From the NCBI GenBank assembly GCA_963667785.2, contig CAXXMU010000001.1:928001-992000 (forward strand): a DNA stretch of 64,000 bases, read 5' to 3'. Positions 1-64,000 of this stretch are shown in pieces. A program made the translations under genes and the position numbers. Below the pieces are notes generated by a model, which was not told where the DNA came from, made no database searches, and saw nothing but the letters and a program-made list of their open reading frames with translations. How positions within the stretch are numbered: position 1 is the first letter of the stretch; each line of letters begins with the position of its first letter. This stretch comes from Alphaproteobacteria bacterium. Its GTDB lineage: Bacteria; Pseudomonadota; Alphaproteobacteria; UBA828.

Positions 1-120
1 CGCTCTTTCCCGCGCCGGTCCGGCAGCTGGCAGGGAGCCCGTCATCGCATAGGAATCGGCTGAATTCCACATCCAGGCGTTCTGAGTCGTCGCCAGTCGC
101 GGCCGGCTGGCGTTGCGGGG

Positions 121-408
121 TCATGACCCGGAACCTGCATTGATGGCATCCTTCAGCGTCTTCCCGGCCTTGAATGTCGGCGACGTCGACGTCGATATCG
201 AGACCGCCTCTCCGGTGCTCGGGTTGCGTCCGGTACGGGCCGGCCTGTTTCTGGTGCCGAAGGTTCCGAATCCCGCAATCCGCACTTCCTCGCCATTGGC
301 AAGTGCGTCGCTGATGGCCCCGAACACGCCGTCCACCGCCTCCTTCGCCACCGCCTTGCTCAGGCCGGTTCGGGCTGCCAGCCGATCGGCCATCTCCGCC
401 TTGTTCAT
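121..408 (-). CDS. HU family DNA-binding protein
   Basis: MNKAEM...VRIAGFGTFGTRNRPARTGRNPSTGE...PTFKAGKTLKDAIN is the HU/IHF signature; GAGGAGGA RBS upstream. Confidence 0.95.
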   Translation of the reverse strand: MNKAEMADRLAARTGLSKAVAKEAVDGVFGAISDALANGEEVRIAGFGTFGTRNRPARTGRNPSTGEAVSISTSTSPTFKAGKTLKDAINAGSGS

Positions 409-489
409 CGGTCCTCCTCCCCGGCCATCCTATCCTGTCCCCGTCCCCGATTACCGGTGCCGCAGCGGCCCATCATGGATCCCTCCTGC

Positions 490-921
490 TCAGCAGGCGC
501 CTCCGAGCGAGCCGCGCAAACGCTCGATGTCTTCGTAGAAGGGTTCCCGGCTTTCCCGGTCGAAGTGTTCCGGATGTGCATCCATCCAGGCAAGCGTGCG
601 CTCGAAGTATTCGATCGCGCGTTCGGTTTCGCCGCGCGCTTCGCAGACCATCGCCTTTCGCATCAACCAATCGACCACCTCCGGATAGCGGGTCCTCAGC
701 TCCTCGCAGGCGGCGCCGGCTTCGTCGAGGCGGCCTTCATCGACCAGCCTGACGACGCTGTTCGAGAGCCGGTCGAGATCGGTCTCGGCCCAGCGGTATC
801 CCTCTGGCGCGTCCGCCGGCGTGGCAGGCACATGAGCGGCACGATCGCGCTGCCCGCAGCAGCGCTTGTACTTCCTGCCGCTACCACAAGGGCAGGGTTG
901 GTTCCTGCCGATCTTCGCCAT
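490..921 (-). CDS. SEC-C zinc-binding motif protein with TPR-like helical C-terminus
   Basis: Starts [22 protein letters not shown] (SEC-C); GAGG RBS before ATG 921; helical region [22 protein letters not shown]. Confidence 0.85.
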
Positions 922-1101
922 TACCGCCTCGTCACCGGCACTCCGGCTCCCGGACCCTCCGTCACATCTAGCCCGCTCGTCGGGCCCCCACAACATTCCC
1001 GCCGGCGTGCGGCGCGCCGGCAGGAGGAGGCGGCTGGCGTCCGGGGGGCGCAGTCCGGGGCCGGAGAGCGGCCCTCGCGCCACCGCCGGGGAGACCTACC
1101 C

Positions 1102-2010
1102 ATGTCCAGCCGCATCGCCGCCATTCCCGTGCCGCCCCGGTGCCGCGAGATGATCCGCGCCGGCGCTCTCGTTGCCATCAATACCAGCGGTGGCAAGGAC
1201 TCGCAGACGATGACGATCCTGCTGTCGCGGATCGTTCCTCCCAACCAGCTCGTGGCGGTTCACGCGCCCCTCGACGAGGTCGAGTGGCCAGGCACCGTTG
1301 AATTCATCCGGGCGACACTCCCGCCTAGCATGCCCCTGATCCTCGCGCCTGTCGCGTCCGGCAAGACGCTGCTCGACAGCATCGAGGAACGGGGCCGGTT
1401 TCCTTCACCGGCGGTCCGATGGTGTACCAGCTCGACGAAGCGGGGACCCATCGAGCGCGAGCTCCGTCGCTTTCTCAAGCTCAATCCGCACTTCGGCGGA
1501 CGCATCGTCAACGCAATGGGCATGCGCGCCGAAGAAAGCGTCGCGCGGGCTCGCAAGTCGCCCTGGCGGCTGAACGAGCGCAACTCCCGCGCCGGCCGCA
1601 CCTGGTTCGACTGGCTACCCATCTTCGACCTCTCGGAACAGCAGGTCTTCGACGTCATTCGGGAAGCCGGCCAGTCGCCGCATCCGGCCTACGCCATGGG
1701 CATAACCAGGCTCTCCTGCGTCTTCTGCATCATGGCCTCGCGCGCCGATCTCCGCACCGCCGCCCGGCTCCAGCCTGCCCTCTACGCACGCTATGCGGAG
1801 CTTGAACGCCGCATCGGCCACACCCTGTCGCCCTCCGGCATTCCCCTGCCGGAACTGACGGGCATTTCGCCGTTCGCGGCCAGCACCGAAGACGCGATCG
1901 ATCTCGACCATCCTCGACCCCGGCCTGTGCCGACGCGGCGGCCCCTCGCACGGCGCAGCCGCCTCCAGCCCTCATGCGCAAGGAGTGGAGCGTCGCGCGG
2001 GTCCGGGTGA
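1102..2010 (+). CDS. PAPS reductase family (PP-loop) protein
   Basis: SGGKDS PP-loop, RWCTSSTK, GMRAEESVAR and RLSCVFCI motifs; GGAG RBS before ATG 1102. Confidence 0.88.
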   Translation: MSSRIAAIPVPPRCREMIRAGALVAINTSGGKDSQTMTILLSRIVPPNQLVAVHAPLDEVEWPGTVEFIRATLPPSMPLILAPVASGKTLLDSIEERGRFPSPAVRWCTSSTKRGPIERELRRFLKLNPHFGGRIVNAMGMRAEESVARARKSPWRLNERNSRAGRTWFDWLPIFDLSEQQVFDVIREAGQSPHPAYAMGITRLSCVFCIMASRADLRTAARLQPALYARYAELERRIGHTLSPSGIPLPELTGISPFAASTEDAIDLDHPRPRPVPTRRPLARRSRLQPSCARSGASRGSG

Positions 2011-2068
2011 AGGCCGGGCGCCCGGAGGGGGCGGCCCGCGCCGCCTTCCCGCCATCCGGAGCTTGCAC

Positions 2069-3094
2069 ATGACGCTTCCCGAGAACATCTCCGCAGACTA
2101 CACGCTGCGCCCGAGCGAGCTTGCCGAGGTGCTCGCCACCCTGGTCAAGGCGCGCCAGCCCACGCTGGTCTGGGGGCCGCCCGGCGCGGCCAAATCGATG
2201 ATCGCCCGGCAGGTCGCCAGCGACCACGGCTACAACTACGTCGACATCCGCGCTTTGCTGCTCGACCCCGTCGATCTGAGGGGCATCCCCTGGCGCGACG
2301 AGGACGGCCGCACCCGCTGGGCGCCGCCCGTGTTCCTGCCGCCCACGGCCAGCACCGCCTTGTGGCTCCTCAACCTGGAGGAGCTGGCCTCCTGCGTGCC
2401 CATGGTCCAGGCCGCGCTCTACCAGCTCAGCCTGGAGCGCAAGTGCGGCGAATACGAGCTGCCTGAGGGCGCCTCGATCATCGCCTGCAGCAACCGGGAG
2501 AACGACCGCGGCGTCGTCCACCGCATGCCGACGCCGCTCGCCAACCGCTTCGTCCATCTGGAGATCAGGGTCGACGCGAAGGACTGGTGCGCCTGGGCGG
2601 CCGCGAACGGCATCGCTCCGGAAGTGCTGTTCTTCATCGAATACGAGCCGGAGCTGCTGCACCAGTTCGACCCGCAGTCGAAAGAGCACGCCTTCCCGAG
2701 CCCCAGGAGCTGGGAGTTCGCCAGCAACATCCTCAAGCACCGCAACGGTCTCGATCCGGCCACAGAACGGGCCCTGTTCCGGGGCACGGTGGGCGAGGCC
2801 GCGGCGGTCGAGTTCACGGCGTTCCTGAAGGTCTGCCGCGAGCTGCCCCACCCCAGGGCCGTCCTCAATGACCCCGAGAACGCCCACATCCCGGACAACG
2901 CGAGCGCGCTGATGGCCCTCTGCGGCTCGCTCTACCGTATGGCCACCGACGTCACCCTCGACGCCATCGTGACCTACGCCACCCGGCTGCGGCGCGAGGT
3001 GGGCGAGTCGCTGGTGAGCGCCTGCGTGCGCCGCGAGCCCGCGCTCCAGCGCTCCCCGGCCTTCATCCGCTGGGCGGCCGCCAAGACCCAGTGA
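2069..3094 (+). CDS. MoxR-like AAA+ ATPase
   Basis: Walker A-like WGPPGAAKS, Walker B-like LLNLEEL, ACSNREND, PLANRFVH, FPSPRSWE. Confidence 0.88.
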   Translation: MTLPENISADYTLRPSELAEVLATLVKARQPTLVWGPPGAAKSMIARQVASDHGYNYVDIRALLLDPVDLRGIPWRDEDGRTRWAPPVFLPPTASTALWLLNLEELASCVPMVQAALYQLSLERKCGEYELPEGASIIACSNRENDRGVVHRMPTPLANRFVHLEIRVDAKDWCAWAAANGIAPEVLFFIEYEPELLHQFDPQSKEHAFPSPRSWEFASNILKHRNGLDPATERALFRGTVGEAAAVEFTAFLKVCRELPHPRAVLNDPENAHIPDNASALMALCGSLYRMATDVTLDAIVTYATRLRREVGESLVSACVRREPALQRSPAFIRWAAAKTQ

Positions 3095-3173
3095 CGGAGG
3101 CCGCGAAGCGCAAGCTCGCCGCCGCCCTCGACGTCCCCGTGTGGACGCTCCGCTAACCCGACAGGAGGATTTC

Positions 3174-4073
3174 ATGGACCTCAACCGCGACGCCATGCTG
3201 GTCGGCCTGCACATCGCCGCCTGGTCCGGCCGGCTCTACGACCGCCAGGCGAGCGACCATGTCGCCGCCCACCACGAGGCCAGCACCAGCGCCGGGCGCT
3301 ACAACAAGCGCCTGCTGCCCAAGGCCGCTTTCGCCGCGCTGACCGCCACCATGAGCGAGGCGAGAACGAAGCACTATTCGAACTCCCTTCCGTGGGACGA
3401 CAAGGGCGCCCGGCTGCTTACCGTCGCCAACTACGAGCACTACACCGAGCTGATGGACGGCCTGCGCGAGCGGGTGGTGCGCCAGCGCGCCCGCTTCATC
3501 GAGGACTACGACGACTACATCGACCAGGCCCGGCTCGACCTCGGCAAGCTCTTCCGCATCGAGGACTATCCGTCCAAGGAAGACCTCCAGGGCAAGTTCG
3601 CCATCCGCTACCGCATCACCCCGGTGCCGGACGCCGATCACTTCATCGCGCAGCTTGCCTCCGACGACACCGAGCGGGTGAAGCGCGACATCGAGAGCCA
3701 CATCGAGGAACAGCTCCACGGCGCCGTGGGCGACCTCTACCGGCGCCTGGGCGAGGCCGTCGAGCGCGTCTCGGAACGCTTGCAGGAAGATCCGGAAGGC
3801 AAGCCGCTGGTGTTCCGCAACTCGATGATCTCGAACATCCGCGACCTCGTGGACGTGGTGCCGCGGCTCAACATCTTCGGCGACGACGAGCTCGCAAGCC
3901 TTTGCCAACAGGTAAAGGACAGGATCGCGAACGTCCAGCCCGACGCGCTGCGCCCCTCCAAGACCTTCGATCCGGTGGCCCGCGCCCAGGTCAAGCGCGA
4001 CGCCGACGCGCTCGCGGAGAAGTTCGCGGGGTATTTCGGGGGACGCGCGGAGTCCGTGCGGGAGGCCGCCTGA
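3174..4073 (+). CDS. conserved mobile-element protein, DUF3150-like
   Basis: AGGAGG RBS; IAAWSGR...GRYNKRLLP pattern; lies between the AAA+ and vWA genes and overlaps the next start (TGATG). Confidence 0.6.
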   Translation: MDLNRDAMLVGLHIAAWSGRLYDRQASDHVAAHHEASTSAGRYNKRLLPKAAFAALTATMSEARTKHYSNSLPWDDKGARLLTVANYEHYTELMDGLRERVVRQRARFIEDYDDYIDQARLDLGKLFRIEDYPSKEDLQGKFAIRYRITPVPDADHFIAQLASDDTERVKRDIESHIEEQLHGAVGDLYRRLGEAVERVSERLQEDPEGKPLVFRNSMISNIRDLVDVVPRLNIFGDDELASLCQQVKDRIANVQPDALRPSKTFDPVARAQVKRDADALAEKFAGYFGGRAESVREAA

Positions 4074-5479
4074 TGGCCGCCCGCGTGCTTCAGGAGTCCG
4101 CGCTCCGCGTCAGCGACTGCGTCACCGGGCTCCTGCGCAAGCAGCCGTTCTTCGGGAGCCTGGTGCTCAGGCTCCCGCTGCGACCCGATCCCACACGCGA
4201 GACGCTGGCGACGGACGGGCACGAGATCCGCTACTCGCCGCAATGGGTCGCCAACACCGACGCGCACCTGATCGAGACCGCGATGGCGCGGGTGGTGATG
4301 GCGTGCGCGCTCAAGCACCACACGCGCCGGGGCGAGCGCGATCCCGAGCGCTGGCAGATGGCCTCGCAGCTCGTCACCCACGCGCTCATTCGCGACGCCG
4401 GCTTCACGCTGCCTCCCGATGCCGAAGGCTGGGACGACCTCAGCGTCGAGCAGGCTTACGACCGTCTGCCGACGCCCGAGGACGGCGATACCGCCGACGA
4501 CGGCGACGCATCCTCCGGCGTCCACGCTGCCGGCGCGTCCACCGCCCCCCAATTCTCGCCGGACGGCGATAACGACGACACGGGCGACCCGTCCGATGCC
4601 ACCGATGACGGCGACGGCCAGGACTCAAGCGATGGCCAGGACGGCGACGCCGAAGGTAACGGCGGGGACGACCAGAACCCGCACGACGCCGGTGGTGACA
4701 GCAAGGACCAAGGCGAGCAGGCCGCATCCGGTGCCCCGCCCAGCCACGATCCCTCCGGCACCGGCGAGGTCATGGACGCCAGCACCCGCGCCGACGACGA
4801 CGGCGATGCTGCCGAGACGCCGGTGGACATCGCCGCCGAGGAGCAGGCCTGGGACGAGGCGATGCACCAGGCCCTCAACATCGCCCGCGCCGAGGGCAAG
4901 GTGCCGGGCCGGGTCGAGGAAACGGTCAAGTGCGCCCATGCCAGCATGCTGGACTGGCGCACGCTGCTGCGCCGCTACATGACCGACGCGGCGAAGAGCG
5001 ACTATTCCTGGAGCCTGCCCAACCGGCGCTTCATCGACTCCGGCCTCTATCTCCCCTCGATCCATTCGGAGGGGATGGAGACCATCGCCGTCATCGTCGA
5101 CACCTCGGGCTCGCTGCCTACGGCGACGCTGGCCGAGTTCTGGGCCGAGCTGCGCGAGGTCGCGGCGGAGATCCAGCCCGAGAGCGTCGTCGTGCTCCAG
5201 GTCGACGCCGCGGTGCAGCACGCGGCGGAGTACGCGCCCGACGATCTTCCCGACGAGATCGCGCTCAAGGGGCGCGGCGGCACCGATTTCCGGCCTGGCT
5301 TCGAATGGCTCGACGAGCAGGGCATACGGCCCGCCGTCTGCCTCTACTTCACCGACATGGAGTGCTCCAGCTACCCCGACGCTGAGCCCGGCTTCGATGT
5401 CGTCTGGGTCAACTGGAGCGACCCCCCGGAGGACTGGAACCGCGAGCCCTGGGGCGAGCGCATCGACATCGCCGCCTGA
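4073..5479 (+). CDS. DUF2201-type metallopeptidase-like N-domain plus vWA domain protein (HExxH degenerate)
   Basis: QPFFGSL, TLATDG, LKHHTRRGERD, acidic linker, LDWRTLL, MIDAS DTSGS, GRGGTDFRP, YFTD. Confidence 0.88.
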   Translation: MAARVLQESALRVSDCVTGLLRKQPFFGSLVLRLPLRPDPTRETLATDGHEIRYSPQWVANTDAHLIETAMARVVMACALKHHTRRGERDPERWQMASQLVTHALIRDAGFTLPPDAEGWDDLSVEQAYDRLPTPEDGDTADDGDASSGVHAAGASTAPQFSPDGDNDDTGDPSDATDDGDGQDSSDGQDGDAEGNGGDDQNPHDAGGDSKDQGEQAASGAPPSHDPSGTGEVMDASTRADDDGDAAETPVDIAAEEQAWDEAMHQALNIARAEGKVPGRVEETVKCAHASMLDWRTLLRRYMTDAAKSDYSWSLPNRRFIDSGLYLPSIHSEGMETIAVIVDTSGSLPTATLAEFWAELREVAAEIQPESVVVLQVDAAVQHAAEYAPDDLPDEIALKGRGGTDFRPGFEWLDEQGIRPAVCLYFTDMECSSYPDAEPGFDVVWVNWSDPPEDWNREPWGERIDIAA

Positions 5480-5543
5480 CATCCGGTGCGGCGGCCCGTC
5501 CGCCATTTTCGCCCCGCTTGAGACCATGAAAGGAGAAGTGCCG

Positions 5544-5942
5544 ATGACCGACAGCCGTCCCGTGACCTGTCAGAACTGTGGCTGGAAGGGGACCGTCGCC
5601 CACTGCGAGCCGATCGCGCCCCGCTATCTCCCCGAGCGCGTTTTCGCGGGCGACGTCATGCCCGCCGGCCAATGTCCGGAATGCGGTGCATCCGCCATGC
5701 TCGACCCGGACAAACCCGAGCCGTGCATCGAGATCGTCACCGTGCCGTTGCCCGAGCGCGCCACGCATTTCGGGGTCCGCTCCACCGCCCAAAGCCTCGC
5801 GAACGTGATGTGGCAATCCTCCAGCCCATGGAACTACCGCGTGCAGGACCTCGACCGCTCCGGCTTCCGCGTAGCCGTCTACCGCGACTCTCCAGGCGCC
5901 GGCTCGGATCCGCACGGCTACCTGCGGATCGTGCGGTCGTGA
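5544..5942 (+). CDS. hypothetical protein with zinc ribbon
   Basis: CQNC...CPEC pairs; AAGGAG RBS. Confidence 0.65.
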   Translation: MTDSRPVTCQNCGWKGTVAHCEPIAPRYLPERVFAGDVMPAGQCPECGASAMLDPDKPEPCIEIVTVPLPERATHFGVRSTAQSLANVMWQSSSPWNYRVQDLDRSGFRVAVYRDSPGAGSDPHGYLRIVRS

Positions 5943-5958
5943 GGCCGGGGAGGGAACG

Positions 5959-6279
5959 ATGCATCTCACCGACATCCGCATCGACCAGATCGTGAAGGTC
6001 GACGGCCTGCCGTGCTACGCGCGGGGCCGGGCGACCTTCACCAATGGCCGCAGCTACGTCTTCGACGCCAACTTCGCGCACGGTTACGGCGACGCCGCCG
6101 TGGTCGTGTACAGCCCTGCCAACTGCAAAGAGCTGAAGTCCGGTACGCGGGCGCACAGGACTATCTACCACCGGCTCGGCTTCACCGAGATCGCCAGGCG
6201 CGAGCGCGAGGCCATCGCCGCCTTCGAGTACGAGCGCGTCACCGCCTGCCAGGAGCTCATGCGTCCCGGCGCGTCCTGA
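5959..6279 (+). CDS. hypothetical protein
   Basis: GGGAGG RBS, GC3-rich codon usage, co-oriented with neighbours. Confidence 0.65.
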   Translation: MHLTDIRIDQIVKVDGLPCYARGRATFTNGRSYVFDANFAHGYGDAAVVVYSPANCKELKSGTRAHRTIYHRLGFTEIARREREAIAAFEYERVTACQELMRPGAS

Positions 6280-6352
6280 GTTTCCCCGCGGGCGGCCCGT
6301 CCGCCCTTGCGCCGAACCCCATCGCAACCTTCTCCAACCGCGAGGCAATCCC

Positions 6353-6691
6353 ATGAAGATCACGCGTGACTTCAGGCCGCTCTCGGACCGCTACGCCTTC
6401 GACTGCGGCCCCTGCTCCTACGCCAACGGCTTCGCCCAGATCGACACGAAACAGGACGCCTCCTATTACGGCACGTGGTGCTCTCCGGCGGCCCGCACGA
6501 TCGTCAGCTTCTGCGAGGGCGACGTCACCACCACGGTCTGCGAGACCGACGCCGAGTTCGTCGGCCAGGTGCGCGAACTCGCCCGCTGGAACGACGAGGC
6601 CGGCTACGGCCCGACGAAGATCGACGCCCTGTCCCACGACCGATTGCGGGCGGCCTTCGAGACGCTCGGCCTCGCCGACCTGCTGCACTGA
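6353..6691 (+). CDS. conserved hypothetical mobile-element protein
   Basis: DRYAFD...GFAQIDTKQDASYYGTW...FCEGD; GAGG RBS. Confidence 0.75.
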   Translation: MKITRDFRPLSDRYAFDCGPCSYANGFAQIDTKQDASYYGTWCSPAARTIVSFCEGDVTTTVCETDAEFVGQVRELARWNDEAGYGPTKIDALSHDRLRAAFETLGLADLLH

Positions 6692-6849
6692 GCCCGCCAC
6701 TCGCCGCCGCCGCGCCGCCGCTCCCCGGTCCCGTCCGCACACCTTGCGGAGCCGAGAGCGGAGCCCTGCTCGGGCGGGCGCGGGGCGGCCGGAGAGAGCC
6801 GCCATCCCGCCGCCCGTTCCATCCACTCCATACCCTGACGGAGACCCGC

Positions 6850-9258
6850 ATGAACCACATCGCCCCCAGGCCCGAGCCGCTGATCCGGGAGATCCCGCTC
6901 TCCCGGCTCGCGCTCGCCCCCGAGAACGTCCGCAAGACCCCGCCCGACGCCTGCGCCGATGCCGAGATCAAGGCGTCGATCGCCGCCCACGGGCTGCTGG
7001 AGAACCTGGTCGCCCGCCCCGAGGGCGACGATCCCGACGGCGCCTATGCCGTGGTCGCCGGCGGCCGCCGCCTCGCGGCCCTGAAGGCGCTGGCCGAGGA
7101 CGGCGCGATCGGCGCCAACTACCCGGTGCCCTGCCTGATCGCAACGAACGGCAACGCCGGCGAGCTGTCGCTGGCGGAGAACGTGGTGCGCATCGCGATG
7201 CACCCCGCCGACCAGGTGGTCGCCTTCGCCGGGCTTGCCGCCTCCGGCGCCACCGCCTCGGCCATCGCCGCGCGTTTCGGAGTCTCGGAACGCACCGTCG
7301 AGCAGCGGCTGCGCCTCGGCAACGCCGCGCCCGAGCTGCTGGAGGCCTACCGCGCCGGCGACATCGATCTTCAGATCCTGATGGCCTTCGCCGTCACCAC
7401 CGACCACGCCCGCCAGCGCGCGGTGTGGGAGCAGGTATCGGGCCAGCCCTACCGGGCCGCGGCCTGGCAGGTGAAGCGCATGCTCACCGAGGAGCGCGTG
7501 CCCGCCGGCACCGCCGTCGCCCGTTTCGTCGGCGTGGACGCCTACGAGGCGGCGGGCGGCCCGGTGCTGCGCGACCTCTTCGCCGACGAGCACGAGCACG
7601 GCGTCTGGCTGGAGGACGCGGTGCTGCTGGAGAAGCTCGCCATGGCCAAGCTCCAGGCCGCCGCCGACGAGCTCTCGACCCGCTGGAAGTGGGCCGAGGC
7701 CGTGGTGGAGGTCGACTGGAGCGCCACCGCGCGCTACGGCCGCATCCACCCCGAGCCCGGCGAGCCGACGGACGAGGAGAAGGCCGACATCGAGAAGCTC
7801 CGCACCCGCCACGACGAGCTGGTCAACCTCGACGAGGAGGACTGGACCGACGAGCTGGTCGAGGAGGCCGAAGCCATCGAGCCGCGCCTCCACGAGATCG
7901 AGGCCGAAGTCGCGTCCCGCGCCAGGTTCAAGCCCGAGGACTTCGCCATCGCGGGCTGCATCGCCACCGTCGGCCGCGACGGCTCGATCCAGGTGATCCA
8001 GGGGCTGGTGAAGCCCGAGGACATGCCGAAGCCGGCCGAGGGCTCCACGGACCAGCACGCCGGCGGCGGCCAGGACGACGCAGACACCGCCGCCGCGACC
8101 GGCACGGAGCGCATCGCCGGCCCGGCGCTCTCCACCTCCGTGCAGTCGCCCAGGGACCGCGAGGCCGAGGCGCGCAAGGAAGCGGGCGTCGGCATCGGAC
8201 TCGCCGACGACCTCCGCTCGATCAGGACCGCGCTGGTCAAGGCACATCTGGCCGGCGACTTCGAGGCCGCGTTCGACCTCATGCTGTTCCAGATGGGCCG
8301 CGCGGTGTTCACCCCGGCCCACCAGGACCACGCCCTCGACATCGCCGTCCGCGAGACCGCCGACCGGCCGAAGATGCGGATGAACGAGGCGGAGTTCGCG
8401 GACTGGTCGCCGGGCGAGGCCATGCTCGAAGACCGCTCGCACCTGTCGTTCGACTGGCTGGAGATCGAGGACCGCGCCGGGGCCTTCGCCGCGTTGCGGG
8501 CGCTGCCCCAGGCGGCGAAGCAGGCGCTGTTCGCCGCCTGCGTCGCGCGCACGGTCAACGGCCAGCTCGCCTTCGAGCACGGCGCCCGGCCCGAGCTGGA
8601 AGCCACGGTCGCGAGGCTCGACATCGACTTCGCCAGGCACGTGCGCCCCACGGCCGACCTGTACTGGTCGCGCATCGCCAAGGGCCGGATCATGGAGACC
8701 GCACGCTCGGTCTGCGGTCCGGCCTGGGCCTCCCCGCGGTCCAAGTACAAGAAGCCGGAGCTGGCGGAAGCCATGGAGCAGGCCTTCGCCGCCGGCGATC
8801 CGCCGCTCGGGCTCGGCGCCGACGCCCACGCGGCCGCGCTCGCCTGGACGATGCCGGGGTTCGCGGCCTTCGACACGAGCAGCGTGGACGAGGACGAGGC
8901 CGCCGCGCCGGACATCCCGGCCGCGGAACCGTCCGGCGCCACGGTCGACCCCCCGGCCGATCCGGAAGCGGATGCCGTGGACACCGCCGAAGCACCGGCC
9001 GACGCGGAACCGACCGCCGCCGACGCCACGAATGGCGGCAACGGCGACGGCCGCGCCGAGCCGTCGGCACCGCCGAACGGCGATGGTACCGGCGCCACGG
9101 ACGCCGCGCCGGATGGTGTTGCAACCGCACCGGCCGATGCGGCCCCGTCGGGCGACACCGCCGGAACGGAGGACGCCGAGCCCCCCGTGCCGGTGAACGG
9201 CCATGACGGCGCGCCGGACCCGATGGAGATCCCGGAGTTCCTCCGCCGCGTCCACTGA
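6850..9258 (+). CDS. ParB/RepB/Spo0J-family protein with long acidic tail
   Basis: NVRKT, SIAAHGLLENL, VVAGGRRLAAL, SLAENVVR, HTH IAARFGVSERTVEQRLRL; GGAG RBS. Confidence 0.9.
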   Translation: MNHIAPRPEPLIREIPLSRLALAPENVRKTPPDACADAEIKASIAAHGLLENLVARPEGDDPDGAYAVVAGGRRLAALKALAEDGAIGANYPVPCLIATNGNAGELSLAENVVRIAMHPADQVVAFAGLAASGATASAIAARFGVSERTVEQRLRLGNAAPELLEAYRAGDIDLQILMAFAVTTDHARQRAVWEQVSGQPYRAAAWQVKRMLTEERVPAGTAVARFVGVDAYEAAGGPVLRDLFADEHEHGVWLEDAVLLEKLAMAKLQAAADELSTRWKWAEAVVEVDWSATARYGRIHPEPGEPTDEEKADIEKLRTRHDELVNLDEEDWTDELVEEAEAIEPRLHEIEAEVASRARFKPEDFAIAGCIATVGRDGSIQVIQGLVKPEDMPKPAEGSTDQHAGGGQDDADTAAATGTERIAGPALSTSVQSPRDREAEARKEAGVGIGLADDLRSIRTALVKAHLAGDFEAAFDLMLFQMGRAVFTPAHQDHALDIAVRETADRPKMRMNEAEFADWSPGEAMLEDRSHLSFDWLEIEDRAGAFAALRALPQAAKQALFAACVARTVNGQLAFEHGARPELEATVARLDIDFARHVRPTADLYWSRIAKGRIMETARSVCGPAWASPRSKYKKPELAEAMEQAFAAGDPPLGLGADAHAAALAWTMPGFAAFDTSSVDEDEAAAPDIPAAEPSGATVDPPADPEADAVDTAEAPADAEPTAADATNGGNGDGRAEPSAPPNGDGTGATDAAPDGVATAPADAAPSGDTAGTEDAEPPVPVNGHDGAPDPMEIPEFLRRVH

Positions 9259-9340
9259 CCGCCCGCCCATCCCGAAGCGCCCCGCCGGCCCGCCGCCGCG
9301 CGGGGCGCTTCCGTTTCCGCAACGCCATGGAGTCGCAGCC

Positions 9341-11101
9341 ATGAACCAGACCATCCGCGCCCGGATCCACGACAGCGCCGTCCGGCGCGTCACCAGGATC
9401 TACGCATCGACCCTCTCCGACGTGTTCCTCGAAGCGCTCCAGAACAGCCGCCGCGCCGGCGCCACACGCGTGCGTATTTCGGTCGCCGCACCGACTGCGA
9501 ATGCAGCCGGCCCCGCCGCCGAAACCGGCGAGACGCCCCTCACCGTGACCGTCGCCGACGACGGCATGGGCATCCCCGATCCCGCCGTCCTGCTGAGCTT
9601 CGGCGAGAACGGCTGGTCGGATGACCTGGTCCGGCGCGAGGACGCCGCCGGCTTCGGCTTCGCCAGCCTGTCGCGCCGCGGCTGCACCGTCTCCTCGCGG
9701 CCCCGTTCCCCGGACGGCCAGACCATGCCCGGCTGGATCGTCGACCTGGAGCCGAGGCACTTTCTCGGCGAAGCCGAGGCCGAGGTCCGCACCGTCGACG
9801 TCGCCCCGTTCCCGCACGGGACGACGATTTCCTTCGTGGCGACCGAGCCCGCAGCCGCGGTGCGCAACGCGGCGGAGAGCGCCGCGCGGCACTATCCGCT
9901 TCGGGTGATCTTCGCCGACGGCACGGCGGACGCGCCGGAAGACGAGGAGCTGCCACGCCGCGCCTTCCTCGACGGCGCGGTCCACGCCGAGCAATGGCGG
10001 GGCCTCGCCTTCGGCGTCTTCAGGAACCGCCGCACCGGCTACAACGATCCCGATCTCAACTTCTTCGGCCTCACCCTGCCGGTGCGCCTGCCCACCGTCG
10101 AGACCGTCCACGGCCCGGCCTGGACCGTCCGCGCCGATGTCGGCGACTGCCCCGATCTGGAGCTGGTGCTGCCGGCCAGGAAGGAGGCTGTCGAGAACGC
10201 CTTCCTGAAGGAGACGCGCGAGGCCGCCCGGCTCGCGATCTACCGCGCCATGGCCGCCGATCCCGACCCGCGCCCTTCCTTCGAGGACCGCAAGCGGGCG
10301 CACGAGGCCGACATCGACATCGCCCCGCCCCCGCCCGTGCTGCGGCCCTGGCGTCCCGGCACGGCGGACGTCGAGGACTGGCGGGAGCCGCCGAAGCTCG
10401 TGCCGACGGGCCAGGACGCGCTCATCATGGACTGCGATCCCGAGCCGCCCCAGGCCCAGGCGCTCTGGCGCGCGGCCGAACGGGGCGGAATCGCTTCCCG
10501 CCTGTTCGAGGCCGACCGCCGCCTCGAAGGTTACGCCTGGTACGACACCATCGAGCGCGTGATCCGCGTCCACACGGAAGTCACCGCCGGCCGCCGGCCG
10601 TACCCGCTCGACAAGTATCCCGTGCCGGAGCGCACCGGCGGTCCCGTGGCGCCGCTGCCGCAGCGGCCCGACGCGATCCGCATCGGCCTCACCGTCCGGC
10701 CTCGCAAGGGGGTAGGGCGCATGGTCGACCTTGCCGCAGATCTCGCCTTCGCCGGCGAGGCCTGGTCCTGGGTGGCCGACGCCCTGCCGCTGGTGACGGC
10801 GAGCACCGATCTCGACCCCTGCGAACTCGCGCAGATCATGCGCGCGGCGTTCTTCAGCCCGAGCGACGACGCGGACGCGGATTCGTGGGAACGCCAGCGC
10901 GACGTCTTCGACCAGGAAGCGCTCCACATCGCGACCAAGCTGCTGGTCTCCGACGACGAGGCGCGGCGCACCTCCATCGCCGATGCCGTCGCGCGCGAGC
11001 TCTTCTGGCTCATCCCGCGCGATCGCAGCGTCGACATCGCGGTGCGCGGCCGCACGGTCACGGTGACGCTGGGAGCGCCCGCCGTGGAGGCCGCGCCGTG
11101 A
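9341..11101 (+). CDS. GHKL (HATPase_c-like) ATP-binding protein
   Basis: N box EALQNSRRAGA, G1 DDGMG, G2 AAGFGFASL. Confidence 0.8.
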   Translation: MNQTIRARIHDSAVRRVTRIYASTLSDVFLEALQNSRRAGATRVRISVAAPTANAAGPAAETGETPLTVTVADDGMGIPDPAVLLSFGENGWSDDLVRREDAAGFGFASLSRRGCTVSSRPRSPDGQTMPGWIVDLEPRHFLGEAEAEVRTVDVAPFPHGTTISFVATEPAAAVRNAAESAARHYPLRVIFADGTADAPEDEELPRRAFLDGAVHAEQWRGLAFGVFRNRRTGYNDPDLNFFGLTLPVRLPTVETVHGPAWTVRADVGDCPDLELVLPARKEAVENAFLKETREAARLAIYRAMAADPDPRPSFEDRKRAHEADIDIAPPPPVLRPWRPGTADVEDWREPPKLVPTGQDALIMDCDPEPPQAQALWRAAERGGIASRLFEADRRLEGYAWYDTIERVIRVHTEVTAGRRPYPLDKYPVPERTGGPVAPLPQRPDAIRIGLTVRPRKGVGRMVDLAADLAFAGEAWSWVADALPLVTASTDLDPCELAQIMRAAFFSPSDDADADSWERQRDVFDQEALHIATKLLVSDDEARRTSIADAVARELFWLIPRDRSVDIAVRGRTVTVTLGAPAVEAAP

Positions 11102-11456
11102 CGAAGGCCTGGACCCTTCAGCTCGCTTATGCGGCGAATTACGGGGTCCACGGTCACCGTCGAGGCCGAGACCCTGGAAGACGCGATCCCGGCCGCCATC
11201 CGGTATGCCGACGACAACGAGCGCTGGAAGAGCACCGACCACGTCACCGACCCCTTCTGCGTCGCCGCGTGCGAGGGCGCCGACGCCGATCCGTGGAACG
11301 GCGAGACGTCGCTGCCCATCCCCGACCGCTTTACCGAGCGCGGCGAGCCGCCCGTGGTCATGGTGACGGACCCGGCGAAGCCCGGCGGCGGCATCGAGGT
11401 CGTGCGCGGCCGGGTGCTGCTGCGCTTCAGGGACCATGCCGGAACCGTCACCTCCA
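11098..11456 (+). pseudogene. 5' part of a disrupted hypothetical gene (frameshift at G run 11143-11146; interrupted at 11456)
   Basis: GTG 11098 overlaps the upstream stop and has a GGAGG RBS; removing one G joins MTKAWTLQLAYAANYG to STVTVEAETLEDA... Confidence 0.6.
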
Positions 11457-11499
11457 GGATGAAGTGAGCAGAAGAGGCCCACGGGTCCGAGTCCCCCAC

Positions 11500-14400
11500 C
11501 TAACTGCTGGGCCTCCTCAACACATCGCGCATGAGCTCCCTGGCCGGTCGAATGCGATTGGTGAGAATGTCCAGCGCGAACCGCGGTGGCCCCGTTCGCC
11601 GGCACTCGGCGGACAGCAACTCTTCTGCCAAGTCCTGGCTTTGCTTTGTCGACATCGACCCCAACAGCCGGACAGTCGATGCCCGAACACTTGGCTCATC
11701 ATTGTCCCTGGCGAACTGTGCAAGAATCTCTTCAACCTCGGGATCTCGCTCTAGTCGCGCGCGCAATGCCTCCAACACATCCTCGGGGAAATCCCATGGA
11801 CTCGACTCGGGCCTCGTGACGAACCAAGCAAAGGCCCTGGCGATCTGTTCCCGTGTTCCTTGTGCACTCAGGAGCCAGAGTTGGGTGCAGACAAGCAGGC
11901 CGGACCTCCCCTGTCTCTCCACAAGATTTCGGTATTCGCGCACTACTATCTCATGATCCGGCCAGCGGGATACCAATCCGACCAATGCGCCTCCCTCCGA
12001 CTGCAGCCTCTCGCTGGACGCCACAATCGCTGCGACGGCGGACGAATCTTCCGAGAAGTGCGCTGCCAAGCATTTCGACGCGACAACTTTGGTTTGGGCA
12101 GCATCGAAGGGACTCTGTTTCTGTGCATCAAACTCCGTGGCCAATGCCCGTTTGCAACAATCCAGCAACAGCGAGCTGCGGGGTCCCAGCCGTGACAGCG
12201 CTACCAGCCCGCGCACCCCGAGCACCACGGAATCGTCTTCGCAGTATTCGAGGAATCTTGTCTTCAACCGGGTAGAGCGACTTAGGTAGGGCGCAAACGC
12301 TGACCAGAAGCCAGCTGGGTCGTCCTTCCATCGGCTAAGACGACTAAGCGGAGAGCCTGCCGTCTCCGTTTCCACTTCTTCCCATCGTTCCGCCGCCAGT
12401 TCGAGAACCGGTGCGTAGTCCTTGAACCGCTCCACGAGGTCGATTCTGAGAGCCTGATCGTCACGTTCCTCCTTCGCACCTGCGAATACGTCGATGCGCC
12501 CCAGGGCCAGCAGGCCGCCGAAAGCCGCTGCGCGCCGGTCGTCGTAGTTGGGCCCGACCGCGTGGAGTTGTGCGCGCAGGGCTTCGGTTCTCTCCTGGGC
12601 CTCGCCGGGCGTTGCGAGCGCCGAATAGGAAAGCCCGATCGTCGCTTGGATCATTGCATGTTCGTCCGTCTCCAGTTCGCACTGTTGCAACGCCTTCCGC
12701 AACGCCTCGTCATCGAAGCGTTCGCTCGCCCTCCTCGCAATGTAACGGCGAAACACCGTCGGCAGCGGAGCCGCACGTTGCAGTATCAACGGTACGATCT
12801 CCGCGTCGGTGGCGTACACGCCGGCCATTGCCACCAGAGGCGGCGATGGCTCCTGCAATCGCTCCAACGCGAAAGCCCTCACTCTGGGATCAGCGTGGAA
12901 CCGGGCGATTAGCCCGCCTTCGCCCCGGTACGCGGCTGGAGACTTCCTGATGTGAGGCAGGATCGCGGAGACCGCCGCCCCGTCGTCAATCTCGTCCCCG
13001 AGGGCGGCGAAACCACCTATCACGAAGTCCGTACGCAAAACCTCCTGGAGGTTGCAGATCTCCATTAGCAGCCGAAAACTTTCGTCGACCGAACCGACGA
13101 TAGCCGGAACGTGATGCGCAATGTGCTGCCTTTCTTCGGGAGGCATCCGCGGGAGCGGGTCCAAAGCAGTGGCAACTTCGGGGTCGTCGATGCCCCAGCC
13201 ATGCAAGAGGCTCCAGACAGGCCAGAACCGGTAGTGCTCCGTGTCGGCCAATCGGCTTAGCATCGTCCGCTTAGCCGCGTCGCTCCTGAGCATCACCGCC
13301 AACCGCGCCGCCTCGAAGTCGTGCTTTGAGAATTTTTCCTCCTCGAACCAAGCCTCGGCAGCCGAGCGCACGTTCGCATGTTCAGACAGGATCGGCTCCA
13401 GCAGCGCGTCCCCGGGCAGCGTTCCCCTGAACGGGAAGTGGTCACGCGTTTCAATTTCCTGCTGCACCCAGCGGGGCACGCGGGAATCTTCCCGATGGAG
13501 CCTCATGAGCATAGATCGGGCATTTTCGTAATGGATGTCGTATTTCTGCGGACCATGCCTGCCAACGCTGGCCCAACACGCGTCTTGGAATTCGCCATCG
13601 TCCGCCCAGTCCCTGACGAGCGCGTCCATGATCTCCGCGTGGAGACCGCCCTCGTACCTGCTCCAACGGGTGCCCAAAGTGCCCAGCAGCGTGTCCCTCC
13701 CCTCATCACCTCGGCGACCACGCTTGTACAACGCCAGGGCCGCTACCGTTCGCATTTGAATGCTCGGCGAACGCTCAGCTTCATGCAGCCAGTCTTCCAG
13801 ACCATCGACAGACGGCCAGCCTCGGCTCAGCGCATCAAGCGCCGCCGCGGTCACCCAAGGATTCATCGACTCCTGAGCCAGCGCCTTCAGTCTGTTACTG
13901 ATTTTGCGGCTACCTTCGAAAACCTTGGCGAGACTCGCTGCTGCGGCCAGCTGGTTCCTGTCTCCCGCGAGTGCGAGTTGCAGCGTCTGCGCAAGTTCCT
14001 CCGTCGGCTGCCACCGTCCGAGCTGCGCGTAAAGGTCCGGTTGCCACTCGGTGACTCCGGGCCACCATCTCGCGAGTCGTGCAACGACCGCCTCGCCGAT
14101 GGGACCAGCGCGCGGACCATCCAACGCCAACCCCAGCAACTCGATCCCTTCAGCGTCATCCGTTCCGGTTTCGATCCGACTCAGGCTGTCAAGAGCCGCC
14201 TGCCGACCGACCGAGCCCGAGACAGACGCCGTCGCGAAAGCACCGTCCGCGAGCAGTAGCCGCCGATCCGTCGAACCCGGCTCCCCGTCCTGTTCGTCCC
14301 GAATCGCTTCAAGTATCCGCTCCACGTCGACCCTGCGCTTCAGCGATTGGAGCAGCGCAAGGATGGTGCCTCGCCAGCGCGGTTCGCCCGCATGACCGGA

Positions 14401-16437
14401 TACAAACTCAACTTGGTTTTCCAGCGGCCGGGTGGCCAGTTCCAGACCTGCGAGGTGTTCGCGAAACGCGGCATGGCAGAACGCGAGCTCCTCCGGCCCA
14501 CGCTCGACGAGGAGGCCCGACGTGTCCGCATCGACGTCCGTCAGTTCCCGCGCCCCAACACGGGCTTTCTCCTTCGCCCACCCGGGTCCAGTTTCCGAAT
14601 CAGCCAAGAAGCCCTCGATCACCCGCCGAGCTTCGTCGCGGTCGATCCCGGCGTCCGCGCCCCGTACGTGTACGTGGAACGCCAGCTTGGCTAAAGCGTC
14701 GATCCGAACGTCGTCGGCAGAGAAAATGGGCATTCGTGACTTCATTTCGGCGGCCGCCGTCGCACGCCGGTTGGGATGAACCTCCAGGAGAATCTCGATG
14801 AGTTTCTGGAGCAATTGGAATCGCGTGTTCGGCAGGATGATCTGGCGGGCCGCCACCGAGAGCATCCCGTGCAGAAGCAAGGGATTGCCTGCGAGCGACT
14901 GCAGCCGACCGCTATGCTCGAGCTGCTGGAAGAACTGCCGGACCCGAAGCGCCACGGGAGTCGCCGCGTTGTTATCCTCGCTCAGGAGCTTGGTCGCGAG
15001 GTCGCGCTGTTGGCGCCGCTGCAACTCCACCAGTCGCGCCGCCTTCCAGTACCCGCTTGTCGGCCCCAGACGCCGCAGCCCGGCAGGGCGCGCGGTCGCG
15101 ATGGTGAACACGTCGTGGGTGCGAACGAACGTCTCGATTGTGGCGAGTGTCGTCCTCGCGGCCTGCTCGTCGCTGTACTCGTCCAGACCGTCAATCAGAA
15201 GCACCAGTCTCTCGTCGGCCAGTGCTTCGATGAAGGAATCTTCCAGTTCTCTTTCGGGAACGAACGCCCGGAACGCTTCTCGGATCACCTCCGCCAACGC
15301 CACTTCGCGTTGCTCCTTCGCCGCGAGACGGCTCCAAAGTGCAAACGGGATGAGCAACGGTATGCGCACACCGAGCCGATCATGGACCGCAGGGAACAGT
15401 TCAGGGTTACGCACCAGATCAAGCGCGAGACACCGCAGAACCGTGCTCTTGCCGGAGCCGGGAGCGCCCGAAAGCAATAGCGCGCGCTCGCCCTGCAACA
15501 GCCAGTCGTCGAACGCAATTGGCGGTATCTCGGGCGGCTCGCTCGGGGTTCTGTCGAAGTGGGAGGGTTCCCTAGGATCGCTGTACTCGTCGAAATTCCA
15601 GGCATCGTCATCCTGTCCGCGCGCCTCGCCCGGCCAGTCCTCCGGCTCCAGCGACGGCACGAAGAACGGATTTGCCGGATCGACATCGGGGACCACGAAG
15701 CGCTTGCGAATGTCGCGTGTATCCCGCCGCGCCGGGTCAACATTCAACCCGGGGTCGAGTTGCTGGATCCGTGCCTCGAAGATCTCCGCCAGACGTCTCC
15801 GCAGTGCAATCACGCGTTGCACCTTTAGCGGCCGTTTTAGGCCCGCCGCGACATCCTCGCCGGCAAAGGCAACGAGCCAGCTTCGGCCGAAGAAGTCGTC
15901 GACGATCTCCGGATGGGACCTTAGCTTCTCGCTGAGTTGATTACCGTCGACACCTTCGAAGACGATACCTTTTTCAAGTAGCCGCGCGGCCTGTGTCTCG
16001 ATCGTGTCCTGCAGCGCGGTGTCCGCAAGGCTTGCTCGGACGCAAAACACGAAGCGCTCCGCCGACGCGATCCATTTGCCCTTGAGAAAGTCGTCGACAG
16101 CCTTCTCTATGTCGGACGCGGCCACGTCCTTCCAGTTCCTGGCCTGCCAACAGATATGTCCGCCGCCAGCCAGACGCGCATAAACGTCGATACCATGTTG
16201 AGCTTGACCGGATCGCCCATACCGCGCGCAGTAGACCACGTCGGAATTCTTGCGTGCCAAGCGGAACACAAGCCTTTCGAAGTCCTGCCACGAGAGTAGG
16301 TCGCAGGGCAATTCTGGGACCCGGGTCTCTACCGGGTGGGCTTCGACGACTGATTCCGGAAGCTCCGGGAAACAGACGGGGACCGTCGGGTCCCCTGAAG
16401 GCGCGATCGAATCCTGCAACCCTTGACTACCTTCCAA
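11500..16437 (-). CDS. Mrr/REase-like nuclease + NACHT NTPase + helical-repeat protein (NLR-like defence candidate)
   Basis: N-terminal WQDFERLV...YGRSGQAQHGIDV...WQAR; Walker A GAPGSGKST; Walker B LLIDGLDE; GNPLLL; FCHAAFREHLAG. Visibly lower GC; start codon uncertain (TTG). Confidence 0.88.
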   Translation of the reverse strand: MEGSQGLQDSIAPSGDPTVPVCFPELPESVVEAHPVETRVPELPCDLLSWQDFERLVFRLARKNSDVVYCARYGRSGQAQHGIDVYARLAGGGHICWQARNWKDVAASDIEKAVDDFLKGKWIASAERFVFCVRASLADTALQDTIETQAARLLEKGIVFEGVDGNQLSEKLRSHPEIVDDFFGRSWLVAFAGEDVAAGLKRPLKVQRVIALRRRLAEIFEARIQQLDPGLNVDPARRDTRDIRKRFVVPDVDPANPFFVPSLEPEDWPGEARGQDDDAWNFDEYSDPREPSHFDRTPSEPPEIPPIAFDDWLLQGERALLLSGAPGSGKSTVLRCLALDLVRNPELFPAVHDRLGVRIPLLIPFALWSRLAAKEQREVALAEVIREAFRAFVPERELEDSFIEALADERLVLLIDGLDEYSDEQAARTTLATIETFVRTHDVFTIATARPAGLRRLGPTSGYWKAARLVELQRRQQRDLATKLLSEDNNAATPVALRVRQFFQQLEHSGRLQSLAGNPLLLHGMLSVAARQIILPNTRFQLLQKLIEILLEVHPNRRATAAAEMKSRMPIFSADDVRIDALAKLAFHVHVRGADAGIDRDEARRVIEGFLADSETGPGWAKEKARVGARELTDVDADTSGLLVERGPEELAFCHAAFREHLAGLELATRPLENQVEFVSGHAGEPRWRGTILALLQSLKRRVDVERILEAIRDEQDGEPGSTDRRLLLADGAFATASVSGSVGRQAALDSLSRIETGTDDAEGIELLGLALDGPRAGPIGEAVVARLARWWPGVTEWQPDLYAQLGRWQPTEELAQTLQLALAGDRNQLAAAASLAKVFEGSRKISNRLKALAQESMNPWVTAAALDALSRGWPSVDGLEDWLHEAERSPSIQMRTVAALALYKRGRRGDEGRDTLLGTLGTRWSRYEGGLHAEIMDALVRDWADDGEFQDACWASVGRHGPQKYDIHYENARSMLMRLHREDSRVPRWVQQEIETRDHFPFRGTLPGDALLEPILSEHANVRSAAEAWFEEEKFSKHDFEAARLAVMLRSDAAKRTMLSRLADTEHYRFWPVWSLLHGWGIDDPEVATALDPLPRMPPEERQHIAHHVPAIVGSVDESFRLLMEICNLQEVLRTDFVIGGFAALGDEIDDGAAVSAILPHIRKSPAAYRGEGGLIARFHADPRVRAFALERLQEPSPPLVAMAGVYATDAEIVPLILQRAAPLPTVFRRYIARRASERFDDEALRKALQQCELETDEHAMIQATIGLSYSALATPGEAQERTEALRAQLHAVGPNYDDRRAAAFGGLLALGRIDVFAGAKEERDDQALRIDLVERFKDYAPVLELAAERWEEVETETAGSPLSRLSRWKDDPAGFWSAFAPYLSRSTRLKTRFLEYCEDDSVVLGVRGLVALSRLGPRSSLLLDCCKRALATEFDAQKQSPFDAAQTKVVASKCLAAHFSEDSSAVAAIVASSERLQSEGGALVGLVSRWPDHEIVVREYRNLVERQGRSGLLVCTQLWLLSAQGTREQIARAFAWFVTRPESSPWDFPEDVLEALRARLERDPEVEEILAQFARDNDEPSVRASTVRLLGSMSTKQSQDLAEELLSAECRRTGPPRFALDILTNRIRPARELMRDVLRRPSS

Positions 16438-16937
16438 TCACGGCTCAGGCGCAACTCCCGCACCGGGCGCTGCACGTACACGACCGCCGCGCGGGTCGCA
16501 ATCCCTCCCGAAGACACTTCATCGCAGCACCGCGCCCTTTGCTGGCAGGATCATCCCTCTTGTGTACCGAACCGCCGCCGTTGGCGGCCCGCGGTGGATC
16601 TTCCGCCCCGCTTCGATTTCACCGACCATAGGTGGCCTAGTCTCCCTGCGGCGCAACAGACTGGACTATATGGAAACCCATCGACATCGGTCCACGCCAA
16701 CGCTTGTAACGAGGGCGGTCAAAGCATCGGGACACCGCGCACGACCCGGTTGCCCCTCTGAGTGAGCCGACACGCATCTTCTGTACCTCTGACAACGCTT
16801 TGCTTCGTGTATCCAAAGGCGCCACACGAAGCCGCTCGGGTCCGCCCGCTGAACTACCGGGACAACCTCCACCCGCTTTCCCAGGCGCTCAACCACGCAT
16901 GCCGATATGCAGGCTGACTATCGAAAGCCAATGGACA

Positions 16938-17053
16938 AGCTGACGGACGCGCCGGCCAACTGTCCGCACGTCACGGTGTCACTCAACGCCCGCGGCAAAC
17001 CCCACCCCGAGGTCCTCCACGGCAGGGCCGTGGTGTGCATTCTCGACCCGTAG
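16938..17053 (+). pseudogene. probable 3' remnant of the gene interrupted at 11456
   Basis: Reads KLTDAPANCPHVTVSLNARGKPHPEVLHGRAVVCILDP* in frame when 11456 is joined to 16938. Confidence 0.5.
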
Positions 17054-17203
17054 CTCTCCCCGCTCCGCCTCCCGCCCTTTTCACCGCCCACGCCGGACCG
17101 CACCGCCCGGAGGCGGGGCCGGCTTCCTCTCGATCGACGGAGGCCCGGGGCGCGGGAGCGTCCCGGGTCTTCGGCGTCCCGCAACCCGTAACTGGAGGCC
17201 GTC

Positions 17204-17422
17204 ATGACACCCCAAGCCGCCCACATCCCGCGGACCGCCGCCGCGCCCGCGCCGGCCGAGCCCGCCGACGAGGCGCAGAAGCGCGCCATCGCCCACGCCG
17301 TCTGGACCGACCTCCTCTGGCTGATGCCGCAGGGCCGCACCGTCACCGTCACCGTGCGCGACGGCAGGGTCGCGGTCGACCTCGGCCCCGTCGCTCCGGC
17401 GCCGCCGCCCGCATCCCACTAA
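17204..17422 (+). CDS. small protein paralogous to the C-terminus of the GHKL ATPase
   Basis: GGAGG RBS; DEAQKRAIAHAVWTDLLWLMPQGRTVTVTVR aligns with DEARRTSIADAVARELFWLIPRDRSVDIAVR. Confidence 0.7.
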   Translation: MTPQAAHIPRTAAAPAPAEPADEAQKRAIAHAVWTDLLWLMPQGRTVTVTVRDGRVAVDLGPVAPAPPPASH

Positions 17423-17434
17423 CCGGGGGCCGCC

Positions 17435-17818
17435 ATGAAGCTCCTCACCAAGGAACAGCGCGAACGGCTGCTCAGAAACGGCGCGCGCCGGGGCGATCAC
17501 CCTCCTCACGTCAAGTGGTTCTACCCCGCCGGGGCGGGCACCTGGCTCGTGTCGGAGCTCGACCCCGAGGACCCCGACATCGCCCACTGCCTGGCCGATC
17601 TTGGCATGGGCTGCCCCGAGGTCGGCAGCGTGCGGGTGTCCGAGCTCGAATCGTTCCGCGGCCGTTTCGGACTCGGCATCGAGCGGGACCTCTACTTCAA
17701 CGCCAAGGGGCGCCCGCTATCGGTCTACGCCGAGGCCGCGCGCGCCGCCGGCCGCATCGTCGAGTCCGGACCCGAGCTGGACGAGGCCGCCGGGAGCCGC
17801 ACCGGCGCCGGCGCCTGA
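17435..17818 (+). CDS. DUF2958 domain protein
   Basis: PHVKWFYPAGAGTWLVSELDP...LADLGMGCPEVGSV...IERDLYF. Confidence 0.85.
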   Translation: MKLLTKEQRERLLRNGARRGDHPPHVKWFYPAGAGTWLVSELDPEDPDIAHCLADLGMGCPEVGSVRVSELESFRGRFGLGIERDLYFNAKGRPLSVYAEAARAAGRIVESGPELDEAAGSRTGAGA

Positions 17819-17885
17819 CCATTCCTCGCGCCCCGTCCCGGCCCCTCCGGGGCGGGGCGCCTTCCTTCCGATCATGGAGGCCGCC

Positions 17886-18530
17886 ATGCCCCGCACCGTG
17901 GAAACCGTCGTCTACGCGATCGAGGAATTGTCCGAAGCCGCGAAGGACCGCGCCCGCGGCTGGTACCGCGAGACCTGTCTCGAACACGAATGGTACGACG
18001 CCGTGTTCGAGGATTTCGAGGCGATCTGCGGGATCCTCGGCGTGACGCTCGGCACCACTTCTGTCCGCCTCTACGGCGGCGGGACGCGGGACAAGGCGCA
18101 ACTCTACTTTCGCGGATTCGCCAACCAAGGTGACGGGGCGTGTTTCGAGGGCTCGCTCCGCCATGCCAGGGGCGGGACCAGCGCCATCCGTGACTACGCG
18201 CCCAAGGACACCGAGCTGCACCGGATCGCGGACGACCTGCAATCCGTCCAGCGGAAGAACTTCTATCAGCTCACCGCGAACGTCCGCCACCGCGGCCGCT
18301 ACTACCACGAGCACAGCATGGCGATCGCGGTGGAGCGCGACAGCCCGACCTGGCAGCCCATGACGGACGGCGCCGAGGACACGGTTTCGGAAACGCTGCG
18401 CGACCTCGCGCGCTGGCTCTACCGCCAGCTCGAACGCGAGTACGACTACCTCACCTCCGACGACGCCGTCGATGAGACCATCGCGCTCAACGAATACACC
18501 TTCACGGCGGAAGGCCGGCGCTTCGGCTGA
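17886..18530 (+). CDS. conserved plasmid/ICE backbone protein (family often labelled 'antitoxin of toxin-antitoxin stability system')
   Basis: ELSEAAKDRARGWYRE, GFANQGDGACF, LARWLYRQLEREYDYLTSD, YTFTAEGRRF; GGAGG RBS. Confidence 0.8.
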   Translation: MPRTVETVVYAIEELSEAAKDRARGWYRETCLEHEWYDAVFEDFEAICGILGVTLGTTSVRLYGGGTRDKAQLYFRGFANQGDGACFEGSLRHARGGTSAIRDYAPKDTELHRIADDLQSVQRKNFYQLTANVRHRGRYYHEHSMAIAVERDSPTWQPMTDGAEDTVSETLRDLARWLYRQLEREYDYLTSDDAVDETIALNEYTFTAEGRRFG

Positions 18531-18776
18531 GCGAATGCGGCCCGCCCCCGATGCCGGGCCGCCCGTCCCGGTTTCCTGACCGGGCCGTCTCCCGCTCCTC
18601 TCTCCCGAACCGCCCGCAGCGCCTCCCGGAGCACTTCCGCACGGCGTCTACGCCGCCGCGCGGTCCGCCGCCCGGAGTCGGGCGAGCCGGCCGGGGGCAG
18701 TCCGGCGGGACGGCGCGGGAGGACCGGTGCCGCGCCGCCGGCCCGCTTCCCGCCCTTCCAGCACGGAGATCCCCCC

Positions 18777-21700
18777 ATGCTCGACGCCCCTCCGGCGCCG
18801 CTCGCGACTGCGCGTCCATCCCTTCCCGCCACCGCCATCGAGCCGTCCGCCGGACCCGAGCCGGCGCGCCCCGACGGAGGCGATGCCCTGTTCGCCGCGG
18901 CCGGCACCCTGCTGCCGGTCCTGGAGGCCGGCAAGCCCCTCGATGCCGCGACCCTCCGCGATGCCATGACCCGCCCGTTCGGGGCCAGCGATGCCGAGGG
19001 CGCCTGGGTGTGGAAGGACGCCTACGAGGCCGCCGAGGCGGCGGTGGTGATGTTCGTCCAACGCTACGGCCGCGCCATGCGGCGCAACGCCGGGGCCGGT
19101 CCGGACGGGCCGCGCCGGATGCTGGCGATGCTGGAGGCCGTCGCCGCGCTGGAGCCGTCGCACACGAAGCGCTCGGAAGAGCAGGTCCGCCTCCAGCAGT
19201 TCTCGACGCCGCTGCCGCTCGCCTATACCGTGCTCCAGGCCGCCGCCATCCGGCCGGGCGATGTCGTGCTGGAGCCGTCGGCAGGCACCGGGATGCTGGC
19301 CGTGATGGCGGCGTGCGCGCTCGCCGACCGCGCGGAGGGCGCGCTTCACCTGAACGAGATCGCGGCCGTACGCGCCCGCCTTCTCACCCGGCTCTTTCCG
19401 CACGCCGCCGTCACCGCCTTCAACGCGGAATCCATCGCCGACCGGCTGTACGACGTCCGCCCCACGGTGGTGTTGATGAACCCGCCGTTTTCGGCGACGC
19501 CCGGGATCGACCGCATCCGCCACGACGCCGATCTGCGCCACCTCCGCTCGGCCTTCTCGATGCTGCCGCCGGGCGGACGGCTGGTAACGATCACCTCTGC
19601 CCACTGCATTCCGGGCGATGCCGCCTGGACCGACGCCTTCGCCTCCCGCGGCGACGCCCGCGCGGTCTTCACCATGGCTATCGACGGGCGCGCCTACGCC
19701 CGGCGCGGCACCGGGTTCGACACCCGCCTCACCGTCCTCGACAGGAGCGATGCGCCCGCCGCTGCGCTGGACGGCCGGGCCAAGGCCGCCCACGCCGCCG
19801 CCCTGCTCGATGCGGTCATCGCGACGGTGCCGCCGCGCAGGGCGATCGCGCCCGCGCCGGTCCCGGCCGGCCCCGCGCGCGACCTCTTCGGCAAGCCCGT
19901 CGCGCCCAGGCCTCCGAAGCGACGGACCTCCGCAAGCCCGTCCACCGCCGGGACGCGGCAGGTCCACGACTGGAGCGACGTCTCCGAGCTCCAAGTCGAG
20001 ACCGACGCTCCGCATACCGGCACGGACACAACTGCCGCCTCGACCGCCGGCCCCTACGAGCCGTGGCGCCCGAGCGTGGTGCGCGTGCCCGGCGCCATCG
20101 AGCACCCCACCCCGCTGGTGCAGTCCGCCGCCATGGCCGCCGTGCCCCATCCGGCGCCGGCCTGGCGCCCGATGCTGCCCGCGCGCGTGGTGAGCGACGG
20201 CCTGCTCTCCGACGCCCAGCTCGAGAGCATCGCATTGGCGGGCGAAGCCCACGCCCGCCACCTCGCCGCCGACTACCGCATCGGCTCGGGCTGGGAGACG
20301 GTGCAGCGCTGCGGTACCGAAGAGGACGACGCGGTACGTACCGCCGTCCGGACGGACGAAGGCGAAGTGCTGTCCGCGCCGGTCCGGTTCCGCCGCGGAT
20401 GGATGCTCGGCGACGGCACCGGGGCGGGGAAGGGCCGGCAGGTCGCCGCCATCGTGCTCGACCACTGGCTGCGCGGCCGCAAGCGAGCGCTGTGGCTCTC
20501 ACAGTCCGACAAGCTGGTCGAGGACGCGCGCCGCGACTGGACCGCGCTCGGGGGCCGGGACGACGACGTGATCCCGCTCGGCAAGTTCCGCCAGGGCGCG
20601 GAGATCCCGCTCTCCGAGGGCATCCTGTTCGCGACCTACGCGACGCTGCGCTCGCCGGCCCGCCAGGGCAGGCTCTCGCGCCTCGACCAGATCGTGGAAT
20701 GGCTCGCGGGCTCGCTCGACGAGGACGACCGCCACGCCTTCGACGGGGTGGTGATCTTCGACGAGGCGCACGCGATGGCGAACGCGGCGGGCGCGAAGAG
20801 CAGCCGCGGCGAGACCAGGCCATCGCAGCAGGGCCGCGCCGGCCTGCGCCTCCAGCACGCGCTCCCGGACGCGCGCATCGCCTACGTCTCGGCGACCGGC
20901 GCCACCACCGTCCCCGGCCTCGCCTACGCCGGACGTCTGGGATTGTGGGCCGCCGGCGAGACGCCGTTCGTGACCCGCGTGGAGTTCGTTTCCGCGATGG
21001 AGGCGGGCGGCGTCGCGGCACTGGAGGTCGTCGCCCGCGACCTGAAGGCCCTCGGCCTCTACCAGGCCCGCGCGCTCTCCTATGACGGGGTCGAGGTCGA
21101 CATCCTCGAACACCCGCTGACCGAAGCCCAGCGGCGCATCTACGACACCTATGCCGGCGCCTTCAAGGTGATCCACCACAACATCCAGGAAGCGCTCAAG
21201 GCCACCGGCATCACCGACGGCGACAAGACCCTCAACAAGAACGCCAAGTCCGCCGCCATGAGCGCCTTCGAGGGCGCGAAGCAGAGGTTCTTCGGGCACC
21301 TGCTCACCAGCATGAAGTGCCCGAGCCTGATGCGCGCGATCGAGGCGGACCTCGATGCCGGCCGCTCCGCCGTCGTCCAGCTCGTCTCCACCGGCGAGGC
21401 GCTGATGGAGCGGCGCATCGCCGAGATCCCCGCGTCGGAATGGGACGACATCAACGTCGACCTCACGCCCCGCGAGACCGTCATCGAGTTCCTGGCCCAC
21501 GCCTTCCCGGTGCAGCTCCAGGAGCCCTTCACCGACGACAACGACAACGTCCTGTCGCGGCCGGTGTTCGACGGGGACGGGAATCCGGTGCTCTGCCAGG
21601 AGGCCATCGCACGTCGCGATGCCCTGATCGAGAAGCTGGCCTCGCTGCCGCCCGTGCCGTCCGCGCTGGACCAGATCGTGCAGCATTTCGGGCACGACGC

Positions 21701-23282
21701 CGTGGCGGAGGTGACAGGCCGGTCGCGCCGGGTGCTGAAGATCACCGATGCGCGCGGCGAGCGCCTCGCGCTCCGCAGCCGGCCCGCCTCGGCCAACCTC
21801 GCCGAAACCGCGTCCTTCATGGACGGCGAGAAGCGCATCCTCGTGTTCAGCATGGCGGGCGGCACCGGGCGCAGCTACCACGCGGACCTGTCCTGCGGGA
21901 ACACCGAGCGCCGCGTCCACTACCTGCTGGAGCCCGGCTGGCGGGCCGACCAGGCGATCCAGGGGCTGGGCCGCACCCACCGCACGCACCAGGCGTCCGC
22001 GCCGCTGTTCCGCCCCGTCGCCACCGACGTGAAGGGCGAGCGGCGGTTCATCGCCACCATCGCGCGGCGCCTCGACTCGCTCGGGGCGATCACGCGCGGC
22101 CAGCGCGACTCCCAGACCGCGATGGGAGGCGGCGACGCCACCCTCTTCCGGGCGAGCGACAACCTGGAGAGCCTCTACGCGAAGACGGCGCTTCGCCAGT
22201 TCTACATGGCGCTCCACCGGGGCGCCATCGACGGCTGGTCGCTCGCGGAATTCGAGGACGCCACCGGCCTCAAGCTCCTCTACGAGGGCAACCTCAAGGA
22301 AGACCTGCCGCCGATGTCGCAGTTCCTCAACCGCCTGCTGGCGCTCCCCATCACCGAGCAGAACCAGCTCTTCGCTGCGCTGGAGGCCCGCATCGAGGCC
22401 AACATCGAGCAGGCGATCGAGGCCGGCACCTTCGAGGTCGGCGTCGAGACGGTGCGCGCGGAATCGCTCGTCCTGGCCGGCCGGGAAACGCTCTACGAGC
22501 ATCCCCGCACCGGCGCCGTCACCGACCTGGTCGAGATCGTTCGCCGCGACCGGCTGGTCCCCACCACCGCCGACACCGCGCTCGCGCTGGGCGCGAACGA
22601 GCCCGGCCCCGACGGGAGGCCGAGACTGATCGTCAACGCGCGCTCGAAGCGCGCCGCCGTCCTGCTGCCGGCGCCGTCGCGCATGTTCGAGAGCGGCGGC
22701 GTGCAGGAGCGGGTGCGCCTCGTCCGTCCCGCCACGCGCGAGACCATGGCGCGCGCCGAGCTCGACGCCTCCAACTGGCGCCGGGCCGACGAGGCCTCCT
22801 GGCGCGCCCACTGGGAGCACGAGGTCACCGAGCTGCCGTCGCACCGGAATTCGCGCTTCTGGCTCGCGGCCGGGCTTCTCCTTCCCGTCTGGGACCGGCT
22901 GCCGAGCGAGAACATGCGCGTGCGCCGGCTCACCACCGACGAAGGCGAAGCCCTCATCGGCCGCGTGCTCGACACCGAGCAGGTGCGCGCCGTGCGCCAG
23001 AGCTTCGGCCTCGACAGCGAGTTCGCCATGACCGGCGAGGAGGCCTTCGAGGCGGTGATGGGCCGCGGCACCGCGCTCCCCCTCGCCAACGGCTGGCGCC
23101 TTGCGCGCCGCCGCATCATGGGCGCCGACCGCGTCGAGATCGAGGGACCCGCCGACGGCGACACCGACGCGCTCAAGCGCATGGGCTGCACGGTCGAGAT
23201 CGTCTCGTACCGCGCCCGCGCCTTCGCGCCCAATGCTGAGACCGTCGAACGCGTCCTCGAACGCTGGCCGCTCGCCGCGTGA
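18777..23282 (+). CDS. methyltransferase / strawberry-notch SF2 helicase-like fusion
   Basis: QQFSTP, LEPSAGTG, NPPF (amino-MTase motifs); GDGTGAGKG, FDEAHAM, SATGAT, GGTGRSYHA, IQGLGRTHR. Confidence 0.92.
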   Translation: MLDAPPAPLATARPSLPATAIEPSAGPEPARPDGGDALFAAAGTLLPVLEAGKPLDAATLRDAMTRPFGASDAEGAWVWKDAYEAAEAAVVMFVQRYGRAMRRNAGAGPDGPRRMLAMLEAVAALEPSHTKRSEEQVRLQQFSTPLPLAYTVLQAAAIRPGDVVLEPSAGTGMLAVMAACALADRAEGALHLNEIAAVRARLLTRLFPHAAVTAFNAESIADRLYDVRPTVVLMNPPFSATPGIDRIRHDADLRHLRSAFSMLPPGGRLVTITSAHCIPGDAAWTDAFASRGDARAVFTMAIDGRAYARRGTGFDTRLTVLDRSDAPAAALDGRAKAAHAAALLDAVIATVPPRRAIAPAPVPAGPARDLFGKPVAPRPPKRRTSASPSTAGTRQVHDWSDVSELQVETDAPHTGTDTTAASTAGPYEPWRPSVVRVPGAIEHPTPLVQSAAMAAVPHPAPAWRPMLPARVVSDGLLSDAQLESIALAGEAHARHLAADYRIGSGWETVQRCGTEEDDAVRTAVRTDEGEVLSAPVRFRRGWMLGDGTGAGKGRQVAAIVLDHWLRGRKRALWLSQSDKLVEDARRDWTALGGRDDDVIPLGKFRQGAEIPLSEGILFATYATLRSPARQGRLSRLDQIVEWLAGSLDEDDRHAFDGVVIFDEAHAMANAAGAKSSRGETRPSQQGRAGLRLQHALPDARIAYVSATGATTVPGLAYAGRLGLWAAGETPFVTRVEFVSAMEAGGVAALEVVARDLKALGLYQARALSYDGVEVDILEHPLTEAQRRIYDTYAGAFKVIHHNIQEALKATGITDGDKTLNKNAKSAAMSAFEGAKQRFFGHLLTSMKCPSLMRAIEADLDAGRSAVVQLVSTGEALMERRIAEIPASEWDDINVDLTPRETVIEFLAHAFPVQLQEPFTDDNDNVLSRPVFDGDGNPVLCQEAIARRDALIEKLASLPPVPSALDQIVQHFGHDAVAEVTGRSRRVLKITDARGERLALRSRPASANLAETASFMDGEKRILVFSMAGGTGRSYHADLSCGNTERRVHYLLEPGWRADQAIQGLGRTHRTHQASAPLFRPVATDVKGERRFIATIARRLDSLGAITRGQRDSQTAMGGGDATLFRASDNLESLYAKTALRQFYMALHRGAIDGWSLAEFEDATGLKLLYEGNLKEDLPPMSQFLNRLLALPITEQNQLFAALEARIEANIEQAIEAGTFEVGVETVRAESLVLAGRETLYEHPRTGAVTDLVEIVRRDRLVPTTADTALALGANEPGPDGRPRLIVNARSKRAAVLLPAPSRMFESGGVQERVRLVRPATRETMARAELDASNWRRADEASWRAHWEHEVTELPSHRNSRFWLAAGLLLPVWDRLPSENMRVRRLTTDEGEALIGRVLDTEQVRAVRQSFGLDSEFAMTGEEAFEAVMGRGTALPLANGWRLARRRIMGADRVEIEGPADGDTDALKRMGCTVEIVSYRARAFAPNAETVERVLERWPLAA

Positions 23283-23373
23283 CTCCCGGAGAATTCAGCC
23301 GTTCAATGCCCGGCCGGGATACATATTGCCGGCCGGGCGGCGGCCGCAGCCGCCGCAACCGAAGGAGACCGCT

Positions 23374-23643
23374 ATGACCGCGCAGACCCTCCCGGACGAG
23401 CCGAACTTCTGCTTCTGCCCCGCCTACGACGTCGAGACCGAGATGCAACAGATCAGAATCGTGATCGAGGGCCTCTCCGGCCACGTGCCGACCGCGCTCT
23501 TGTCCCTCCACCTCGACGATGCTCTCAGCATTTGCGACAAGTTGAACCGAAGGCTCGGGCTCGACCGCGAGGCATGGCAGGCCATGGTTGCCGCCTCCAT
23601 GCGCGCCGAGGACGACGATCCCGAGAGCGACCCCTGGCACTGA
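23374..23643 (+). CDS. hypothetical protein
   Basis: AAGGAG RBS, protein-like composition. Confidence 0.6.
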   Translation: MTAQTLPDEPNFCFCPAYDVETEMQQIRIVIEGLSGHVPTALLSLHLDDALSICDKLNRRLGLDREAWQAMVAASMRAEDDDPESDPWH

Positions 23644-23740
23644 CGCCCGGCCCCTGCTGCGCAGCCGGCCCGCCGCCGGTTGCCGCTTCGCCGGCTCGCG
23701 GGCGAGGGCTCGCCGCCCCGTCACCGGACCTCGATACGCC

Positions 23741-24136
23741 TCAGTCTTCTTTCTCCAGCTCCCGCTTCCGTCTCCGTTCGAGGCTCTTCAGCATTTCCTC
23801 GTCGTGTTGCGGCTCGTCCCACGGCCCCGCCTCCGCGGCCGCCCAGGTCAGCATCCCGAAGAAGTCGGGATCGCCCGCATGCAGCTGGCAGGTGTACATC
23901 ATGTTGACCACCTTGCGCGTCAGGTCGCGCATCTCCTCCTGCCCGATACGCGCCACCTCATTCCAGGGAATTCGCTCCCCGTTCGCGTCGACCACCACGA
24001 CGTCCGAGAAATCCCCGGTATGGCTGACCGGCGCCGGCCCGCCGTGGATATCCTCGATCACCGTGTTGCGGAAGCACATCACCGCCATGCCCTTCGCCAC
24101 GACCGCCGCCATGTGCTCTTCCAATTCGCTCGCCAT
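23741..24136 (-). CDS. hypothetical protein
   Basis: GGGAGG RBS; MAVMCFRNTVIEDIHGG...GDFSDVVVVDANGERIPWNEVARI. Confidence 0.7.
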   Translation of the reverse strand: MASELEEHMAAVVAKGMAVMCFRNTVIEDIHGGPAPVSHTGDFSDVVVVDANGERIPWNEVARIGQEEMRDLTRKVVNMMYTCQLHAGDPDFFGMLTWAAAEAGPWDEPQHDEEMLKSLERRRKRELEKED

Positions 24137-24712
24137 ACGCCTCCCTCTCTCTCATTCGCAATTCCGTCCCGCATCGCCGGAACGCCGCCCCGCGCATGCC
24201 CCAGCAATTTTCGCCATGACCGCCCGTCCGGCTGCGCAGCCGGCCCGCCGTCCGCCGTCGTTCACGCCGCCGGTCCGCCGCCGGCTCCCGATCCGCACGC
24301 GGATCCTCGCTGCCGCCGCATCGACCCACATTGCCACGGGGCCGCGCGGCCGGCCAACCGCCAAGATCGCCGCGCCGGGCGCAATCCCGGCCTCCTCCGC
24401 ATCCCCACCGCAGTCCGGGAGCCGGGGCCGCCGGACGCTATGCGATCCCCCACCGAAGTCAGCGCGGGACATTGATGCGAAGCCAGCGGCCCGCGAACCC
24501 GAGAGGGCAACTGCGCTTCCGGCCGGGGCCGGCCCCAACCGCGCGATCGGGTCTCTCTCGCCGGCACCGCTGTCCGCCCCGGACTCCGAACGGGGGGCGG
24601 TTGTTCGAGCTGGATCCGATGCGCCCGCCGCAGGGGAGTTCGAGGAGAGCCCTCCGGGAGCGAAGCCGCTGTAGGACAGGGAGCGGCGCAATCGCAACCG
24701 GGAGAGTGGATC

Positions 24713-25246
24713 ATGGCGACATTGCGATATGCGGGGATCGGGGCGCGGGCGACGCCGGCGGAAGTGCTGGCGGACATGGAAACGATGGCGGCATGGCTGG
24801 CGCGGACCGGCTGGCATCTGTCTAGCGGCGGGGCGGACGGAGCCGATGCTGCGCTCGCGGCGGGGGCGCCGGCCGGCCAGCGGACGGTGTGGCTGCCGTG
24901 GCGCGGGTACAACGGGCATCGCGGGCCGGACTGCCGGGTGCTGTCCGCGGCTGAGCTCTCGGCCTGTATCGAGATCGCCGCGCCCCTGCATCCGGCGTGG
25001 GAGCGGTGTTCGCCGGTCGTCCGCAAGCTGCATGCCCGGAACGCGGCGGTGCTCGGATTGACGCTGGACCGGCCGGTCGACGCGTGCGTGGCGTGGTCTC
25101 CGGACGGGCGCATCGAGGGCGGCACGGGCATGGCCATCCGCATCGCCGAGGCCCGTGGCATACCCGTGTTCAACCTGGGGACGATGACGCCGCGGGCCGT
25201 GTGCACGCGCCTGGCCGCGATCCGCCGCGCCGTATCGGGGTCCTAG
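24713..25246 (+). CDS. SLOG-superfamily (DprA/Smf-like) protein
   Basis: YAGIGARATP, LSSGGADGAD, GGTGMAIRIA...IPVFNL. Confidence 0.78.
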   Translation: MATLRYAGIGARATPAEVLADMETMAAWLARTGWHLSSGGADGADAALAAGAPAGQRTVWLPWRGYNGHRGPDCRVLSAAELSACIEIAAPLHPAWERCSPVVRKLHARNAAVLGLTLDRPVDACVAWSPDGRIEGGTGMAIRIAEARGIPVFNLGTMTPRAVCTRLAAIRRAVSGS

Positions 25247-25346
25247 AGCAGGAGAAGAGCGCCTGTCGGGCCAGTGTCCGGCAGGCCGGAGGGAGCGGTC
25301 CCCCGCGCCGATGCCGGGCAGGGCAACGGCACGAGGAGACCCGCCC

Positions 25347-25565
25347 ATGTTGAATCCCCACTTCCGCCTGAGCGTCCCGCGCGGCGGCGACCTGCTCACC
25401 GAGCTGGGCATCGACCCGTCGACCGTCAGCCAGCTCGCCGAGGACGACCGTGCGATCCGCTGTCCCGACCGGGGCGCGGTGTATCCCGAGCGCAGCTTCG
25501 CGAGCCTCTTCCCGGAACCGCCGCCGGACCGCGGTCTGCATGCGGCCGGACCCGACGAGCCCTAG
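25347..25565 (+). CDS. small hypothetical protein
   Basis: GAGGAG RBS; in the run of plus-strand genes. Confidence 0.5.
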   Translation: MLNPHFRLSVPRGGDLLTELGIDPSTVSQLAEDDRAIRCPDRGAVYPERSFASLFPEPPPDRGLHAAGPDEP

Positions 25566-25706
25566 GACCCGGCTCCGGCGCGCCGTCCGGCAGGCAGGAG
25601 GTGGAGGAGGGCTTGAAGAGATTGAACGGAAGGGGGCCGGGGAGGAAGACCCGGCCTCCGGCCGTTCGGAACCATCGTCATCAACCAGGAACCACAGGAG
25701 ACCGTC

Positions 25707-26156
25707 ATGGCCTTCGGAAAGAACTTCGCGGAACTGATCGGCCGGCTCGGCGCCGACGCCAGCATCAACCATCTCCCCAACGGCGGGCGGGTCGCGAACC
25801 TGAACGTCGCGACCGACGAGAGCTACATCGACCGCCAGACCGGCGAGCGGAAGGACCGCACCGAGTGGCACCGGGTCGTCACCTTCCAGGACGGGCTGGT
25901 CGGCATGCTCGAGAAGAACGCCAAGAAGGGCCGGCTCATCCACGTCCAGGGCAAGCTCCAGACCCGCAAGTGGCGCAAGCCGGGCGAGGATTTCGACCGC
26001 TTCTCGACCGAGATCATCGTCGTCCCCGGCCACAGGGTGCAGTTCTACGACAAGCCCAAGGGCAACGACGCCACGGCCGCGGACGCCCAGCCGCCGATGG
26101 ACGAGACCGCCGCGCCGGCGACCGGCGCCGCGGACATCGAGGATCCGCCCTTCTAG
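25707..26156 (+). CDS. ssb: single-stranded DNA-binding protein (leading-region copy)
   Basis: LIGRLGAD, NVATDESY, TEWHRVV, QGKLQTRKW, acidic tip IEDPPF. Confidence 0.95.
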   Translation: MAFGKNFAELIGRLGADASINHLPNGGRVANLNVATDESYIDRQTGERKDRTEWHRVVTFQDGLVGMLEKNAKKGRLIHVQGKLQTRKWRKPGEDFDRFSTEIIVVPGHRVQFYDKPKGNDATAADAQPPMDETAAPATGAADIEDPPF

Positions 26157-26185
26157 GCCGCCTCTCATCGCTTCCTCCCTCCCTC

Positions 26186-26219
26186 GGGGGCCGGCGCTCC
26201 GCGCCGGTCCCCATTTTTT
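26186..26219 (+). terminator. intrinsic terminator after ssb
   Basis: GGGGGCCGGCGC-TCC-GCGCCGGTCCCC stem followed by ATTTTTT. Confidence 0.75.
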
Positions 26220-26327
26220 CTGTAGCCGGGCCGGAGTCCTTCCTCCCCATCCCGGCGCCATCCGTCTCCGCCGCCGGAGGTAAAGCGGAGCTTTTACGGG
26301 GCGTTCGCATTTGCGAGGAGAGAGAGC

Positions 26328-26897
26328 ATGTCCCGCGACACCGAGAGCGTCTTCGCCCAGGGGGCGGTCATCGTCCCCGATTTCGTCACCCCGGCCGAGG
26401 AGGAGCGCATCCTGCTGCGCATCGCCCAGGCGCCCTGGATGACCGAGCTCCGCCGCCGCGTGCAGCACTACGGCTACCGCTACAGCTACACCGGCACGAG
26501 CCGCCCGGAACCCGCCGCGCCGTTCCCGCGCTGGGCCGCCGTCATGGCGGATCGGCTGCGGCCGCACTTCGACGGCGCGCTGCCGGTGCAGTGCATCGTC
26601 AACGAGTACCGCCCCGGCCAGGGGATCGGCATGCACGCCGACCATGCGGATTTCGGGCCCGTCGTCGCCTCGCTGTCGCTCGCCGCCGACTGGCCAATGC
26701 GCTTCCGCCCGCGCTCCGTCCGCCCCTACGCCCGCGACGGACTGCCGGGCGACGAGGTCGCGGTGCTCCCGCGCCGCTCGGTCCTCGTCCTCGCGGGCCG
26801 CGCACGCTCGGCGTGGATGCACGGCATCGACTGCGCCGACACCGCCGGGGAGACCGCGACGCGCCTCTCCGCCACCTTCCGCACCCTCGCGCGGTAG
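26328..26897 (+). CDS. AlkB-family 2OG-Fe(II) dioxygenase
   Basis: RRVQHYGYRY, NEYRPGQGIGMHAD (HxD), WMHGI, RLSATFR. Confidence 0.9.
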   Translation: MSRDTESVFAQGAVIVPDFVTPAEEERILLRIAQAPWMTELRRRVQHYGYRYSYTGTSRPEPAAPFPRWAAVMADRLRPHFDGALPVQCIVNEYRPGQGIGMHADHADFGPVVASLSLAADWPMRFRPRSVRPYARDGLPGDEVAVLPRRSVLVLAGRARSAWMHGIDCADTAGETATRLSATFRTLAR

Positions 26898-26953
26898 CGC
26901 TCGGGCGTCCGCCGCCGGCCCTTCTTCGATCTTCCCGCCACAGGAGCTGCGCC

Positions 26954-27409
26954 ATGATCCGTTTCGTCCAGGGCGACCTCTTCGCCTCCGGCTGCGAGGC
27001 CCTCGTCAATCCCGTCAACTGCATCGGCGTCATGGGCAAGGGCCTCGCCCTCCAGTTCCGCCGCCGCTTCCCGGCCAACTATGAGGCCTACCGCAACGCC
27101 TGCGCGCGCCGCGAGCTCCGCCCCGGGCGCTGCTTCGTCTTCGACGCCGGCGCCGGGAGCCCGCGCTTCGTCGTCAACTTCCCGACCAAGCGCCACTGGC
27201 GCGACCGCAGCCGCATCGCGGATATCGCCGCCGGCCTCGACGACCTCGCCGGCATCCTCGATCGCCACGCCATCCCCTCCGTCGCGGTCCCGCCGCTCGG
27301 CTGCGGCCTGGGCGGTTTGCCCTGGCCTGCCGTGCGCTCCCTGTTGCTCGACCGCCTTGCGCCCTGCGAGGCCGTCTCGATCGTCATCCACGAGCCTTGC
27401 CGCCGGTAG
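26954..27409 (+). CDS. stand-alone DarG-like macrodomain (ADP-ribosylhydrolase)
   Basis: GDLF, ALVNPVNCIGVMGKGLALQF, NFPTKRHWR, PPLGCGLGGLPW; AGGAG RBS. Confidence 0.9.
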   Translation: MIRFVQGDLFASGCEALVNPVNCIGVMGKGLALQFRRRFPANYEAYRNACARRELRPGRCFVFDAGAGSPRFVVNFPTKRHWRDRSRIADIAAGLDDLAGILDRHAIPSVAVPPLGCGLGGLPWPAVRSLLLDRLAPCEAVSIVIHEPCRR

Positions 27410-27577
27410 CGCCGGGCGGCTTCCCGCCGTCCCGGCCTCGCGCCCGCGCTCCGCTCGGGGCGCTCGGTTGTCGGCTCCGCCAGGAGGCGGAGGCCGGCCG
27501 GTATCGGGGCGTCCCGTCGGACCCCGGAGGAATCCCGCCATGCCGAGACCGTTCCACCCTTCCGCAGGAGACGCACC

Positions 27578-28576
27578 GTGAACGCGGCCGCTATCGCCGC
27601 CGCCCTCAGCGAACGCGCCGAGGCCGTCTGCCGGCAGTACCTGCCGCACGGCCGGCGCCAGGGCCGCTACTGGGTCGCGGGCGACCTCGACGGCGCCCGC
27701 GGCCGCTCGCTCTACGTCCGCCTCTCCGGCCCCGGCACGCCGGGGAAATGGACCGATGCCGCCGAGGGGACGCATGGCGACCTCCTCGACATCATCCGCC
27801 ATCGCACCCGCGCGCGGACGCTGCGCGCCGCGCTCGACGAGGCGCGCGCGTTCCTCGCCTTGCCCGCTGCGCGGGCGACGGCATCGGACGCACCCTACGA
27901 CGCCACCGAAGCGGCACGCCGCCTGTGGCGGCGCTGCCGCGCCATCGACGGCACCCATGCGGAAGCCTATCTGCGCGCACGGGGTCTCGCGCGCTGCCGC
28001 TTCGCGGCGCTGCGTTTCCACCCCGAGCTTCGCTACCGCGAAGGCTCGACCGTCATCCGCCTGCCGGCGCTGGTCGCCGCCGTGACCGGCAGCGACGGCG
28101 CCATCACCGGCGTGCAGCGCACCTGGCTCGATCCCCGCTCGCCCGCCAAGGCGGGCATCGCGAGCCCTCGCAAGGCGCTCGGCCGCGTCTACGGGCACGC
28201 CGTCAGGTTCGGACGCCCCGCCGACGGAGCTTCGCTCCTCGTCGGCGAGGGCATCGAGACGGTGCTCTCGCTCGTCACCGCCGTACCCGCGATCGACGCC
28301 GCCGCGGCGCTCTCCGCCGGCAGCCTCGGCGCCTTCGCGCCTCCGCCCGGCGTCGCGCGCCTCGTGATCGCGCGCGACAACGACGTCGAGGGCGAGCGGG
28401 CGGCCGAACGCCTCGCCCGGCGCTGCGCGCGGGCTCGCCTTGCCGCACTCGTCATCGTGCCCAAGGGCGAGGACTTCAACGACGACCTCGTTGCACTTGG
28501 CCGCGACGCGCTCGCCGCGCGCCTCGCGCCGCTCTTCGGCGCCGGCACGCGCGAGAGTGAGAGAGCTTCCGCATGA
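27578..28576 (+). CDS. Toprim-domain (primase-like) protein
   Basis: GKWTDAA...GDLLD, AEAYLRARG, GVQRTWL, VGEGIETVLS, IARDND, DFNDDL. Confidence 0.88.
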   Translation: MNAAAIAAALSERAEAVCRQYLPHGRRQGRYWVAGDLDGARGRSLYVRLSGPGTPGKWTDAAEGTHGDLLDIIRHRTRARTLRAALDEARAFLALPAARATASDAPYDATEAARRLWRRCRAIDGTHAEAYLRARGLARCRFAALRFHPELRYREGSTVIRLPALVAAVTGSDGAITGVQRTWLDPRSPAKAGIASPRKALGRVYGHAVRFGRPADGASLLVGEGIETVLSLVTAVPAIDAAAALSAGSLGAFAPPPGVARLVIARDNDVEGERAAERLARRCARARLAALVIVPKGEDFNDDLVALGRDALAARLAPLFGAGTRESERASA

Positions 28577-28604
28577 GGGCAGGATCAGCCCGGGGAGAGA
28601 GAGC

Positions 28605-29462
28605 ATGGCCCGCATCGTGAACCTGAAGCACGAGCCCGATGCCGTCGCACGCGGCGCGGTACGCATCGACCGCCGCACGAGGTGGGGCAATCCCTATCGG
28701 ATAGGCGCCCATGGATCGCGCGACCAGGTGATCGCGCGCTACCGCGCGCACCTCTGGCGGCGCATCCGCGCGGGCGAAATCGCCCTTGCGGATCTCGCCG
28801 CCTTGGAATCCCGCCCCCTGGCGTGTCATTGCTGGCCCGCCCGGTGCCATGGCGAAGTGCTCGCCCGCGCGGCGGCCTGGGCCGCCGCCGAGCTTCGCCG
28901 CCGTGCCGCATGCGACCAGCCCATTCTGTTCTGGTCGCGCTGCCCGGAGTGGGGGTGGCTGTCGAACTTCGCCGCCGCCGGCTTCGCCGGTCCCGGCGGC
29001 GCGATCTGGCCGACCGTCGAGCACTGGTACCAGGCCGGCAAGGCCGCCGACCCGGCAACGGCCGAGCGCATCCGCCGCGCGGCGACGGCGCGCGAGGCGC
29101 AACGCCTCGGACGCGCCGTCCGCTGCCGCGACGGCTGGGAGGACGCGAAGCTCGCGCGCATGGCCTCGGGCCTGCTGCTCCGCTTCGCTCCGCAGCGCCC
29201 CGACACCGCGCGGCTGCTCGCCACCGGCGAGCGCGCGCTCCGCCATGCGACGCCCTGGGGCGCGCACGGCGACCCCTTCTGGGGCATCGGCCGCGACGGC
29301 TCCGGCGCCAACCGGCTCGGCCGGATGATGGAGGGCATCCGCGCCGCGCGCCGCAACGGCGCGCCGCTCGATGCCGCCGCGCTCGCCGGGCGGGTCCGCT
29401 CATGGCGCCCTTCCGCTTCGCGGGAGGAAGAGGAGAGCAGGGGAGTGGGCAGGCCCGCATGA
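28605..29462 (+). CDS. DUF4326 - NADAR (YbiA-like) fusion protein
   Basis: N-half IDRRTRWGNPY...LACHCWPARCHGEVL (DUF4326); C-half WLSNF, WPTVEHWYQAGK, LLATG, DPFWGIG...GANRLGRMM (NADAR); no stop between them. Confidence 0.85.
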   Translation: MARIVNLKHEPDAVARGAVRIDRRTRWGNPYRIGAHGSRDQVIARYRAHLWRRIRAGEIALADLAALESRPLACHCWPARCHGEVLARAAAWAAAELRRRAACDQPILFWSRCPEWGWLSNFAAAGFAGPGGAIWPTVEHWYQAGKAADPATAERIRRAATAREAQRLGRAVRCRDGWEDAKLARMASGLLLRFAPQRPDTARLLATGERALRHATPWGAHGDPFWGIGRDGSGANRLGRMMEGIRAARRNGAPLDAAALAGRVRSWRPSASREEEESRGVGRPA

Positions 29463-29480
29463 AGAGAGGAGGGAGCGCCC

Positions 29481-29945
29481 ATGAACGCCGCCGCGAACCC
29501 GAGCACGATCCGGATGGCGCCCCGCTATGTCATCCGCACCATCGACGAGGACTGGATCGACCTCTTCGATCCGCCGTCGCGCATCGGCGAGAAACGCGCC
29601 GCGTGGGACGAAGCCCGGCGCCGCGTCCGCGAGCACCCCGAGCTCAAGACCGTCGTGCTCGCCCGCCACACCGGCGCCACGCTCTGGCAGAGCGACCCCG
29701 ACATCCCGGCGCGCTACGAGGTCCTCGCGGTCGACGAGACCGTGTTCCACGTCCTCGACACGGACCTGTCCGTCGCAGGCGACCTGATCTCCTCCCACAA
29801 GGAGAAGGACGACGCCTGGACCGCGTTCTACGAGGCCGTCAAGGAACCGGTGGGCAACGACATCATCGTGCTGCGCGACACCATCCCCGCCGAGACCGTC
29901 CTCGCGTCCTCCGACGAGGACCTCTACAGCACCGATGCGGCGTGA
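29481..29945 (+). CDS. hypothetical protein
   Basis: Strong purine-rich RBS, typical codon usage. Confidence 0.7.
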   Translation: MNAAANPSTIRMAPRYVIRTIDEDWIDLFDPPSRIGEKRAAWDEARRRVREHPELKTVVLARHTGATLWQSDPDIPARYEVLAVDETVFHVLDTDLSVAGDLISSHKEKDDAWTAFYEAVKEPVGNDIIVLRDTIPAETVLASSDEDLYSTDAA

Positions 29946-29971
29946 GGGCGGTGCCGCTTCCAAAGGAAGGG

Positions 29972-30087
29972 TTGGGCGCGTCGCTTCGCGACCGGGCTAC
30001 CCTGTCGAGCCCGCTGCGCGGTCTCGCCCCTGCGGGCGGGTATCCCTCGCGCCTCCGCTCGCAAGCTCGCTGCGCGCTCCGCTTGCC
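29972..30087. repeat. structured ~116 bp direct repeat, copy 1
   Basis: Nearly identical to 31854-31970; chain of mini-hairpins. Confidence 0.9.
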
Positions 30088-30568
30088 AAGGGGGCATACA
30101 AAGCTGCCTCCCGCCGTGACTGCCCATTGTTCCACACGTGCTCGCTGCAGCAACCCTGCGGGTCCTCCGGTCGCTCCGCTCCCTGCGGCCTGGCCCAAGA
30201 ACCTCTAGGGCGGGCCGTGAAAGTCGCCGACCGTGAAGTTGGGCTTGCGAGAACTCCCCACCGCCTCGCGTGTGGCGCACCGGCCCCTGAAGCGCGGGGC
30301 CGGTGCGTCGGCCCGGCGCTCCCAGTCCTTGAGCAGGCCAACTCGAAACGCGGCCAACGCCTGCGACCCCGCGCCGGGCCTCCCTGAGCCGCACGACGCC
30401 CAACTTCCGCACCACTCGGCGACTTTCCGCACCAACCCCGCCCAAGAGGTTCTATGGCCAGGTGCTTCCGCTGCGCGCGCGTGAATCAACAGGCAGTCAC
30501 CACGGGGAGAGGCCCCGAGGACGAGCCGCAGACGGTTCGAGACACTCACTTCCTATCAGGAGAACGTC

Positions 30569-31585
30569 ATGCATGACATCGAACGCGCCGACACTTCCGA
30601 CACCACGATGGCCGACGCCTTCGCACGGGCCGGCTTCGACACCGACACCGTCATCGAGACCGCCGACGGCGGCGAGGACGACGGGCCGCGCGCGCAGTCC
30701 CAGACCGCCATCGCCTGTGAGCAGGCTGCCCTCTTCGGCACGACCCCGGAGCGCGACGAGCTCGACCCGCGCGACGTCTGGGACCAGGACGACGCCACCG
30801 ACGCGGTGAGCGAGGCGTTCCGCATCCTGGCCGAGGGTGTCGCACCGGACGGCTTCCAGCTCGCCGACGAGCGCGAGAGCCTGCTGTGGGGCTTCGTCAA
30901 CTGCCTCGACGCCCAGGTGCGCCGCCTCGACCGCGCCACCGACCGGCTGCTGCCCGAGATGCGCGACCTCGAGCGCGCCCAGGACGGCACCGAGGTGAAG
31001 TCGCGCGAGCTGGAGCTCATCACCGACCGGGCGCGGAACTTCGGCGACCGCCGCGACGCCTTCGAGACCATGCGCGACCTGGCCGCCGACGGCTACCGCG
31101 TCGAGACCGGCGAGGTCTGGCGCCCGCGTCACGGGTCCCACATTAGCCAGACCGGGCACCTCACCTCCGCCGCCATCGACGCCCGCGACTTCCAGCGCGC
31201 ACGCAAGGACCGCGAGACCAGGGCGCACCTGCCGCAGGGAACCCTCATCGCCATCGCGGGCGGGAAGGACGTCGCGGACCCCGCCGCCGTCATCGCCCGG
31301 CTTGACAAGGCCCGCGAGAAGTACGCCGACATGATCCTGGTGCACGGCGGCGGCCCCGGCGTCGAGCGGATCGCCGCGCAGTGGGCCGAGCGGAACGGGG
31401 TGCACCAGGTGGTGTGCAAGCCCGACTGGAACAAGCACAAGCGGGCCGCCCCCTTCCGCAGGAACGACGACCTGCTGAACCTCCTGCCGAAGGGCGTCAT
31501 CGCCTTCCCCGGTTCGGGCATCACCGACAACCTCGTCGACAAGGCGATCTCGATGGGCATTCCGGTCCAGCGCGTCGCGGCCTGA
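30569..31585 (+). CDS. DUF2493/YspA-like SLOG domain protein
   Basis: C-terminal IAIAGG, LVHGGGPGVERIAAQWA, PDWNKHKRAAPFRRND, IAFPGSGIT; AGGAG RBS. Confidence 0.85.
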   Translation: MHDIERADTSDTTMADAFARAGFDTDTVIETADGGEDDGPRAQSQTAIACEQAALFGTTPERDELDPRDVWDQDDATDAVSEAFRILAEGVAPDGFQLADERESLLWGFVNCLDAQVRRLDRATDRLLPEMRDLERAQDGTEVKSRELELITDRARNFGDRRDAFETMRDLAADGYRVETGEVWRPRHGSHISQTGHLTSAAIDARDFQRARKDRETRAHLPQGTLIAIAGGKDVADPAAVIARLDKAREKYADMILVHGGGPGVERIAAQWAERNGVHQVVCKPDWNKHKRAAPFRRNDDLLNLLPKGVIAFPGSGITDNLVDKAISMGIPVQRVAA

Positions 31586-31623
31586 CCCGCAGCGCCTCCA
31601 CGGGTCGCGCCCTCATCCCCGGC

Positions 31624-31656
31624 AACGGGCGGTGGCGGCGCGGCCCGTTTCTTTTT
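31624..31656 (+). terminator. probable intrinsic terminator
   Basis: AACGGGC...GCCCGTT stem followed by TCTTTTT. Confidence 0.6.
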
Positions 31657-31853
31657 GGTCGGCACTGCCCGCGACACCACCAACGCGGCTCGCCTTCGCG
31701 TCGCGCGACGCCTGCGGCGCCGCGCTCCGCGCCGGCTCCGCCGCTCTTCTTCCGTAACATGTCAGGCACCCGACGATGCAGACGGTGCTGCCGATGACGC
31801 CACTCTTGATGGTGCCGAACATGGATACGCTCGCGCTTGTCCGTATGGTGTGT

Positions 31854-31970
31854 TTGGGCGCGTCGCTTCGCGACCGGGCTACCCTGTCGAGCCCGCTTCG
31901 CGGTCTCGCCCCTTCGGGCGGGTATCCCTCGCGCCTCCGCTCCCTTCGGTCGCTGCGCGCTCCGCTTGCC
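31854..31970. repeat. structured ~116 bp direct repeat, copy 2
   Basis: Nearly identical to 29972-30087. Confidence 0.9.
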
Positions 31971-32407
31971 CGGCGGCTCGCTGCGCTCGCCGCCGCTGCC
32001 GCCCGTCACCGTCGCGGCCACGTCGACCGCATCGCCCGCCGGACCGCCGCGTCCTCCTCGCGCCGGCGCTTCGCGCAGCGCTCGTCGCGGTCCTCGCCGC
32101 GCTCGCCCTGGCCGGCTGCGCCGGCTGCGGGCATCGCCCCGGCTTCGTCCCGGTGCACTCCGTGCTTCGCCGGTGCCGGCTTCGCCGCGCACCGTTCTCC
32201 GCACTGCTCCCCGCAGTAGCGCCCGCACAAACGCGGCCGGCCGCGCCATCGCCTCCGGCACCGTGCTGCGCACGACTGCCTGCGGCTCCGGCCGCACCGC
32301 CCGCCACTCAATCGCCGCGGCGGCTCCGATCTGCCGGGTCCTCCGGCGTCGATTCCCCCATCGCTCATACATCGCGAATCGTGCTCTGACCGGCCATGGC
32401 CGGCCTC

Positions 32408-32436
32408 GGTTTTCACACCCGACGCATCGTTGATGC
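32408..32436 (-). other. putative oriT nic site (MOBF type), nick between 32415 and 32414
   Basis: Minus strand reads GCATC-AAC-GATGC-GTCGGGTGT^GAAAACC: a hairpin followed by TGCGTCGGGTGT^G, one mismatch from the F nic core TGCGTGGGGTGT^G; lies in the non-coding gap next to the relaxase module. Confidence 0.78.
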
Positions 32437-33018
32437 AGTACTCGCGGTGGCTGCTCATGTCCGCTATTGGCGGGCCATGCCCCGGCCCTGCGCTCCACTG
32501 TCCGCTCCTGTCCGCTCCTGGCGCGCCGGAAAACCTGCCACCGATTGGAGGCACCGAACGCTCGTGTCACACCGGAAAAACACGCCGTAACATCAAGGCG
32601 TTGGCGCCGCCGCCACCGATCGGTGGCAAAGCCTGTCGCAACAGTTCCCCGGCGCTGTCCTGCGTGCCTCCAAAAGGTGGCGCACCATCCAGGCCACACG
32701 GCGATGGCGCCCTTTCGCCGACCGCGCCTCCCGGCTTCCATCCCGCCGCCGATATTCCCCCCGCGCGGATCGGCCCCCGTCCGATTTGCACGGCGCCGCG
32801 AGGCCAATTCGCTCCGCCAACACTGCGCGCGGCGGGCGTCGAGCGCGCTCGAACGATAACGCCGCGCTCCGATGAGGACCCGTAATCGGCTGCGCCCCGT
32901 GCTTCGATGCCAGGCGCCGGGTCGCGGCAGGCACTGCCGTCCACCCGGCGCAGGCAGGGCCGGCAGCGAGGCGAGGGGCGGCGGCGGCCGGTTTCGACCG
33001 CCGGGCGCGGCCGGCGGC

Positions 33019-33381
33019 TCAGCCCGTGTCCCGGCGCTCGGGCCCGCCCGGGGCGCCGGCACCCTCCGGAGCCGCCCCTTCGGCGTCCGGGTCGGGCACG
33101 ATGGTGGAGATGAACGCGCGGATTTCCTCGACCTCCGCGCCGCGCCCGGCCGCGATGAGGCCGCGGGCGAGGACCTGCGCGGCGAACAGGGAGGCGCGTG
33201 CGACGCGCAGCTCGGCCACGTTCCGCGGGCCTTCCCGGCGGTCCAGCGCTTCCATCGCGAGCGTCATGACGAGCTGGTTGGCGCTGAGCGCGGTACCCTC
33301 GGCGGCCCGTTCGATCCGTTCCCACTCCCCGGGGCGCACGCGGACGTTCTTCTTCACGGTCCGTTCGATGGAGTCCGTCAT
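33019..33381 (-). CDS. ribbon-helix-helix protein, probable relaxosome accessory factor
   Basis: KKNVRVRPGEWERIERAAE...SANQLVMTLAMEAL fits the RHH pattern; AAGGA RBS; lies between relaxase and oriT. Confidence 0.65.
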   Translation of the reverse strand: MTDSIERTVKKNVRVRPGEWERIERAAEGTALSANQLVMTLAMEALDRREGPRNVAELRVARASLFAAQVLARGLIAAGRGAEVEEIRAFISTIVPDPDAEGAAPEGAGAPGGPERRDTG

Positions 33382-33467
33382 CGTTTCCTTGCGCCTTTCG
33401 TGTCGATCCGTTCCTCGCCGGCGGTCCCGTCAGCCGGCAATCCGCACCCGGTCCGGCCCGCGCGATG

Positions 33468-36455
33468 TCACAGCGCGAGCTCTCGGTCCGCGCCCTTCGG
33501 CGCCCGAACCGGCTCCGGTTCCGGCGACGATGCGCCCCCGCGCTCCCGCGACACCGTTGCGCCGGTCCCGCGATCCGCGCTCCTGCCCGCCTCCGCTCCG
33601 GCCTCTTGCCCCTTCGCGCGCTCCGGCTCGACCGCTTCCAGCGCCGCGATGCGCTCGCCGGTGGCGGCTTCGAGCTGCTCCTTCAGCGCCGCCCGGTCGT
33701 CGGTGACGAGCTCGGCCCGGTCGCGCGCGCGGGAGATCTCGACGTAGAACGACTTCTGCGTGGTGAGGTGGGGATGGTTGGCCTCCATCGCGGCGATCAC
33801 GGTGTCCACCGTTCGGCCCTGGAACGCATGCACGGTGGAGGCCCAGGCGCGGTCGAGGTGGCGGAGCTGCGGATCGCCGGGGGCGAGGTCGAGCATGCGT
33901 CCGTCCTCGAGACGGAACGTCACCCGGCCGTCTCCGACCGCCTCGACCTCGGCGGTGCCGCTGTTGACGAGGCCGAGGCCGGCATCGTTGCGCGTCCAGC
34001 GGATGCGGTCGCCGGCGCGCAGTTCGATCTCCTCGCTCCGGTACACCTCGACGCCGCCCGCGCGCGCCGCGATCCGGTTGGGCTCCCAGGCGACGGAACG
34101 CCCGTCCGCACCCTCCAGGTTCACCGTCCGCGTCTTGCGGTCGACGCCCGCGACGCGCAGCTCGTCGCCCTTGTCGACCCCGAGGCGCTTGTAGGAGCGG
34201 TGGAAGGCAACCACGTCGCCCGGCATGTAGTTCGCCGCGAGGGTCTTCTCGGCACTGGTATAGCCGCGCGAGACGAGCCGCTCCGCCGTCATCGCGGGGC
34301 CGTGCACCGCGCCGTCGCGCACCAGGCGTTCGCGGACGATGTCGTTGATGCGCTCGCGCAGGCCGTGGCTCGGCGCCATCAGTCCGGCCTTGGCGCGTTC
34401 CTCCGGCGAGAGCGCGAGCCAGCGCGCAGCCGCCGCACCGGGGAGGTTGTCGGGCTTCACCTCTGCGACATTCTCCCCGAGCTTGTCGAAGGCGCGCGCG
34501 ACGTCGCCGGCGAGGCTCGCCTCGACGGCCTCCTTCAGCGCCGGGTCGCGCTGGCGCATGATCTCGTCCATGACGGCGGTCGGCATCCCCGCCTTCTGGA
34601 GCTGCGCGAACGGCTTTCCTGCATCCACCGCGTCGAGCTGCTTCGCATCGCCCACCAGCACCACGCGCGGGATGCGGAGCGCGTCCGCGATCCGGAGCAG
34701 GTTCCTTGCCTGCACCGTGGAGGCGAGCGAGCCCTCGTCGACCACCAGCGCGGTCTTCGCGAAAGCGCTGCGCATCTCCTTCTCGCCCTTCCGAGTCATG
34801 CGCCCTTCGGCGACCCCGGCGTAGCGGGCGAGGAAGCGCTGCAGGGTCTCGCTGCCGATCCCCGCCTCGCCCTCCAGCGTGCGCGCAGCCGAGGCCGAGG
34901 GCGCGAGGCCCCGGACCTCGTAGCCCTTCTTCTCCAGGAGCCCACGGGCACGCCTCAGCATGGTGGTCTTGCCCGTCCCGGCGTAGCCCTGGACGCCCAC
35001 CGTGCGGTCCCTGGCGGACAGGATCAGCTTCACCGCCTCCTTCTGCCCGGCGGTGAGGGGACCGCCCCTGAGCGCCTTGTCGACGGCGCGGGCACGCATC
35101 GGGGCGGCGCCGCGGCGCTCGCCCGCCCGCATCAGCGCGACCGTCTCGCGCTCGTCGGCCACCGCCCGGTCGGTGGTGAGCAGCCCCTCGGCGCCCGGCA
35201 GGCGGGCGGCATGCAGCGTGCCGGCCTTCTCGCAGGCCGCGACTTCGCGCTCGATGTCGCCGATCCGCGCCGCGCCGGGGTTCCAGGCGAGCGCGGCGGC
35301 GAGCAGATCGGTGCGCGCGAACACCGCCTCGCGCTCCGACAGATGCGCCACCGCCCATTCGACGGCCCGCGATGCCAGCGATATCGGCACGTTCTCCCGA
35401 GCCGCGGGCTCCACTTCCACGGCACCGGCGCCGGGCATGGCGCCGTCCCCCGCCGCCGGACCGGGAGCCATTGTCCCTTCCGCATCCTTCCCCGCGTCCC
35501 GGCCGGCTTCCCTGGACAGCGCTTCCGCCGCGAGCCCCCTCGCGTCGAGCCCCATACCGGCGGCCTGCCGCTCCCAGCTCTCCCTGAGCGCGTCCCGGTC
35601 GACGTCGCGCTTGGCCGCGCGGGTCATCAGCGCCGCGCGCTGGGCAAGACGCTGATTCTCGGCGGTGTCCCCGCCGCCCCGCTCCGCCACCGCCGCCTCG
35701 ATCTCCGCGCGGCGGGTCGAGAACGCCTCCACGACCTCGCGGGACACGCCCGCGATCTCGAAGCGCCCGTCGGCGTGGGTCTTCTCGATGCCGTATCCGA
35801 GGCGGGAAAGGCCGGCCGCGAGCTCGCTGCGGTAGAGCGCGCCGAGCAGCATCTTCGATTCGTAGAGCTTCTCGTTCGCCATCGAGCGCCACTTGCCGGA
35901 CCGGGGTGTTCCCCCGTCCTCGCCCAGCACCATGTTGGCGATCACCGCATGGGTGTGCAGCGCCGGGTCGAGGTTGCGCGAGGTGTCGTGGCGGAAGGTG
36001 GCGATCACCGTCTTCTGGCCGCCGGTGCGGACCATGCGGCCGGTCCCAGAATCCTTCATGCGGGTCTGGGCCACGTTCTTCTCGAACCAGGCAAGCGTGC
36101 GCGCGACGGCCCGGTCGTGGGCGTCGATCACGCGGCCGTCGCCGCCGACCAGCGCCGCGAGCGAGACCGATTTGGGGGCCGAGAGGGTGAGGTCGCGGCC
36201 GGGGCGGTGCAGGATCTCGCCGTCCTTGCCGCGGCGGCCGAGCTCTGTGCCCGAGCCGTCCGGCACCTTTCCTTCGAGCACCGCGCGGAAGGTGTCGGGA
36301 TCCACCGGGCCGGTCAGCCCGAGCTCCTCCGCTCCCTTGCCCGCCCAGGCGCTCGCGTCGCGGTGCGCGGGATCGTCCTTGGCGTAGTAGCCGTCTCGCT
36401 CGTAGTAGTGCGCTCCCTGGGCCGGCGCGGCGACGGCCCCGATGGAAGCGACCAT
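33468..36455 (-). CDS. traI: MOBF (TrwC/TraI-type) conjugative relaxase-helicase
   Basis: HYYERDGYY, DLTLSAPKSVS, FRHDTSRNLDPALHTH, FSTRRAEI, QGYAGTGKT, FYVEISRAR. Confidence 0.95.
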   Translation of the reverse strand: MVASIGAVAAPAQGAHYYERDGYYAKDDPAHRDASAWAGKGAEELGLTGPVDPDTFRAVLEGKVPDGSGTELGRRGKDGEILHRPGRDLTLSAPKSVSLAALVGGDGRVIDAHDRAVARTLAWFEKNVAQTRMKDSGTGRMVRTGGQKTVIATFRHDTSRNLDPALHTHAVIANMVLGEDGGTPRSGKWRSMANEKLYESKMLLGALYRSELAAGLSRLGYGIEKTHADGRFEIAGVSREVVEAFSTRRAEIEAAVAERGGGDTAENQRLAQRAALMTRAAKRDVDRDALRESWERQAAGMGLDARGLAAEALSREAGRDAGKDAEGTMAPGPAAGDGAMPGAGAVEVEPAARENVPISLASRAVEWAVAHLSEREAVFARTDLLAAALAWNPGAARIGDIEREVAACEKAGTLHAARLPGAEGLLTTDRAVADERETVALMRAGERRGAAPMRARAVDKALRGGPLTAGQKEAVKLILSARDRTVGVQGYAGTGKTTMLRRARGLLEKKGYEVRGLAPSASAARTLEGEAGIGSETLQRFLARYAGVAEGRMTRKGEKEMRSAFAKTALVVDEGSLASTVQARNLLRIADALRIPRVVLVGDAKQLDAVDAGKPFAQLQKAGMPTAVMDEIMRQRDPALKEAVEASLAGDVARAFDKLGENVAEVKPDNLPGAAAARWLALSPEERAKAGLMAPSHGLRERINDIVRERLVRDGAVHGPAMTAERLVSRGYTSAEKTLAANYMPGDVVAFHRSYKRLGVDKGDELRVAGVDRKTRTVNLEGADGRSVAWEPNRIAARAGGVEVYRSEEIELRAGDRIRWTRNDAGLGLVNSGTAEVEAVGDGRVTFRLEDGRMLDLAPGDPQLRHLDRAWASTVHAFQGRTVDTVIAAMEANHPHLTTQKSFYVEISRARDRAELVTDDRAALKEQLEAATGERIAALEAVEPERAKGQEAGAEAGRSADRGTGATVSRERGGASSPEPEPVRAPKGADRELAL

Positions 36456-36456
36456 G

Positions 36457-38520
36457 TCAGATCGCGACGCCCGGCTCAGTGCCGGGCGCCGGGCCTTCCT
36501 CCGGCTTGCGGTCCTCGGTCTCCGATTCTCCGTCCGCGGAATCCCCGGCGCCTTCCGGCGCGTCCTCCGCTTCGCCGTCCGCGGCCTCGCCCGGCAGCGG
36601 CACCGGCTCCAGCCCCTCGTCCTTCGCCGGCGACGCGTCTTCCGGCTCCGCCACGGTTTCGCCCTGCAGCGCCGCGATCGCGATGCCGCTGTCCTCCGGG
36701 ACCGCCGATCCCGCTTCCGCGCGCGCCGCGCCGCCGCCCGCCGGTTCCGACCGGCCGTCGTCGCGCGGCACGAACCGCTCGGCCGCCTTCGGCCGGGCGA
36801 CGTAATTCAGGCGGATGGAGGCGACCGGGAAGGGGCCGGGGAACTTCAGATACCCCTCCAGGTTGGCCAGCCGCATGATCTCGGACGGCAGCGCCAGCGC
36901 CCGGAGCTCGCGGCGCGGCGTCAGGCTCACCCCGTCGCGGATGGTGTTGGCGCCGTATGAGAACCCCTCGGAGACCTCCTCGATCTCGCTGCGGCCCAGG
37001 CTGTCGGCCGACCACTGCGCGGTGTCCCGGTCGGGCGCGGCCAGCACCACGCGGGTGCCGCAAAGCCCGGAGATGGTCTCCGCGCCGTTCCGCCCGTAGA
37101 GGTCGCGCAACGCCGAGGCGACCTGCACGCCGAGCACGAAGCAGCCACCGAACTGGCGGCTTTCGGCGAGCCCCGGCTGAAGGCTCGGCACCTGGTGGAG
37201 CGTCGGCAGCTCGTCGAGGATGACCCAGATGCGCCTGTCCGGTCCTTGCGCGAGCGACAGCATCGCGTTGACCGCGATCTCCAGCCAGGTCGAGATCAGC
37301 CCGCGCAGGGACGCGTGCTGGTCGCCCCTCGACGTCAGGAACAGAAACGAGGGAACGCCTCGGTCCCCGTCCCGGTCCTCGTCGGAGATCCACTCCCGGA
37401 TCGAGAACGGCTTGCCTGTATCGGGCAGGAACTCCAGCGCCGACAGGTTGGCGGTCAGCATGGCGCGCACCGAGAGCGCGGTCTTGGGGTTCTCGGGATC
37501 GACGATGGACTGCGCCACCGTCCCTTCCATGGCTTGCGCGAGCGCCGTCAGGTCGGTCTTGAGCAGGTGATCGACCAGGACGCGGTTCTCGGTAATGCCC
37601 TTCCGGCGCAGCACGCCGGCGCCGTTGGAGAAGAGCTGGCGCGCCGCCGTCACCCAGAAGGGATCGACGGTGTCCTTCTGCTGCGGGATCAGCGCCGCGG
37701 CCATCATGTCGAAGTCGCGGGGGTTCCTCGCCTCCAGGAAGGGCGACCAGCGCGGCGCGCGGGCGTCCAGCGGGTTGAGCAGCACGTCGCGGTCCTCATC
37801 GAAGAAGGCGCGCGTGTAGCTCCCCATCTTGTCGTAGATCACGCAGCGCTCGCCGCGTTCGCGGATCTGCGACACCAGGTCGGAGATCAGCACCGTCTTG
37901 CCCGAGCCGGTGGTGCCCGAGACGATGGTGTGCTGGGTCTCCGTGCGCTCCGGATACGGGATGCCGGCGATCGCGTAGGGGCGGAAACGCCGACCGCCCG
38001 GAAGGACGCCCAGGAAGCGTTCATGGGGCGATTGCACCCTCCGGCGCAGCTCGCCGGCGGTGACCATCTCGGCGCCCCGGATGCGCTTCTGCCGGCCGAG
38101 CTGGGCGCCCCGCACCCAGAACACGACCAGGAACAGTCCGATCAGCCCGGCCCCGGCCATGGCCCCGAGCCCGGCGCTCGCGAACATCTCGGCCTTGATG
38201 CGCTCGCGCGCCTCCAGCGCCGGGACCGAGGCCGCGATCTCGCGGATCCGCAATACGCGCCGCGTGCCGTCGGCGAAGCGGATTTCCTGGCCCGAGTCCG
38301 GGTCGTAGCCGAGGACGAGCTTGACCTCGGCCAGCGTCACCATGCCCGCGGCGTACCACTCCGCCCCGGTGGTGCGGTGCCAGAGCGTCCAGGCGGGCAC
38401 GGCGACGGTGGTGAAGGCTGCGAACAGCATCGCGGCCCGGAACAGTTGTCCCCACATGCGGATCGCGTGGAAGACGGTCTGGCCGCCCCGGAGCGTGCTG
38501 CCGCCGATGCCCCGCATCAC
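36457..38520 (-). CDS. traD: type IV coupling protein
   Basis: Two N-terminal TM segments, GTTGSGKT, IYDKMG, ILDELPTL, ESRQFGG, LPSEIMRL. Confidence 0.93.
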   Translation of the reverse strand: MMRGIGGSTLRGGQTVFHAIRMWGQLFRAAMLFAAFTTVAVPAWTLWHRTTGAEWYAAGMVTLAEVKLVLGYDPDSGQEIRFADGTRRVLRIREIAASVPALEARERIKAEMFASAGLGAMAGAGLIGLFLVVFWVRGAQLGRQKRIRGAEMVTAGELRRRVQSPHERFLGVLPGGRRFRPYAIAGIPYPERTETQHTIVSGTTGSGKTVLISDLVSQIRERGERCVIYDKMGSYTRAFFDEDRDVLLNPLDARAPRWSPFLEARNPRDFDMMAAALIPQQKDTVDPFWVTAARQLFSNGAGVLRRKGITENRVLVDHLLKTDLTALAQAMEGTVAQSIVDPENPKTALSVRAMLTANLSALEFLPDTGKPFSIREWISDEDRDGDRGVPSFLFLTSRGDQHASLRGLISTWLEIAVNAMLSLAQGPDRRIWVILDELPTLHQVPSLQPGLAESRQFGGCFVLGVQVASALRDLYGRNGAETISGLCGTRVVLAAPDRDTAQWSADSLGRSEIEEVSEGFSYGANTIRDGVSLTPRRELRALALPSEIMRLANLEGYLKFPGPFPVASIRLNYVARPKAAERFVPRDDGRSEPAGGGAARAEAGSAVPEDSGIAIAALQGETVAEPEDASPAKDEGLEPVPLPGEAADGEAEDAPEGAGDSADGESETEDRKPEEGPAPGTEPGVAI

Positions 38521-38639
38521 GTTCTCCCCGTCCCGGCGTGGATCGCCGTCCGGAGGTCGAGGTGGGCCGGGAGCCGGGCGAAGGAGACCGGGCCGGGTGG
38601 AGATTCCCTTATCCCCTTCCGGCGGTATGATCGGAGGTC

Positions 38640-39014
38640 ATGAACATGACGCGAACATTCGACGGCCGGACGGGGCCCGCCGGCCAACCCGCAGCGACCC
38701 GGTCCACCTGGCGCGAGCGCCTGTTCGTGCTCGGCGGGCTTGCCCTGGCGGCGCTCTACACCGCCGCGTCGCTGGCGGCCGGCGCCGGCGCGGAGGCCAT
38801 CGGCACCCTCTGGATGGCCGCGATCGCCTGGACCGCCCTGGCCGCCCTCGCCGCCGCGCTCTGGCAAGGCGTTCGCCGCCGCGACTGGTCGGCGTTCCGC
38901 CGCACCCGGCTTCCCGACGGCAGCCGCGACACATTCGACTGGGGCACCCGGACCGGCGCTTACGCCTATCTCCGCATCCAGGAGGAGCACGAACGGCTGA
39001 TGCGCGGCGACTGA
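38640..39014 (+). CDS. small membrane protein convergent with traG, candidate entry exclusion
   Basis: GGAGG RBS; two hydrophobic segments; position immediately downstream of and opposite to traG. Confidence 0.6.
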   Translation: MNMTRTFDGRTGPAGQPAATRSTWRERLFVLGGLALAALYTAASLAAGAGAEAIGTLWMAAIAWTALAALAAALWQGVRRRDWSAFRRTRLPDGSRDTFDWGTRTGAYAYLRIQEEHERLMRGD

Positions 39015-39028
39015 GCGCACCGGCCGCA

Positions 39029-41935
39029 TCACGGCGACTGGTTTCCCCAGTCCGGCGTGGGGATCGTCCTGCGTTCTTCCCCGGCACCGTCCGGCGCGGC
39101 GTTCCGCGCGGTGCCGAACAGCTTGCCCGCGAGCCAGCCGCCGACGAAGGGCAGGTTCTCCGTGGCATGGTGCTCGAAGGGTTTTTCGGTCTCGACCGCC
39201 ACCCCGACGCGGCCCTCGCGGGCGTCCTCCCGGGCGATATCCGTCCGCGCCTCGCGCGCGCTGCCGCGCACGATCATGTCGGTCTCCGCCCGCGCGCCTT
39301 CCCGGATCGCGCCCTCCGGCACGTCGCCCGGCCGCGGCGTACCCGCCGCCCCCGCGCGGTCGCGCACCGCTTCGGACCAGCCGGCATGGGCCGCCGCGGT
39401 CTCGCCGGCATAGGACTCCCGCACCTTGCCCGCCGCGTCCTCGTAGACCGCCGCGCCGCCGACCGACGCCGGGTCCGGCCCGGCCGGCGCGGGGAATTTT
39501 TCAGCGATGAACGCGGCGGCATGCTCGCGCAGGGTCTCCGCGTCCTCCGCCGTCTGCACCGAGATCAGGGCGGTCGCCCCCGCCGCGCCGATCGGCCTGC
39601 CGTCCGTGCCCGTCCGCTCAGACAGCCAGGCGAAGAAGGGCTGGGCGAGGTCGCGGTCGACGGCCTGCGCTTGGCTGCGCACCTGCGCCTCCTGCTCCGA
39701 CCAGGTCTCCGACTCCTGGCGCGCCAGCGAGGCCCGCTCCTGGTAGCTCCGCATGCGCGTGAGGTTGGCGTTGAGGCTCTCGTCGAGGCTCGCCAGCTCG
39801 CTCTCGCCGGTGGCCGTGGAGTAGCGCCGCGAGGCCTCCGAGACCCGCGACCACAGCTCCGTCACCCCGTGCTGGCGGTCGTACTCCTTCATGCGGTTCC
39901 AGGCGTCGGACTCGATGGTCTCGCCGCGCCAGGTCGCGCTCCCGCTCGCGCCGAGCTTGACGATCTTCTCCAGCCCGCCGCCGATCTTCGCCTCGCCGGT
40001 CAGCACCGCGGCCTGGTTCTTGGTGATGCCGCCGATCTCGGCGAGCTTCTCGTAATGCGCCTCCAGCGCCTGCACCTGGGCGCTCTCGCTCTCCGTCACC
40101 CCCCTGGCGTGGGCCTCGCCGACGCTGACGTCATGGCTGTAGCGCTCCACCAGCCCGGTCGCGTCGCTGACGGCCGCGTTCCGCGCCATGCCCGCCTGCA
40201 CGTCCCAGTTGCGGGCGAGGCCCCGGGCCTCCGCCGCCCGGGTCTCGTAGCTGGTGGCCAGCGACTCCGAGAGCCGCACCCCGGCGGCCGGGATGCGGCT
40301 GGTGGCCGACGACGCGTCCACGACCGCCGTCCCGTCCCCGGTCACGACGAACCCCGCGCCCGCCGGCGCATAGCCGGTGTAGCGGTCGGTATCGACATGA
40401 GCCGAGGTGCGGATCTGGCGGCCCTCCAGGGTCGCGAAGCGGTGCGTGTCGTAACCGGTGTTGGCGAGCGAGAGGTTGCCCGTCGTGCCCTCGTGCGCCG
40501 CCGAGCTTGCCGCGTCCTGGCCCACGGCCAGCACCGAGGTCGCGAGCACCGTCGCCTTCGACAGCCCGTAGGCGAGCGCGGCGGCGAGGAACGGCACCGA
40601 CATCGAGAGGTAGCCCGACATCACCGCGACGTCGGACGCGACCGCCCTGATCCCCGCCTGGGCCACCAGCGAGATGCCGATATCGCCGCCGGGCATCGCC
40701 GCGGCGGCCTGCATCCGCTCGGCCGCCTCGCCCATGCTGATCCGGTGCAGCACGGCATAGAGCGGCCCCCAGGATTGCAGCCACACCAGCCCGGTGACGT
40801 AGGAGCGGAAGATCGGCAGCCCCGCCGGGGTCAGCATCAGCAGCACCGCCATCGGGAAGGCGCCGACATAGAGGCACTCGAAGACGATGCGGAGCAGCGG
40901 CACCCAGGTCTCCGCCTGCCTGCCGATCGCCCGGTAGGCCGAGACGGTCTGCGCTTCCGCCCTCGCCTCGGTGTAGGCCCTCAAGGCGGCCGCGTTGCCG
41001 GCCTCCGCCGCCCACTGCTCGCCCGCGTCGTGGACGGCGTTCAGCACCATCTGCTGGCGCATGATCTCGGCCGCCGAGCGCGCCGCGCCGATGAGGAAGT
41101 CGTGCGCTGCGGGCAGCGCGGCCAGCAGCTCGGCGCGCGCCAGCGCCTCGGTGCGCGCGTCCGGGAAGATGCGCCGCCCGAACACCGTGCCGGCGCGGGC
41201 GATCTCCGCGTTCCACAGCCCGTTCAGCCGCGCCGCTGCCACCTGGCAGGTGACGATTGTGCGGTCGATGGGCGTCGCTCCGGTGCCCGTCGCCGGCTGT
41301 CTCGTCGCGAACTCCACCATCCGCGCGGGCGAGGCCCCGGCCGAGGGCGAGCCCGAGGCGGTGACCAGCGACCAGATATCGGTCGATTCGCGCAAATCGT
41401 CCGCCGAGATGTGGCCCAGCAGCAGCGCGTGGAACACGCACTGCCTTGCGTAGTTGCGCACGTTGCGCGCGAACACTGCGTCGGTGATCTCGAGCCGGGT
41501 CGTTTTGGCCGCGAGCCTGGCCCCGAAGATCAGCCCGTGGCGCCGGTGATGGAGGTCGTTCGGCAGCGTGAAGGCCTGCTCGGTGAGGCGCGTCAGCCCG
41601 TCGCCCACCTGCGACGTGATCGAGGCGAAGAGCGCGAGGCCGATGGGGACGTTCGCCACCACGGCGGGCGCAAGCGTGGGGTCGAGACGGTCGACCACCC
41701 GGACGGTCGCCTTCGGCACGATCATCGCGCCCCAGACCACGACGAACAGCAGGATCCACTTGCCGTTGTCGCGCCAGCTCCCGCCGAAGGCCGTGCGGAA
41801 CAGCACCCAGGCGAGCCCGGCGACGCCCGCAAGCTGGGCGAGCTGGATGTAGGCCCCGCCGCCGGTGATGGCGGCGACGGCGTTCAGGAGATCGACGAGA
41901 TAGGTCCCGCCGCCGAGGGTGAAGAGCTCGTACAT
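39029..41935 (-). CDS. traG: F-type mating-pair stabilisation protein TraG
   Basis: MYELFTLGGG...LLNAVAA, VANVPIGLA, WLQSWGPLYAVL; follows traH. Confidence 0.92.
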   Translation of the reverse strand: MYELFTLGGGTYLVDLLNAVAAITGGGAYIQLAQLAGVAGLAWVLFRTAFGGSWRDNGKWILLFVVVWGAMIVPKATVRVVDRLDPTLAPAVVANVPIGLALFASITSQVGDGLTRLTEQAFTLPNDLHHRRHGLIFGARLAAKTTRLEITDAVFARNVRNYARQCVFHALLLGHISADDLRESTDIWSLVTASGSPSAGASPARMVEFATRQPATGTGATPIDRTIVTCQVAAARLNGLWNAEIARAGTVFGRRIFPDARTEALARAELLAALPAAHDFLIGAARSAAEIMRQQMVLNAVHDAGEQWAAEAGNAAALRAYTEARAEAQTVSAYRAIGRQAETWVPLLRIVFECLYVGAFPMAVLLMLTPAGLPIFRSYVTGLVWLQSWGPLYAVLHRISMGEAAERMQAAAAMPGGDIGISLVAQAGIRAVASDVAVMSGYLSMSVPFLAAALAYGLSKATVLATSVLAVGQDAASSAAHEGTTGNLSLANTGYDTHRFATLEGRQIRTSAHVDTDRYTGYAPAGAGFVVTGDGTAVVDASSATSRIPAAGVRLSESLATSYETRAAEARGLARNWDVQAGMARNAAVSDATGLVERYSHDVSVGEAHARGVTESESAQVQALEAHYEKLAEIGGITKNQAAVLTGEAKIGGGLEKIVKLGASGSATWRGETIESDAWNRMKEYDRQHGVTELWSRVSEASRRYSTATGESELASLDESLNANLTRMRSYQERASLARQESETWSEQEAQVRSQAQAVDRDLAQPFFAWLSERTGTDGRPIGAAGATALISVQTAEDAETLREHAAAFIAEKFPAPAGPDPASVGGAAVYEDAAGKVRESYAGETAAAHAGWSEAVRDRAGAAGTPRPGDVPEGAIREGARAETDMIVRGSAREARTDIAREDAREGRVGVAVETEKPFEHHATENLPFVGGWLAGKLFGTARNAAPDGAGEERRTIPTPDWGNQSP

Positions 41936-41947
41936 TATATTAGGCGG

Positions 41948-43372
41948 CTACCGTGACCCGGCGCCCGCGCCGCCGCGCGCGAAGGCCAATGCGGCGCGCA
42001 GGTCCGCCGACAAGGCCCCCGCGAGCTCGGTCTCGATCAGGCGCAGCTTCTCGACCACGGCGAGCGCGGTGTTGAGCCGTTGCAGCCCCTGGTGGCGGTG
42101 CCGGGCCAGCGCGATCCGGTTGGACCTCAACCCCTCGCGCCAGCGCTGGAGCTGCTCGCCGTCGGCTATGTCGAGCGTGCCTGCGCGCTCCTCGACCGTG
42201 CGGTGGAGATCGGTGATCCAGACCTGCATGACATCGAGGGCCACGGCTTCCGCCAGCGCATCCATCTCCTGGTCGATCACCGCGCCCCGGTAGGCGGCGG
42301 CGGTGTTGGCAACGCGGTAGACCGGGAGCGTGGTGAGATTCACCAGGCCGAGCGCCGGTGCGGGCGGGGCGGTATCTGTCCTGACGGCATCGACAAGATC
42401 GCGCAGCAGCCCGGCCACCCGTTCCCGAAAGCCCCGGTTGGCGGGGATCGTCACCGTCCCCAGGCTCGGGTTGAGGCAGAGGTTCGGCGTGTCGCAGCGG
42501 TAGACCGGGAGTTGGCCGCCGCCCTCCATCAGCACCTCGGTGACGCGGCGGTCGAGCGCCAGCGGCTCCAGGATGCGGACCCTCGGGCCACCCGCGTCCG
42601 CGTCGGAAGTGGGGGCAGTAACGATCAGCGTGCCGGTCACCGCCATGGCGAACTCGGCAAGCTGCGTATCGCCGGACAGGAACGACGACGCCCGGATCGC
42701 CTTCCAGGCATAGTTGACGTTGACCGGCACCTGGTCGGCCATCGCCCCCGAAGCGGACGCGAGCGTCGAGTTGCGCTGGCCCGCCGCGCCGCAGCCGTGC
42801 TTGGCGGCGGCGTAGTCGCTGAATATCCCCTGGCCGGTGCCGATCGCGGCGCAGATGGCGGCAGAGGCCCGGTCGTTCTTCGACCAGAGGGCGCCGACCA
42901 GCGCCTGGGCCGTCTCGCAGGAGTTGAGGTTCTGGCTGTTGACCCACTGCGCGAGCGCCCGGAGCTTGGCCATGGTCTCGGCGATCACCGGGCTGATGGT
43001 CTCCAGCGCCAGCTCGAAGGCGAACCCGGCGGCGTTCTGCGCCACCGCCCGGCCGAAGGCGATGAGCTGGTCCGAGTTGATGAACGAGAAGGCGCCGGCG
43101 AACGCGTCGATGCCCCCGCAGCCGGAGCGGAAGGAGGGCAGGCTCACCGTCGCGATCTGCTCCGAGCGCACCGGCGAGCGCAGGTAGAGGTTGCCGAGGG
43201 TCCAGTGCCCGGACGCCTGGCCGTGGAAGGCGGTGGGGCCCGTGGTGTTGACTGCCACGCCCTGCCAGAAGCGCCCCATCTCCGAGAGCACGTCCGCATG
43301 GACGGGAGTCGTGCCCAGGAGCGCCGCCGCAAACACGGCGCAGGCCGCGCCTCTCTTCAGATCAGTAATCAT
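41948..43372 (-). CDS. traH: TraH
   Basis: LPSFRSGCGGIDAFAGAFSFIN, NSCETAQALV. Confidence 0.93.
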   Translation of the reverse strand: MITDLKRGAACAVFAAALLGTTPVHADVLSEMGRFWQGVAVNTTGPTAFHGQASGHWTLGNLYLRSPVRSEQIATVSLPSFRSGCGGIDAFAGAFSFINSDQLIAFGRAVAQNAAGFAFELALETISPVIAETMAKLRALAQWVNSQNLNSCETAQALVGALWSKNDRASAAICAAIGTGQGIFSDYAAAKHGCGAAGQRNSTLASASGAMADQVPVNVNYAWKAIRASSFLSGDTQLAEFAMAVTGTLIVTAPTSDADAGGPRVRILEPLALDRRVTEVLMEGGGQLPVYRCDTPNLCLNPSLGTVTIPANRGFRERVAGLLRDLVDAVRTDTAPPAPALGLVNLTTLPVYRVANTAAAYRGAVIDQEMDALAEAVALDVMQVWITDLHRTVEERAGTLDIADGEQLQRWREGLRSNRIALARHRHQGLQRLNTALAVVEKLRLIETELAGALSADLRAALAFARGGAGAGSR

Positions 43373-44207
43373 GGCCGGGCTCCAGTGCGGTGAGGGCGAA
43401 GATCCGTTCCGCCATCTGGTCTTCGGCCATCACCCCGAAGCCGACCGGCATGACCCGCTTCGTGGCGGTGTCGAACAGCACCAGGGCAGGCACCGGTCCG
43501 CCGCCGAGGCCGAGCCGGGCGGCGCGCCCGTTGTCGGCCACCGCCTCGGGCCAGCCCTCCAGCGCCTCGCCGGTGAGCGAGACCGCGAGCACGTCGAGGC
43601 CGTGGCGGGAGGCGAAGGCGCGCAGCAGCGGGCCGAACACCCGGCACGCCGCGCAGCCGGCATGGCCCAGGTAGATCAGCCCGTAGCGCTCGCCGAGGCG
43701 GGCGAGGGCGGCCTCGCGGTCCTGCCTGCGTCCGTCCGACCAGACCTGCTTGGCGAGCGCGCCCACCGGGCGCCGCAGCGTGTAGTCCAGCTCCGGCGTC
43801 GCCCAGACCGTGCGCCGGAAGGCGTCGGAGAAGGCAGCGGCCTTCGCGAGGGTTTCCTGCTGGAGGCGCAGGTAGGCCGTCACGTTGGCGGGGGAGGGGT
43901 CGAGGATCGCCTCGGCGCGGGCTTCCTCCAGCGCCTTGCGCATCGCCTCGATCCGTTCCATTGCCGGTTGCCCGGCATCGGCCGGAGGCGGGGCCGGGGC
44001 GGGGTCGGCCCGACGCGGCTCCTCCTCCCGCCGATCGCAGTAGAAGTGCCAGCCGAGAGACGCGCCGGAAGCCGGAGCCTGTCCCGGACCCGATCCGGGA
44101 TCGCCGCACCAGGACCGCCATTCGCCGCCGGCCGCGGGCGCGCCAAGGACCATCCAGACAACCGTCGCCGCGAGAGCGCGTTTCAGAGCGTGCAGGGTGG
44201 CGGCCAT
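43362..44207 (-). CDS. traF: TraF (thioredoxin-like)
   Basis: GWHFYC, AILDPSPANV, PELDY, CAAC, VPALVL. Confidence 0.9.
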   Translation of the reverse strand: MAATLHALKRALAATVVWMVLGAPAAGGEWRSWCGDPGSGPGQAPASGASLGWHFYCDRREEEPRRADPAPAPPPADAGQPAMERIEAMRKALEEARAEAILDPSPANVTAYLRLQQETLAKAAAFSDAFRRTVWATPELDYTLRRPVGALAKQVWSDGRRQDREAALARLGERYGLIYLGHAGCAACRVFGPLLRAFASRHGLDVLAVSLTGEALEGWPEAVADNGRAARLGLGGGPVPALVLFDTATKRVMPVGFGVMAEDQMAERIFALTALEPGHDY

Positions 44208-44208
44208 C

Positions 44209-45318
44209 TCACTGTCCCCGGCGGTAGAAGTCGCGGATGCGGGTGCGCATCGCCGTGCCGGTGTCGCCCGCGTCCGGCAGCGACACCGAGGGCTCGCGCG
44301 AGCCGTCCATCAGGTCCTGGGTGAACTCCGAGAGGTCGAGGCGCGCGAAGTCGATGCCCTCGACCTCGGCCACGGTGAAGCCCCGGCAGCTCGACCAGCC
44401 GATGCCGAGCTGGGCCCGGCCCTGCTGCTGCAGGATGCGCCCGAGCTTGGAGCCGAACACGCACCAGGCCCGCGAGCGGCGGATACAGATGCCGAAGAAG
44501 GTGCGCTTCGAGCAGTAGCGGCCGAGATAGTGGGTGTTGCCGGCGTTGCGCTCCTCCGCGAGCTCGCGCTCCGAGGCCGAGCAGTTGCCGAGACCGACGA
44601 GAAGCCCGCTGTTCTTGCAGCAGTTGGCGAGTCCGAACAGCTTGATGTGGCAGGCCCGCCGCTGGCCGGTGAAGAAGCGCATGTCGTCGCGGTCGAACTC
44701 GTCGCCGCCGAGCTCCAGCGCCATGTTGAGCCGAGTGGTGGCCTCGACGAAGCCGGTGTTGGCCTGCGGGCGCACGGTCTCGCAGCCCGCGCCGACGCAA
44801 TAGGTGACCCGGCCGCACGAGCCGCCGTCCTGCGCATCCCGGAGTGCCGCCCCGCAGTCCGCGGTGCTGCCGGATGCCAGGCCGTCCGCGCGATGGGACG
44901 GGGACTGCGGGGACGCCGCGATCCCTTCCGAGCGCACGACGGCCGGATCGCCCGCGGCGACCGGGTGCGCGGGCCGGCTCGTCGTGCCGCGGATCACCGC
45001 CCGGCCGGCCGCGCCGCCCGGATCGTCGGGATCGGCGAGACGCGCGCGGGCCGCGTTCTCCATGCCCGATGCCGTGAGCCCGCGCTCCGGCACGTTCGTG
45101 CCCGCATAGCCCGGCACCTCCGCCGCGTTGGACGAATCCCGCGCGATCGTCCGCGCCGCCGAGTTGCCCGCATTGCCGATGGCGCGCGCCGCCGCCTTCG
45201 GGTCGGCGGCACGCGTGTCCTCGGCATACGTCACCCCGCCGAAGACGATCCAGAGCAGGAAGGCGCATACCGACGCCAGAAGCGCCCAACCGAGCAGCCG
45301 CGTCGCCCGCGCCGTCAT
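44209..45318 (-). CDS. traN: TraN (short form)
   Basis: Cys-rich C-terminus NCCK, HYLGRYCS, WCVFGSKLGRILQQQGR, CRGFT, IDFARLDLSEF. Confidence 0.88.
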   Translation of the reverse strand: MTARATRLLGWALLASVCAFLLWIVFGGVTYAEDTRAADPKAAARAIGNAGNSAARTIARDSSNAAEVPGYAGTNVPERGLTASGMENAARARLADPDDPGGAAGRAVIRGTTSRPAHPVAAGDPAVVRSEGIAASPQSPSHRADGLASGSTADCGAALRDAQDGGSCGRVTYCVGAGCETVRPQANTGFVEATTRLNMALELGGDEFDRDDMRFFTGQRRACHIKLFGLANCCKNSGLLVGLGNCSASERELAEERNAGNTHYLGRYCSKRTFFGICIRRSRAWCVFGSKLGRILQQQGRAQLGIGWSSCRGFTVAEVEGIDFARLDLSEFTQDLMDGSREPSVSLPDAGDTGTAMRTRIRDFYRRGQ

Positions 45319-46055
45319 GGCATCTTCCCGAGGCGTTCGAGATATCCCTTCGCGACCTCGCGCCCCGCATCGCCCTCGTCGGCGACGGTCGTCAGCGCCC
45401 CCACGAGGCCGATGTTCCCGGTAATGCGGTCATGGGGCGGTGCGGAATCCTCGACGCAGCCCCGGCTCCGGCAGGGCAGGACCCCGCCCGGCACGACGGC
45501 CACGGCGGGCACCCGGTCGATGCCGAACAGCCGGAACAGGCGCGGGTCGATGGCGACCCCGGCCTCCGCGCCGCCGAGGCGTTCGCCGATCCGCTTCACC
45601 GTCTCGCGCAGCCCGCCTTCGCCGACGCCGCGCAGCACCAGCGGCGCCTCGAAGCGCTCCGCGTCACGCGCCCACTGCCGCCAGCTCGCCGCCGGCACCG
45701 AGAGACTGGTGAAGATCAGGATTTCCGCCGTGCCGCCGCGTCCGGTCGCGCCTGCCGCGATTCCTGCCGCCTGCCGTTCGGCCGGAAGGGGGGCGGTCGA
45801 AGGTCCGGTCGCACCGGGCGGTGTCTGTCGCGCGGCCTCGCCGGCCCGTTCCAGGGCGCGGTCGAGGATCGACCGGGTCCAGTCGCCGAGATCGTCGCTG
45901 CCCGCCTTGCGCAGCACCTCGTCGGCCAGCCGCGCCGCGTCCGCGTCGGGATACGTGGCACGCTCCTCGGCGGAGAAGATCGGACCGGACCACCCCGCCG
46001 CCACCAGCGCGGCGGCGACAAACAGAGCGGTCGGACGTTGCAGAAAACAGGTCAT
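45315..46055 (-). CDS. trbC: type-F pilus assembly protein TrbC
   Basis: IFTSLSVP, LVLRG, IDPRLFRLFGIDRVPA, DRITGNI; start uncertain. Confidence 0.88.
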   Translation of the reverse strand: MTCFLQRPTALFVAAALVAAGWSGPIFSAEERATYPDADAARLADEVLRKAGSDDLGDWTRSILDRALERAGEAARQTPPGATGPSTAPLPAERQAAGIAAGATGRGGTAEILIFTSLSVPAASWRQWARDAERFEAPLVLRGVGEGGLRETVKRIGERLGGAEAGVAIDPRLFRLFGIDRVPAVAVVPGGVLPCRSRGCVEDSAPPHDRITGNIGLVGALTTVADEGDAGREVAKGYLERLGKMP

Positions 46056-46099
46056 CGGGTTGCCCCTGGAATGATATTTATCGTTGTGAATCAACAGGT

Positions 46100-47101
46100 T
46101 CAGAGCATGCAGCATGTCCGTTTCCGCCACAGCAGGTAGCCGAAGTTCTCGCCCGCGACCGGCAATTCGCGGAGCGTCTCCCACAGCACCGACGACCGCC
46201 CGGTCGGGTTGCAGCCGGTCATGGGCGAGGTCGCCGGCACCGGCTCCGTCATCTGCCAGCGGTACTGGCTTTTCTTCATGATCGGCATCGGATAGCGCTG
46301 GCAGAGCGCTGCCGAGCCCGACGTGCCCCAGGCGATGCCGGCGCGGTGAAGCCGGTAGACCAGCCGCTGGGCCGCGAGCAGCGAAGCCTGGACGCCGCCG
46401 ACATGGGCGGCGACGTTGCCGGTCAGCGGATACATCCCGCCCTGGCAGCCCGCGCACCAGAACATCGGATCGAGCGGCAGTCCGGCCGAGGCCGCGGCGC
46501 AGTCCGCCGCGCACGCCGCCTGGGCGGGCAGGTTGGCGAACAGCGCCGCTTCCGGGTTCAAGAGGAACGACAGCTCGTCGTCGAGCCAGGCCGGGTCGAG
46601 CTCCGAGGTCCAGGCGATGTCGAGCCCGCCGCCCTCCAGGCAGCCGAGGTCGAGCAGCACCCCGATCCAGCTCAAGAGCGGATACATGTAGTAGTGCGCG
46701 TGCCAGACCGAGCCCTTGGCGCCGTCGCCGCCCGAGGAACCGGTGCGGCCCCGCGCGGCGTGAAGGCCGGGGTCGATGGTGAGGCCGCCGAGGTTGGGGA
46801 AGCACCAGGGCGTGCGGGTCACGTCCATCAGCCGCGCCGGCTCCCAGACCCCGAGCGAGAGGCCGATGCGGGGAATGGGCGAGCCGCAGAGGCAGATCGG
46901 CGAGGACGGGTTGGGCGTGTCCGGCGCGCCCGACGCGCTGCCGATCCGGATCGGTCCGATGGTGATCGGAAAGAGGCACTCCCAGCACACGTCCGAGATC
47001 GGGTTGACGAACCGCCCGGTGCAGGTCTGAGCCGAGGCCGGCACGGCCCACAACAGCGCCAGCAGCGCGAGCCCGGCCGGAAGGGCGAGGCGGCAGCTCA
47101 T
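46100..47101 (-). CDS. traU: TraU
   Basis: CTGRFVNPISDVCWECLFP, WEPARL, FWCAGCQG, WRKRTCC. Confidence 0.93.
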   Translation of the reverse strand: MSCRLALPAGLALLALLWAVPASAQTCTGRFVNPISDVCWECLFPITIGPIRIGSASGAPDTPNPSSPICLCGSPIPRIGLSLGVWEPARLMDVTRTPWCFPNLGGLTIDPGLHAARGRTGSSGGDGAKGSVWHAHYYMYPLLSWIGVLLDLGCLEGGGLDIAWTSELDPAWLDDELSFLLNPEAALFANLPAQAACAADCAAASAGLPLDPMFWCAGCQGGMYPLTGNVAAHVGGVQASLLAAQRLVYRLHRAGIAWGTSGSAALCQRYPMPIMKKSQYRWQMTEPVPATSPMTGCNPTGRSSVLWETLRELPVAGENFGYLLWRKRTCCML

Positions 47102-47586
47102 GCGGCCTCGCTTGCCCCGCCTGCCCCGGACCCCGATCCGGGAGCCTGCCCCGGACCCGATCCCGGGTCGCCCGTCGCGGCGTTTCCCGTGTCCGCGGCC
47201 TGCCCCGTCGCCTCGGCCGGCTCGGACGGGTCCGGATCGGGGCGCCGCGCGGACAGGATGTTGACGGTGCCGTGCGCACCCGCAACGACGATCTCGGTGA
47301 CGGCCCGGTCGTTGCCTTCCCTGTCGGTGAAGCCGCGCGTCGCGATCCGGCCCTCGACGAGCACCGCTCCGCCCTTCTTCAGCATTTTCCCGACCGCCTC
47401 GACGGCGGGGCCGTAGACCACGATCCGGTGCCATTCCGTGGCCTCGCCGGGCCTTCCCTCGCGGTCGGTCCATTTCTCGGTGGTGGCGAGGGTGAACACC
47501 GCCGCCCTGCCGCCGTTCTTCAGGTCGCGGATTTCGGGATCGCGGCCCGCATGGCCCAGCAGCGTCGCGCGGTTCATGTTCAGCAT
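47098..47586 (-). CDS. ssb: single-stranded DNA-binding protein, second copy inside the tra operon
   Basis: MNRATLLGHAGRDPE, LATTEKW, TEWHRIV, VEGRIATR; no acidic C-terminal tip. Confidence 0.9.
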   Translation of the reverse strand: MLNMNRATLLGHAGRDPEIRDLKNGGRAAVFTLATTEKWTDREGRPGEATEWHRIVVYGPAVEAVGKMLKKGGAVLVEGRIATRGFTDREGNDRAVTEIVVAGAHGTVNILSARRPDPDPSEPAEATGQAADTGNAATGDPGSGPGQAPGSGSGAGGASEAA

Positions 47587-47589
47587 GGT

Positions 47590-48273
47590 TCAGTCCTCCT
47601 CTTTCGCGTTCGCACTCTCCCGGTCCTCGACCGGAACCTCGGTGATGCGCAGCCGCTCCCCGGCCTGCTCGACCAGGCTCGGCGTCGCCGCTAGACGCAA
47701 GCGCGCCGCGAGAACCCCGCCGGTATCGAAGAAGAAGGGCCGGGAGTGCCGGCGCATCAGGTCCAGCGGCCGGCCGGCCAGCAGCACGATCTTCGCGGGG
47801 CGCTCGTGCGCCAGCGCCCAGGCGATCTCCGCCTCGCGCCGCCCGTCGACGAACAGCAGGTCGCGGGCGAGCGTCGTCCGCTCCAACGGATTCACGCGAG
47901 TTCCCGCCGCGGTGATGAGCACGCCATCGGCCGTCCGGATGTCCCGCGCGACCGTGATCGCCGGGTCGAACAGGCGGCTGCGTTCTTCCCGCGCCGGCGC
48001 GATGCCCGGCACCGGCGCGGGCTCTTCCAGCGTCCGCCGCGCGCGCTCGCGGGCTTCCTCCTCCAGCCGCGTCAGCGCGCCGGAGCGTTCCATCTCCAGG
48101 AGTCGCGCCTCGATCTGTTCCAGCAGGTCCGGCTCCGCGACCGGCCAGGTCGCGCCGCGCACGCCCAGGTCCTTGGCCAGCGCCGCGGTCGGAACGCCGG
48201 CGGCCGGCAGGACGGCCAGGGCCGTGGCCAGTAGCGCGGCGGCGGCGCGGGTTGCAGGGGACGCTCCCCTCAT
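47590..48273 (-). CDS. traW: TraW
   Basis: DLGVRGATWPVAEPDLL, FDPAI, GTRVNPL, FFDTGG. Confidence 0.92.
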   Translation of the reverse strand: MRGASPATRAAAALLATALAVLPAAGVPTAALAKDLGVRGATWPVAEPDLLEQIEARLLEMERSGALTRLEEEARERARRTLEEPAPVPGIAPAREERSRLFDPAITVARDIRTADGVLITAAGTRVNPLERTTLARDLLFVDGRREAEIAWALAHERPAKIVLLAGRPLDLMRRHSRPFFFDTGGVLAARLRLAATPSLVEQAGERLRITEVPVEDRESANAKEED

Positions 48274-48857
48274 CGCGCGGCCTCCGGGGCTTTGTCCGGC
48301 CGGACATCTTCCGGCCCGATCAGCGGTCCGTTCAGCCCCAGCCACGGGATATCCGGCATGGCGATCGCCCGCCCGAGGATGCGTTCGCGGGGCACGAGGC
48401 CGATCTCCGCGTAGCGGCTGTCGTGGGAATCGGCGTGATCGGCGAACAGGTAGTAATGGCCGGGCGGAACGACGCCCGGCGCGATCGGCGCAAGCGGCCG
48501 CCCGTCGAGCGCGTGCGTCTTGGCGCGGCCGACAGGCTCTCCGTCGAGACGGACCGTTCCGTCCGCGTCGACGGCCACGGTCATGCCCGGCACGCCGCGC
48601 ACCGTCTTGAGATACGGGACCGGGGAGCCCAGGAGTTCAGGGGGGTCGAACAGCACCCGGTCGCCGATCGCCGGCGCCTCGCCGAACAGCGGGAACGCGG
48701 CATAACCCCAGGCTCCGTCCGACCAGCTCGCGTTGACGTGGACGCGCGAGGCCGCGCCGAGCCAGAGCGCCGCCAGCGCGATCATGACGGCCAGGCCGAT
48801 ACGGCGTCGGCGCGGATTGCCGACCCGCTGCGCGAATGTCGGGCGCCGGGTCGTCAC
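48270..48857 (-). CDS. S26-family conjugal transfer peptidase (TrhF-like)
   Basis: NASWS, YLKTVRGVPG, SHDSRYAEIGLV. Confidence 0.85.
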   Translation of the reverse strand: MTTRRPTFAQRVGNPRRRRIGLAVMIALAALWLGAASRVHVNASWSDGAWGYAAFPLFGEAPAIGDRVLFDPPELLGSPVPYLKTVRGVPGMTVAVDADGTVRLDGEPVGRAKTHALDGRPLAPIAPGVVPPGHYYLFADHADSHDSRYAEIGLVPRERILGRAIAMPDIPWLGLNGPLIGPEDVRPDKAPEAAR

Positions 48858-49258
48858 CGCCCGTCTCCCGGCGGCGGTGCGTTTCCGGTAGCGGCACGAG
48901 CGAGGACGGCCGCGAGCGTGGCCGCGACCTCGGCCGTCAGGTCGGGCGCCCCGGCGGCGACCGCGCGGGCCGGCAGCAGCACGACGCCACGGCGTTCGGC
49001 CACATGGTCGAGCGCGGCCTCCAACGCAACGCCCCAGGCGCGGATGTCGTCCGCCGTTTCTCCCGACGATGCGGCGCGGGTCGTGTATGCCGCGGTCATC
49101 TCCCCGAGACGGACCGAGGCGACGCTCGGCGCCTCGGGTGCGGCAAACCGCACGGTCGCCGCGGCGACCGCCGCCGCCAGGGCCCCCGACAGCAGCACTG
49201 CGGAGGCCATGACCGGCCAGCCCGACCCGCTCCGGTCCATGTCAGTCTTGTCCGGCAT
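48854..49258 (-). CDS. trbI: TrbI (F-type)
   Basis: N-terminal TM, C-terminal VVLLPARAVAAGAPDLT; position after traC. Confidence 0.75.
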   Translation of the reverse strand: MPDKTDMDRSGSGWPVMASAVLLSGALAAAVAAATVRFAAPEAPSVASVRLGEMTAAYTTRAASSGETADDIRAWGVALEAALDHVAERRGVVLLPARAVAAGAPDLTAEVAATLAAVLARAATGNAPPPGDGR

Positions 49259-49880
49259 CGGTGCCTTCGTCTCCGGTACGCGCGGCCATGCGCCCGCGCC
49301 GCTCTTCCTCCGGCCCGGCGAGCGCCCGGAAGCGGGCGAGCCAGCCTTCGGCCGCCTTGTCCGGCGAAATCGAGCGGATGCGCCGCTTGAGCGGCGGGAA
49401 GGCGACCCCGGCGCCGGCGGCCAGGTTTCCATCGAGCAGGTCGCGGCGCTCCGCCGCCGCCGCCATGCGGGTGACGAAGCGCAGGAGTTCGGCATGCTCT
49501 TCGTCGAGCACGGCATCGAGGCCGGCGGCCTCGCGCACCGCCGCCTCGATACCCGAGGCGAGCCTTCCGGCGCGCTCCGCCGCCCGCTGCGAGTCCGGCG
49601 CGGCGCCCCGGAGCCAGGCCGAGGGCGCGTCGGCGACGAGCGCGTGAAGCGCCAACGTGCGGCGATCCTCATCGCCAAGCCCGTCCAGCGCCTCGATCTC
49701 CTCCGACACGATCACGGCGTGCGCCGCGACCGAGTGGTAGGCGCGCATGCAACCGCCCCGGCGGCAGGTGTTGGCGAGCACCTGCGCCAGCGCGGTGAAG
49801 TCGATGTCGGCGGCGGTCACGTTTTCGGGGTCGCCCGGCCAGTGGAGCGGTCTCTCTCCGCCGGTTGCCGTTTGCGTCAT
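49242..49880 (-). CDS. HD-phosphohydrolase-like protein with degenerate HD motif
   Basis: LAQVLANTCRRGG...HSVAAHAVIVS...ALVADAPSAW...ERRDL follows the phage/YfbR-like HD pattern but has AD in place of HD; GGAGG RBS. Confidence 0.7.
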   Translation of the reverse strand: MTQTATGGERPLHWPGDPENVTAADIDFTALAQVLANTCRRGGCMRAYHSVAAHAVIVSEEIEALDGLGDEDRRTLALHALVADAPSAWLRGAAPDSQRAAERAGRLASGIEAAVREAAGLDAVLDEEHAELLRFVTRMAAAAERRDLLDGNLAAGAGVAFPPLKRRIRSISPDKAAEGWLARFRALAGPEEERRGRMAARTGDEGTDAGQD

Positions 49881-52495
49881 GCGGCGTCCTCCGTTTCGGT
49901 GGTTTCGGAATGTCCGGCAGCGGCAGGACGAACGTCGTCCCCGTGGGATGCGTCCCCCGCGAGACGGGCGCCGTCCGCGAGCCGGTCGATGGCCTCGACC
50001 GTGGTGAGGCCCTGCGCCTTGCACGTCTCCACGGCCGCAAAGGCCGGGCCGCGCGACGAGAACAGCGCCACCGACCAGGCATCCAGCACCAGCCGCGCGA
50101 CCCGCCAGCCGTCCGGGCCGTGCAGCACGATCTCCGCGAAGCGCCCGTCCGCCGTGGTCAGGCTCTTCAAGGCGCGTTCCATGCCGGGATCGCAGTGGAT
50201 GCGCTTCTCGGATTTGAGGAGCTCGACCGACTCGTCCTTCTGGGCCAGAAAAATCACCCAGTCCGAGTTCTCCCAGGCGGCACGTGCGGCGGGGTTGGCG
50301 TAGTAGTCGTTGACCGACTGCGTGCCGGTGACCAAGGCGCCGCGGTACTTGCGGGCGCGCCGCGCGGCGCCTTCGAGAAAGGACTTCGAGTCCTCGCCCG
50401 AGAGGAGGTCCCAGGCCTCGTCGATGACGATGGCCTTCGCCCGGGTGCGCGGGCCGTGATACATGCGCTGGGTCGCGAGGAAGACCACCAGCATCAGCAC
50501 CACCGCCTGGACGTCGCCCCGACCCTTGAGCTCGGCGAGCTCGAACACCGTGAGCGCGTTCTCGAGATCGGGGACATTGCTGCCCGCGAACAGCCGGCCC
50601 ATGGCGCCGCCCGGACACCAGGGGCCGAGGGAGGTCGCCATGTCGGCGGCGCGGCGGTCGTCCCGCTTTTCCAGATGGCCGCGCACCGTCCCGAGATCGG
50701 CGTCGTTGCCGGCCTCGTCCCAGGCCGCCGCGATGGCCTCGGCGATGAGCGCCGCCTCGATGTCGTCGATCGAGCCCCGGCGCCGCGCCATGCGGCCGAT
50801 GACGCCGGCCAGCATGGCGAAGCACTCCTCGCGGTAGTCGCCGTCATGCTCGGCCGTGCCTGAGTCGATCATGGCGAAGGGGTTGAGGCAGGCCGGGTCC
50901 TTGCCGAACGCGATGAAGGCGCCTTCGAGCGCTTCCGCCGTGTGCTGGAACGACCGCCCGTCGTCGATCACCACGGCCTCGCCGCCGGCGCCGATCAGGC
51001 CCGTCACCAGCTCCTGCATCAGCACCGACTTGCCGGAGCCGGACTTGCCGGTGACCGCGACATTGTAGTTGCCGGCCTCGTTGGCGAAGGGGGACCAGCA
51101 GGCCGGCTGGCCCCGGCGGCCGATGAGAAACAGGGCCGGCGGATTGTCGCGATTGGCGGGTTGTCCCCGCCACTCGCCATGCCACGGCGCGAGGTTCACC
51201 GCCGAGGAGGTCAGCAGGGTCTTCATCCGGCCCATGCGCTCGAGGTCGGCGTCGAGACCGCCGGCCGACGCCATCGGCAGGCACGCCAGCCAGGAGGGCA
51301 GCTGCATGTAGCGCTCGGCGTTCACCCGCCAGCCCTGGCCGTGATAGATCGCCCGGACCGCCTGCTCCGCCTCGTCGAGGGCGTCGAGCGGCGCGTAGAC
51401 AGTGGCCATGTAGCAGGCCCGGACCAGCTTCTCGCCGTCCTTGATCCGGTCGGTGACCGCCTGCCAGTCTCTGGCCTTCTCGGGCAGGCCGGGGAGATAC
51501 TTGGCAATGCCGGTGCCGGCCTGCTGCGTCGCGCGGGCACTCTTCAGGAACGCCTTCTCGCCCGCCGCCTCGTCGCCGGTGGTCACCGTGAGGCAGGTCA
51601 ACACCGGGCAGCCGGGTTGCAAAAAATCGCGGTGGAAGTCGCCGATCAGCGCATTGCCGCGCCAGCCCGGCCAGACCTCCGGGAAGGCCACCGCACTGAG
51701 CACCCGCACGGCGATGTCCCCGGAGCCACCGTCGCGGCCGCCGTCGGGGTGATGGAAGGTGAGGCCGGTGGGATGGACCGTGAGCGCACGTCCCGGCGCG
51801 ATGCACTGTTCGTGCAGCGGATCGCGCGGCGCCCAGCGGCGGGGCGGGCGTTCGGTGCCGCCGTCGCGGTATCCGCCGATATCGGGGCTCGTCAGTTCAG
51901 CCGCGAGCGACAGCAGCGCGTCGGGTTCGAGACGGCGGGTCTGCGCCCCGGCAGAGGCCAGCGTGCCTTCCAGCGCGCGGCGGAAGGCGCCCAGAGCGGT
52001 CTCCGCGGCCGGGCCCGGCGTGGCGAACCGTGCCGCGCCGCCCGCGAGGCAGGCGGTGACGAACACCCGGTAGTCCGAGAGGGTGAAGGGCGGGCCGCCG
52101 CCGTGCAGCCGGCGCCAGCCCCCCGGCGCCAGCAGGTCGCGGCGCCCGCTTCCCATCCTGGCGAGCGCCCCGCCGGCATCGGCGCGAGGCTCCGCCCAGG
52201 CCCGGGACGCCGCGCCGAAGCGCGGGCTCGCCCAATGGATCACCTGCACGGTGCAGCGCTCGGGCGCGGCGTCGGCCAGCGTGCCGGCGAGCGCCCCCAG
52301 GGTCTCGGCGTCGATGCCGGCAAACGGCGGCAGCTCGACCGCGAAGCCGGCGGAGCCGGCGTTGACGTAGAGCTCGCTCGATTCGTCGAAGGCGCGCCAG
52401 GGCAGCAGGGAATGGAGCGCGGCCGGCATCGCGGGCGGCGTCCAGGGGCCGGGCGCCTCCGGCCCCTCGAAGAGCTCGAGCAGCCGCCCGATCAC
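49877..52495 (-). CDS. traC: TraC (VirB4-like ATPase)
   Basis: NYNVAVTGKSGSGKS, IDDGRSF, IDEAWDLL, RRARKY; GTG start overlapping the traV stop. Confidence 0.95.
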   Translation of the reverse strand: MIGRLLELFEGPEAPGPWTPPAMPAALHSLLPWRAFDESSELYVNAGSAGFAVELPPFAGIDAETLGALAGTLADAAPERCTVQVIHWASPRFGAASRAWAEPRADAGGALARMGSGRRDLLAPGGWRRLHGGGPPFTLSDYRVFVTACLAGGAARFATPGPAAETALGAFRRALEGTLASAGAQTRRLEPDALLSLAAELTSPDIGGYRDGGTERPPRRWAPRDPLHEQCIAPGRALTVHPTGLTFHHPDGGRDGGSGDIAVRVLSAVAFPEVWPGWRGNALIGDFHRDFLQPGCPVLTCLTVTTGDEAAGEKAFLKSARATQQAGTGIAKYLPGLPEKARDWQAVTDRIKDGEKLVRACYMATVYAPLDALDEAEQAVRAIYHGQGWRVNAERYMQLPSWLACLPMASAGGLDADLERMGRMKTLLTSSAVNLAPWHGEWRGQPANRDNPPALFLIGRRGQPACWSPFANEAGNYNVAVTGKSGSGKSVLMQELVTGLIGAGGEAVVIDDGRSFQHTAEALEGAFIAFGKDPACLNPFAMIDSGTAEHDGDYREECFAMLAGVIGRMARRRGSIDDIEAALIAEAIAAAWDEAGNDADLGTVRGHLEKRDDRRAADMATSLGPWCPGGAMGRLFAGSNVPDLENALTVFELAELKGRGDVQAVVLMLVVFLATQRMYHGPRTRAKAIVIDEAWDLLSGEDSKSFLEGAARRARKYRGALVTGTQSVNDYYANPAARAAWENSDWVIFLAQKDESVELLKSEKRIHCDPGMERALKSLTTADGRFAEIVLHGPDGWRVARLVLDAWSVALFSSRGPAFAAVETCKAQGLTTVEAIDRLADGARLAGDASHGDDVRPAAAGHSETTETEDAA

Positions 52496-53229
52496 TTCAG
52501 CCTCCAGCCCGCCGGGTCCAGCACCACCCGGACGTGGCTCGCCTCGCGGTAGACGCCGTCCGCGTCGACGAAGGGCGCGATCCAGATCCGCGCTACCACC
52601 TCGTCCGTGCGGAGATCGCCGGCCTCCCGGTCGTATGGCGCCGGCTCGGGAGCCTGCCCTCCCGGCTCGGAGGCCGGGACAGGCTCCCGCGATCCGGGGG
52701 CCGGGAGGAGGGCGGCGGCCGGGTCCGCGGGCTGTGGTTCGGTTCCGGCCGGGGAGGTCGACGACGCGGCCGGCTCGGCCTTCCGGATCGCATCGCCCGG
52801 GGCCGAAGGGTTCGAGGTCGAGGGACCTGCCGCCGCCATGGCGTCGCCGGGTCCGGCGCGATCGGCGCTCGCCTCGCCGCCTGACCCGGCCGACGAGTCG
52901 GGATCGCCGCCGCCGAACAGCCGCGCCAGCCAGGCGAAGGGGTCGAATCCCTCGCCGCACGCGGTCGCGCAGGGCGTCTCCGCGGAGCCTCCGGCCAGCT
53001 CGTCGCCGCGCACCCGCCAGAGCGGCTCCGCGAGGACCGCCGTTCCCGCCGCCTTCGGGTCCGGCACCGCCGGATCGGCCGCCGCGACGCTGTCGCAGGT
53101 CCCGCCCTCCGCAAGAGGGCATTGCCAGGACTCGCCGATATGCCCGGTCGAGCACCCGGCGAGCAGCATGGCGGCCATCGCGGCGGAGATCGCCGCCAGA
53201 CGCGGCGCGCGTTTCGTTGCGTGCGTCAT
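52492..53229 (-). CDS. traV: TraV lipoprotein
   Basis: Lipobox LLAGC, WQC...C, RIWIAPFVDADG. Confidence 0.88.
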   Translation of the reverse strand: MTHATKRAPRLAAISAAMAAMLLAGCSTGHIGESWQCPLAEGGTCDSVAAADPAVPDPKAAGTAVLAEPLWRVRGDELAGGSAETPCATACGEGFDPFAWLARLFGGGDPDSSAGSGGEASADRAGPGDAMAAAGPSTSNPSAPGDAIRKAEPAASSTSPAGTEPQPADPAAALLPAPGSREPVPASEPGGQAPEPAPYDREAGDLRTDEVVARIWIAPFVDADGVYREASHVRVVLDPAGWRLK

Positions 53230-53230
53230 G

Positions 53231-54601
53231 TCACTCTCCTTTCTGCGCTGTGATCACCGGCGCACGCCCGTCGATGCGGGCGCCTTCGAGGAACACCAGC
53301 GTCACCTTCGTGCCGGCCTGGAGCTGGACCACGGGCTGGTACTGCTCGGCCCGGCGGATCATGTAGTCGGCGACCTTCTGGCCCGCGGACGACGCGCCGG
53401 CGCCGAGGCCGGCCCGCCCGATATCGCCGAGCCCGGTGTTGGCGACGGCGGCGCCCGCGCCGGCCGCCACCGCCTGCGGCTGGAACGCCTGCGACACGCC
53501 CTGGCCGATGCCGGAGACCATGCCGGCGAGAAACGCCTTCTCGACCAGCGCCCCCTCGCGGCTCACCACGGGACCGCGCACGCCGGTCTTGCCGGAACCG
53601 GCGACGAACCCGGCGACGTCGGTCTCGATCACGGCACCAGGGCGTTCCCCTGTGCCGGGGCGTTCCCCCGTGCCGGGATCGGGCACGGCGCAGGTCATGG
53701 TGCGGAGCCGCACATAGACCTTCTCGGAGGACAGATCGCCGTGCGCCGCGCCCGTCACGGTGCAGCCGTCGACGTCGACCTGCATCGCCTCTCCGTCCTC
53801 CGCCGCCGTCCAGGCGGGTCCGATAATCCTGAGCAGCACCGGCCGGGGATCGCCCTGGGAAGACACCCCGGCCGAGGCGTCGACGCCGGCCAGCACGATC
53901 GCCTCCGCATGCGCGCCGGCCGGCAGCCACACGGAGACCGGCTTGGCCACGGCATCGGCGACCAGCTCGGGGCCGGTGCGGGAGTCCGTTGCGGACGATT
54001 GCGGCCTGCCGTCCCGGCTCAAAGGCCGGGACAGGCTCCCACCGATCCGGCGATCGCCCTCCAGCTCGAAGGTCTCGATCATGCGCCCCGGCATCGACAC
54101 GGCCGGTTGCGCTTGCCCGCCGTTCGCCGGCGCGTTGCCCTGTGCGCGGAAGTAGTCCCCGGAATCCGGCGCCGTTCCCGTCGCATTTCCCGGCTGCGCC
54201 GATTCCCGTATGCCGCGCCGCAGCTCGTCGATCAGCGCCGCCTGGCGGTCGATGACCTCGCGCGCGTTGGCGGCGTCGCCCTCCAGCCTCGCGCGCAGCC
54301 GCTCGTTGTCGGCCCTGAGCGTCCGCGCCTCCTGCCCGAGCTCGCGGATCTGCGTCTCGATGCCGCCGAGCCGCGCCTCGGAGCGCCGCGTCCAGACCTT
54401 CTCGGCGGCGTCGGGGCCGGCGATCTCCGCCTCGATGCCGCCTTGCGGCGCCGGCTTCCCGCCGCCGCCCATGCCGAGCCAGGCGGCCACCACGACCAGC
54501 ACGACCGCCGCGACGACGGAGAACAACAGCAGCTGGCGCCGGCGCACGGCGTCGGCGTCCACCAGGTCGCGCACGCGCCGCCCGCCGCCCTGGGCGGTCA
54601 T
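53231..54601 (-). CDS. traB: TraB (VirB10-like)
   Basis: TM + coiled coil, LPAG, GVDA, GDLSSEK, GVRGPVV, AEQYQPVV. Confidence 0.92.
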   Translation of the reverse strand: MTAQGGGRRVRDLVDADAVRRRQLLLFSVVAAVVLVVVAAWLGMGGGGKPAPQGGIEAEIAGPDAAEKVWTRRSEARLGGIETQIRELGQEARTLRADNERLRARLEGDAANAREVIDRQAALIDELRRGIRESAQPGNATGTAPDSGDYFRAQGNAPANGGQAQPAVSMPGRMIETFELEGDRRIGGSLSRPLSRDGRPQSSATDSRTGPELVADAVAKPVSVWLPAGAHAEAIVLAGVDASAGVSSQGDPRPVLLRIIGPAWTAAEDGEAMQVDVDGCTVTGAAHGDLSSEKVYVRLRTMTCAVPDPGTGERPGTGERPGAVIETDVAGFVAGSGKTGVRGPVVSREGALVEKAFLAGMVSGIGQGVSQAFQPQAVAAGAGAAVANTGLGDIGRAGLGAGASSAGQKVADYMIRRAEQYQPVVQLQAGTKVTLVFLEGARIDGRAPVITAQKGE

Positions 54602-55419
54602 CGCGACGCTCCCGCCGGGACGGTTTCGGTCACCGCCACCGCGAGACGCCCGCCCGCGGGGCCGGTGCCGGGCGCAGCCACCCAGAGCGCCAACACACGA
54701 TCGGTAACCAGCGCTTTTTCGATGGTCCCGGCGAGGCCCGCGAGCCCGGATCGATGGGAGCCTGTCCCGGACCCCGATCCGGGGGGCCAGGTCCCGTCCG
54801 CATCGCTCGATGCCGGACGCGCGGCCTCGAAGACGAGCGCCGCGAGGCGCGGTCCCCGCCAGGTCTCGATGAGCGTCAGTCCGCCGGCGGACGGACCGTG
54901 GCCCGTCTCGATGCCGTAGCCGGGCACCGGCTCGCGCCGTGCGACCGACCGCACCAGGCCCACCAGCGCCGCGATGTGCGCATCGCTCGCCGATGCCGGG
55001 GCGCCCGACGCCGCGTCCGGCAGAACCGCCGCATTGCGGATCAGGATCTGCGCCGAGTCCCGCGCCGCAGGCGTCAGGGTCAGCCGGTAGGTGAAGCCCC
55101 TCTCGGTCCCGATGAACAGCGTGACCGGCCCGCCCTCGGCGAAGCCCTCGCCGGCCGGCCGCAGATAGAGGTCGCCCGAGGCGGCGTCGTGCTCGACCGC
55201 GAAGCCGTCCGGCGCACGCACCAGCCGCGCGATGCGGTCGCCATGCAGCGCGATCCGGTTGACGTTCGTCGCGGAGATTTGCGCGGAGAGCTCGGCATGG
55301 TCGGCCGCCTCCAGGATCTGTATCGCCACGGCCGGACCGGGCGCCGCGAGCGCGGCCACACATGTGAGGTGTGCGGCGACCAGCACCGCGATCCGGCGCC
55401 GTCGGGAGACATGTGTCAT
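54598..55419 (-). CDS. traK: TraK
   Basis: Signal peptide, ISATNVNRI, GDLYLRP, LFIGTERGFTY. Confidence 0.88.
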   Translation of the reverse strand: MTHVSRRRRIAVLVAAHLTCVAALAAPGPAVAIQILEAADHAELSAQISATNVNRIALHGDRIARLVRAPDGFAVEHDAASGDLYLRPAGEGFAEGGPVTLFIGTERGFTYRLTLTPAARDSAQILIRNAAVLPDAASGAPASASDAHIAALVGLVRSVARREPVPGYGIETGHGPSAGGLTLIETWRGPRLAALVFEAARPASSDADGTWPPGSGSGTGSHRSGLAGLAGTIEKALVTDRVLALWVAAPGTGPAGGRLAVAVTETVPAGASR

Positions 55420-55988
55420 TTTGCGTCCTCCATCTGTTCGAAGCGCAGGAGCCCGATGCGCCCGGCGTCGATGCGGAAGGCGAGCCGGTAGCGCCGGTCC
55501 TCGCGCGAGGACTCCTCGCGGCCGATCCAGGTCACCAGCTCGCCTGCGATCTCGACGCTGAGCCGCGCCGGGTCGGCCTCGATCTCGGTGGGGTAGAAGG
55601 CGCTCGCCATGTCGCGCCCGGCCATGCGGGCGGCCTCCGCCTCGACCCAGGCGCCGATCGCGCCGCGCGCCGAGGCGTGGCTCATCCGCGCCGCCGCGAG
55701 GCGGACGTGGCCGGCGTTCTCCGGCGTCAATGTGAGCAGCGTCACCGCCACCGTGCGCGCCATGTCCTCCAGGTAGCGCGCCCGGGCCAGCCCCGTGCCG
55801 GCGCCGCCGCCGGCGATCTCCCAGGCGGGTCCCGCCGTTGCGGGGACCAGTACGGTCACGGTCTCACGCCCGGCGAAGCTCATCGTCAGCATCAGGTTGG
55901 CGGTCATCGACAGCACCAGCAGCCCGGCCAGGGCCAGGCGCACGTCCCGCACCCGGCGGATGGCGGAGTCCATCTCGATGCGCCGCAT
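55416..55988 (-). CDS. traE: TraE
   Basis: TM, TVLVP, YLEDMA, LTLTPEN, SAFYP. Confidence 0.9.
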   Translation of the reverse strand: MRRIEMDSAIRRVRDVRLALAGLLVLSMTANLMLTMSFAGRETVTVLVPATAGPAWEIAGGGAGTGLARARYLEDMARTVAVTLLTLTPENAGHVRLAAARMSHASARGAIGAWVEAEAARMAGRDMASAFYPTEIEADPARLSVEIAGELVTWIGREESSREDRRYRLAFRIDAGRIGLLRFEQMEDAK

Positions 55989-55995
55989 CGCCGCC

Positions 55996-56289
55996 TCAGC
56001 CGACGAAGCGCCGGAGGTGGCTCGGCGGCGTCGCCTTGAGCCGCAGCACGAAGTCCGGCAGGAACCAGTAGAGCGCGTAGCGCGCGATGTTGGCCCCGCC
56101 GCCGCGCTTCACCCGGCGCAGCAGCAGCCAGCCGCCGACACCCGCCACCAGACCCGGCACGAACTGGTTGGCCGCCAGCCCGAGCAGCGCCGGCCCCATC
56201 AGCGCCGCCGCCTCGTCCACGGTCCAGAACAGCCAGCGCTCCGGGTCGTCGAGCCGGCGGGGAATCGTGTGGCGGGCGGTCTCGTTCAC
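55996..56289 (-). CDS. traL: TraL
   Basis: IPRRLDDPERWLFWTVDE...YWFLP...PPS. Confidence 0.9.
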   Translation of the reverse strand: MNETARHTIPRRLDDPERWLFWTVDEAAALMGPALLGLAANQFVPGLVAGVGGWLLLRRVKRGGGANIARYALYWFLPDFVLRLKATPPSHLRRFVG

Positions 56290-56299
56290 GATTGCGGCC

Positions 56300-56629
56300 T
56301 CAGACGATCGCCGTGCCGACCAGGCCGGTGACGATGCCGGTGCCGGCGCCCGCGGCGATGCCGACGCCGACCGCGCCCATGAGCTGCATCGCGTTGAAGC
56401 GCAGCACCGAGCCCACCAGGGCGGCGCCCACCGCGAGCGCCGCGGCGAGCTGGCCGCCGGTGCCGCCGACGATGTCCTCCACCGTGTCCAGCGGGCTGTC
56501 GAAGGTGGTGTCGGTGGTCGCCAGCGCGATGTCGGGCGCCGCGAGCAGCGCCCCGAGCGCAAGGCCCGCCGCGGCAACGCCGCGCAGCGCCTCGCCCGCG
56601 CTGCCCGCGGTCTTCCGCCGCGCGGCCAT
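56300..56629 (-). CDS. traA: probable pilin (TraA-like)
   Basis: Leader peptide followed by two hydrophobic segments; directly upstream of traL. Confidence 0.7.
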   Translation of the reverse strand: MAARRKTAGSAGEALRGVAAAGLALGALLAAPDIALATTDTTFDSPLDTVEDIVGGTGGQLAAALAVGAALVGSVLRFNAMQLMGAVGVGIAAGAGTGIVTGLVGTAIV

Positions 56630-57303
56630 CACGCCGCCCTCCGGCCCGGGCCGTCCGGCCCGCCCGGCACGTGGCGCTCCGCCGCCCAGCGCTTCAGGTG
56701 GTCGAGGCGGTAGAGGATGCGGTGGCCGAAACGGTAGTGGTCCGGACCGCCGCCCTCCTCGCGCATCCGGTGCAGCGTGCGCGCGGAGACCCCGAGCCAG
56801 GCCGCCGCCTCGCGCGCGCTCAGATGAGGGCTCTCTTCGTGGTTCATGTCCGTCTCTCCCTGTCGTTCTTCGTTCCCCCCGCGCGCCAGCAGCCGCACGT
56901 CCGCCACCGCGCGCGCCATCGCCGCCAGGCACGCCTCATCCGCCTGCGCCGCCATCCAGGCGCGCACCTTGTCCACGGTGACGAGGCGGAAGGAGACGCC
57001 GCCGTGCAGCCGTTCCACGAAGGAGGGGTCGCCGGCCGCCCGCTCGCCCAGCACGTAGGGCTTGGTTCCGGTGCGTTCGAGGAACGCCTCGACCTCGCGC
57101 ACGAAGCCGGGGCGGAGCGGCGCTTCGCCCATGGCCGCGAGCACCGTGTCGGCGGTGGCAAGCGTCAGACGCCGCCCGCGCTTGAGCGAGGCGACGAAGC
57201 CGGGGTCGTTCAGCGCGTCGATGCCGAAGCGCCGGCCACTCGTGCCGGAGCGCGCGAGATGGCCGAGAACGGCGTCACGGAGCCTGTCGTCGAGGGGTGT
57301 CAT
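56629..57303 (-). CDS. regulator with two tandem Cro-like HTH domains and a C-terminal AlpA/excisionase-like HTH
   Basis: Internal repeat FGIDALNDPGFVASLKRG / LGERAAGDPSFVERLHGG, then LSAREAAAWLGVSARTL...GGGP...ILYRLDHL. Confidence 0.8.
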   Translation of the reverse strand: MTPLDDRLRDAVLGHLARSGTSGRRFGIDALNDPGFVASLKRGRRLTLATADTVLAAMGEAPLRPGFVREVEAFLERTGTKPYVLGERAAGDPSFVERLHGGVSFRLVTVDKVRAWMAAQADEACLAAMARAVADVRLLARGGNEERQGETDMNHEESPHLSAREAAAWLGVSARTLHRMREEGGGPDHYRFGHRILYRLDHLKRWAAERHVPGGPDGPGRRAA

Positions 57304-57332
57304 GGCGGCGACCGTACCGAGGACGGCCGCCG

Positions 57333-57362
57333 TTGACAATCGTCTTAGTTAGGGGATATCCT
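57333..57362 (+). promoter_or_regulatory. candidate sigma70 promoter in the divergent control region
   Basis: TTGACA-N18-TATCCT upstream of the repressor gene, in an AT-richer gap. Confidence 0.5.
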
Positions 57363-57392
57363 GCGGATGAGGCTTCCACGCAAGGAGCGGAC

Positions 57393-58061
57393 ATGCAAAC
57401 CGACACCGCACGAGAGAACCTGAGAGAGGCGCTCTGGAAGAAGGGAACCTCCCTCGCCGAGGCGTCCCTGGCCATCGGCCGGAACAAGGCCTATCTCCAG
57501 CAGTACCTCGCCCGAGGCATGCCCCGCGTGCTCTCGTTTCAGGACTCCGAAGCCCTGGCCAAGCTCCTCGGCTGCGACCCCGCCGAGCTCCGCCACGACG
57601 CGCTGCCCGCGCCCAAGCCCTGGTCCGGCCCGAAGCGCAGGCGCACCGCCGGCGCCTCGGTGCCGGAGATGGAGGTCGAGGCCGCCGCCGGGCCGGGCGC
57701 CTGGAACGAGGGCTTCGTCGCCGAGAAGGCCCGCTGGCGCCTCCCCGAGGGCATGGTCCGCCACGAGGGCGACGCCGACCCCGGCGCGGTCCGCATCCTC
57801 AAGGTGCGCGGCAATTCCATGGAGCCCGAGCTGCGCCAGGGCGACCGCGTCGTCATCGACACCGCGCGCCGCGTCCCCGCCGCCGGCGAGCTCTTCGTGC
57901 TCTGGGACGGCACGGGACTCGTGGTCAAGCGCGTCGAGGCGCTCACCGCAGAGGGACAGCTCCGCCTCGCCTCGGCCCACCCCGACTACGCCCCCTACGA
58001 GCGCCCGGCCGACGAGGTCCACATCGTCGGCAAGGTCCTCTGGAAGGTCACCCGCGCCTGA
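57393..58061 (+). CDS. CI/LexA-like repressor, HTH + S24 autopeptidase
   Basis: SLAIGRNKAYLQQY HTH, AAAG cleavage-site-like motif, VRGNSMEP (Ser), VVKRV (Lys); AAGGAG RBS. Confidence 0.9.
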   Translation: MQTDTARENLREALWKKGTSLAEASLAIGRNKAYLQQYLARGMPRVLSFQDSEALAKLLGCDPAELRHDALPAPKPWSGPKRRRTAGASVPEMEVEAAAGPGAWNEGFVAEKARWRLPEGMVRHEGDADPGAVRILKVRGNSMEPELRQGDRVVIDTARRVPAAGELFVLWDGTGLVVKRVEALTAEGQLRLASAHPDYAPYERPADEVHIVGKVLWKVTRA

Positions 58062-58089
58062 CGCCCGAAACACCGATTCAGCGCGCGCC

Positions 58090-61000
58090 CTACCACCTGA
58101 TGGCGCCTCTGAGCATCACCCCGTGCTCGGCCCGGCCGGCGCCGTTGTCGTTGACCGGCTCCTGCCGCACGGCGTCGAGGCCGATCTCGAATCCCGGATC
58201 GCCCGGCACGACCGAGGTCAGCCGCCAGCCGATGCGGTACTCGCGCGCCGCGTCCGAGAGCGCGAAGCCCAGGTTCGGCGTACCCGTGAAGCGGTCGCCG
58301 AGCACGGACAGCCCGTAGCCGAGCTCGCCCTGGAGGCCCCGCGCCGCTTCGAACTCGGCGCCGCCCGGCGCGAGCTCCGCCGCCCGCTGCGCGCCCCACA
58401 GACGCTCCGACCCGCCCGCCGCCGCCCCCAGCGTGGGGCTGAGCGAGAAGGAGAGGCCGCGCCCGCGCTCATTGGGCGCAAGACGCACCGCGCCCGAGAC
58501 GCCCCACTCCTCGTAGTCCGAGTCCGCATGCGCCACCAGCATCCGCGCCTTCGCCTCGACCGAGAGCCCCGTCGCCGGATCGGCGTAGCTGACGCCGCCG
58601 CCGAGCTCCACGCCCGTCCCAGTCTCGGCGTCGCCGCCGTCATGGCGCAGCCCGAGCTCCAGAGACGGCCGCAGCACCGCGCCGCCGCCTGTCTGGAACG
58701 CGCGGCCGCCTTCCAGGATCAGCCGCACCCGGTTCGCTTCCGCCGTCGTCTTGCCCTCGTTCGACACCGGGTCGGACTCGGTCTCCACATGGAACGCGTC
58801 CGCCTTGAGCGCGAGGTCCATCACGCCGGTCTCGTCCTGCGTCAGCAGCGCGCCGCGGCCGCCGAGAGCGGCCAAGCGCATCTCCAGGTCGGTCCGGGTC
58901 GTCCGCTCCGGCTGGCCCCGGTCGTTCGCCGCCTGCACGATGGTCATGTCGCCGGTGCCCCAGCCCGCGAGGCCCCACACCGAGACCCGGTCGGTCACCA
59001 TGAACCGCGCATAGGGGCTCACGGTGGTCATCGTGCTCTCGACCGTCCCGGAGTCCACCTCCGGCTGGTCGAACCGCCCCTCGCCCTCGCTCACCGATAT
59101 GGCGACGCCGGCAAGCAGCCGCTCCCACTCCGCGTCCGTGCCGAGGATCCCGGTGGTCACCTCGCCGTCGACGCGCACGTTGCCGGTCTCCGCCGGCGCC
59201 GCGCCGTCGAAGCCGCCCACCGTCACCCGGCCCCAGGCCGCAAGGCCCGGACCGCCCCCGTCGCCCTCTCGGGCGAGGTGGAACGCGCTCCCCAGCAGCA
59301 GCTCGCGGCCCGACAGCTCGCGCATCGTCGTGCTGGCCGGCGCGGGAGACTCACCGACGCCCACGCCCGTCCCGCGCCAGCCGCCTGCCCCGGACCCCGA
59401 TCCGGGGTCGTCCTCGGGCTCCGGCCCCGCCGGCGCGCCCAGCGCCTGCGCGACAGAGGTCAGCGTCTGCCCGAGCCACGCCTCGTCCTGCGTCTCCGCG
59501 AGGTCGACGCTCACACCACCCACCGTCACCTGCGCACCGCTGAGCGGGCCGGCCAACCGGTCCGAGACCGCCTCGGTCACGTGCCCCGCCACCGTCCGCC
59601 CAAAGCGCGAGAGCCACATCTTCTGCAGCGGGTCCGCGTTCGTGATCGTGCCGGTCGCCTCGCCGTCGGCGATCGCCGCCCCTTGCGCGTTCCGGAGCCT
59701 CAAGGTGAACGTCTCGCTCCCCTCGTCCAGCGCGTCGTCGAGGATCGGCACGCTCACCGTCTTCTCGAGCTCGCCCTGGGCGAAGCTCAGCGTGCCCTGG
59801 GTCCGGGTGTAGTCCTCGCCCGCCACCGCCGTGCCGTCGGCGGTCGCGTAGTCGACCGTCACCGTGCCTGACACCGCGCGGCCGAGCGTCACCCGGAACG
59901 CCATCGCTTCGTCGGCGCCCTCGCGCGCCTCGGCGTCCGCCACCGACAGCGTTGCCGGCCCCCCCACCGTCGCCGACACCGTGTTCGCGAGCTTGCGCCC
60001 GGCCTCGGTGCACACCGCCCCCGGCAGCCCGCAGTCCGTCGCCGCGGGAAGGGTGATCGTCACGTCCTCGAACGACGCCGGGCGCACCGAGATCGTCCAG
60101 CGGTCGTTCCGGCCCCGCGCGATGCGCTTCGCTTCCCGCACCCGGCCGCCGGTCACCACGAACGCATGGTCCCTGAGCACCCGGTAGCCGAACCGGCCCG
60201 GGAAGTCCTCGCTGAAGCGGAGCTCGAAGCTGAACAGGCGCCGCCCGTCGTGCTCCGCCGGCACGCCGGTGAACGTCGCCGTCAGCGGCGGCAGCAGGGG
60301 CGCCACCGCCCCGGTCGCCGCGCTCGTCAGCGTCTCGCGGTACCCGGCGTCGTCGCTGAACGTCACCCGCACCTTGACCGTGCGCCCCTCTTCCGCCTCC
60401 GTGAGCGTGTAGCGCGCACCCGTGGCGCCCGCGATCACCGCGTCCGCGCCGTCGCCGCTCGAGACCCACTGGAAGGCGAACGCGGCCCCCGAGAGCCCGT
60501 TCGCGTCGGCGATGCCGGCCGTGGTCGCCGCGAGCGTCTCGCCCACCCGTGCCGTGCCCTCGATCGCCGGCGCGCCCGTCGCCGCCACGTTGGCGGGCCG
60601 CGGCACCGAGTTCGCCACCGCCATGTCGATGACGTTGGCGAGCTGGCTGCCGTGGACGTCCGACAGGCCGAGCGCGCCCCGCGGGCGCCGGTAGCTCACC
60701 GTCACCGTCTCCCCCGCCGCGATGTCGCGGTCGAGCGTCAGCCTCAGCTCGCGCGGATCGTCGCTCGAGAAGGACGCCCCGGTCACCGCCGCCGCGCCGC
60801 CCGAGGCCGAGACCGTGAACCACGCCGCCTGCGGCGCCGACCCGGTCGCGAACGCGTGCCGGCCCCGCAGGACGCTGCTTGCGTCCGAGTTGCTGCCGAC
60901 TCCGCCCGAGCTGCCGCCCACCGTCGCGCTCAGGATCCCGTTTCGGCTGCACGCGCCCGCCCGCGCGTTCGTCACGGGCACGCCGAAGAAGTCGGACACG

Positions 61001-64000
61001 TCGGCGCCGTCGAGACCCTGGAGCGGGGACTCGTCGGGGACGTCGTAGGCCAGCGTGAACGGGGCGGCGTCCTCGCAGGGATGCAGCGGGTGACGCAGGT
61101 GCAGCACCACCCTTCTTCGGTCGGCCAACTCGACCCTGGTCACCGTCAAGTCGTACAGCTCCCGATCCGCCTCCCTCTCCGAATCCTCCAGCGCATCGTG
61201 GACCGTGAACGCCGCCGGGGCCGGCAGGCTCGCCGGGTCCAGCGCCCTGTCGTAGGTCAGCACGACCCGTGCGCCGTCCACGACCGCCGATTGCGCCACC
61301 GGAGCTTCAGGCGACTTGGCAATCAGCACCTGCCGGAACTTCGTCGCGGCGTTCCCCGCCTCGTCCTGGATGAGGTTCGTCCCGGGCGTGTAACTTACGA
61401 TGAAAGTCCGCCCGGCCGGGGCCCGGCCGTCCAGCGTCAGGACCACGGCCTTGCCTTCGACCGCGACCTGCCACACGGTCGCGCCGCCTTCCGCCGTCAA
61501 GCCGAAGTCCCCGATCGAGGGCACGGAGGCCGCGTCCAGCGCCTTGTCGTAGTACAGCGCCAGCTTCGTCCGCGCCGGGCTCGCGCTCACCTGCGCCACC
61601 GCGGCGCCCAGCAGCACCGGCGCCACGCGGTCGAACACCGTGGCCCGGAACCCGTCGAACGACCGCACCTCGGGGTTGCCGGTGCCCGCGCCCTTGAGCG
61701 GGTTGGCGGCCGGCTTGGTGTAGGACACCGAGGCCACCACGTCGCCGGGCACCGCCTCATCCAGATACACATCGACGACGGCACCGTCGATCTGCGGGGG
61801 AAACGCGTTCCCGGACTTGCCGGCGATGCTGCGCCGGTCGTCGTTCGCGTCGGTGGTCGTGACCACGAAGGCGCTGCTCCCGGACGGCACCGACGTCGCG
61901 TCCAGCGCCCCGTCGAAGATCAGCCGCAGCCGATCTCCCCCGACCGTCGCGCGCAGCGGCGCCGGCCCCACGGCGCCCGCCATGTTGTTCGTCACCGCCA
62001 GGTCCCTGAACCACGCCACCTTCTTGCCGGGCGTGCCCGTGCCCTTCAGCAGGGCGCCGTCGTAGGTCAGCCTGATGTTGTCGTCGCCCGCGCGCGCCGG
62101 CGTGCCCAGGGTCAGCGTCAGCGTGCTGCCGCTCACGCCGACCGCAATCGGGCTCTGGCTGAGGGTTCGGTCGCCGGCGTTGAGGCCGCCCGCGCCCTGC
62201 ACAAGCAGGTAGAACCGCATCGACGTCAGCGCGGATCCGCTCAACGAAGCAAGCGGCTGGTCGAAGGTCACCGTCAGCGCGGCGCCGTCCACCGCCGCGC
62301 CCGTCGGCCGCGGCCCCACGTCGGCGCTCGTCTTGCTCCCGTCGACCTTGGCAAACTCGTTGCCCGTGATCGGCAGACCCTGCAGCGTCGGGTCGACGCC
62401 GAGGCCGGTATCGGCGTCGGTGATGGTGGTGAGCGGCGTGAACAGCACCCGCCTCGCTGCGCCCGTCTGCACCCACACCCCGTCGGGGTCCCGGTCGGCG
62501 GCCTGGACCACGTAGGCGAAGCGCAGCGTCTCGTTGCCGTGCAGAAGCTCGGGATTGCTGAGCAGCCTGCGGCTGCCGTCGTTCTGGTTGGCGTTGTCGT
62601 CGCCCAGGTCCAGGCGCAGTTTCACGTCCTTCGCGCCGCTGAGCTTGACCGCCTGCCCGCCGAACTCCACGTCGACGAGTATCCGGTCGCCCCGCACGTA
62701 GGTGTCGTTCGTGCCGTCCCCGTCCGCGTCGTAGCTCGGATGCGAGACGATGTGCACCCGGCTGATCGTCGGCCCGTGGCCGACCCGCACCGAGAAGGTC
62801 TGCCGCGCCTTGTCCGCCGCGTTGCCGACACCGTCCACGTCCGACGCGGTATAGGTGACCTCGAAGGTCCCCGTGCCGGTCGGCGTTCCCGTGAGCGCGC
62901 GGGTCTCCCCGTCGAAGCTGAGCCCCGGGGGCAGCCCTCCTTCCACCCGGTATTTGTAGGGAAAACGAAAGTCGCCGGTCGAGGACACGCTTCCCACGTC
63001 GCCGCCTTCCGCCGGGGGCAGGACCACGGGGTCGATCTTCTCGTTGACCGCGAAGTGCAGCGCTTCCTGCTGCCTCGAAAACGTCGGCGCGCCGTTGCTG
63101 TTGCCGAAGCCGCCCACGCTGGCGTGGAAGAAGGTGCTGACCGAGGCGCCCTCCGGGTCGGTGGCGGTCACGTCGATGCGCACCGACGTCGTCCGGCTCG
63201 CCGCCGCCACGACGTACACCCTTCCGGGCTGGGTAGCCGTCGCGAGCTCCACATGGGGGATGCCGTAACCGAGGATGACGGTGTCCGGCACGTTGCTCAC
63301 CCGCGCCGTGAAGGTCAGGGTGTCGCCGTCCGGATCGCTGAACATGGGCGCCTTGCGGCCGCTGCCGGTGCACTTCGTGTTGTCCACGAGAGGCGTTGCG
63401 CTGATAAGGGTGCCGGCGGGCGCATTGATCGTCCCGAACGACGTGTCCTCGGTCTTCTGCACACAGCCCGACGAGCCGAGCTTCATCCGTATCGGCGCCT
63501 GGTTCGTCGTCGACGTCGAAGCGTTCGTGGTGGCCGTGCCCGAGGCCGACCACGCCCCCTCGCCGACCGCGTTGCCCGCCCGCACCTGCACCCGGTAGGC
63601 GGTGCTCGGCGCAAGACCCGAAATCGTCGCCGAGGTCGTGACGCTGTCCGTGTCCGAAAGCCCGGTCGTCTCGTCCTCCGTGACCCAGTCCGCCTCGTCG
63701 TCCGGGTCGGCGGAGCCCGCGTAATACCGCAGGTCGTAGTCGGTGATCGCCGAGCCGCCGGTGCCCGGCGCCGTCCAGCTCACCGACAGGGTGCTGGCGG
63801 AGTTCGACACCGCGGCGACCGTCAGTCCTCCCGGCACGAGCGGCGGGCCCGTGCCGACGGTGGCGCTGCCCGACTCCGACCAGTCCCCCGTGCCGTGATA
63901 GTTCGTCGCCCGCACCTGCACCCGGTAGGCGGACCCGGTGGCAAGTCCCGAGAGAGTCGCCGAGGTTCCCAAGCCCACATGGTCGTGGCCGCCGGTGTCC
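58090..64000 (-). CDS. large autotransporter-like adhesin (FN3, Ig-like, SwmB-like, Calx-beta, C-terminal beta-barrel); 5' end outside window
   Basis: FN3 YRVQVRA...G.WS twice, LPPGLSFDGETRALTGTPT, repeated VDGxxLTxTFDxxL units, VTVDYATADGTAVAGEDY, barrel ending GVMLRGAIRW; frame open to the window edge. Confidence 0.88.
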   Translation of the reverse strand, partial: DTGGHDHVGLGTSATLSGLATGSAYRVQVRATNYHGTGDWSESGSATVGTGPPLVPGGLTVAAVSNSASTLSVSWTAPGTGGSAITDYDLRYYAGSADPDDEADWVTEDETTGLSDTDSVTTSATISGLAPSTAYRVQVRAGNAVGEGAWSASGTATTNASTSTTNQAPIRMKLGSSGCVQKTEDTSFGTINAPAGTLISATPLVDNTKCTGSGRKAPMFSDPDGDTLTFTARVSNVPDTVILGYGIPHVELATATQPGRVYVVAAASRTTSVRIDVTATDPEGASVSTFFHASVGGFGNSNGAPTFSRQQEALHFAVNEKIDPVVLPPAEGGDVGSVSSTGDFRFPYKYRVEGGLPPGLSFDGETRALTGTPTGTGTFEVTYTASDVDGVGNAADKARQTFSVRVGHGPTISRVHIVSHPSYDADGDGTNDTYVRGDRILVDVEFGGQAVKLSGAKDVKLRLDLGDDNANQNDGSRRLLSNPELLHGNETLRFAYVVQAADRDPDGVWVQTGAARRVLFTPLTTITDADTGLGVDPTLQGLPITGNEFAKVDGSKTSADVGPRPTGAAVDGAALTVTFDQPLASLSGSALTSMRFYLLVQGAGGLNAGDRTLSQSPIAVGVSGSTLTLTLGTPARAGDDNIRLTYDGALLKGTGTPGKKVAWFRDLAVTNNMAGAVGPAPLRATVGGDRLRLIFDGALDATSVPSGSSAFVVTTTDANDDRRSIAGKSGNAFPPQIDGAVVDVYLDEAVPGDVVASVSYTKPAANPLKGAGTGNPEVRSFDGFRATVFDRVAPVLLGAAVAQVSASPARTKLALYYDKALDAASVPSIGDFGLTAEGGATVWQVAVEGKAVVLTLDGRAPAGRTFIVSYTPGTNLIQDEAGNAATKFRQVLIAKSPEAPVAQSAVVDGARVVLTYDRALDPASLPAPAAFTVHDALEDSEREADRELYDLTVTRVELADRRRVVLHLRHPLHPCEDAAPFTLAYDVPDESPLQGLDGADVSDFFGVPVTNARAGACSRNGILSATVGGSSGGVGSNSDASSVLRGRHAFATGSAPQAAWFTVSASGGAAAVTGASFSSDDPRELRLTLDRDIAAGETVTVSYRRPRGALGLSDVHGSQLANVIDMAVANSVPRPANVAATGAPAIEGTARVGETLAATTAGIADANGLSGAAFAFQWVSSGDGADAVIAGATGARYTLTEAEEGRTVKVRVTFSDDAGYRETLTSAATGAVAPLLPPLTATFTGVPAEHDGRRLFSFELRFSEDFPGRFGYRVLRDHAFVVTGGRVREAKRIARGRNDRWTISVRPASFEDVTITLPAATDCGLPGAVCTEAGRKLANTVSATVGGPATLSVADAEAREGADEAMAFRVTLGRAVSGTVTVDYATADGTAVAGEDYTRTQGTLSFAQGELEKTVSVPILDDALDEGSETFTLRLRNAQGAAIADGEATGTITNADPLQKMWLSRFGRTVAGHVTEAVSDRLAGPLSGAQVTVGGVSVDLAETQDEAWLGQTLTSVAQALGAPAGPEPEDDPGSGSGAGGWRGTGVGVGESPAPASTTMRELSGRELLLGSAFHLAREGDGGGPGLAAWGRVTVGGFDGAAPAETGNVRVDGEVTTGILGTDAEWERLLAGVAISVSEGEGRFDQPEVDSGTVESTMTTVSPYARFMVTDRVSVWGLAGWGTGDMTIVQAANDRGQPERTTRTDLEMRLAALGGRGALLTQDETGVMDLALKADAFHVETESDPVSNEGKTTAEANRVRLILEGGRAFQTGGGAVLRPSLELGLRHDGGDAETGTGVELGGGVSYADPATGLSVEAKARMLVAHADSDYEEWGVSGAVRLAPNERGRGLSFSLSPTLGAAAGGSERLWGAQRAAELAPGGAEFEAARGLQGELGYGLSVLGDRFTGTPNLGFALSDAAREYRIGWRLTSVVPGDPGFEIGLDAVRQEPVNDNGAGRAEHGVMLRGAIRW

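Follow-up and report, generated by a model that had tools for sequence, protein, structure and literature searches.

The window analysed here, a stretch of 64,000 nucleotides, contains an integrated F-like conjugative element, recognised in domain searches by its TrwC relaxase, coupling protein and F-type secretion system. The question raised by this locus is why such an element should carry, close to its presumed transfer origin, relatives of enzymes that strip chemical groups from nucleic-acid bases, and against which opponent they might be directed.

The module and the nic-like site

The domain searches were run against Pfam, PHROGs, PADLOC, NCBIfam and the PDB, the reading frames of the module genes having been set by third-position GC. 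All seven domain proteins named in the preliminary description were found on the plus strand between 24713 and 31585 (Pfam, PHROGs, PADLOC and PDB, with corrected frames), and all the module genes are directed at an F-like nic block (Table 1). No match to the psiB or ardA families was obtained among the module ORFs scanned. Behind the coupling protein, the F-type secretion genes—TraG_N, TraH, TraF, TraN, TraW_N, TraC, TraK, TraE and TrbC_Ftype—continue to about 56 kb. The NikA-like assignment, below the cut-off in the window, agrees with a homologue in a related locus matching PF21983 at E 4.5e-05; the ORF is inverted here in comparison with the relatives, lying on the plus strand in 14/14 of those having one.

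Table 1 Features of the leading region and the adjoining transfer genes
Feature	Position	Strand	Evidence
Methyltransferase + Strawberry-notch-type helicase fusion, 1501 aa, leading-arm backbone	18777..23282	+	AAA_34 E 5.9e-106, Helicase_C_4 E 4e-92, MTS weak
DprA-like SLOG-superfamily protein, 177 aa	24713..25246	+	phrog_768 'DprA-like DNA recombination-mediator' E 4.7e-47
Small ORF (orf84), 84 aa	25311..25565	+	coding frame backed by GC3
SSB	25707..26156	+	PF00436 E 1.5e-22
AlkB-superfamily 2OG/Fe(II) dioxygenase, 189 aa, accessory	26328..26897	+	PF13532 (2OG-FeII_Oxy_2) E 7.2e-23
Stand-alone DarG-type macrodomain, 151 aa, accessory	26954..27409	+	PF01661 E 8.6e-21
DUF7146 + Toprim, primase-like, 332 aa, backbone	27578..28576	+	DUF7146 E 3.8e-34, Toprim_3 E 1.7e-22
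DUF4326-NADAR fusion, 284 aa	28608..29462	+	DUF4326 E 2.3e-21, NADAR E 7.5e-22
orf154, acidic two-repeat protein	29481..29945	+	coordinates directly downstream of NADAR gene
117-nt structured repeat, copy A, upstream of YAcAr gene	29972..30087		94% identical to copy B
YAcAr (DUF2493) SLOG protein, 338 aa, backbone	30569..31585	+	PF10686 E 1.7e-23, aa 227-290
117-nt structured repeat, copy B, downstream of YAcAr gene	31854..31970		94% identical to copy A
F-like nic / relaxase-recognition block	32412..32426	-	12/15 bases = F oriT nic region
Three related inverted-repeat motifs, tra-proximal side of nic block	32537..32685		incl. perfect 16-nt palindrome 32612-32627
NikA-like ribbon-helix-helix ORF	33019..33381	-	PF21983 E 0.0016, below cut-off
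TrwC-type relaxase-helicase (MOBF)	33468..36455	-	PF08751 E 1.6e-84, AAA_30 E 1.7e-48
Type IV coupling protein	36457..38520	-	TrwB_AAD_bind E 3.5e-141

The nic assignment is supported by likeness to the F oriT, the nic core agreeing with F in 13/13 positions in many relatives, with 0.06 chance matches of the quality seen in the window expected in a 3-kb locus. By analogy with the nick position in F, the predicted nick lies on the minus strand near 32415/32414. Counted from the block, the module extends from 0.8 kb, where its last gene ends, out to 7.7 kb, so that the closeness claimed beforehand is supported. With up to two mismatches, the block occurs in 44/81 related loci, in the same orientation in all 44 and on the opposite strand in none, and it is situated at most 2.5 kb past the YAcAr gene in 37 of the 64 loci whose length allows this to be judged. 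Five relatives have a divergent TrwC gene after the module, on the same strand. Given this orientation, the region from 24.7 to 31.6 kb would be the first to enter a recipient. The inverted repeats, which may be relaxosome binding sites, have a counterpart in three hairpins at the homologous place of a relative (L084). TNTC sites on the predicted T-strand number 75 (z +1.9) and show no depletion, a result that carries little weight either way.

With the F plasmid the element shares the MOBF relaxase, the F-type secretion system and the geometry: on the nicked strand, the tra genes lie 5' of the nick and the leading genes, SSB among them, lie 3' of it. It differs from F, however, in that the coupling protein and relaxase genes adjoin oriT and are transcribed toward it, as well as in the content of its leading genes.

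The three candidate erasers

The macrodomain had been described as DarG-type with an NFPTK motif, and this is borne out: the motif is present in the translation and the closest PDB entries are DarG macrodomains (5m31/5m3e, E 2.7e-46; 5m3i, E 7.9e-42), whereas TARG1/OARD1-type entries match at about E 1e-5. The protein is ~55% identical, over 149 residues, to a Thermus DarG macrodomain entry, with which both the NFPTK(R/K)HW stretch and the PLG-G-GG loop align. It belongs to the same macrodomain subfamily as the DarG of DarT2-type DarTG systems, the lysine of the NFPTK motif being aligned, but has 151 residues against about 330-340 and corresponds to the catalytic N-terminal half only—positions 1-146 of 329 in the PADLOC DarG model (E 1.4e-65) and 1-149 of 338 in the NCBIfam antitoxin_DarG model (212.8 bits, cut-off 250). 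The missing second half is the one described as occluding DarT in DarG (PMC11481870). In 78 of the 80 nearest DarG-type loci the protein extends 126-221 residues past the macro domain, nearly always by about 200; the macrodomain of the window has neither such an extension nor an adjoining DarT.

The absence of DarT noted for the window extends to the whole 4.09-Mb, 98.11%-complete genome, in which the DarT model (PF14487) gives no match at E <= 1, the same model recognising DarT in 67/79 ORFs upstream of ordinary DarG-type genes. Moreover, no module ORF matches any ART family and no DarT fragment lies beside the macrodomain. Matching the N-terminal half of DarG only, in a genome in which no DarT was found, the macrodomain is an orphan. 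DarT is present in 5/20 genomes of the same genus and in 6/48 of the order. The macrodomain gene resembles a cassette-like insertion, its absence from L084 being a clean ~515-nt indel. Its stand-alone relatives, taken at E <= 1e-20 and a length of 83-265 aa, form 3,684 protein clusters; among the 120 of these listed, over half are exactly 151 residues long. In a quick tree, the 11 element-borne copies lie on one side of a branch with an SH-aLRT of 94. Among 223 phage records two cover at least 80% of the protein, all being below 60% identity.

The NADAR domain is YbiA-like (PDB 2b3w at E 2.5e-17 vs 8bau at E 3.3e-07); Pfam also confirms NADAR in the relatives L084, L096, L119 and L001. E. coli YbiA has been reported to hydrolyse guanine-ADPr in vitro, but not to rescue DarT1 toxicity in vivo (PMC11125620), so that, of the idea that this protein is a DarT1 eraser, the domain stands while the function is weakened. 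Similarly, the protein called AlkB in the preliminary description is a member of the superfamily, yet nearer to ALKBH8 and ALKBH6 than to the E. coli enzyme: its best PDB matches are ALKBH8 (3thp, E 6.3e-15) and ALKBH6 (7vjs, E 2.1e-11), whereas entries for AlkB of E. coli reach E 0.004-0.01 and the NCBIfam AlkB model gives 24 bits against a cut-off of 267. ALKBH8 is a tRNA-modifying enzyme.

Backbone and accessory genes in related loci

The survey comprised 81 related loci, 70 of them complete, anchored on the DUF7146-Toprim gene (65-89% identity in 79 loci). It revealed a conserved backbone of SSB (77/81), YAcAr (74/81), the methyltransferase-helicase (52/81), DUF4326 (49/81, stand-alone in 42 of those) and the DprA-like protein (41/81), together with the accessory AlkB-like (23/81), Macro (10/81) and NADAR (5/81) genes. 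The accessory genes occur together: in the complete loci, Macro (7/7) and NADAR (5/5) are confined to those with an AlkB-like gene, albeit the p-values of co-occurrence overstate the association, related elements not being independent. Macro occupies three different positions across the loci, and it is fused to NADAR in L001 and to an AlkB-like domain within a single ORF in L146. Co-occurrence and fusions thus support a link between the three genes. On the other hand, 50/70 complete loci are without any of them, and the erasers are therefore dispensable for transfer. Other slots of the family hold RadC, SRAP and parts of toxin-antitoxin systems.

A part for the two SLOG proteins in dealing with released ADP-ribose, as suggested beforehand, is not supported, since both belong to the backbone and are present in the eraser-free loci, i.e. 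independently of the erasers. The DprA-like protein matches TIGR00732 (dprA) only at E 0.0059 and gave no match in the Pfam search. The Toprim protein matches phrog_510 (DNA primase, E 1.9e-38) and also positions 1593-1870 of the TraI model TIGR02760. YAcAr was found in 728 plasmid records. Neither orf84 (15/81 loci) nor orf154 (16/81, some of them without NADAR or Macro) has a family match in Pfam, PADLOC, NCBIfam or PHROGs. The predicted structure of orf154, of moderate confidence (pLDDT 67.3), gave no PDB fold match at E <= 0.001, the best Atlas score being 0.78.

Possible roles of the erasers

It appears plausible, with a probability of roughly 55%, that the three erasers directly reverse adducts on the incoming single strand and that their chief opponents are DarT-type enzymes. 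The minus strand would be nicked at ~32.4 kb and the DNA to the left would enter the recipient first, single-stranded, doubling as the template for all genes of the 24.7-31.6 kb block, which may be expressed early there. One layer of the block would be the conserved establishment backbone (the DprA-like ssDNA-binding mediator, SSB, the primase-like Toprim protein, DUF4326 and YAcAr), the other the three accessory enzymes stripping chemical groups from bases: the catalytic half of DarG would remove ADP-ribose from thymidine in ssDNA, the YbiA-type NADAR from guanine, and the AlkB-superfamily oxidase would be a third eraser of base modifications. An incoming strand without its complement cannot undergo excision repair and would accordingly depend on direct reversal. 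The opposing ssDNA ADP-ribosyltransferases may reside in recipients or on rival elements, where they would limit conjugation. The cognate DarG normally restrains a resident DarT, and no literature was found showing DarT acting on conjugating DNA or restricting conjugation. The YbiA type of the NADAR, the nearness of the AlkB-like protein to ALKBH8 and the eraser-free majority of loci speak against this reading.

Both of its constituents are known separately. An orphan NADAR of T4-like phages, AdfN, counters DarT (PMC11825919), a DarG2-like antitoxin of a chimallivirus is a further orphan anti-DarT factor (PMC13309987), and AdfB of ICP1 binds DarT without being catalytic (PMC11481870); an anti-defence survey lists anti-DarTG in lytic phages only (PMC11370490). 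The logic is the same—an antitoxin-like enzyme on an invading element without the toxin—but the carrier here is conjugative, two eraser chemistries are combined with an AlkB-like oxidase, and the NADAR, unlike AdfN, is YbiA-type and DUF4326-fused. Leading regions of plasmids, in turn, have been described as anti-defence islands with orphan antitoxins, whose genes are oriented for transcription from the T-strand (Samuel et al. 2024, PMC11541004). Like the module, they lie beside oriT on the first-transferred side and contain SSB and a methyltransferase; the present element differs by its chromosomal integration and a tra operon directed at oriT. The main text of that study contains nothing relevant on macro, ADP-ribos, DarT, NADAR, AlkB or DprA, although its supplements may list such families. 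Unlike the DarG of DarTG systems, the macrodomain here is located in a conjugative leading region and not in a defence island. The present locus thus combines orphan anti-DarT erasers and a leading-region anti-defence island.

Alternatively, Macro, NADAR, DUF4326 and SLOG might act not on DNA adducts but on small soluble compounds derived from NAD+ or ADP-ribose, for example cyclic ADP-ribose used as an immune signal, or toxic ADPr phosphates, and so blunt recipient defences like Thoeris. All four domain types lie here within 7 kb, and the same domains, including the DUF4326-NADAR fusion type, form the networks surveyed in phages and giant viruses, for which soluble ADPr-derived substrates are favoured and processing of ribose-linked phosphates of ADPr products is predicted (PMC7824862, PMC9503650); SLOG domains of ThsA, moreover, are described as binding cyclic ADPR. 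This is nevertheless unlikely: the macrodomain is specifically of the DarG type, which acts on DNA; the constant, sometimes Macro-fused partner of Macro and NADAR is a nucleic-acid oxidase with no role in soluble signalling; YAcAr, the DprA-like protein and DUF4326 occur without Macro or NADAR; and the protein at 24713 resembles DprA-like ssDNA mediators. The module also differs from the surveyed networks in its setting of ssDNA establishment genes, its AlkB-like partner and its DarG-type macrodomain. Quite unlikely, too, is ordinary direct-reversal repair, with no specific link to a host defence system, of lesions that arise spontaneously or chemically on the strand while it is exposed during transfer, even though the block is rich in genes caring for ssDNA (SSB, DprA-like and primase-like; RadC and SRAP in relatives) and AlkB-type enzymes act on ssDNA lesions. 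ADP-ribosylation of bases is not spontaneous and needs a transferase, so that a DarG-type macrodomain and NADAR imply an enzymatic opponent, and their patchy, cassette-like spread looks like conflict-driven cargo rather than housekeeping.

The orphan macrodomain could also be an antitoxin in intragenomic conflict, serving addiction through an unrecognised ART toxin of its own or anti-addiction, an idea discussed in PMC11825919, against a DarTG of the host or a plasmid. DarT is encoded elsewhere in 4/5 genomes hosting Macro-bearing relatives, which fits a role against the toxin of the host or of a rival element, and complete DarT-DarG operons occur on two alphaproteobacterial conjugative plasmids. 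In the YarT-YbiA pair, the gene of a YbiA-family NADAR directly precedes that of an ART toxin (PMC11125620), as it precedes orf154 here. Such a role is, however, improbable in the present genome, which lacks DarT: orf154 is acidic, repeat-built and not tied to NADAR or Macro in the relatives, with no ART-like fold match for its model, and the N-terminal part of YAcAr is predicted to form long helices at 73-180 (pLDDT 59.8), not ART-like. It is hardly credible that the gene is a decaying, inactive remnant of a DarTG operon; its restriction to the first half of DarG would fit, but the reading frame is uninterrupted and the motifs of the catalytic loop are conserved, no DarT fragment adjoins the gene, and its numerous stand-alone relatives, the grouping of element-borne copies and the fusions all argue otherwise.

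The YAcAr gene is also flanked by the two copies of the 117-nt repeat, a family with copies in 24/81 loci, for which a hand-written structure is 92.3% paired and contains 7 covarying pairs.

Gene layout of the element and position of the predicted nic

Since the G+C content of the window is ~72%, raw ORF lists are misleading; the genes were placed by third-position GC (GC3 frame plot). The window lies within a large chromosomal contig, the element thus being integrated, although a search for tRNA genes as integration markers found 0 in the window and the ends of the element were not located. The module genes, from 24713 to 31585, are all on the plus strand, where profile searches recovered each of the domain proteins named in the preliminary description, i.e. 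SLOG, SSB, AlkB superfamily, Macro, Toprim, DUF4326-NADAR and DUF2493.

Features along the window
Feature	Position	Strand	Remarks
NACHT/STAND-type NTPase	11500-16437	minus	1645 aa; HEAT-like repeats C-terminal
ParB-like, MoxR-like and DUF2201 genes			farther left of module
Methyltransferase-helicase; DUF2958 gene			leftward of module; methyltransferase-helicase of 1501 aa
DprA-like protein	from 24713	plus	177 aa; phrog_768, E 4.7e-47; no Pfam match
Unnamed small protein		plus	84 aa; between DprA-like and SSB
SSB		plus	module gene
2OG/Fe(II) oxygenase, AlkB superfamily		plus	189 aa; PF13532
Macrodomain	26954-27409	plus	151 aa; DarG-type
DUF7146+Toprim primase-like protein	27578-28576	plus	
DUF4326-NADAR fusion	28608-29462	plus	284 aa
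orf154	29481-29945	plus	154 aa; acidic
117-nt direct repeat, first copy	29972-30087		
YAcAr/DUF2493 protein		plus	338 aa; SLOG domain at its end
117-nt direct repeat, second copy	31854-31970		
Predicted nic block	32412-32426	minus	F-like
Three related inverted repeats	32537-32685		include perfect 16-nt palindrome, 32612-32627
NikA-like ORF	33019-33381	minus	weak
TrwC relaxase, coupling protein, F-type secretion system		minus	rightward of module
Second SSB	47098-47586	minus	
Surface protein	58090-63978	minus	1962 aa; fn3/Calx-beta/SWM repeats

Several genes deserve a remark of their own. The Toprim protein matches the TIGR02760 model of the long TraI relaxase (positions 1593-1870, E 8e-19), so that its domain may be fused in some elements to the relaxase, which enters the recipient together with the DNA. 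The second SSB gene is found inside the F-type tra operon, adjoining a TraW-like gene. The NACHT/STAND-type NTPase, encoded in the leading arm on the strand opposite to the module, occupies a segment of lower GC (62-64%) and possibly represents defence-type cargo acquired by insertion. Beyond the tra operon, the large surface protein may represent a recurrent adhesin cargo of the element family, proteins with Calx-beta or fn3 plus autotransporter domains being present also beside two related loci (L148:17936-20965 and L120:4422-7922).

Transcription of the coupling protein (T4CP) and TrwC genes runs toward the module, which made its leading-region status the weakest link at the outset. By analogy with F, the oriT might lie at the distal end of the tra operon. 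An inverted-repeat scan and a pairwise alignment with the related locus L001, covering 31.5-33.5 kb, gave no clear oriT, and the nicked strand, not settled by hairpins read by eye, was settled by the comparison with F. When the gap was aligned with relatives, a single block proved to be shared by the six loci of the comparison; of its 15 bases in the window, 12 match the F oriT region (chance expectation of a nic-block match, 0.06 per 3 kb). The match in F falls where the strand reads TTTGCGTGGGGTGTGGTGCTTT, between an SLT-domain gene and traM—a site that we take to be the TraI site, nicked after GTGT.

The layout matches that of the F oriT, with the tra genes 5' on the nicked (minus) strand and the module 3', so that the module would enter the recipient first and the T-strand (the transferred strand) would be the template for all module genes. 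The module is accordingly predicted to lie on the first-transferred side of oriT, the nic being predicted from its likeness to F and the direction taken from established F biology. Given the position of the block, the distance of the module from the predicted nic ranges from 0.8 to 7.7 kb, which agrees with the earlier claim that its genes lie within ~8 kb of the nic and point at oriT. Plasmid leading-region anti-defence islands combine a location on the first-transferred side of oriT with genes oriented so that the T-strand is their template; on this prediction the module has both. Such islands are also marked by early expression in the recipient, possibly from single-strand promoters, a trait that the module may share; a conserved structured repeat is present in it (see the last section).

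The related loci (81 in the survey described below) present the nic block at up to 2 mismatches in 44 cases, and in none on the opposite strand; of the 64 loci extending far enough, 37 have it no more than 2.5 kb beyond the YAcAr gene, and in many relatives the 13-mer is identical to that of F. The classical order, with a divergent TrwC after the module and on the same strand as it, is seen in five relatives (L002, L148, L153, L157 and L158), the TrwC of L002 being confirmed by Pfam. The three inverted repeats, situated between the nic block and the NikA-like ORF, have a counterpart in three hairpins at the homologous place of the related locus L084, and are likely to be relaxosome binding sites. 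Plasmid records with a YAcAr homologue contained the trio of MTase-helicase, Toprim and DUF2493, but no informative oriT, and TNTC sites are not depleted on the T-strand, their skew following the coding strand. It should be pointed out that the NikA-like ORF is inverted in comparison with all 14 relatives having it (e.g. L084:15001-15432, plus strand) and abuts the 3' end of trwC, the two being several kb apart in the relatives.

Domain assignment of the putative erasers and the SLOG proteins

The nearest PDB relatives of the macrodomain are the DarG entries 5m31/5m3e (E 2.7e-46) and 5m3i (E 7.9e-42), compared with only ~1e-5 for entries of the TARG1/OARD1 type. The macrodomain with a DarG-type NFPTK motif named in the preliminary description is borne out by these structures and by PADLOC. 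Alignment with the DarG structures covers the NFPTK(R/K)HW segment as well as the glycine-rich loop, the lysine of the motif being presumably the catalytic lysine of DarG. The PADLOC DarG model is matched at positions 1-146 of 329 (E 1.4e-65) and the NCBIfam one at positions 1-149 of 338, with 212.8 bits, i.e. below its cut-off of 250. As only the first half of the models is matched, the protein corresponds to the catalytic half of DarG alone. It is assigned to the DarG subfamily, with hydrolysis of thymidine-ADPr on ssDNA as its predicted activity.

DarG of the DarTG system, the antitoxin of the ssDNA ADP-ribosyltransferase toxin DarT, carries a ~200-aa C-terminal DarT-binding domain and is adjoined by darT, whereas the macrodomain of the window has neither. 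As a control, the nearest DarG-type loci in species-representative genomes were taken, 80 in number; 78 of them possess an extension of 126-221 aa (nearly always ~200 aa) after the macro domain—that of L001 being a NADAR fusion—and the upstream ORF is DarT in 67 of 79 tested. In a quick tree, the 11 element-borne macrodomains all lie to the same side of one branch (SH-aLRT 94). Among proteins of 83-265 aa, stand-alone relatives with E <= 1e-20 form 3,684 clusters; of the 120 that were listed, over half are exactly 151 aa long.

The NADAR domain is clearly recognised by PF08719 (78.8 bits, cut-off 35.1) and falls slightly under the threshold of TIGR02464 (72.1 versus 73.7 bits); in PDB it matches E. 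coli YbiA (2b3w, E 2.5e-17) more closely than 8bau (E 3.3e-07), the other NADAR entry found. As the marker of the YbiA subfamily, PMC11125620 names a glutamate of the last strand; where this residue would fall, an insertion interrupts the pairwise alignment. The same text has NADARs of several subfamilies removing guanine-linked ADP-ribose in vitro and E. coli YbiA failing to rescue cells from DarT1 toxicity (PMC11125620). With the domain being YbiA-like, an anti-DarT1 role is therefore not safe to assume, albeit possible. NADAR antitoxins of DarT1 share an operon with the toxin, whereas the NADAR of the window is flanked by Toprim and orf154 in a genome without a DarT-family match.

Of the earlier assignment of an AlkB, the superfamily stood and the E. 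coli type did not. The oxygenase scores 82.3 bits with PF13532 (cut-off 31.2), its metal- and 2OG-binding positions (HxD...H and R...R) align with ALKBH8, and its closest structures are ALKBH8 (E 6.3e-15) and ALKBH6 (E 2.1e-11), PDB entries of E. coli AlkB reaching only E 0.004-0.01. Orthology to E. coli AlkB is not supported by the scores with the NCBIfam equivalogs NF011930 (24 bits, cut-off 267) and TIGR00568 (19.7 bits, cut-off 231). The protein is, judged by its sequence, an AlkB-superfamily enzyme to which no substrate is assigned.

The YAcAr domain is matched by PF10686 with 82.6 bits (cut-off 28.2), and the N-terminal part of the same protein is modelled, at low to moderate confidence, as helical. 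DprA is counted within SLOG (SMF/DprA-LOG naming in abstracts), and the DprA-like family is described as an ssDNA-binding receptor in the accessible part of PMC7824862. The suggestion that the SLOG proteins handle released ADP-ribose found no support, since both are backbone genes, present also in loci without any eraser, and one of them is DprA-like.

Related loci and the proposed role of the erasers

The survey set was built with Toprim as an anchor, yielding 79 loci (L081-L159) of 65-89% identity, which together with L001 and L002 make 81. Their source labels, including MAGs, cover Alpha- and Gammaproteobacteria, Thermodesulfobacteriota, Binatia, Gemmatimonadetes, Acidobacteria and others, and several records contain multiple Toprim loci (six on OZ220712.1, five on OZ244869.1 and four on OZ245021.1). 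This degree of identity across phylum labels, together with the multiple copies, suggests a very broad-host-range or recently spreading family; the copies on whole-chromosome records cannot be explained by binning errors of MAGs.

Homologues were detected by tblastn among the 81 loci for SSB in 77, YAcAr in 74, MTase-helicase in 52, DUF4326 in 49, the DprA-like protein in 41, the AlkB-like oxygenase in 23, orf154 in 16, Macro in 10 and NADAR in 5, the last one with Pfam confirmation in L001, L084, L096 and L119. DUF4326 stands alone in 42 of its 49 homologues and has unassigned extensions in L086, L106 and L091. Complete loci, i.e. the 70 having both flanking markers, are free of erasers in 50 cases; nine have the AlkB-like oxygenase alone, six Macro plus the oxygenase, four NADAR plus the oxygenase and one (L001) all three. 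Fisher tests of co-occurrence overstate the association, because the elements are related to each other. In relatives the erasers occur together, and the majority of complete loci lack them all.

The position of Macro varies: it lies between the AlkB-like gene and Toprim in the window, L001, L082, L102 and L132, after DUF4326 in L083 and L085, and before the AlkB-like gene in L146, L151 and L154. L001 encodes a 378-aa Macro-NADAR fusion and L146 a 491-aa ORF holding Macro and the oxygenase domain. Compared with the Macro-less L084, the Macro gene of the window is a clean insertion of ~515 nt. Other slots are filled by RadC, SRAP and GmrSD_C-like proteins, toxin-antitoxin parts, IS elements and unknown families. 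The picture is that of a conserved ssDNA-establishment backbone with a hotspot of accessory cargo, and within this cargo the three base-adduct erasers travel as a group.

The reading tentatively put forward, with a probability of about 0.4, is that of a widespread family of conjugative elements bearing, at the start of the leading region, a modular 'ssDNA adduct eraser' cassette composed of the AlkB-like oxygenase, the DarG-type macrodomain and NADAR, sometimes in one polypeptide. The erasers would act on the entering single strand, where excision repair is impossible and which is the natural substrate of DarT, described in Pfam as an ssDNA thymidine ADP-ribosyltransferase.

Possible opponents are at hand: of 20 other genomes from the same genus as the window, 5 encode DarT, as do 6 of 48 when the whole order is considered, and complete DarT-DarG operons, adjoining CBASS-type genes, occur on alphaproteobacterial conjugative plasmids. 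The macrodomain might instead have an anti-addiction or host-toxin role, a reading kept alive by DarT elsewhere in four of the five genomes hosting Macro-bearing relatives; where DarT and the element share a contig (three genomes), they are separated by ~147 kb or more. The window itself lacks DarT, as had been claimed; none was found among the module ORFs, and the search of its genome (98.11% complete) gave no match at E <= 1.

DarTG is an anti-phage system. Orphan anti-DarT enzymes carried by phages are described in accessible parts of PMC11825919, PMC11481870 and PMC13309987, and the corresponding part of an anti-defence survey (PMC11370490) places anti-DarTG in lytic phages only. Restriction of conjugation by DarT was not reported in the literature examined, a Shewanella study having tested DarTG only jointly with other systems. 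The co-occurrence of SLOG, Macro, NADAR and DUF4326 domains has been published (PMC7824862, PMC9503650, as far as their accessible text goes). The arrangement in a conjugative leading region appears to be new, as had been proposed: no paper placing DarG-type or NADAR genes there was found, supplementary tables, which may list such families, lying outside this search.

That the element gives leading-region space to the DarG catalytic half, NADAR and the AlkB-like enzyme points indirectly to base modification of the incoming single strand as a limit on horizontal gene transfer. If the eraser reading is true, recipients or rival elements mark incoming ssDNA enzymatically, through ADP-ribosylation by DarT-type enzymes and perhaps also with marks of the alkyl type; such marking would be a real barrier to conjugation, one that elements have evolved to undo, and transfer into DarTG-positive recipients should depend on the eraser genes. 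In that case the large family of DarG-like macrodomains that stand alone at 151 aa would consist largely of mobile-element counter-defence genes, a role being thereby assigned to thousands of unnamed short proteins and to the recurrent Macro/NADAR/AlkB-like fusions. The backbone beside the F-like nic (MTase-helicase, DprA-like, SSB, Toprim, DUF4326 and YAcAr) serves as a landmark for leading regions and helps to find new anti-defence cargo in integrated elements.

orf154 and the 117-nt structured repeat

The strongly acidic orf154, located downstream of the NADAR gene, consists of two ~65-aa repeats, shares 55-87% identity with its counterparts in 12 relatives and occurs also in relatives without NADAR. 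It belongs to no recognised family. Judged by where it lies and how it is charged, it is a candidate DNA-mimic or anti-defence protein. The possibility of a hidden ART toxin was rejected, as orf154 had no Atlas relative (best 0.78) and its moderate-confidence model matched no PDB fold at E <= 0.001; no hidden toxin was found in the module.

The 117-nt direct repeat flanks the YAcAr gene, its two copies being 94% identical. The repeat is present in 24 of the 81 loci (18 copies precede the YAcAr gene and 19 follow it, in constant orientation; e.g. L084:12387-12533 and 14165-14311), with an identity to the window copy of 91-97%, above that of the neighbouring coding sequence. No Rfam family was matched at E <= 1, and RNAalifold returned fragments only. 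A hand-built nested hairpin model pairs 92.3% of the repeat and contains 7 covarying pairs. Its 3-nt loops have the sequence G-N-A in the minus strand (T-N-C in the plus strand), yet it is in the plus strand that the few one-sided changes are G-U-compatible. The DNA fold z is only -1.5 to -1.7 on the minus strand and ~0 on the plus strand. The repeat may be a single-strand promoter, a priming signal or an RNA element.
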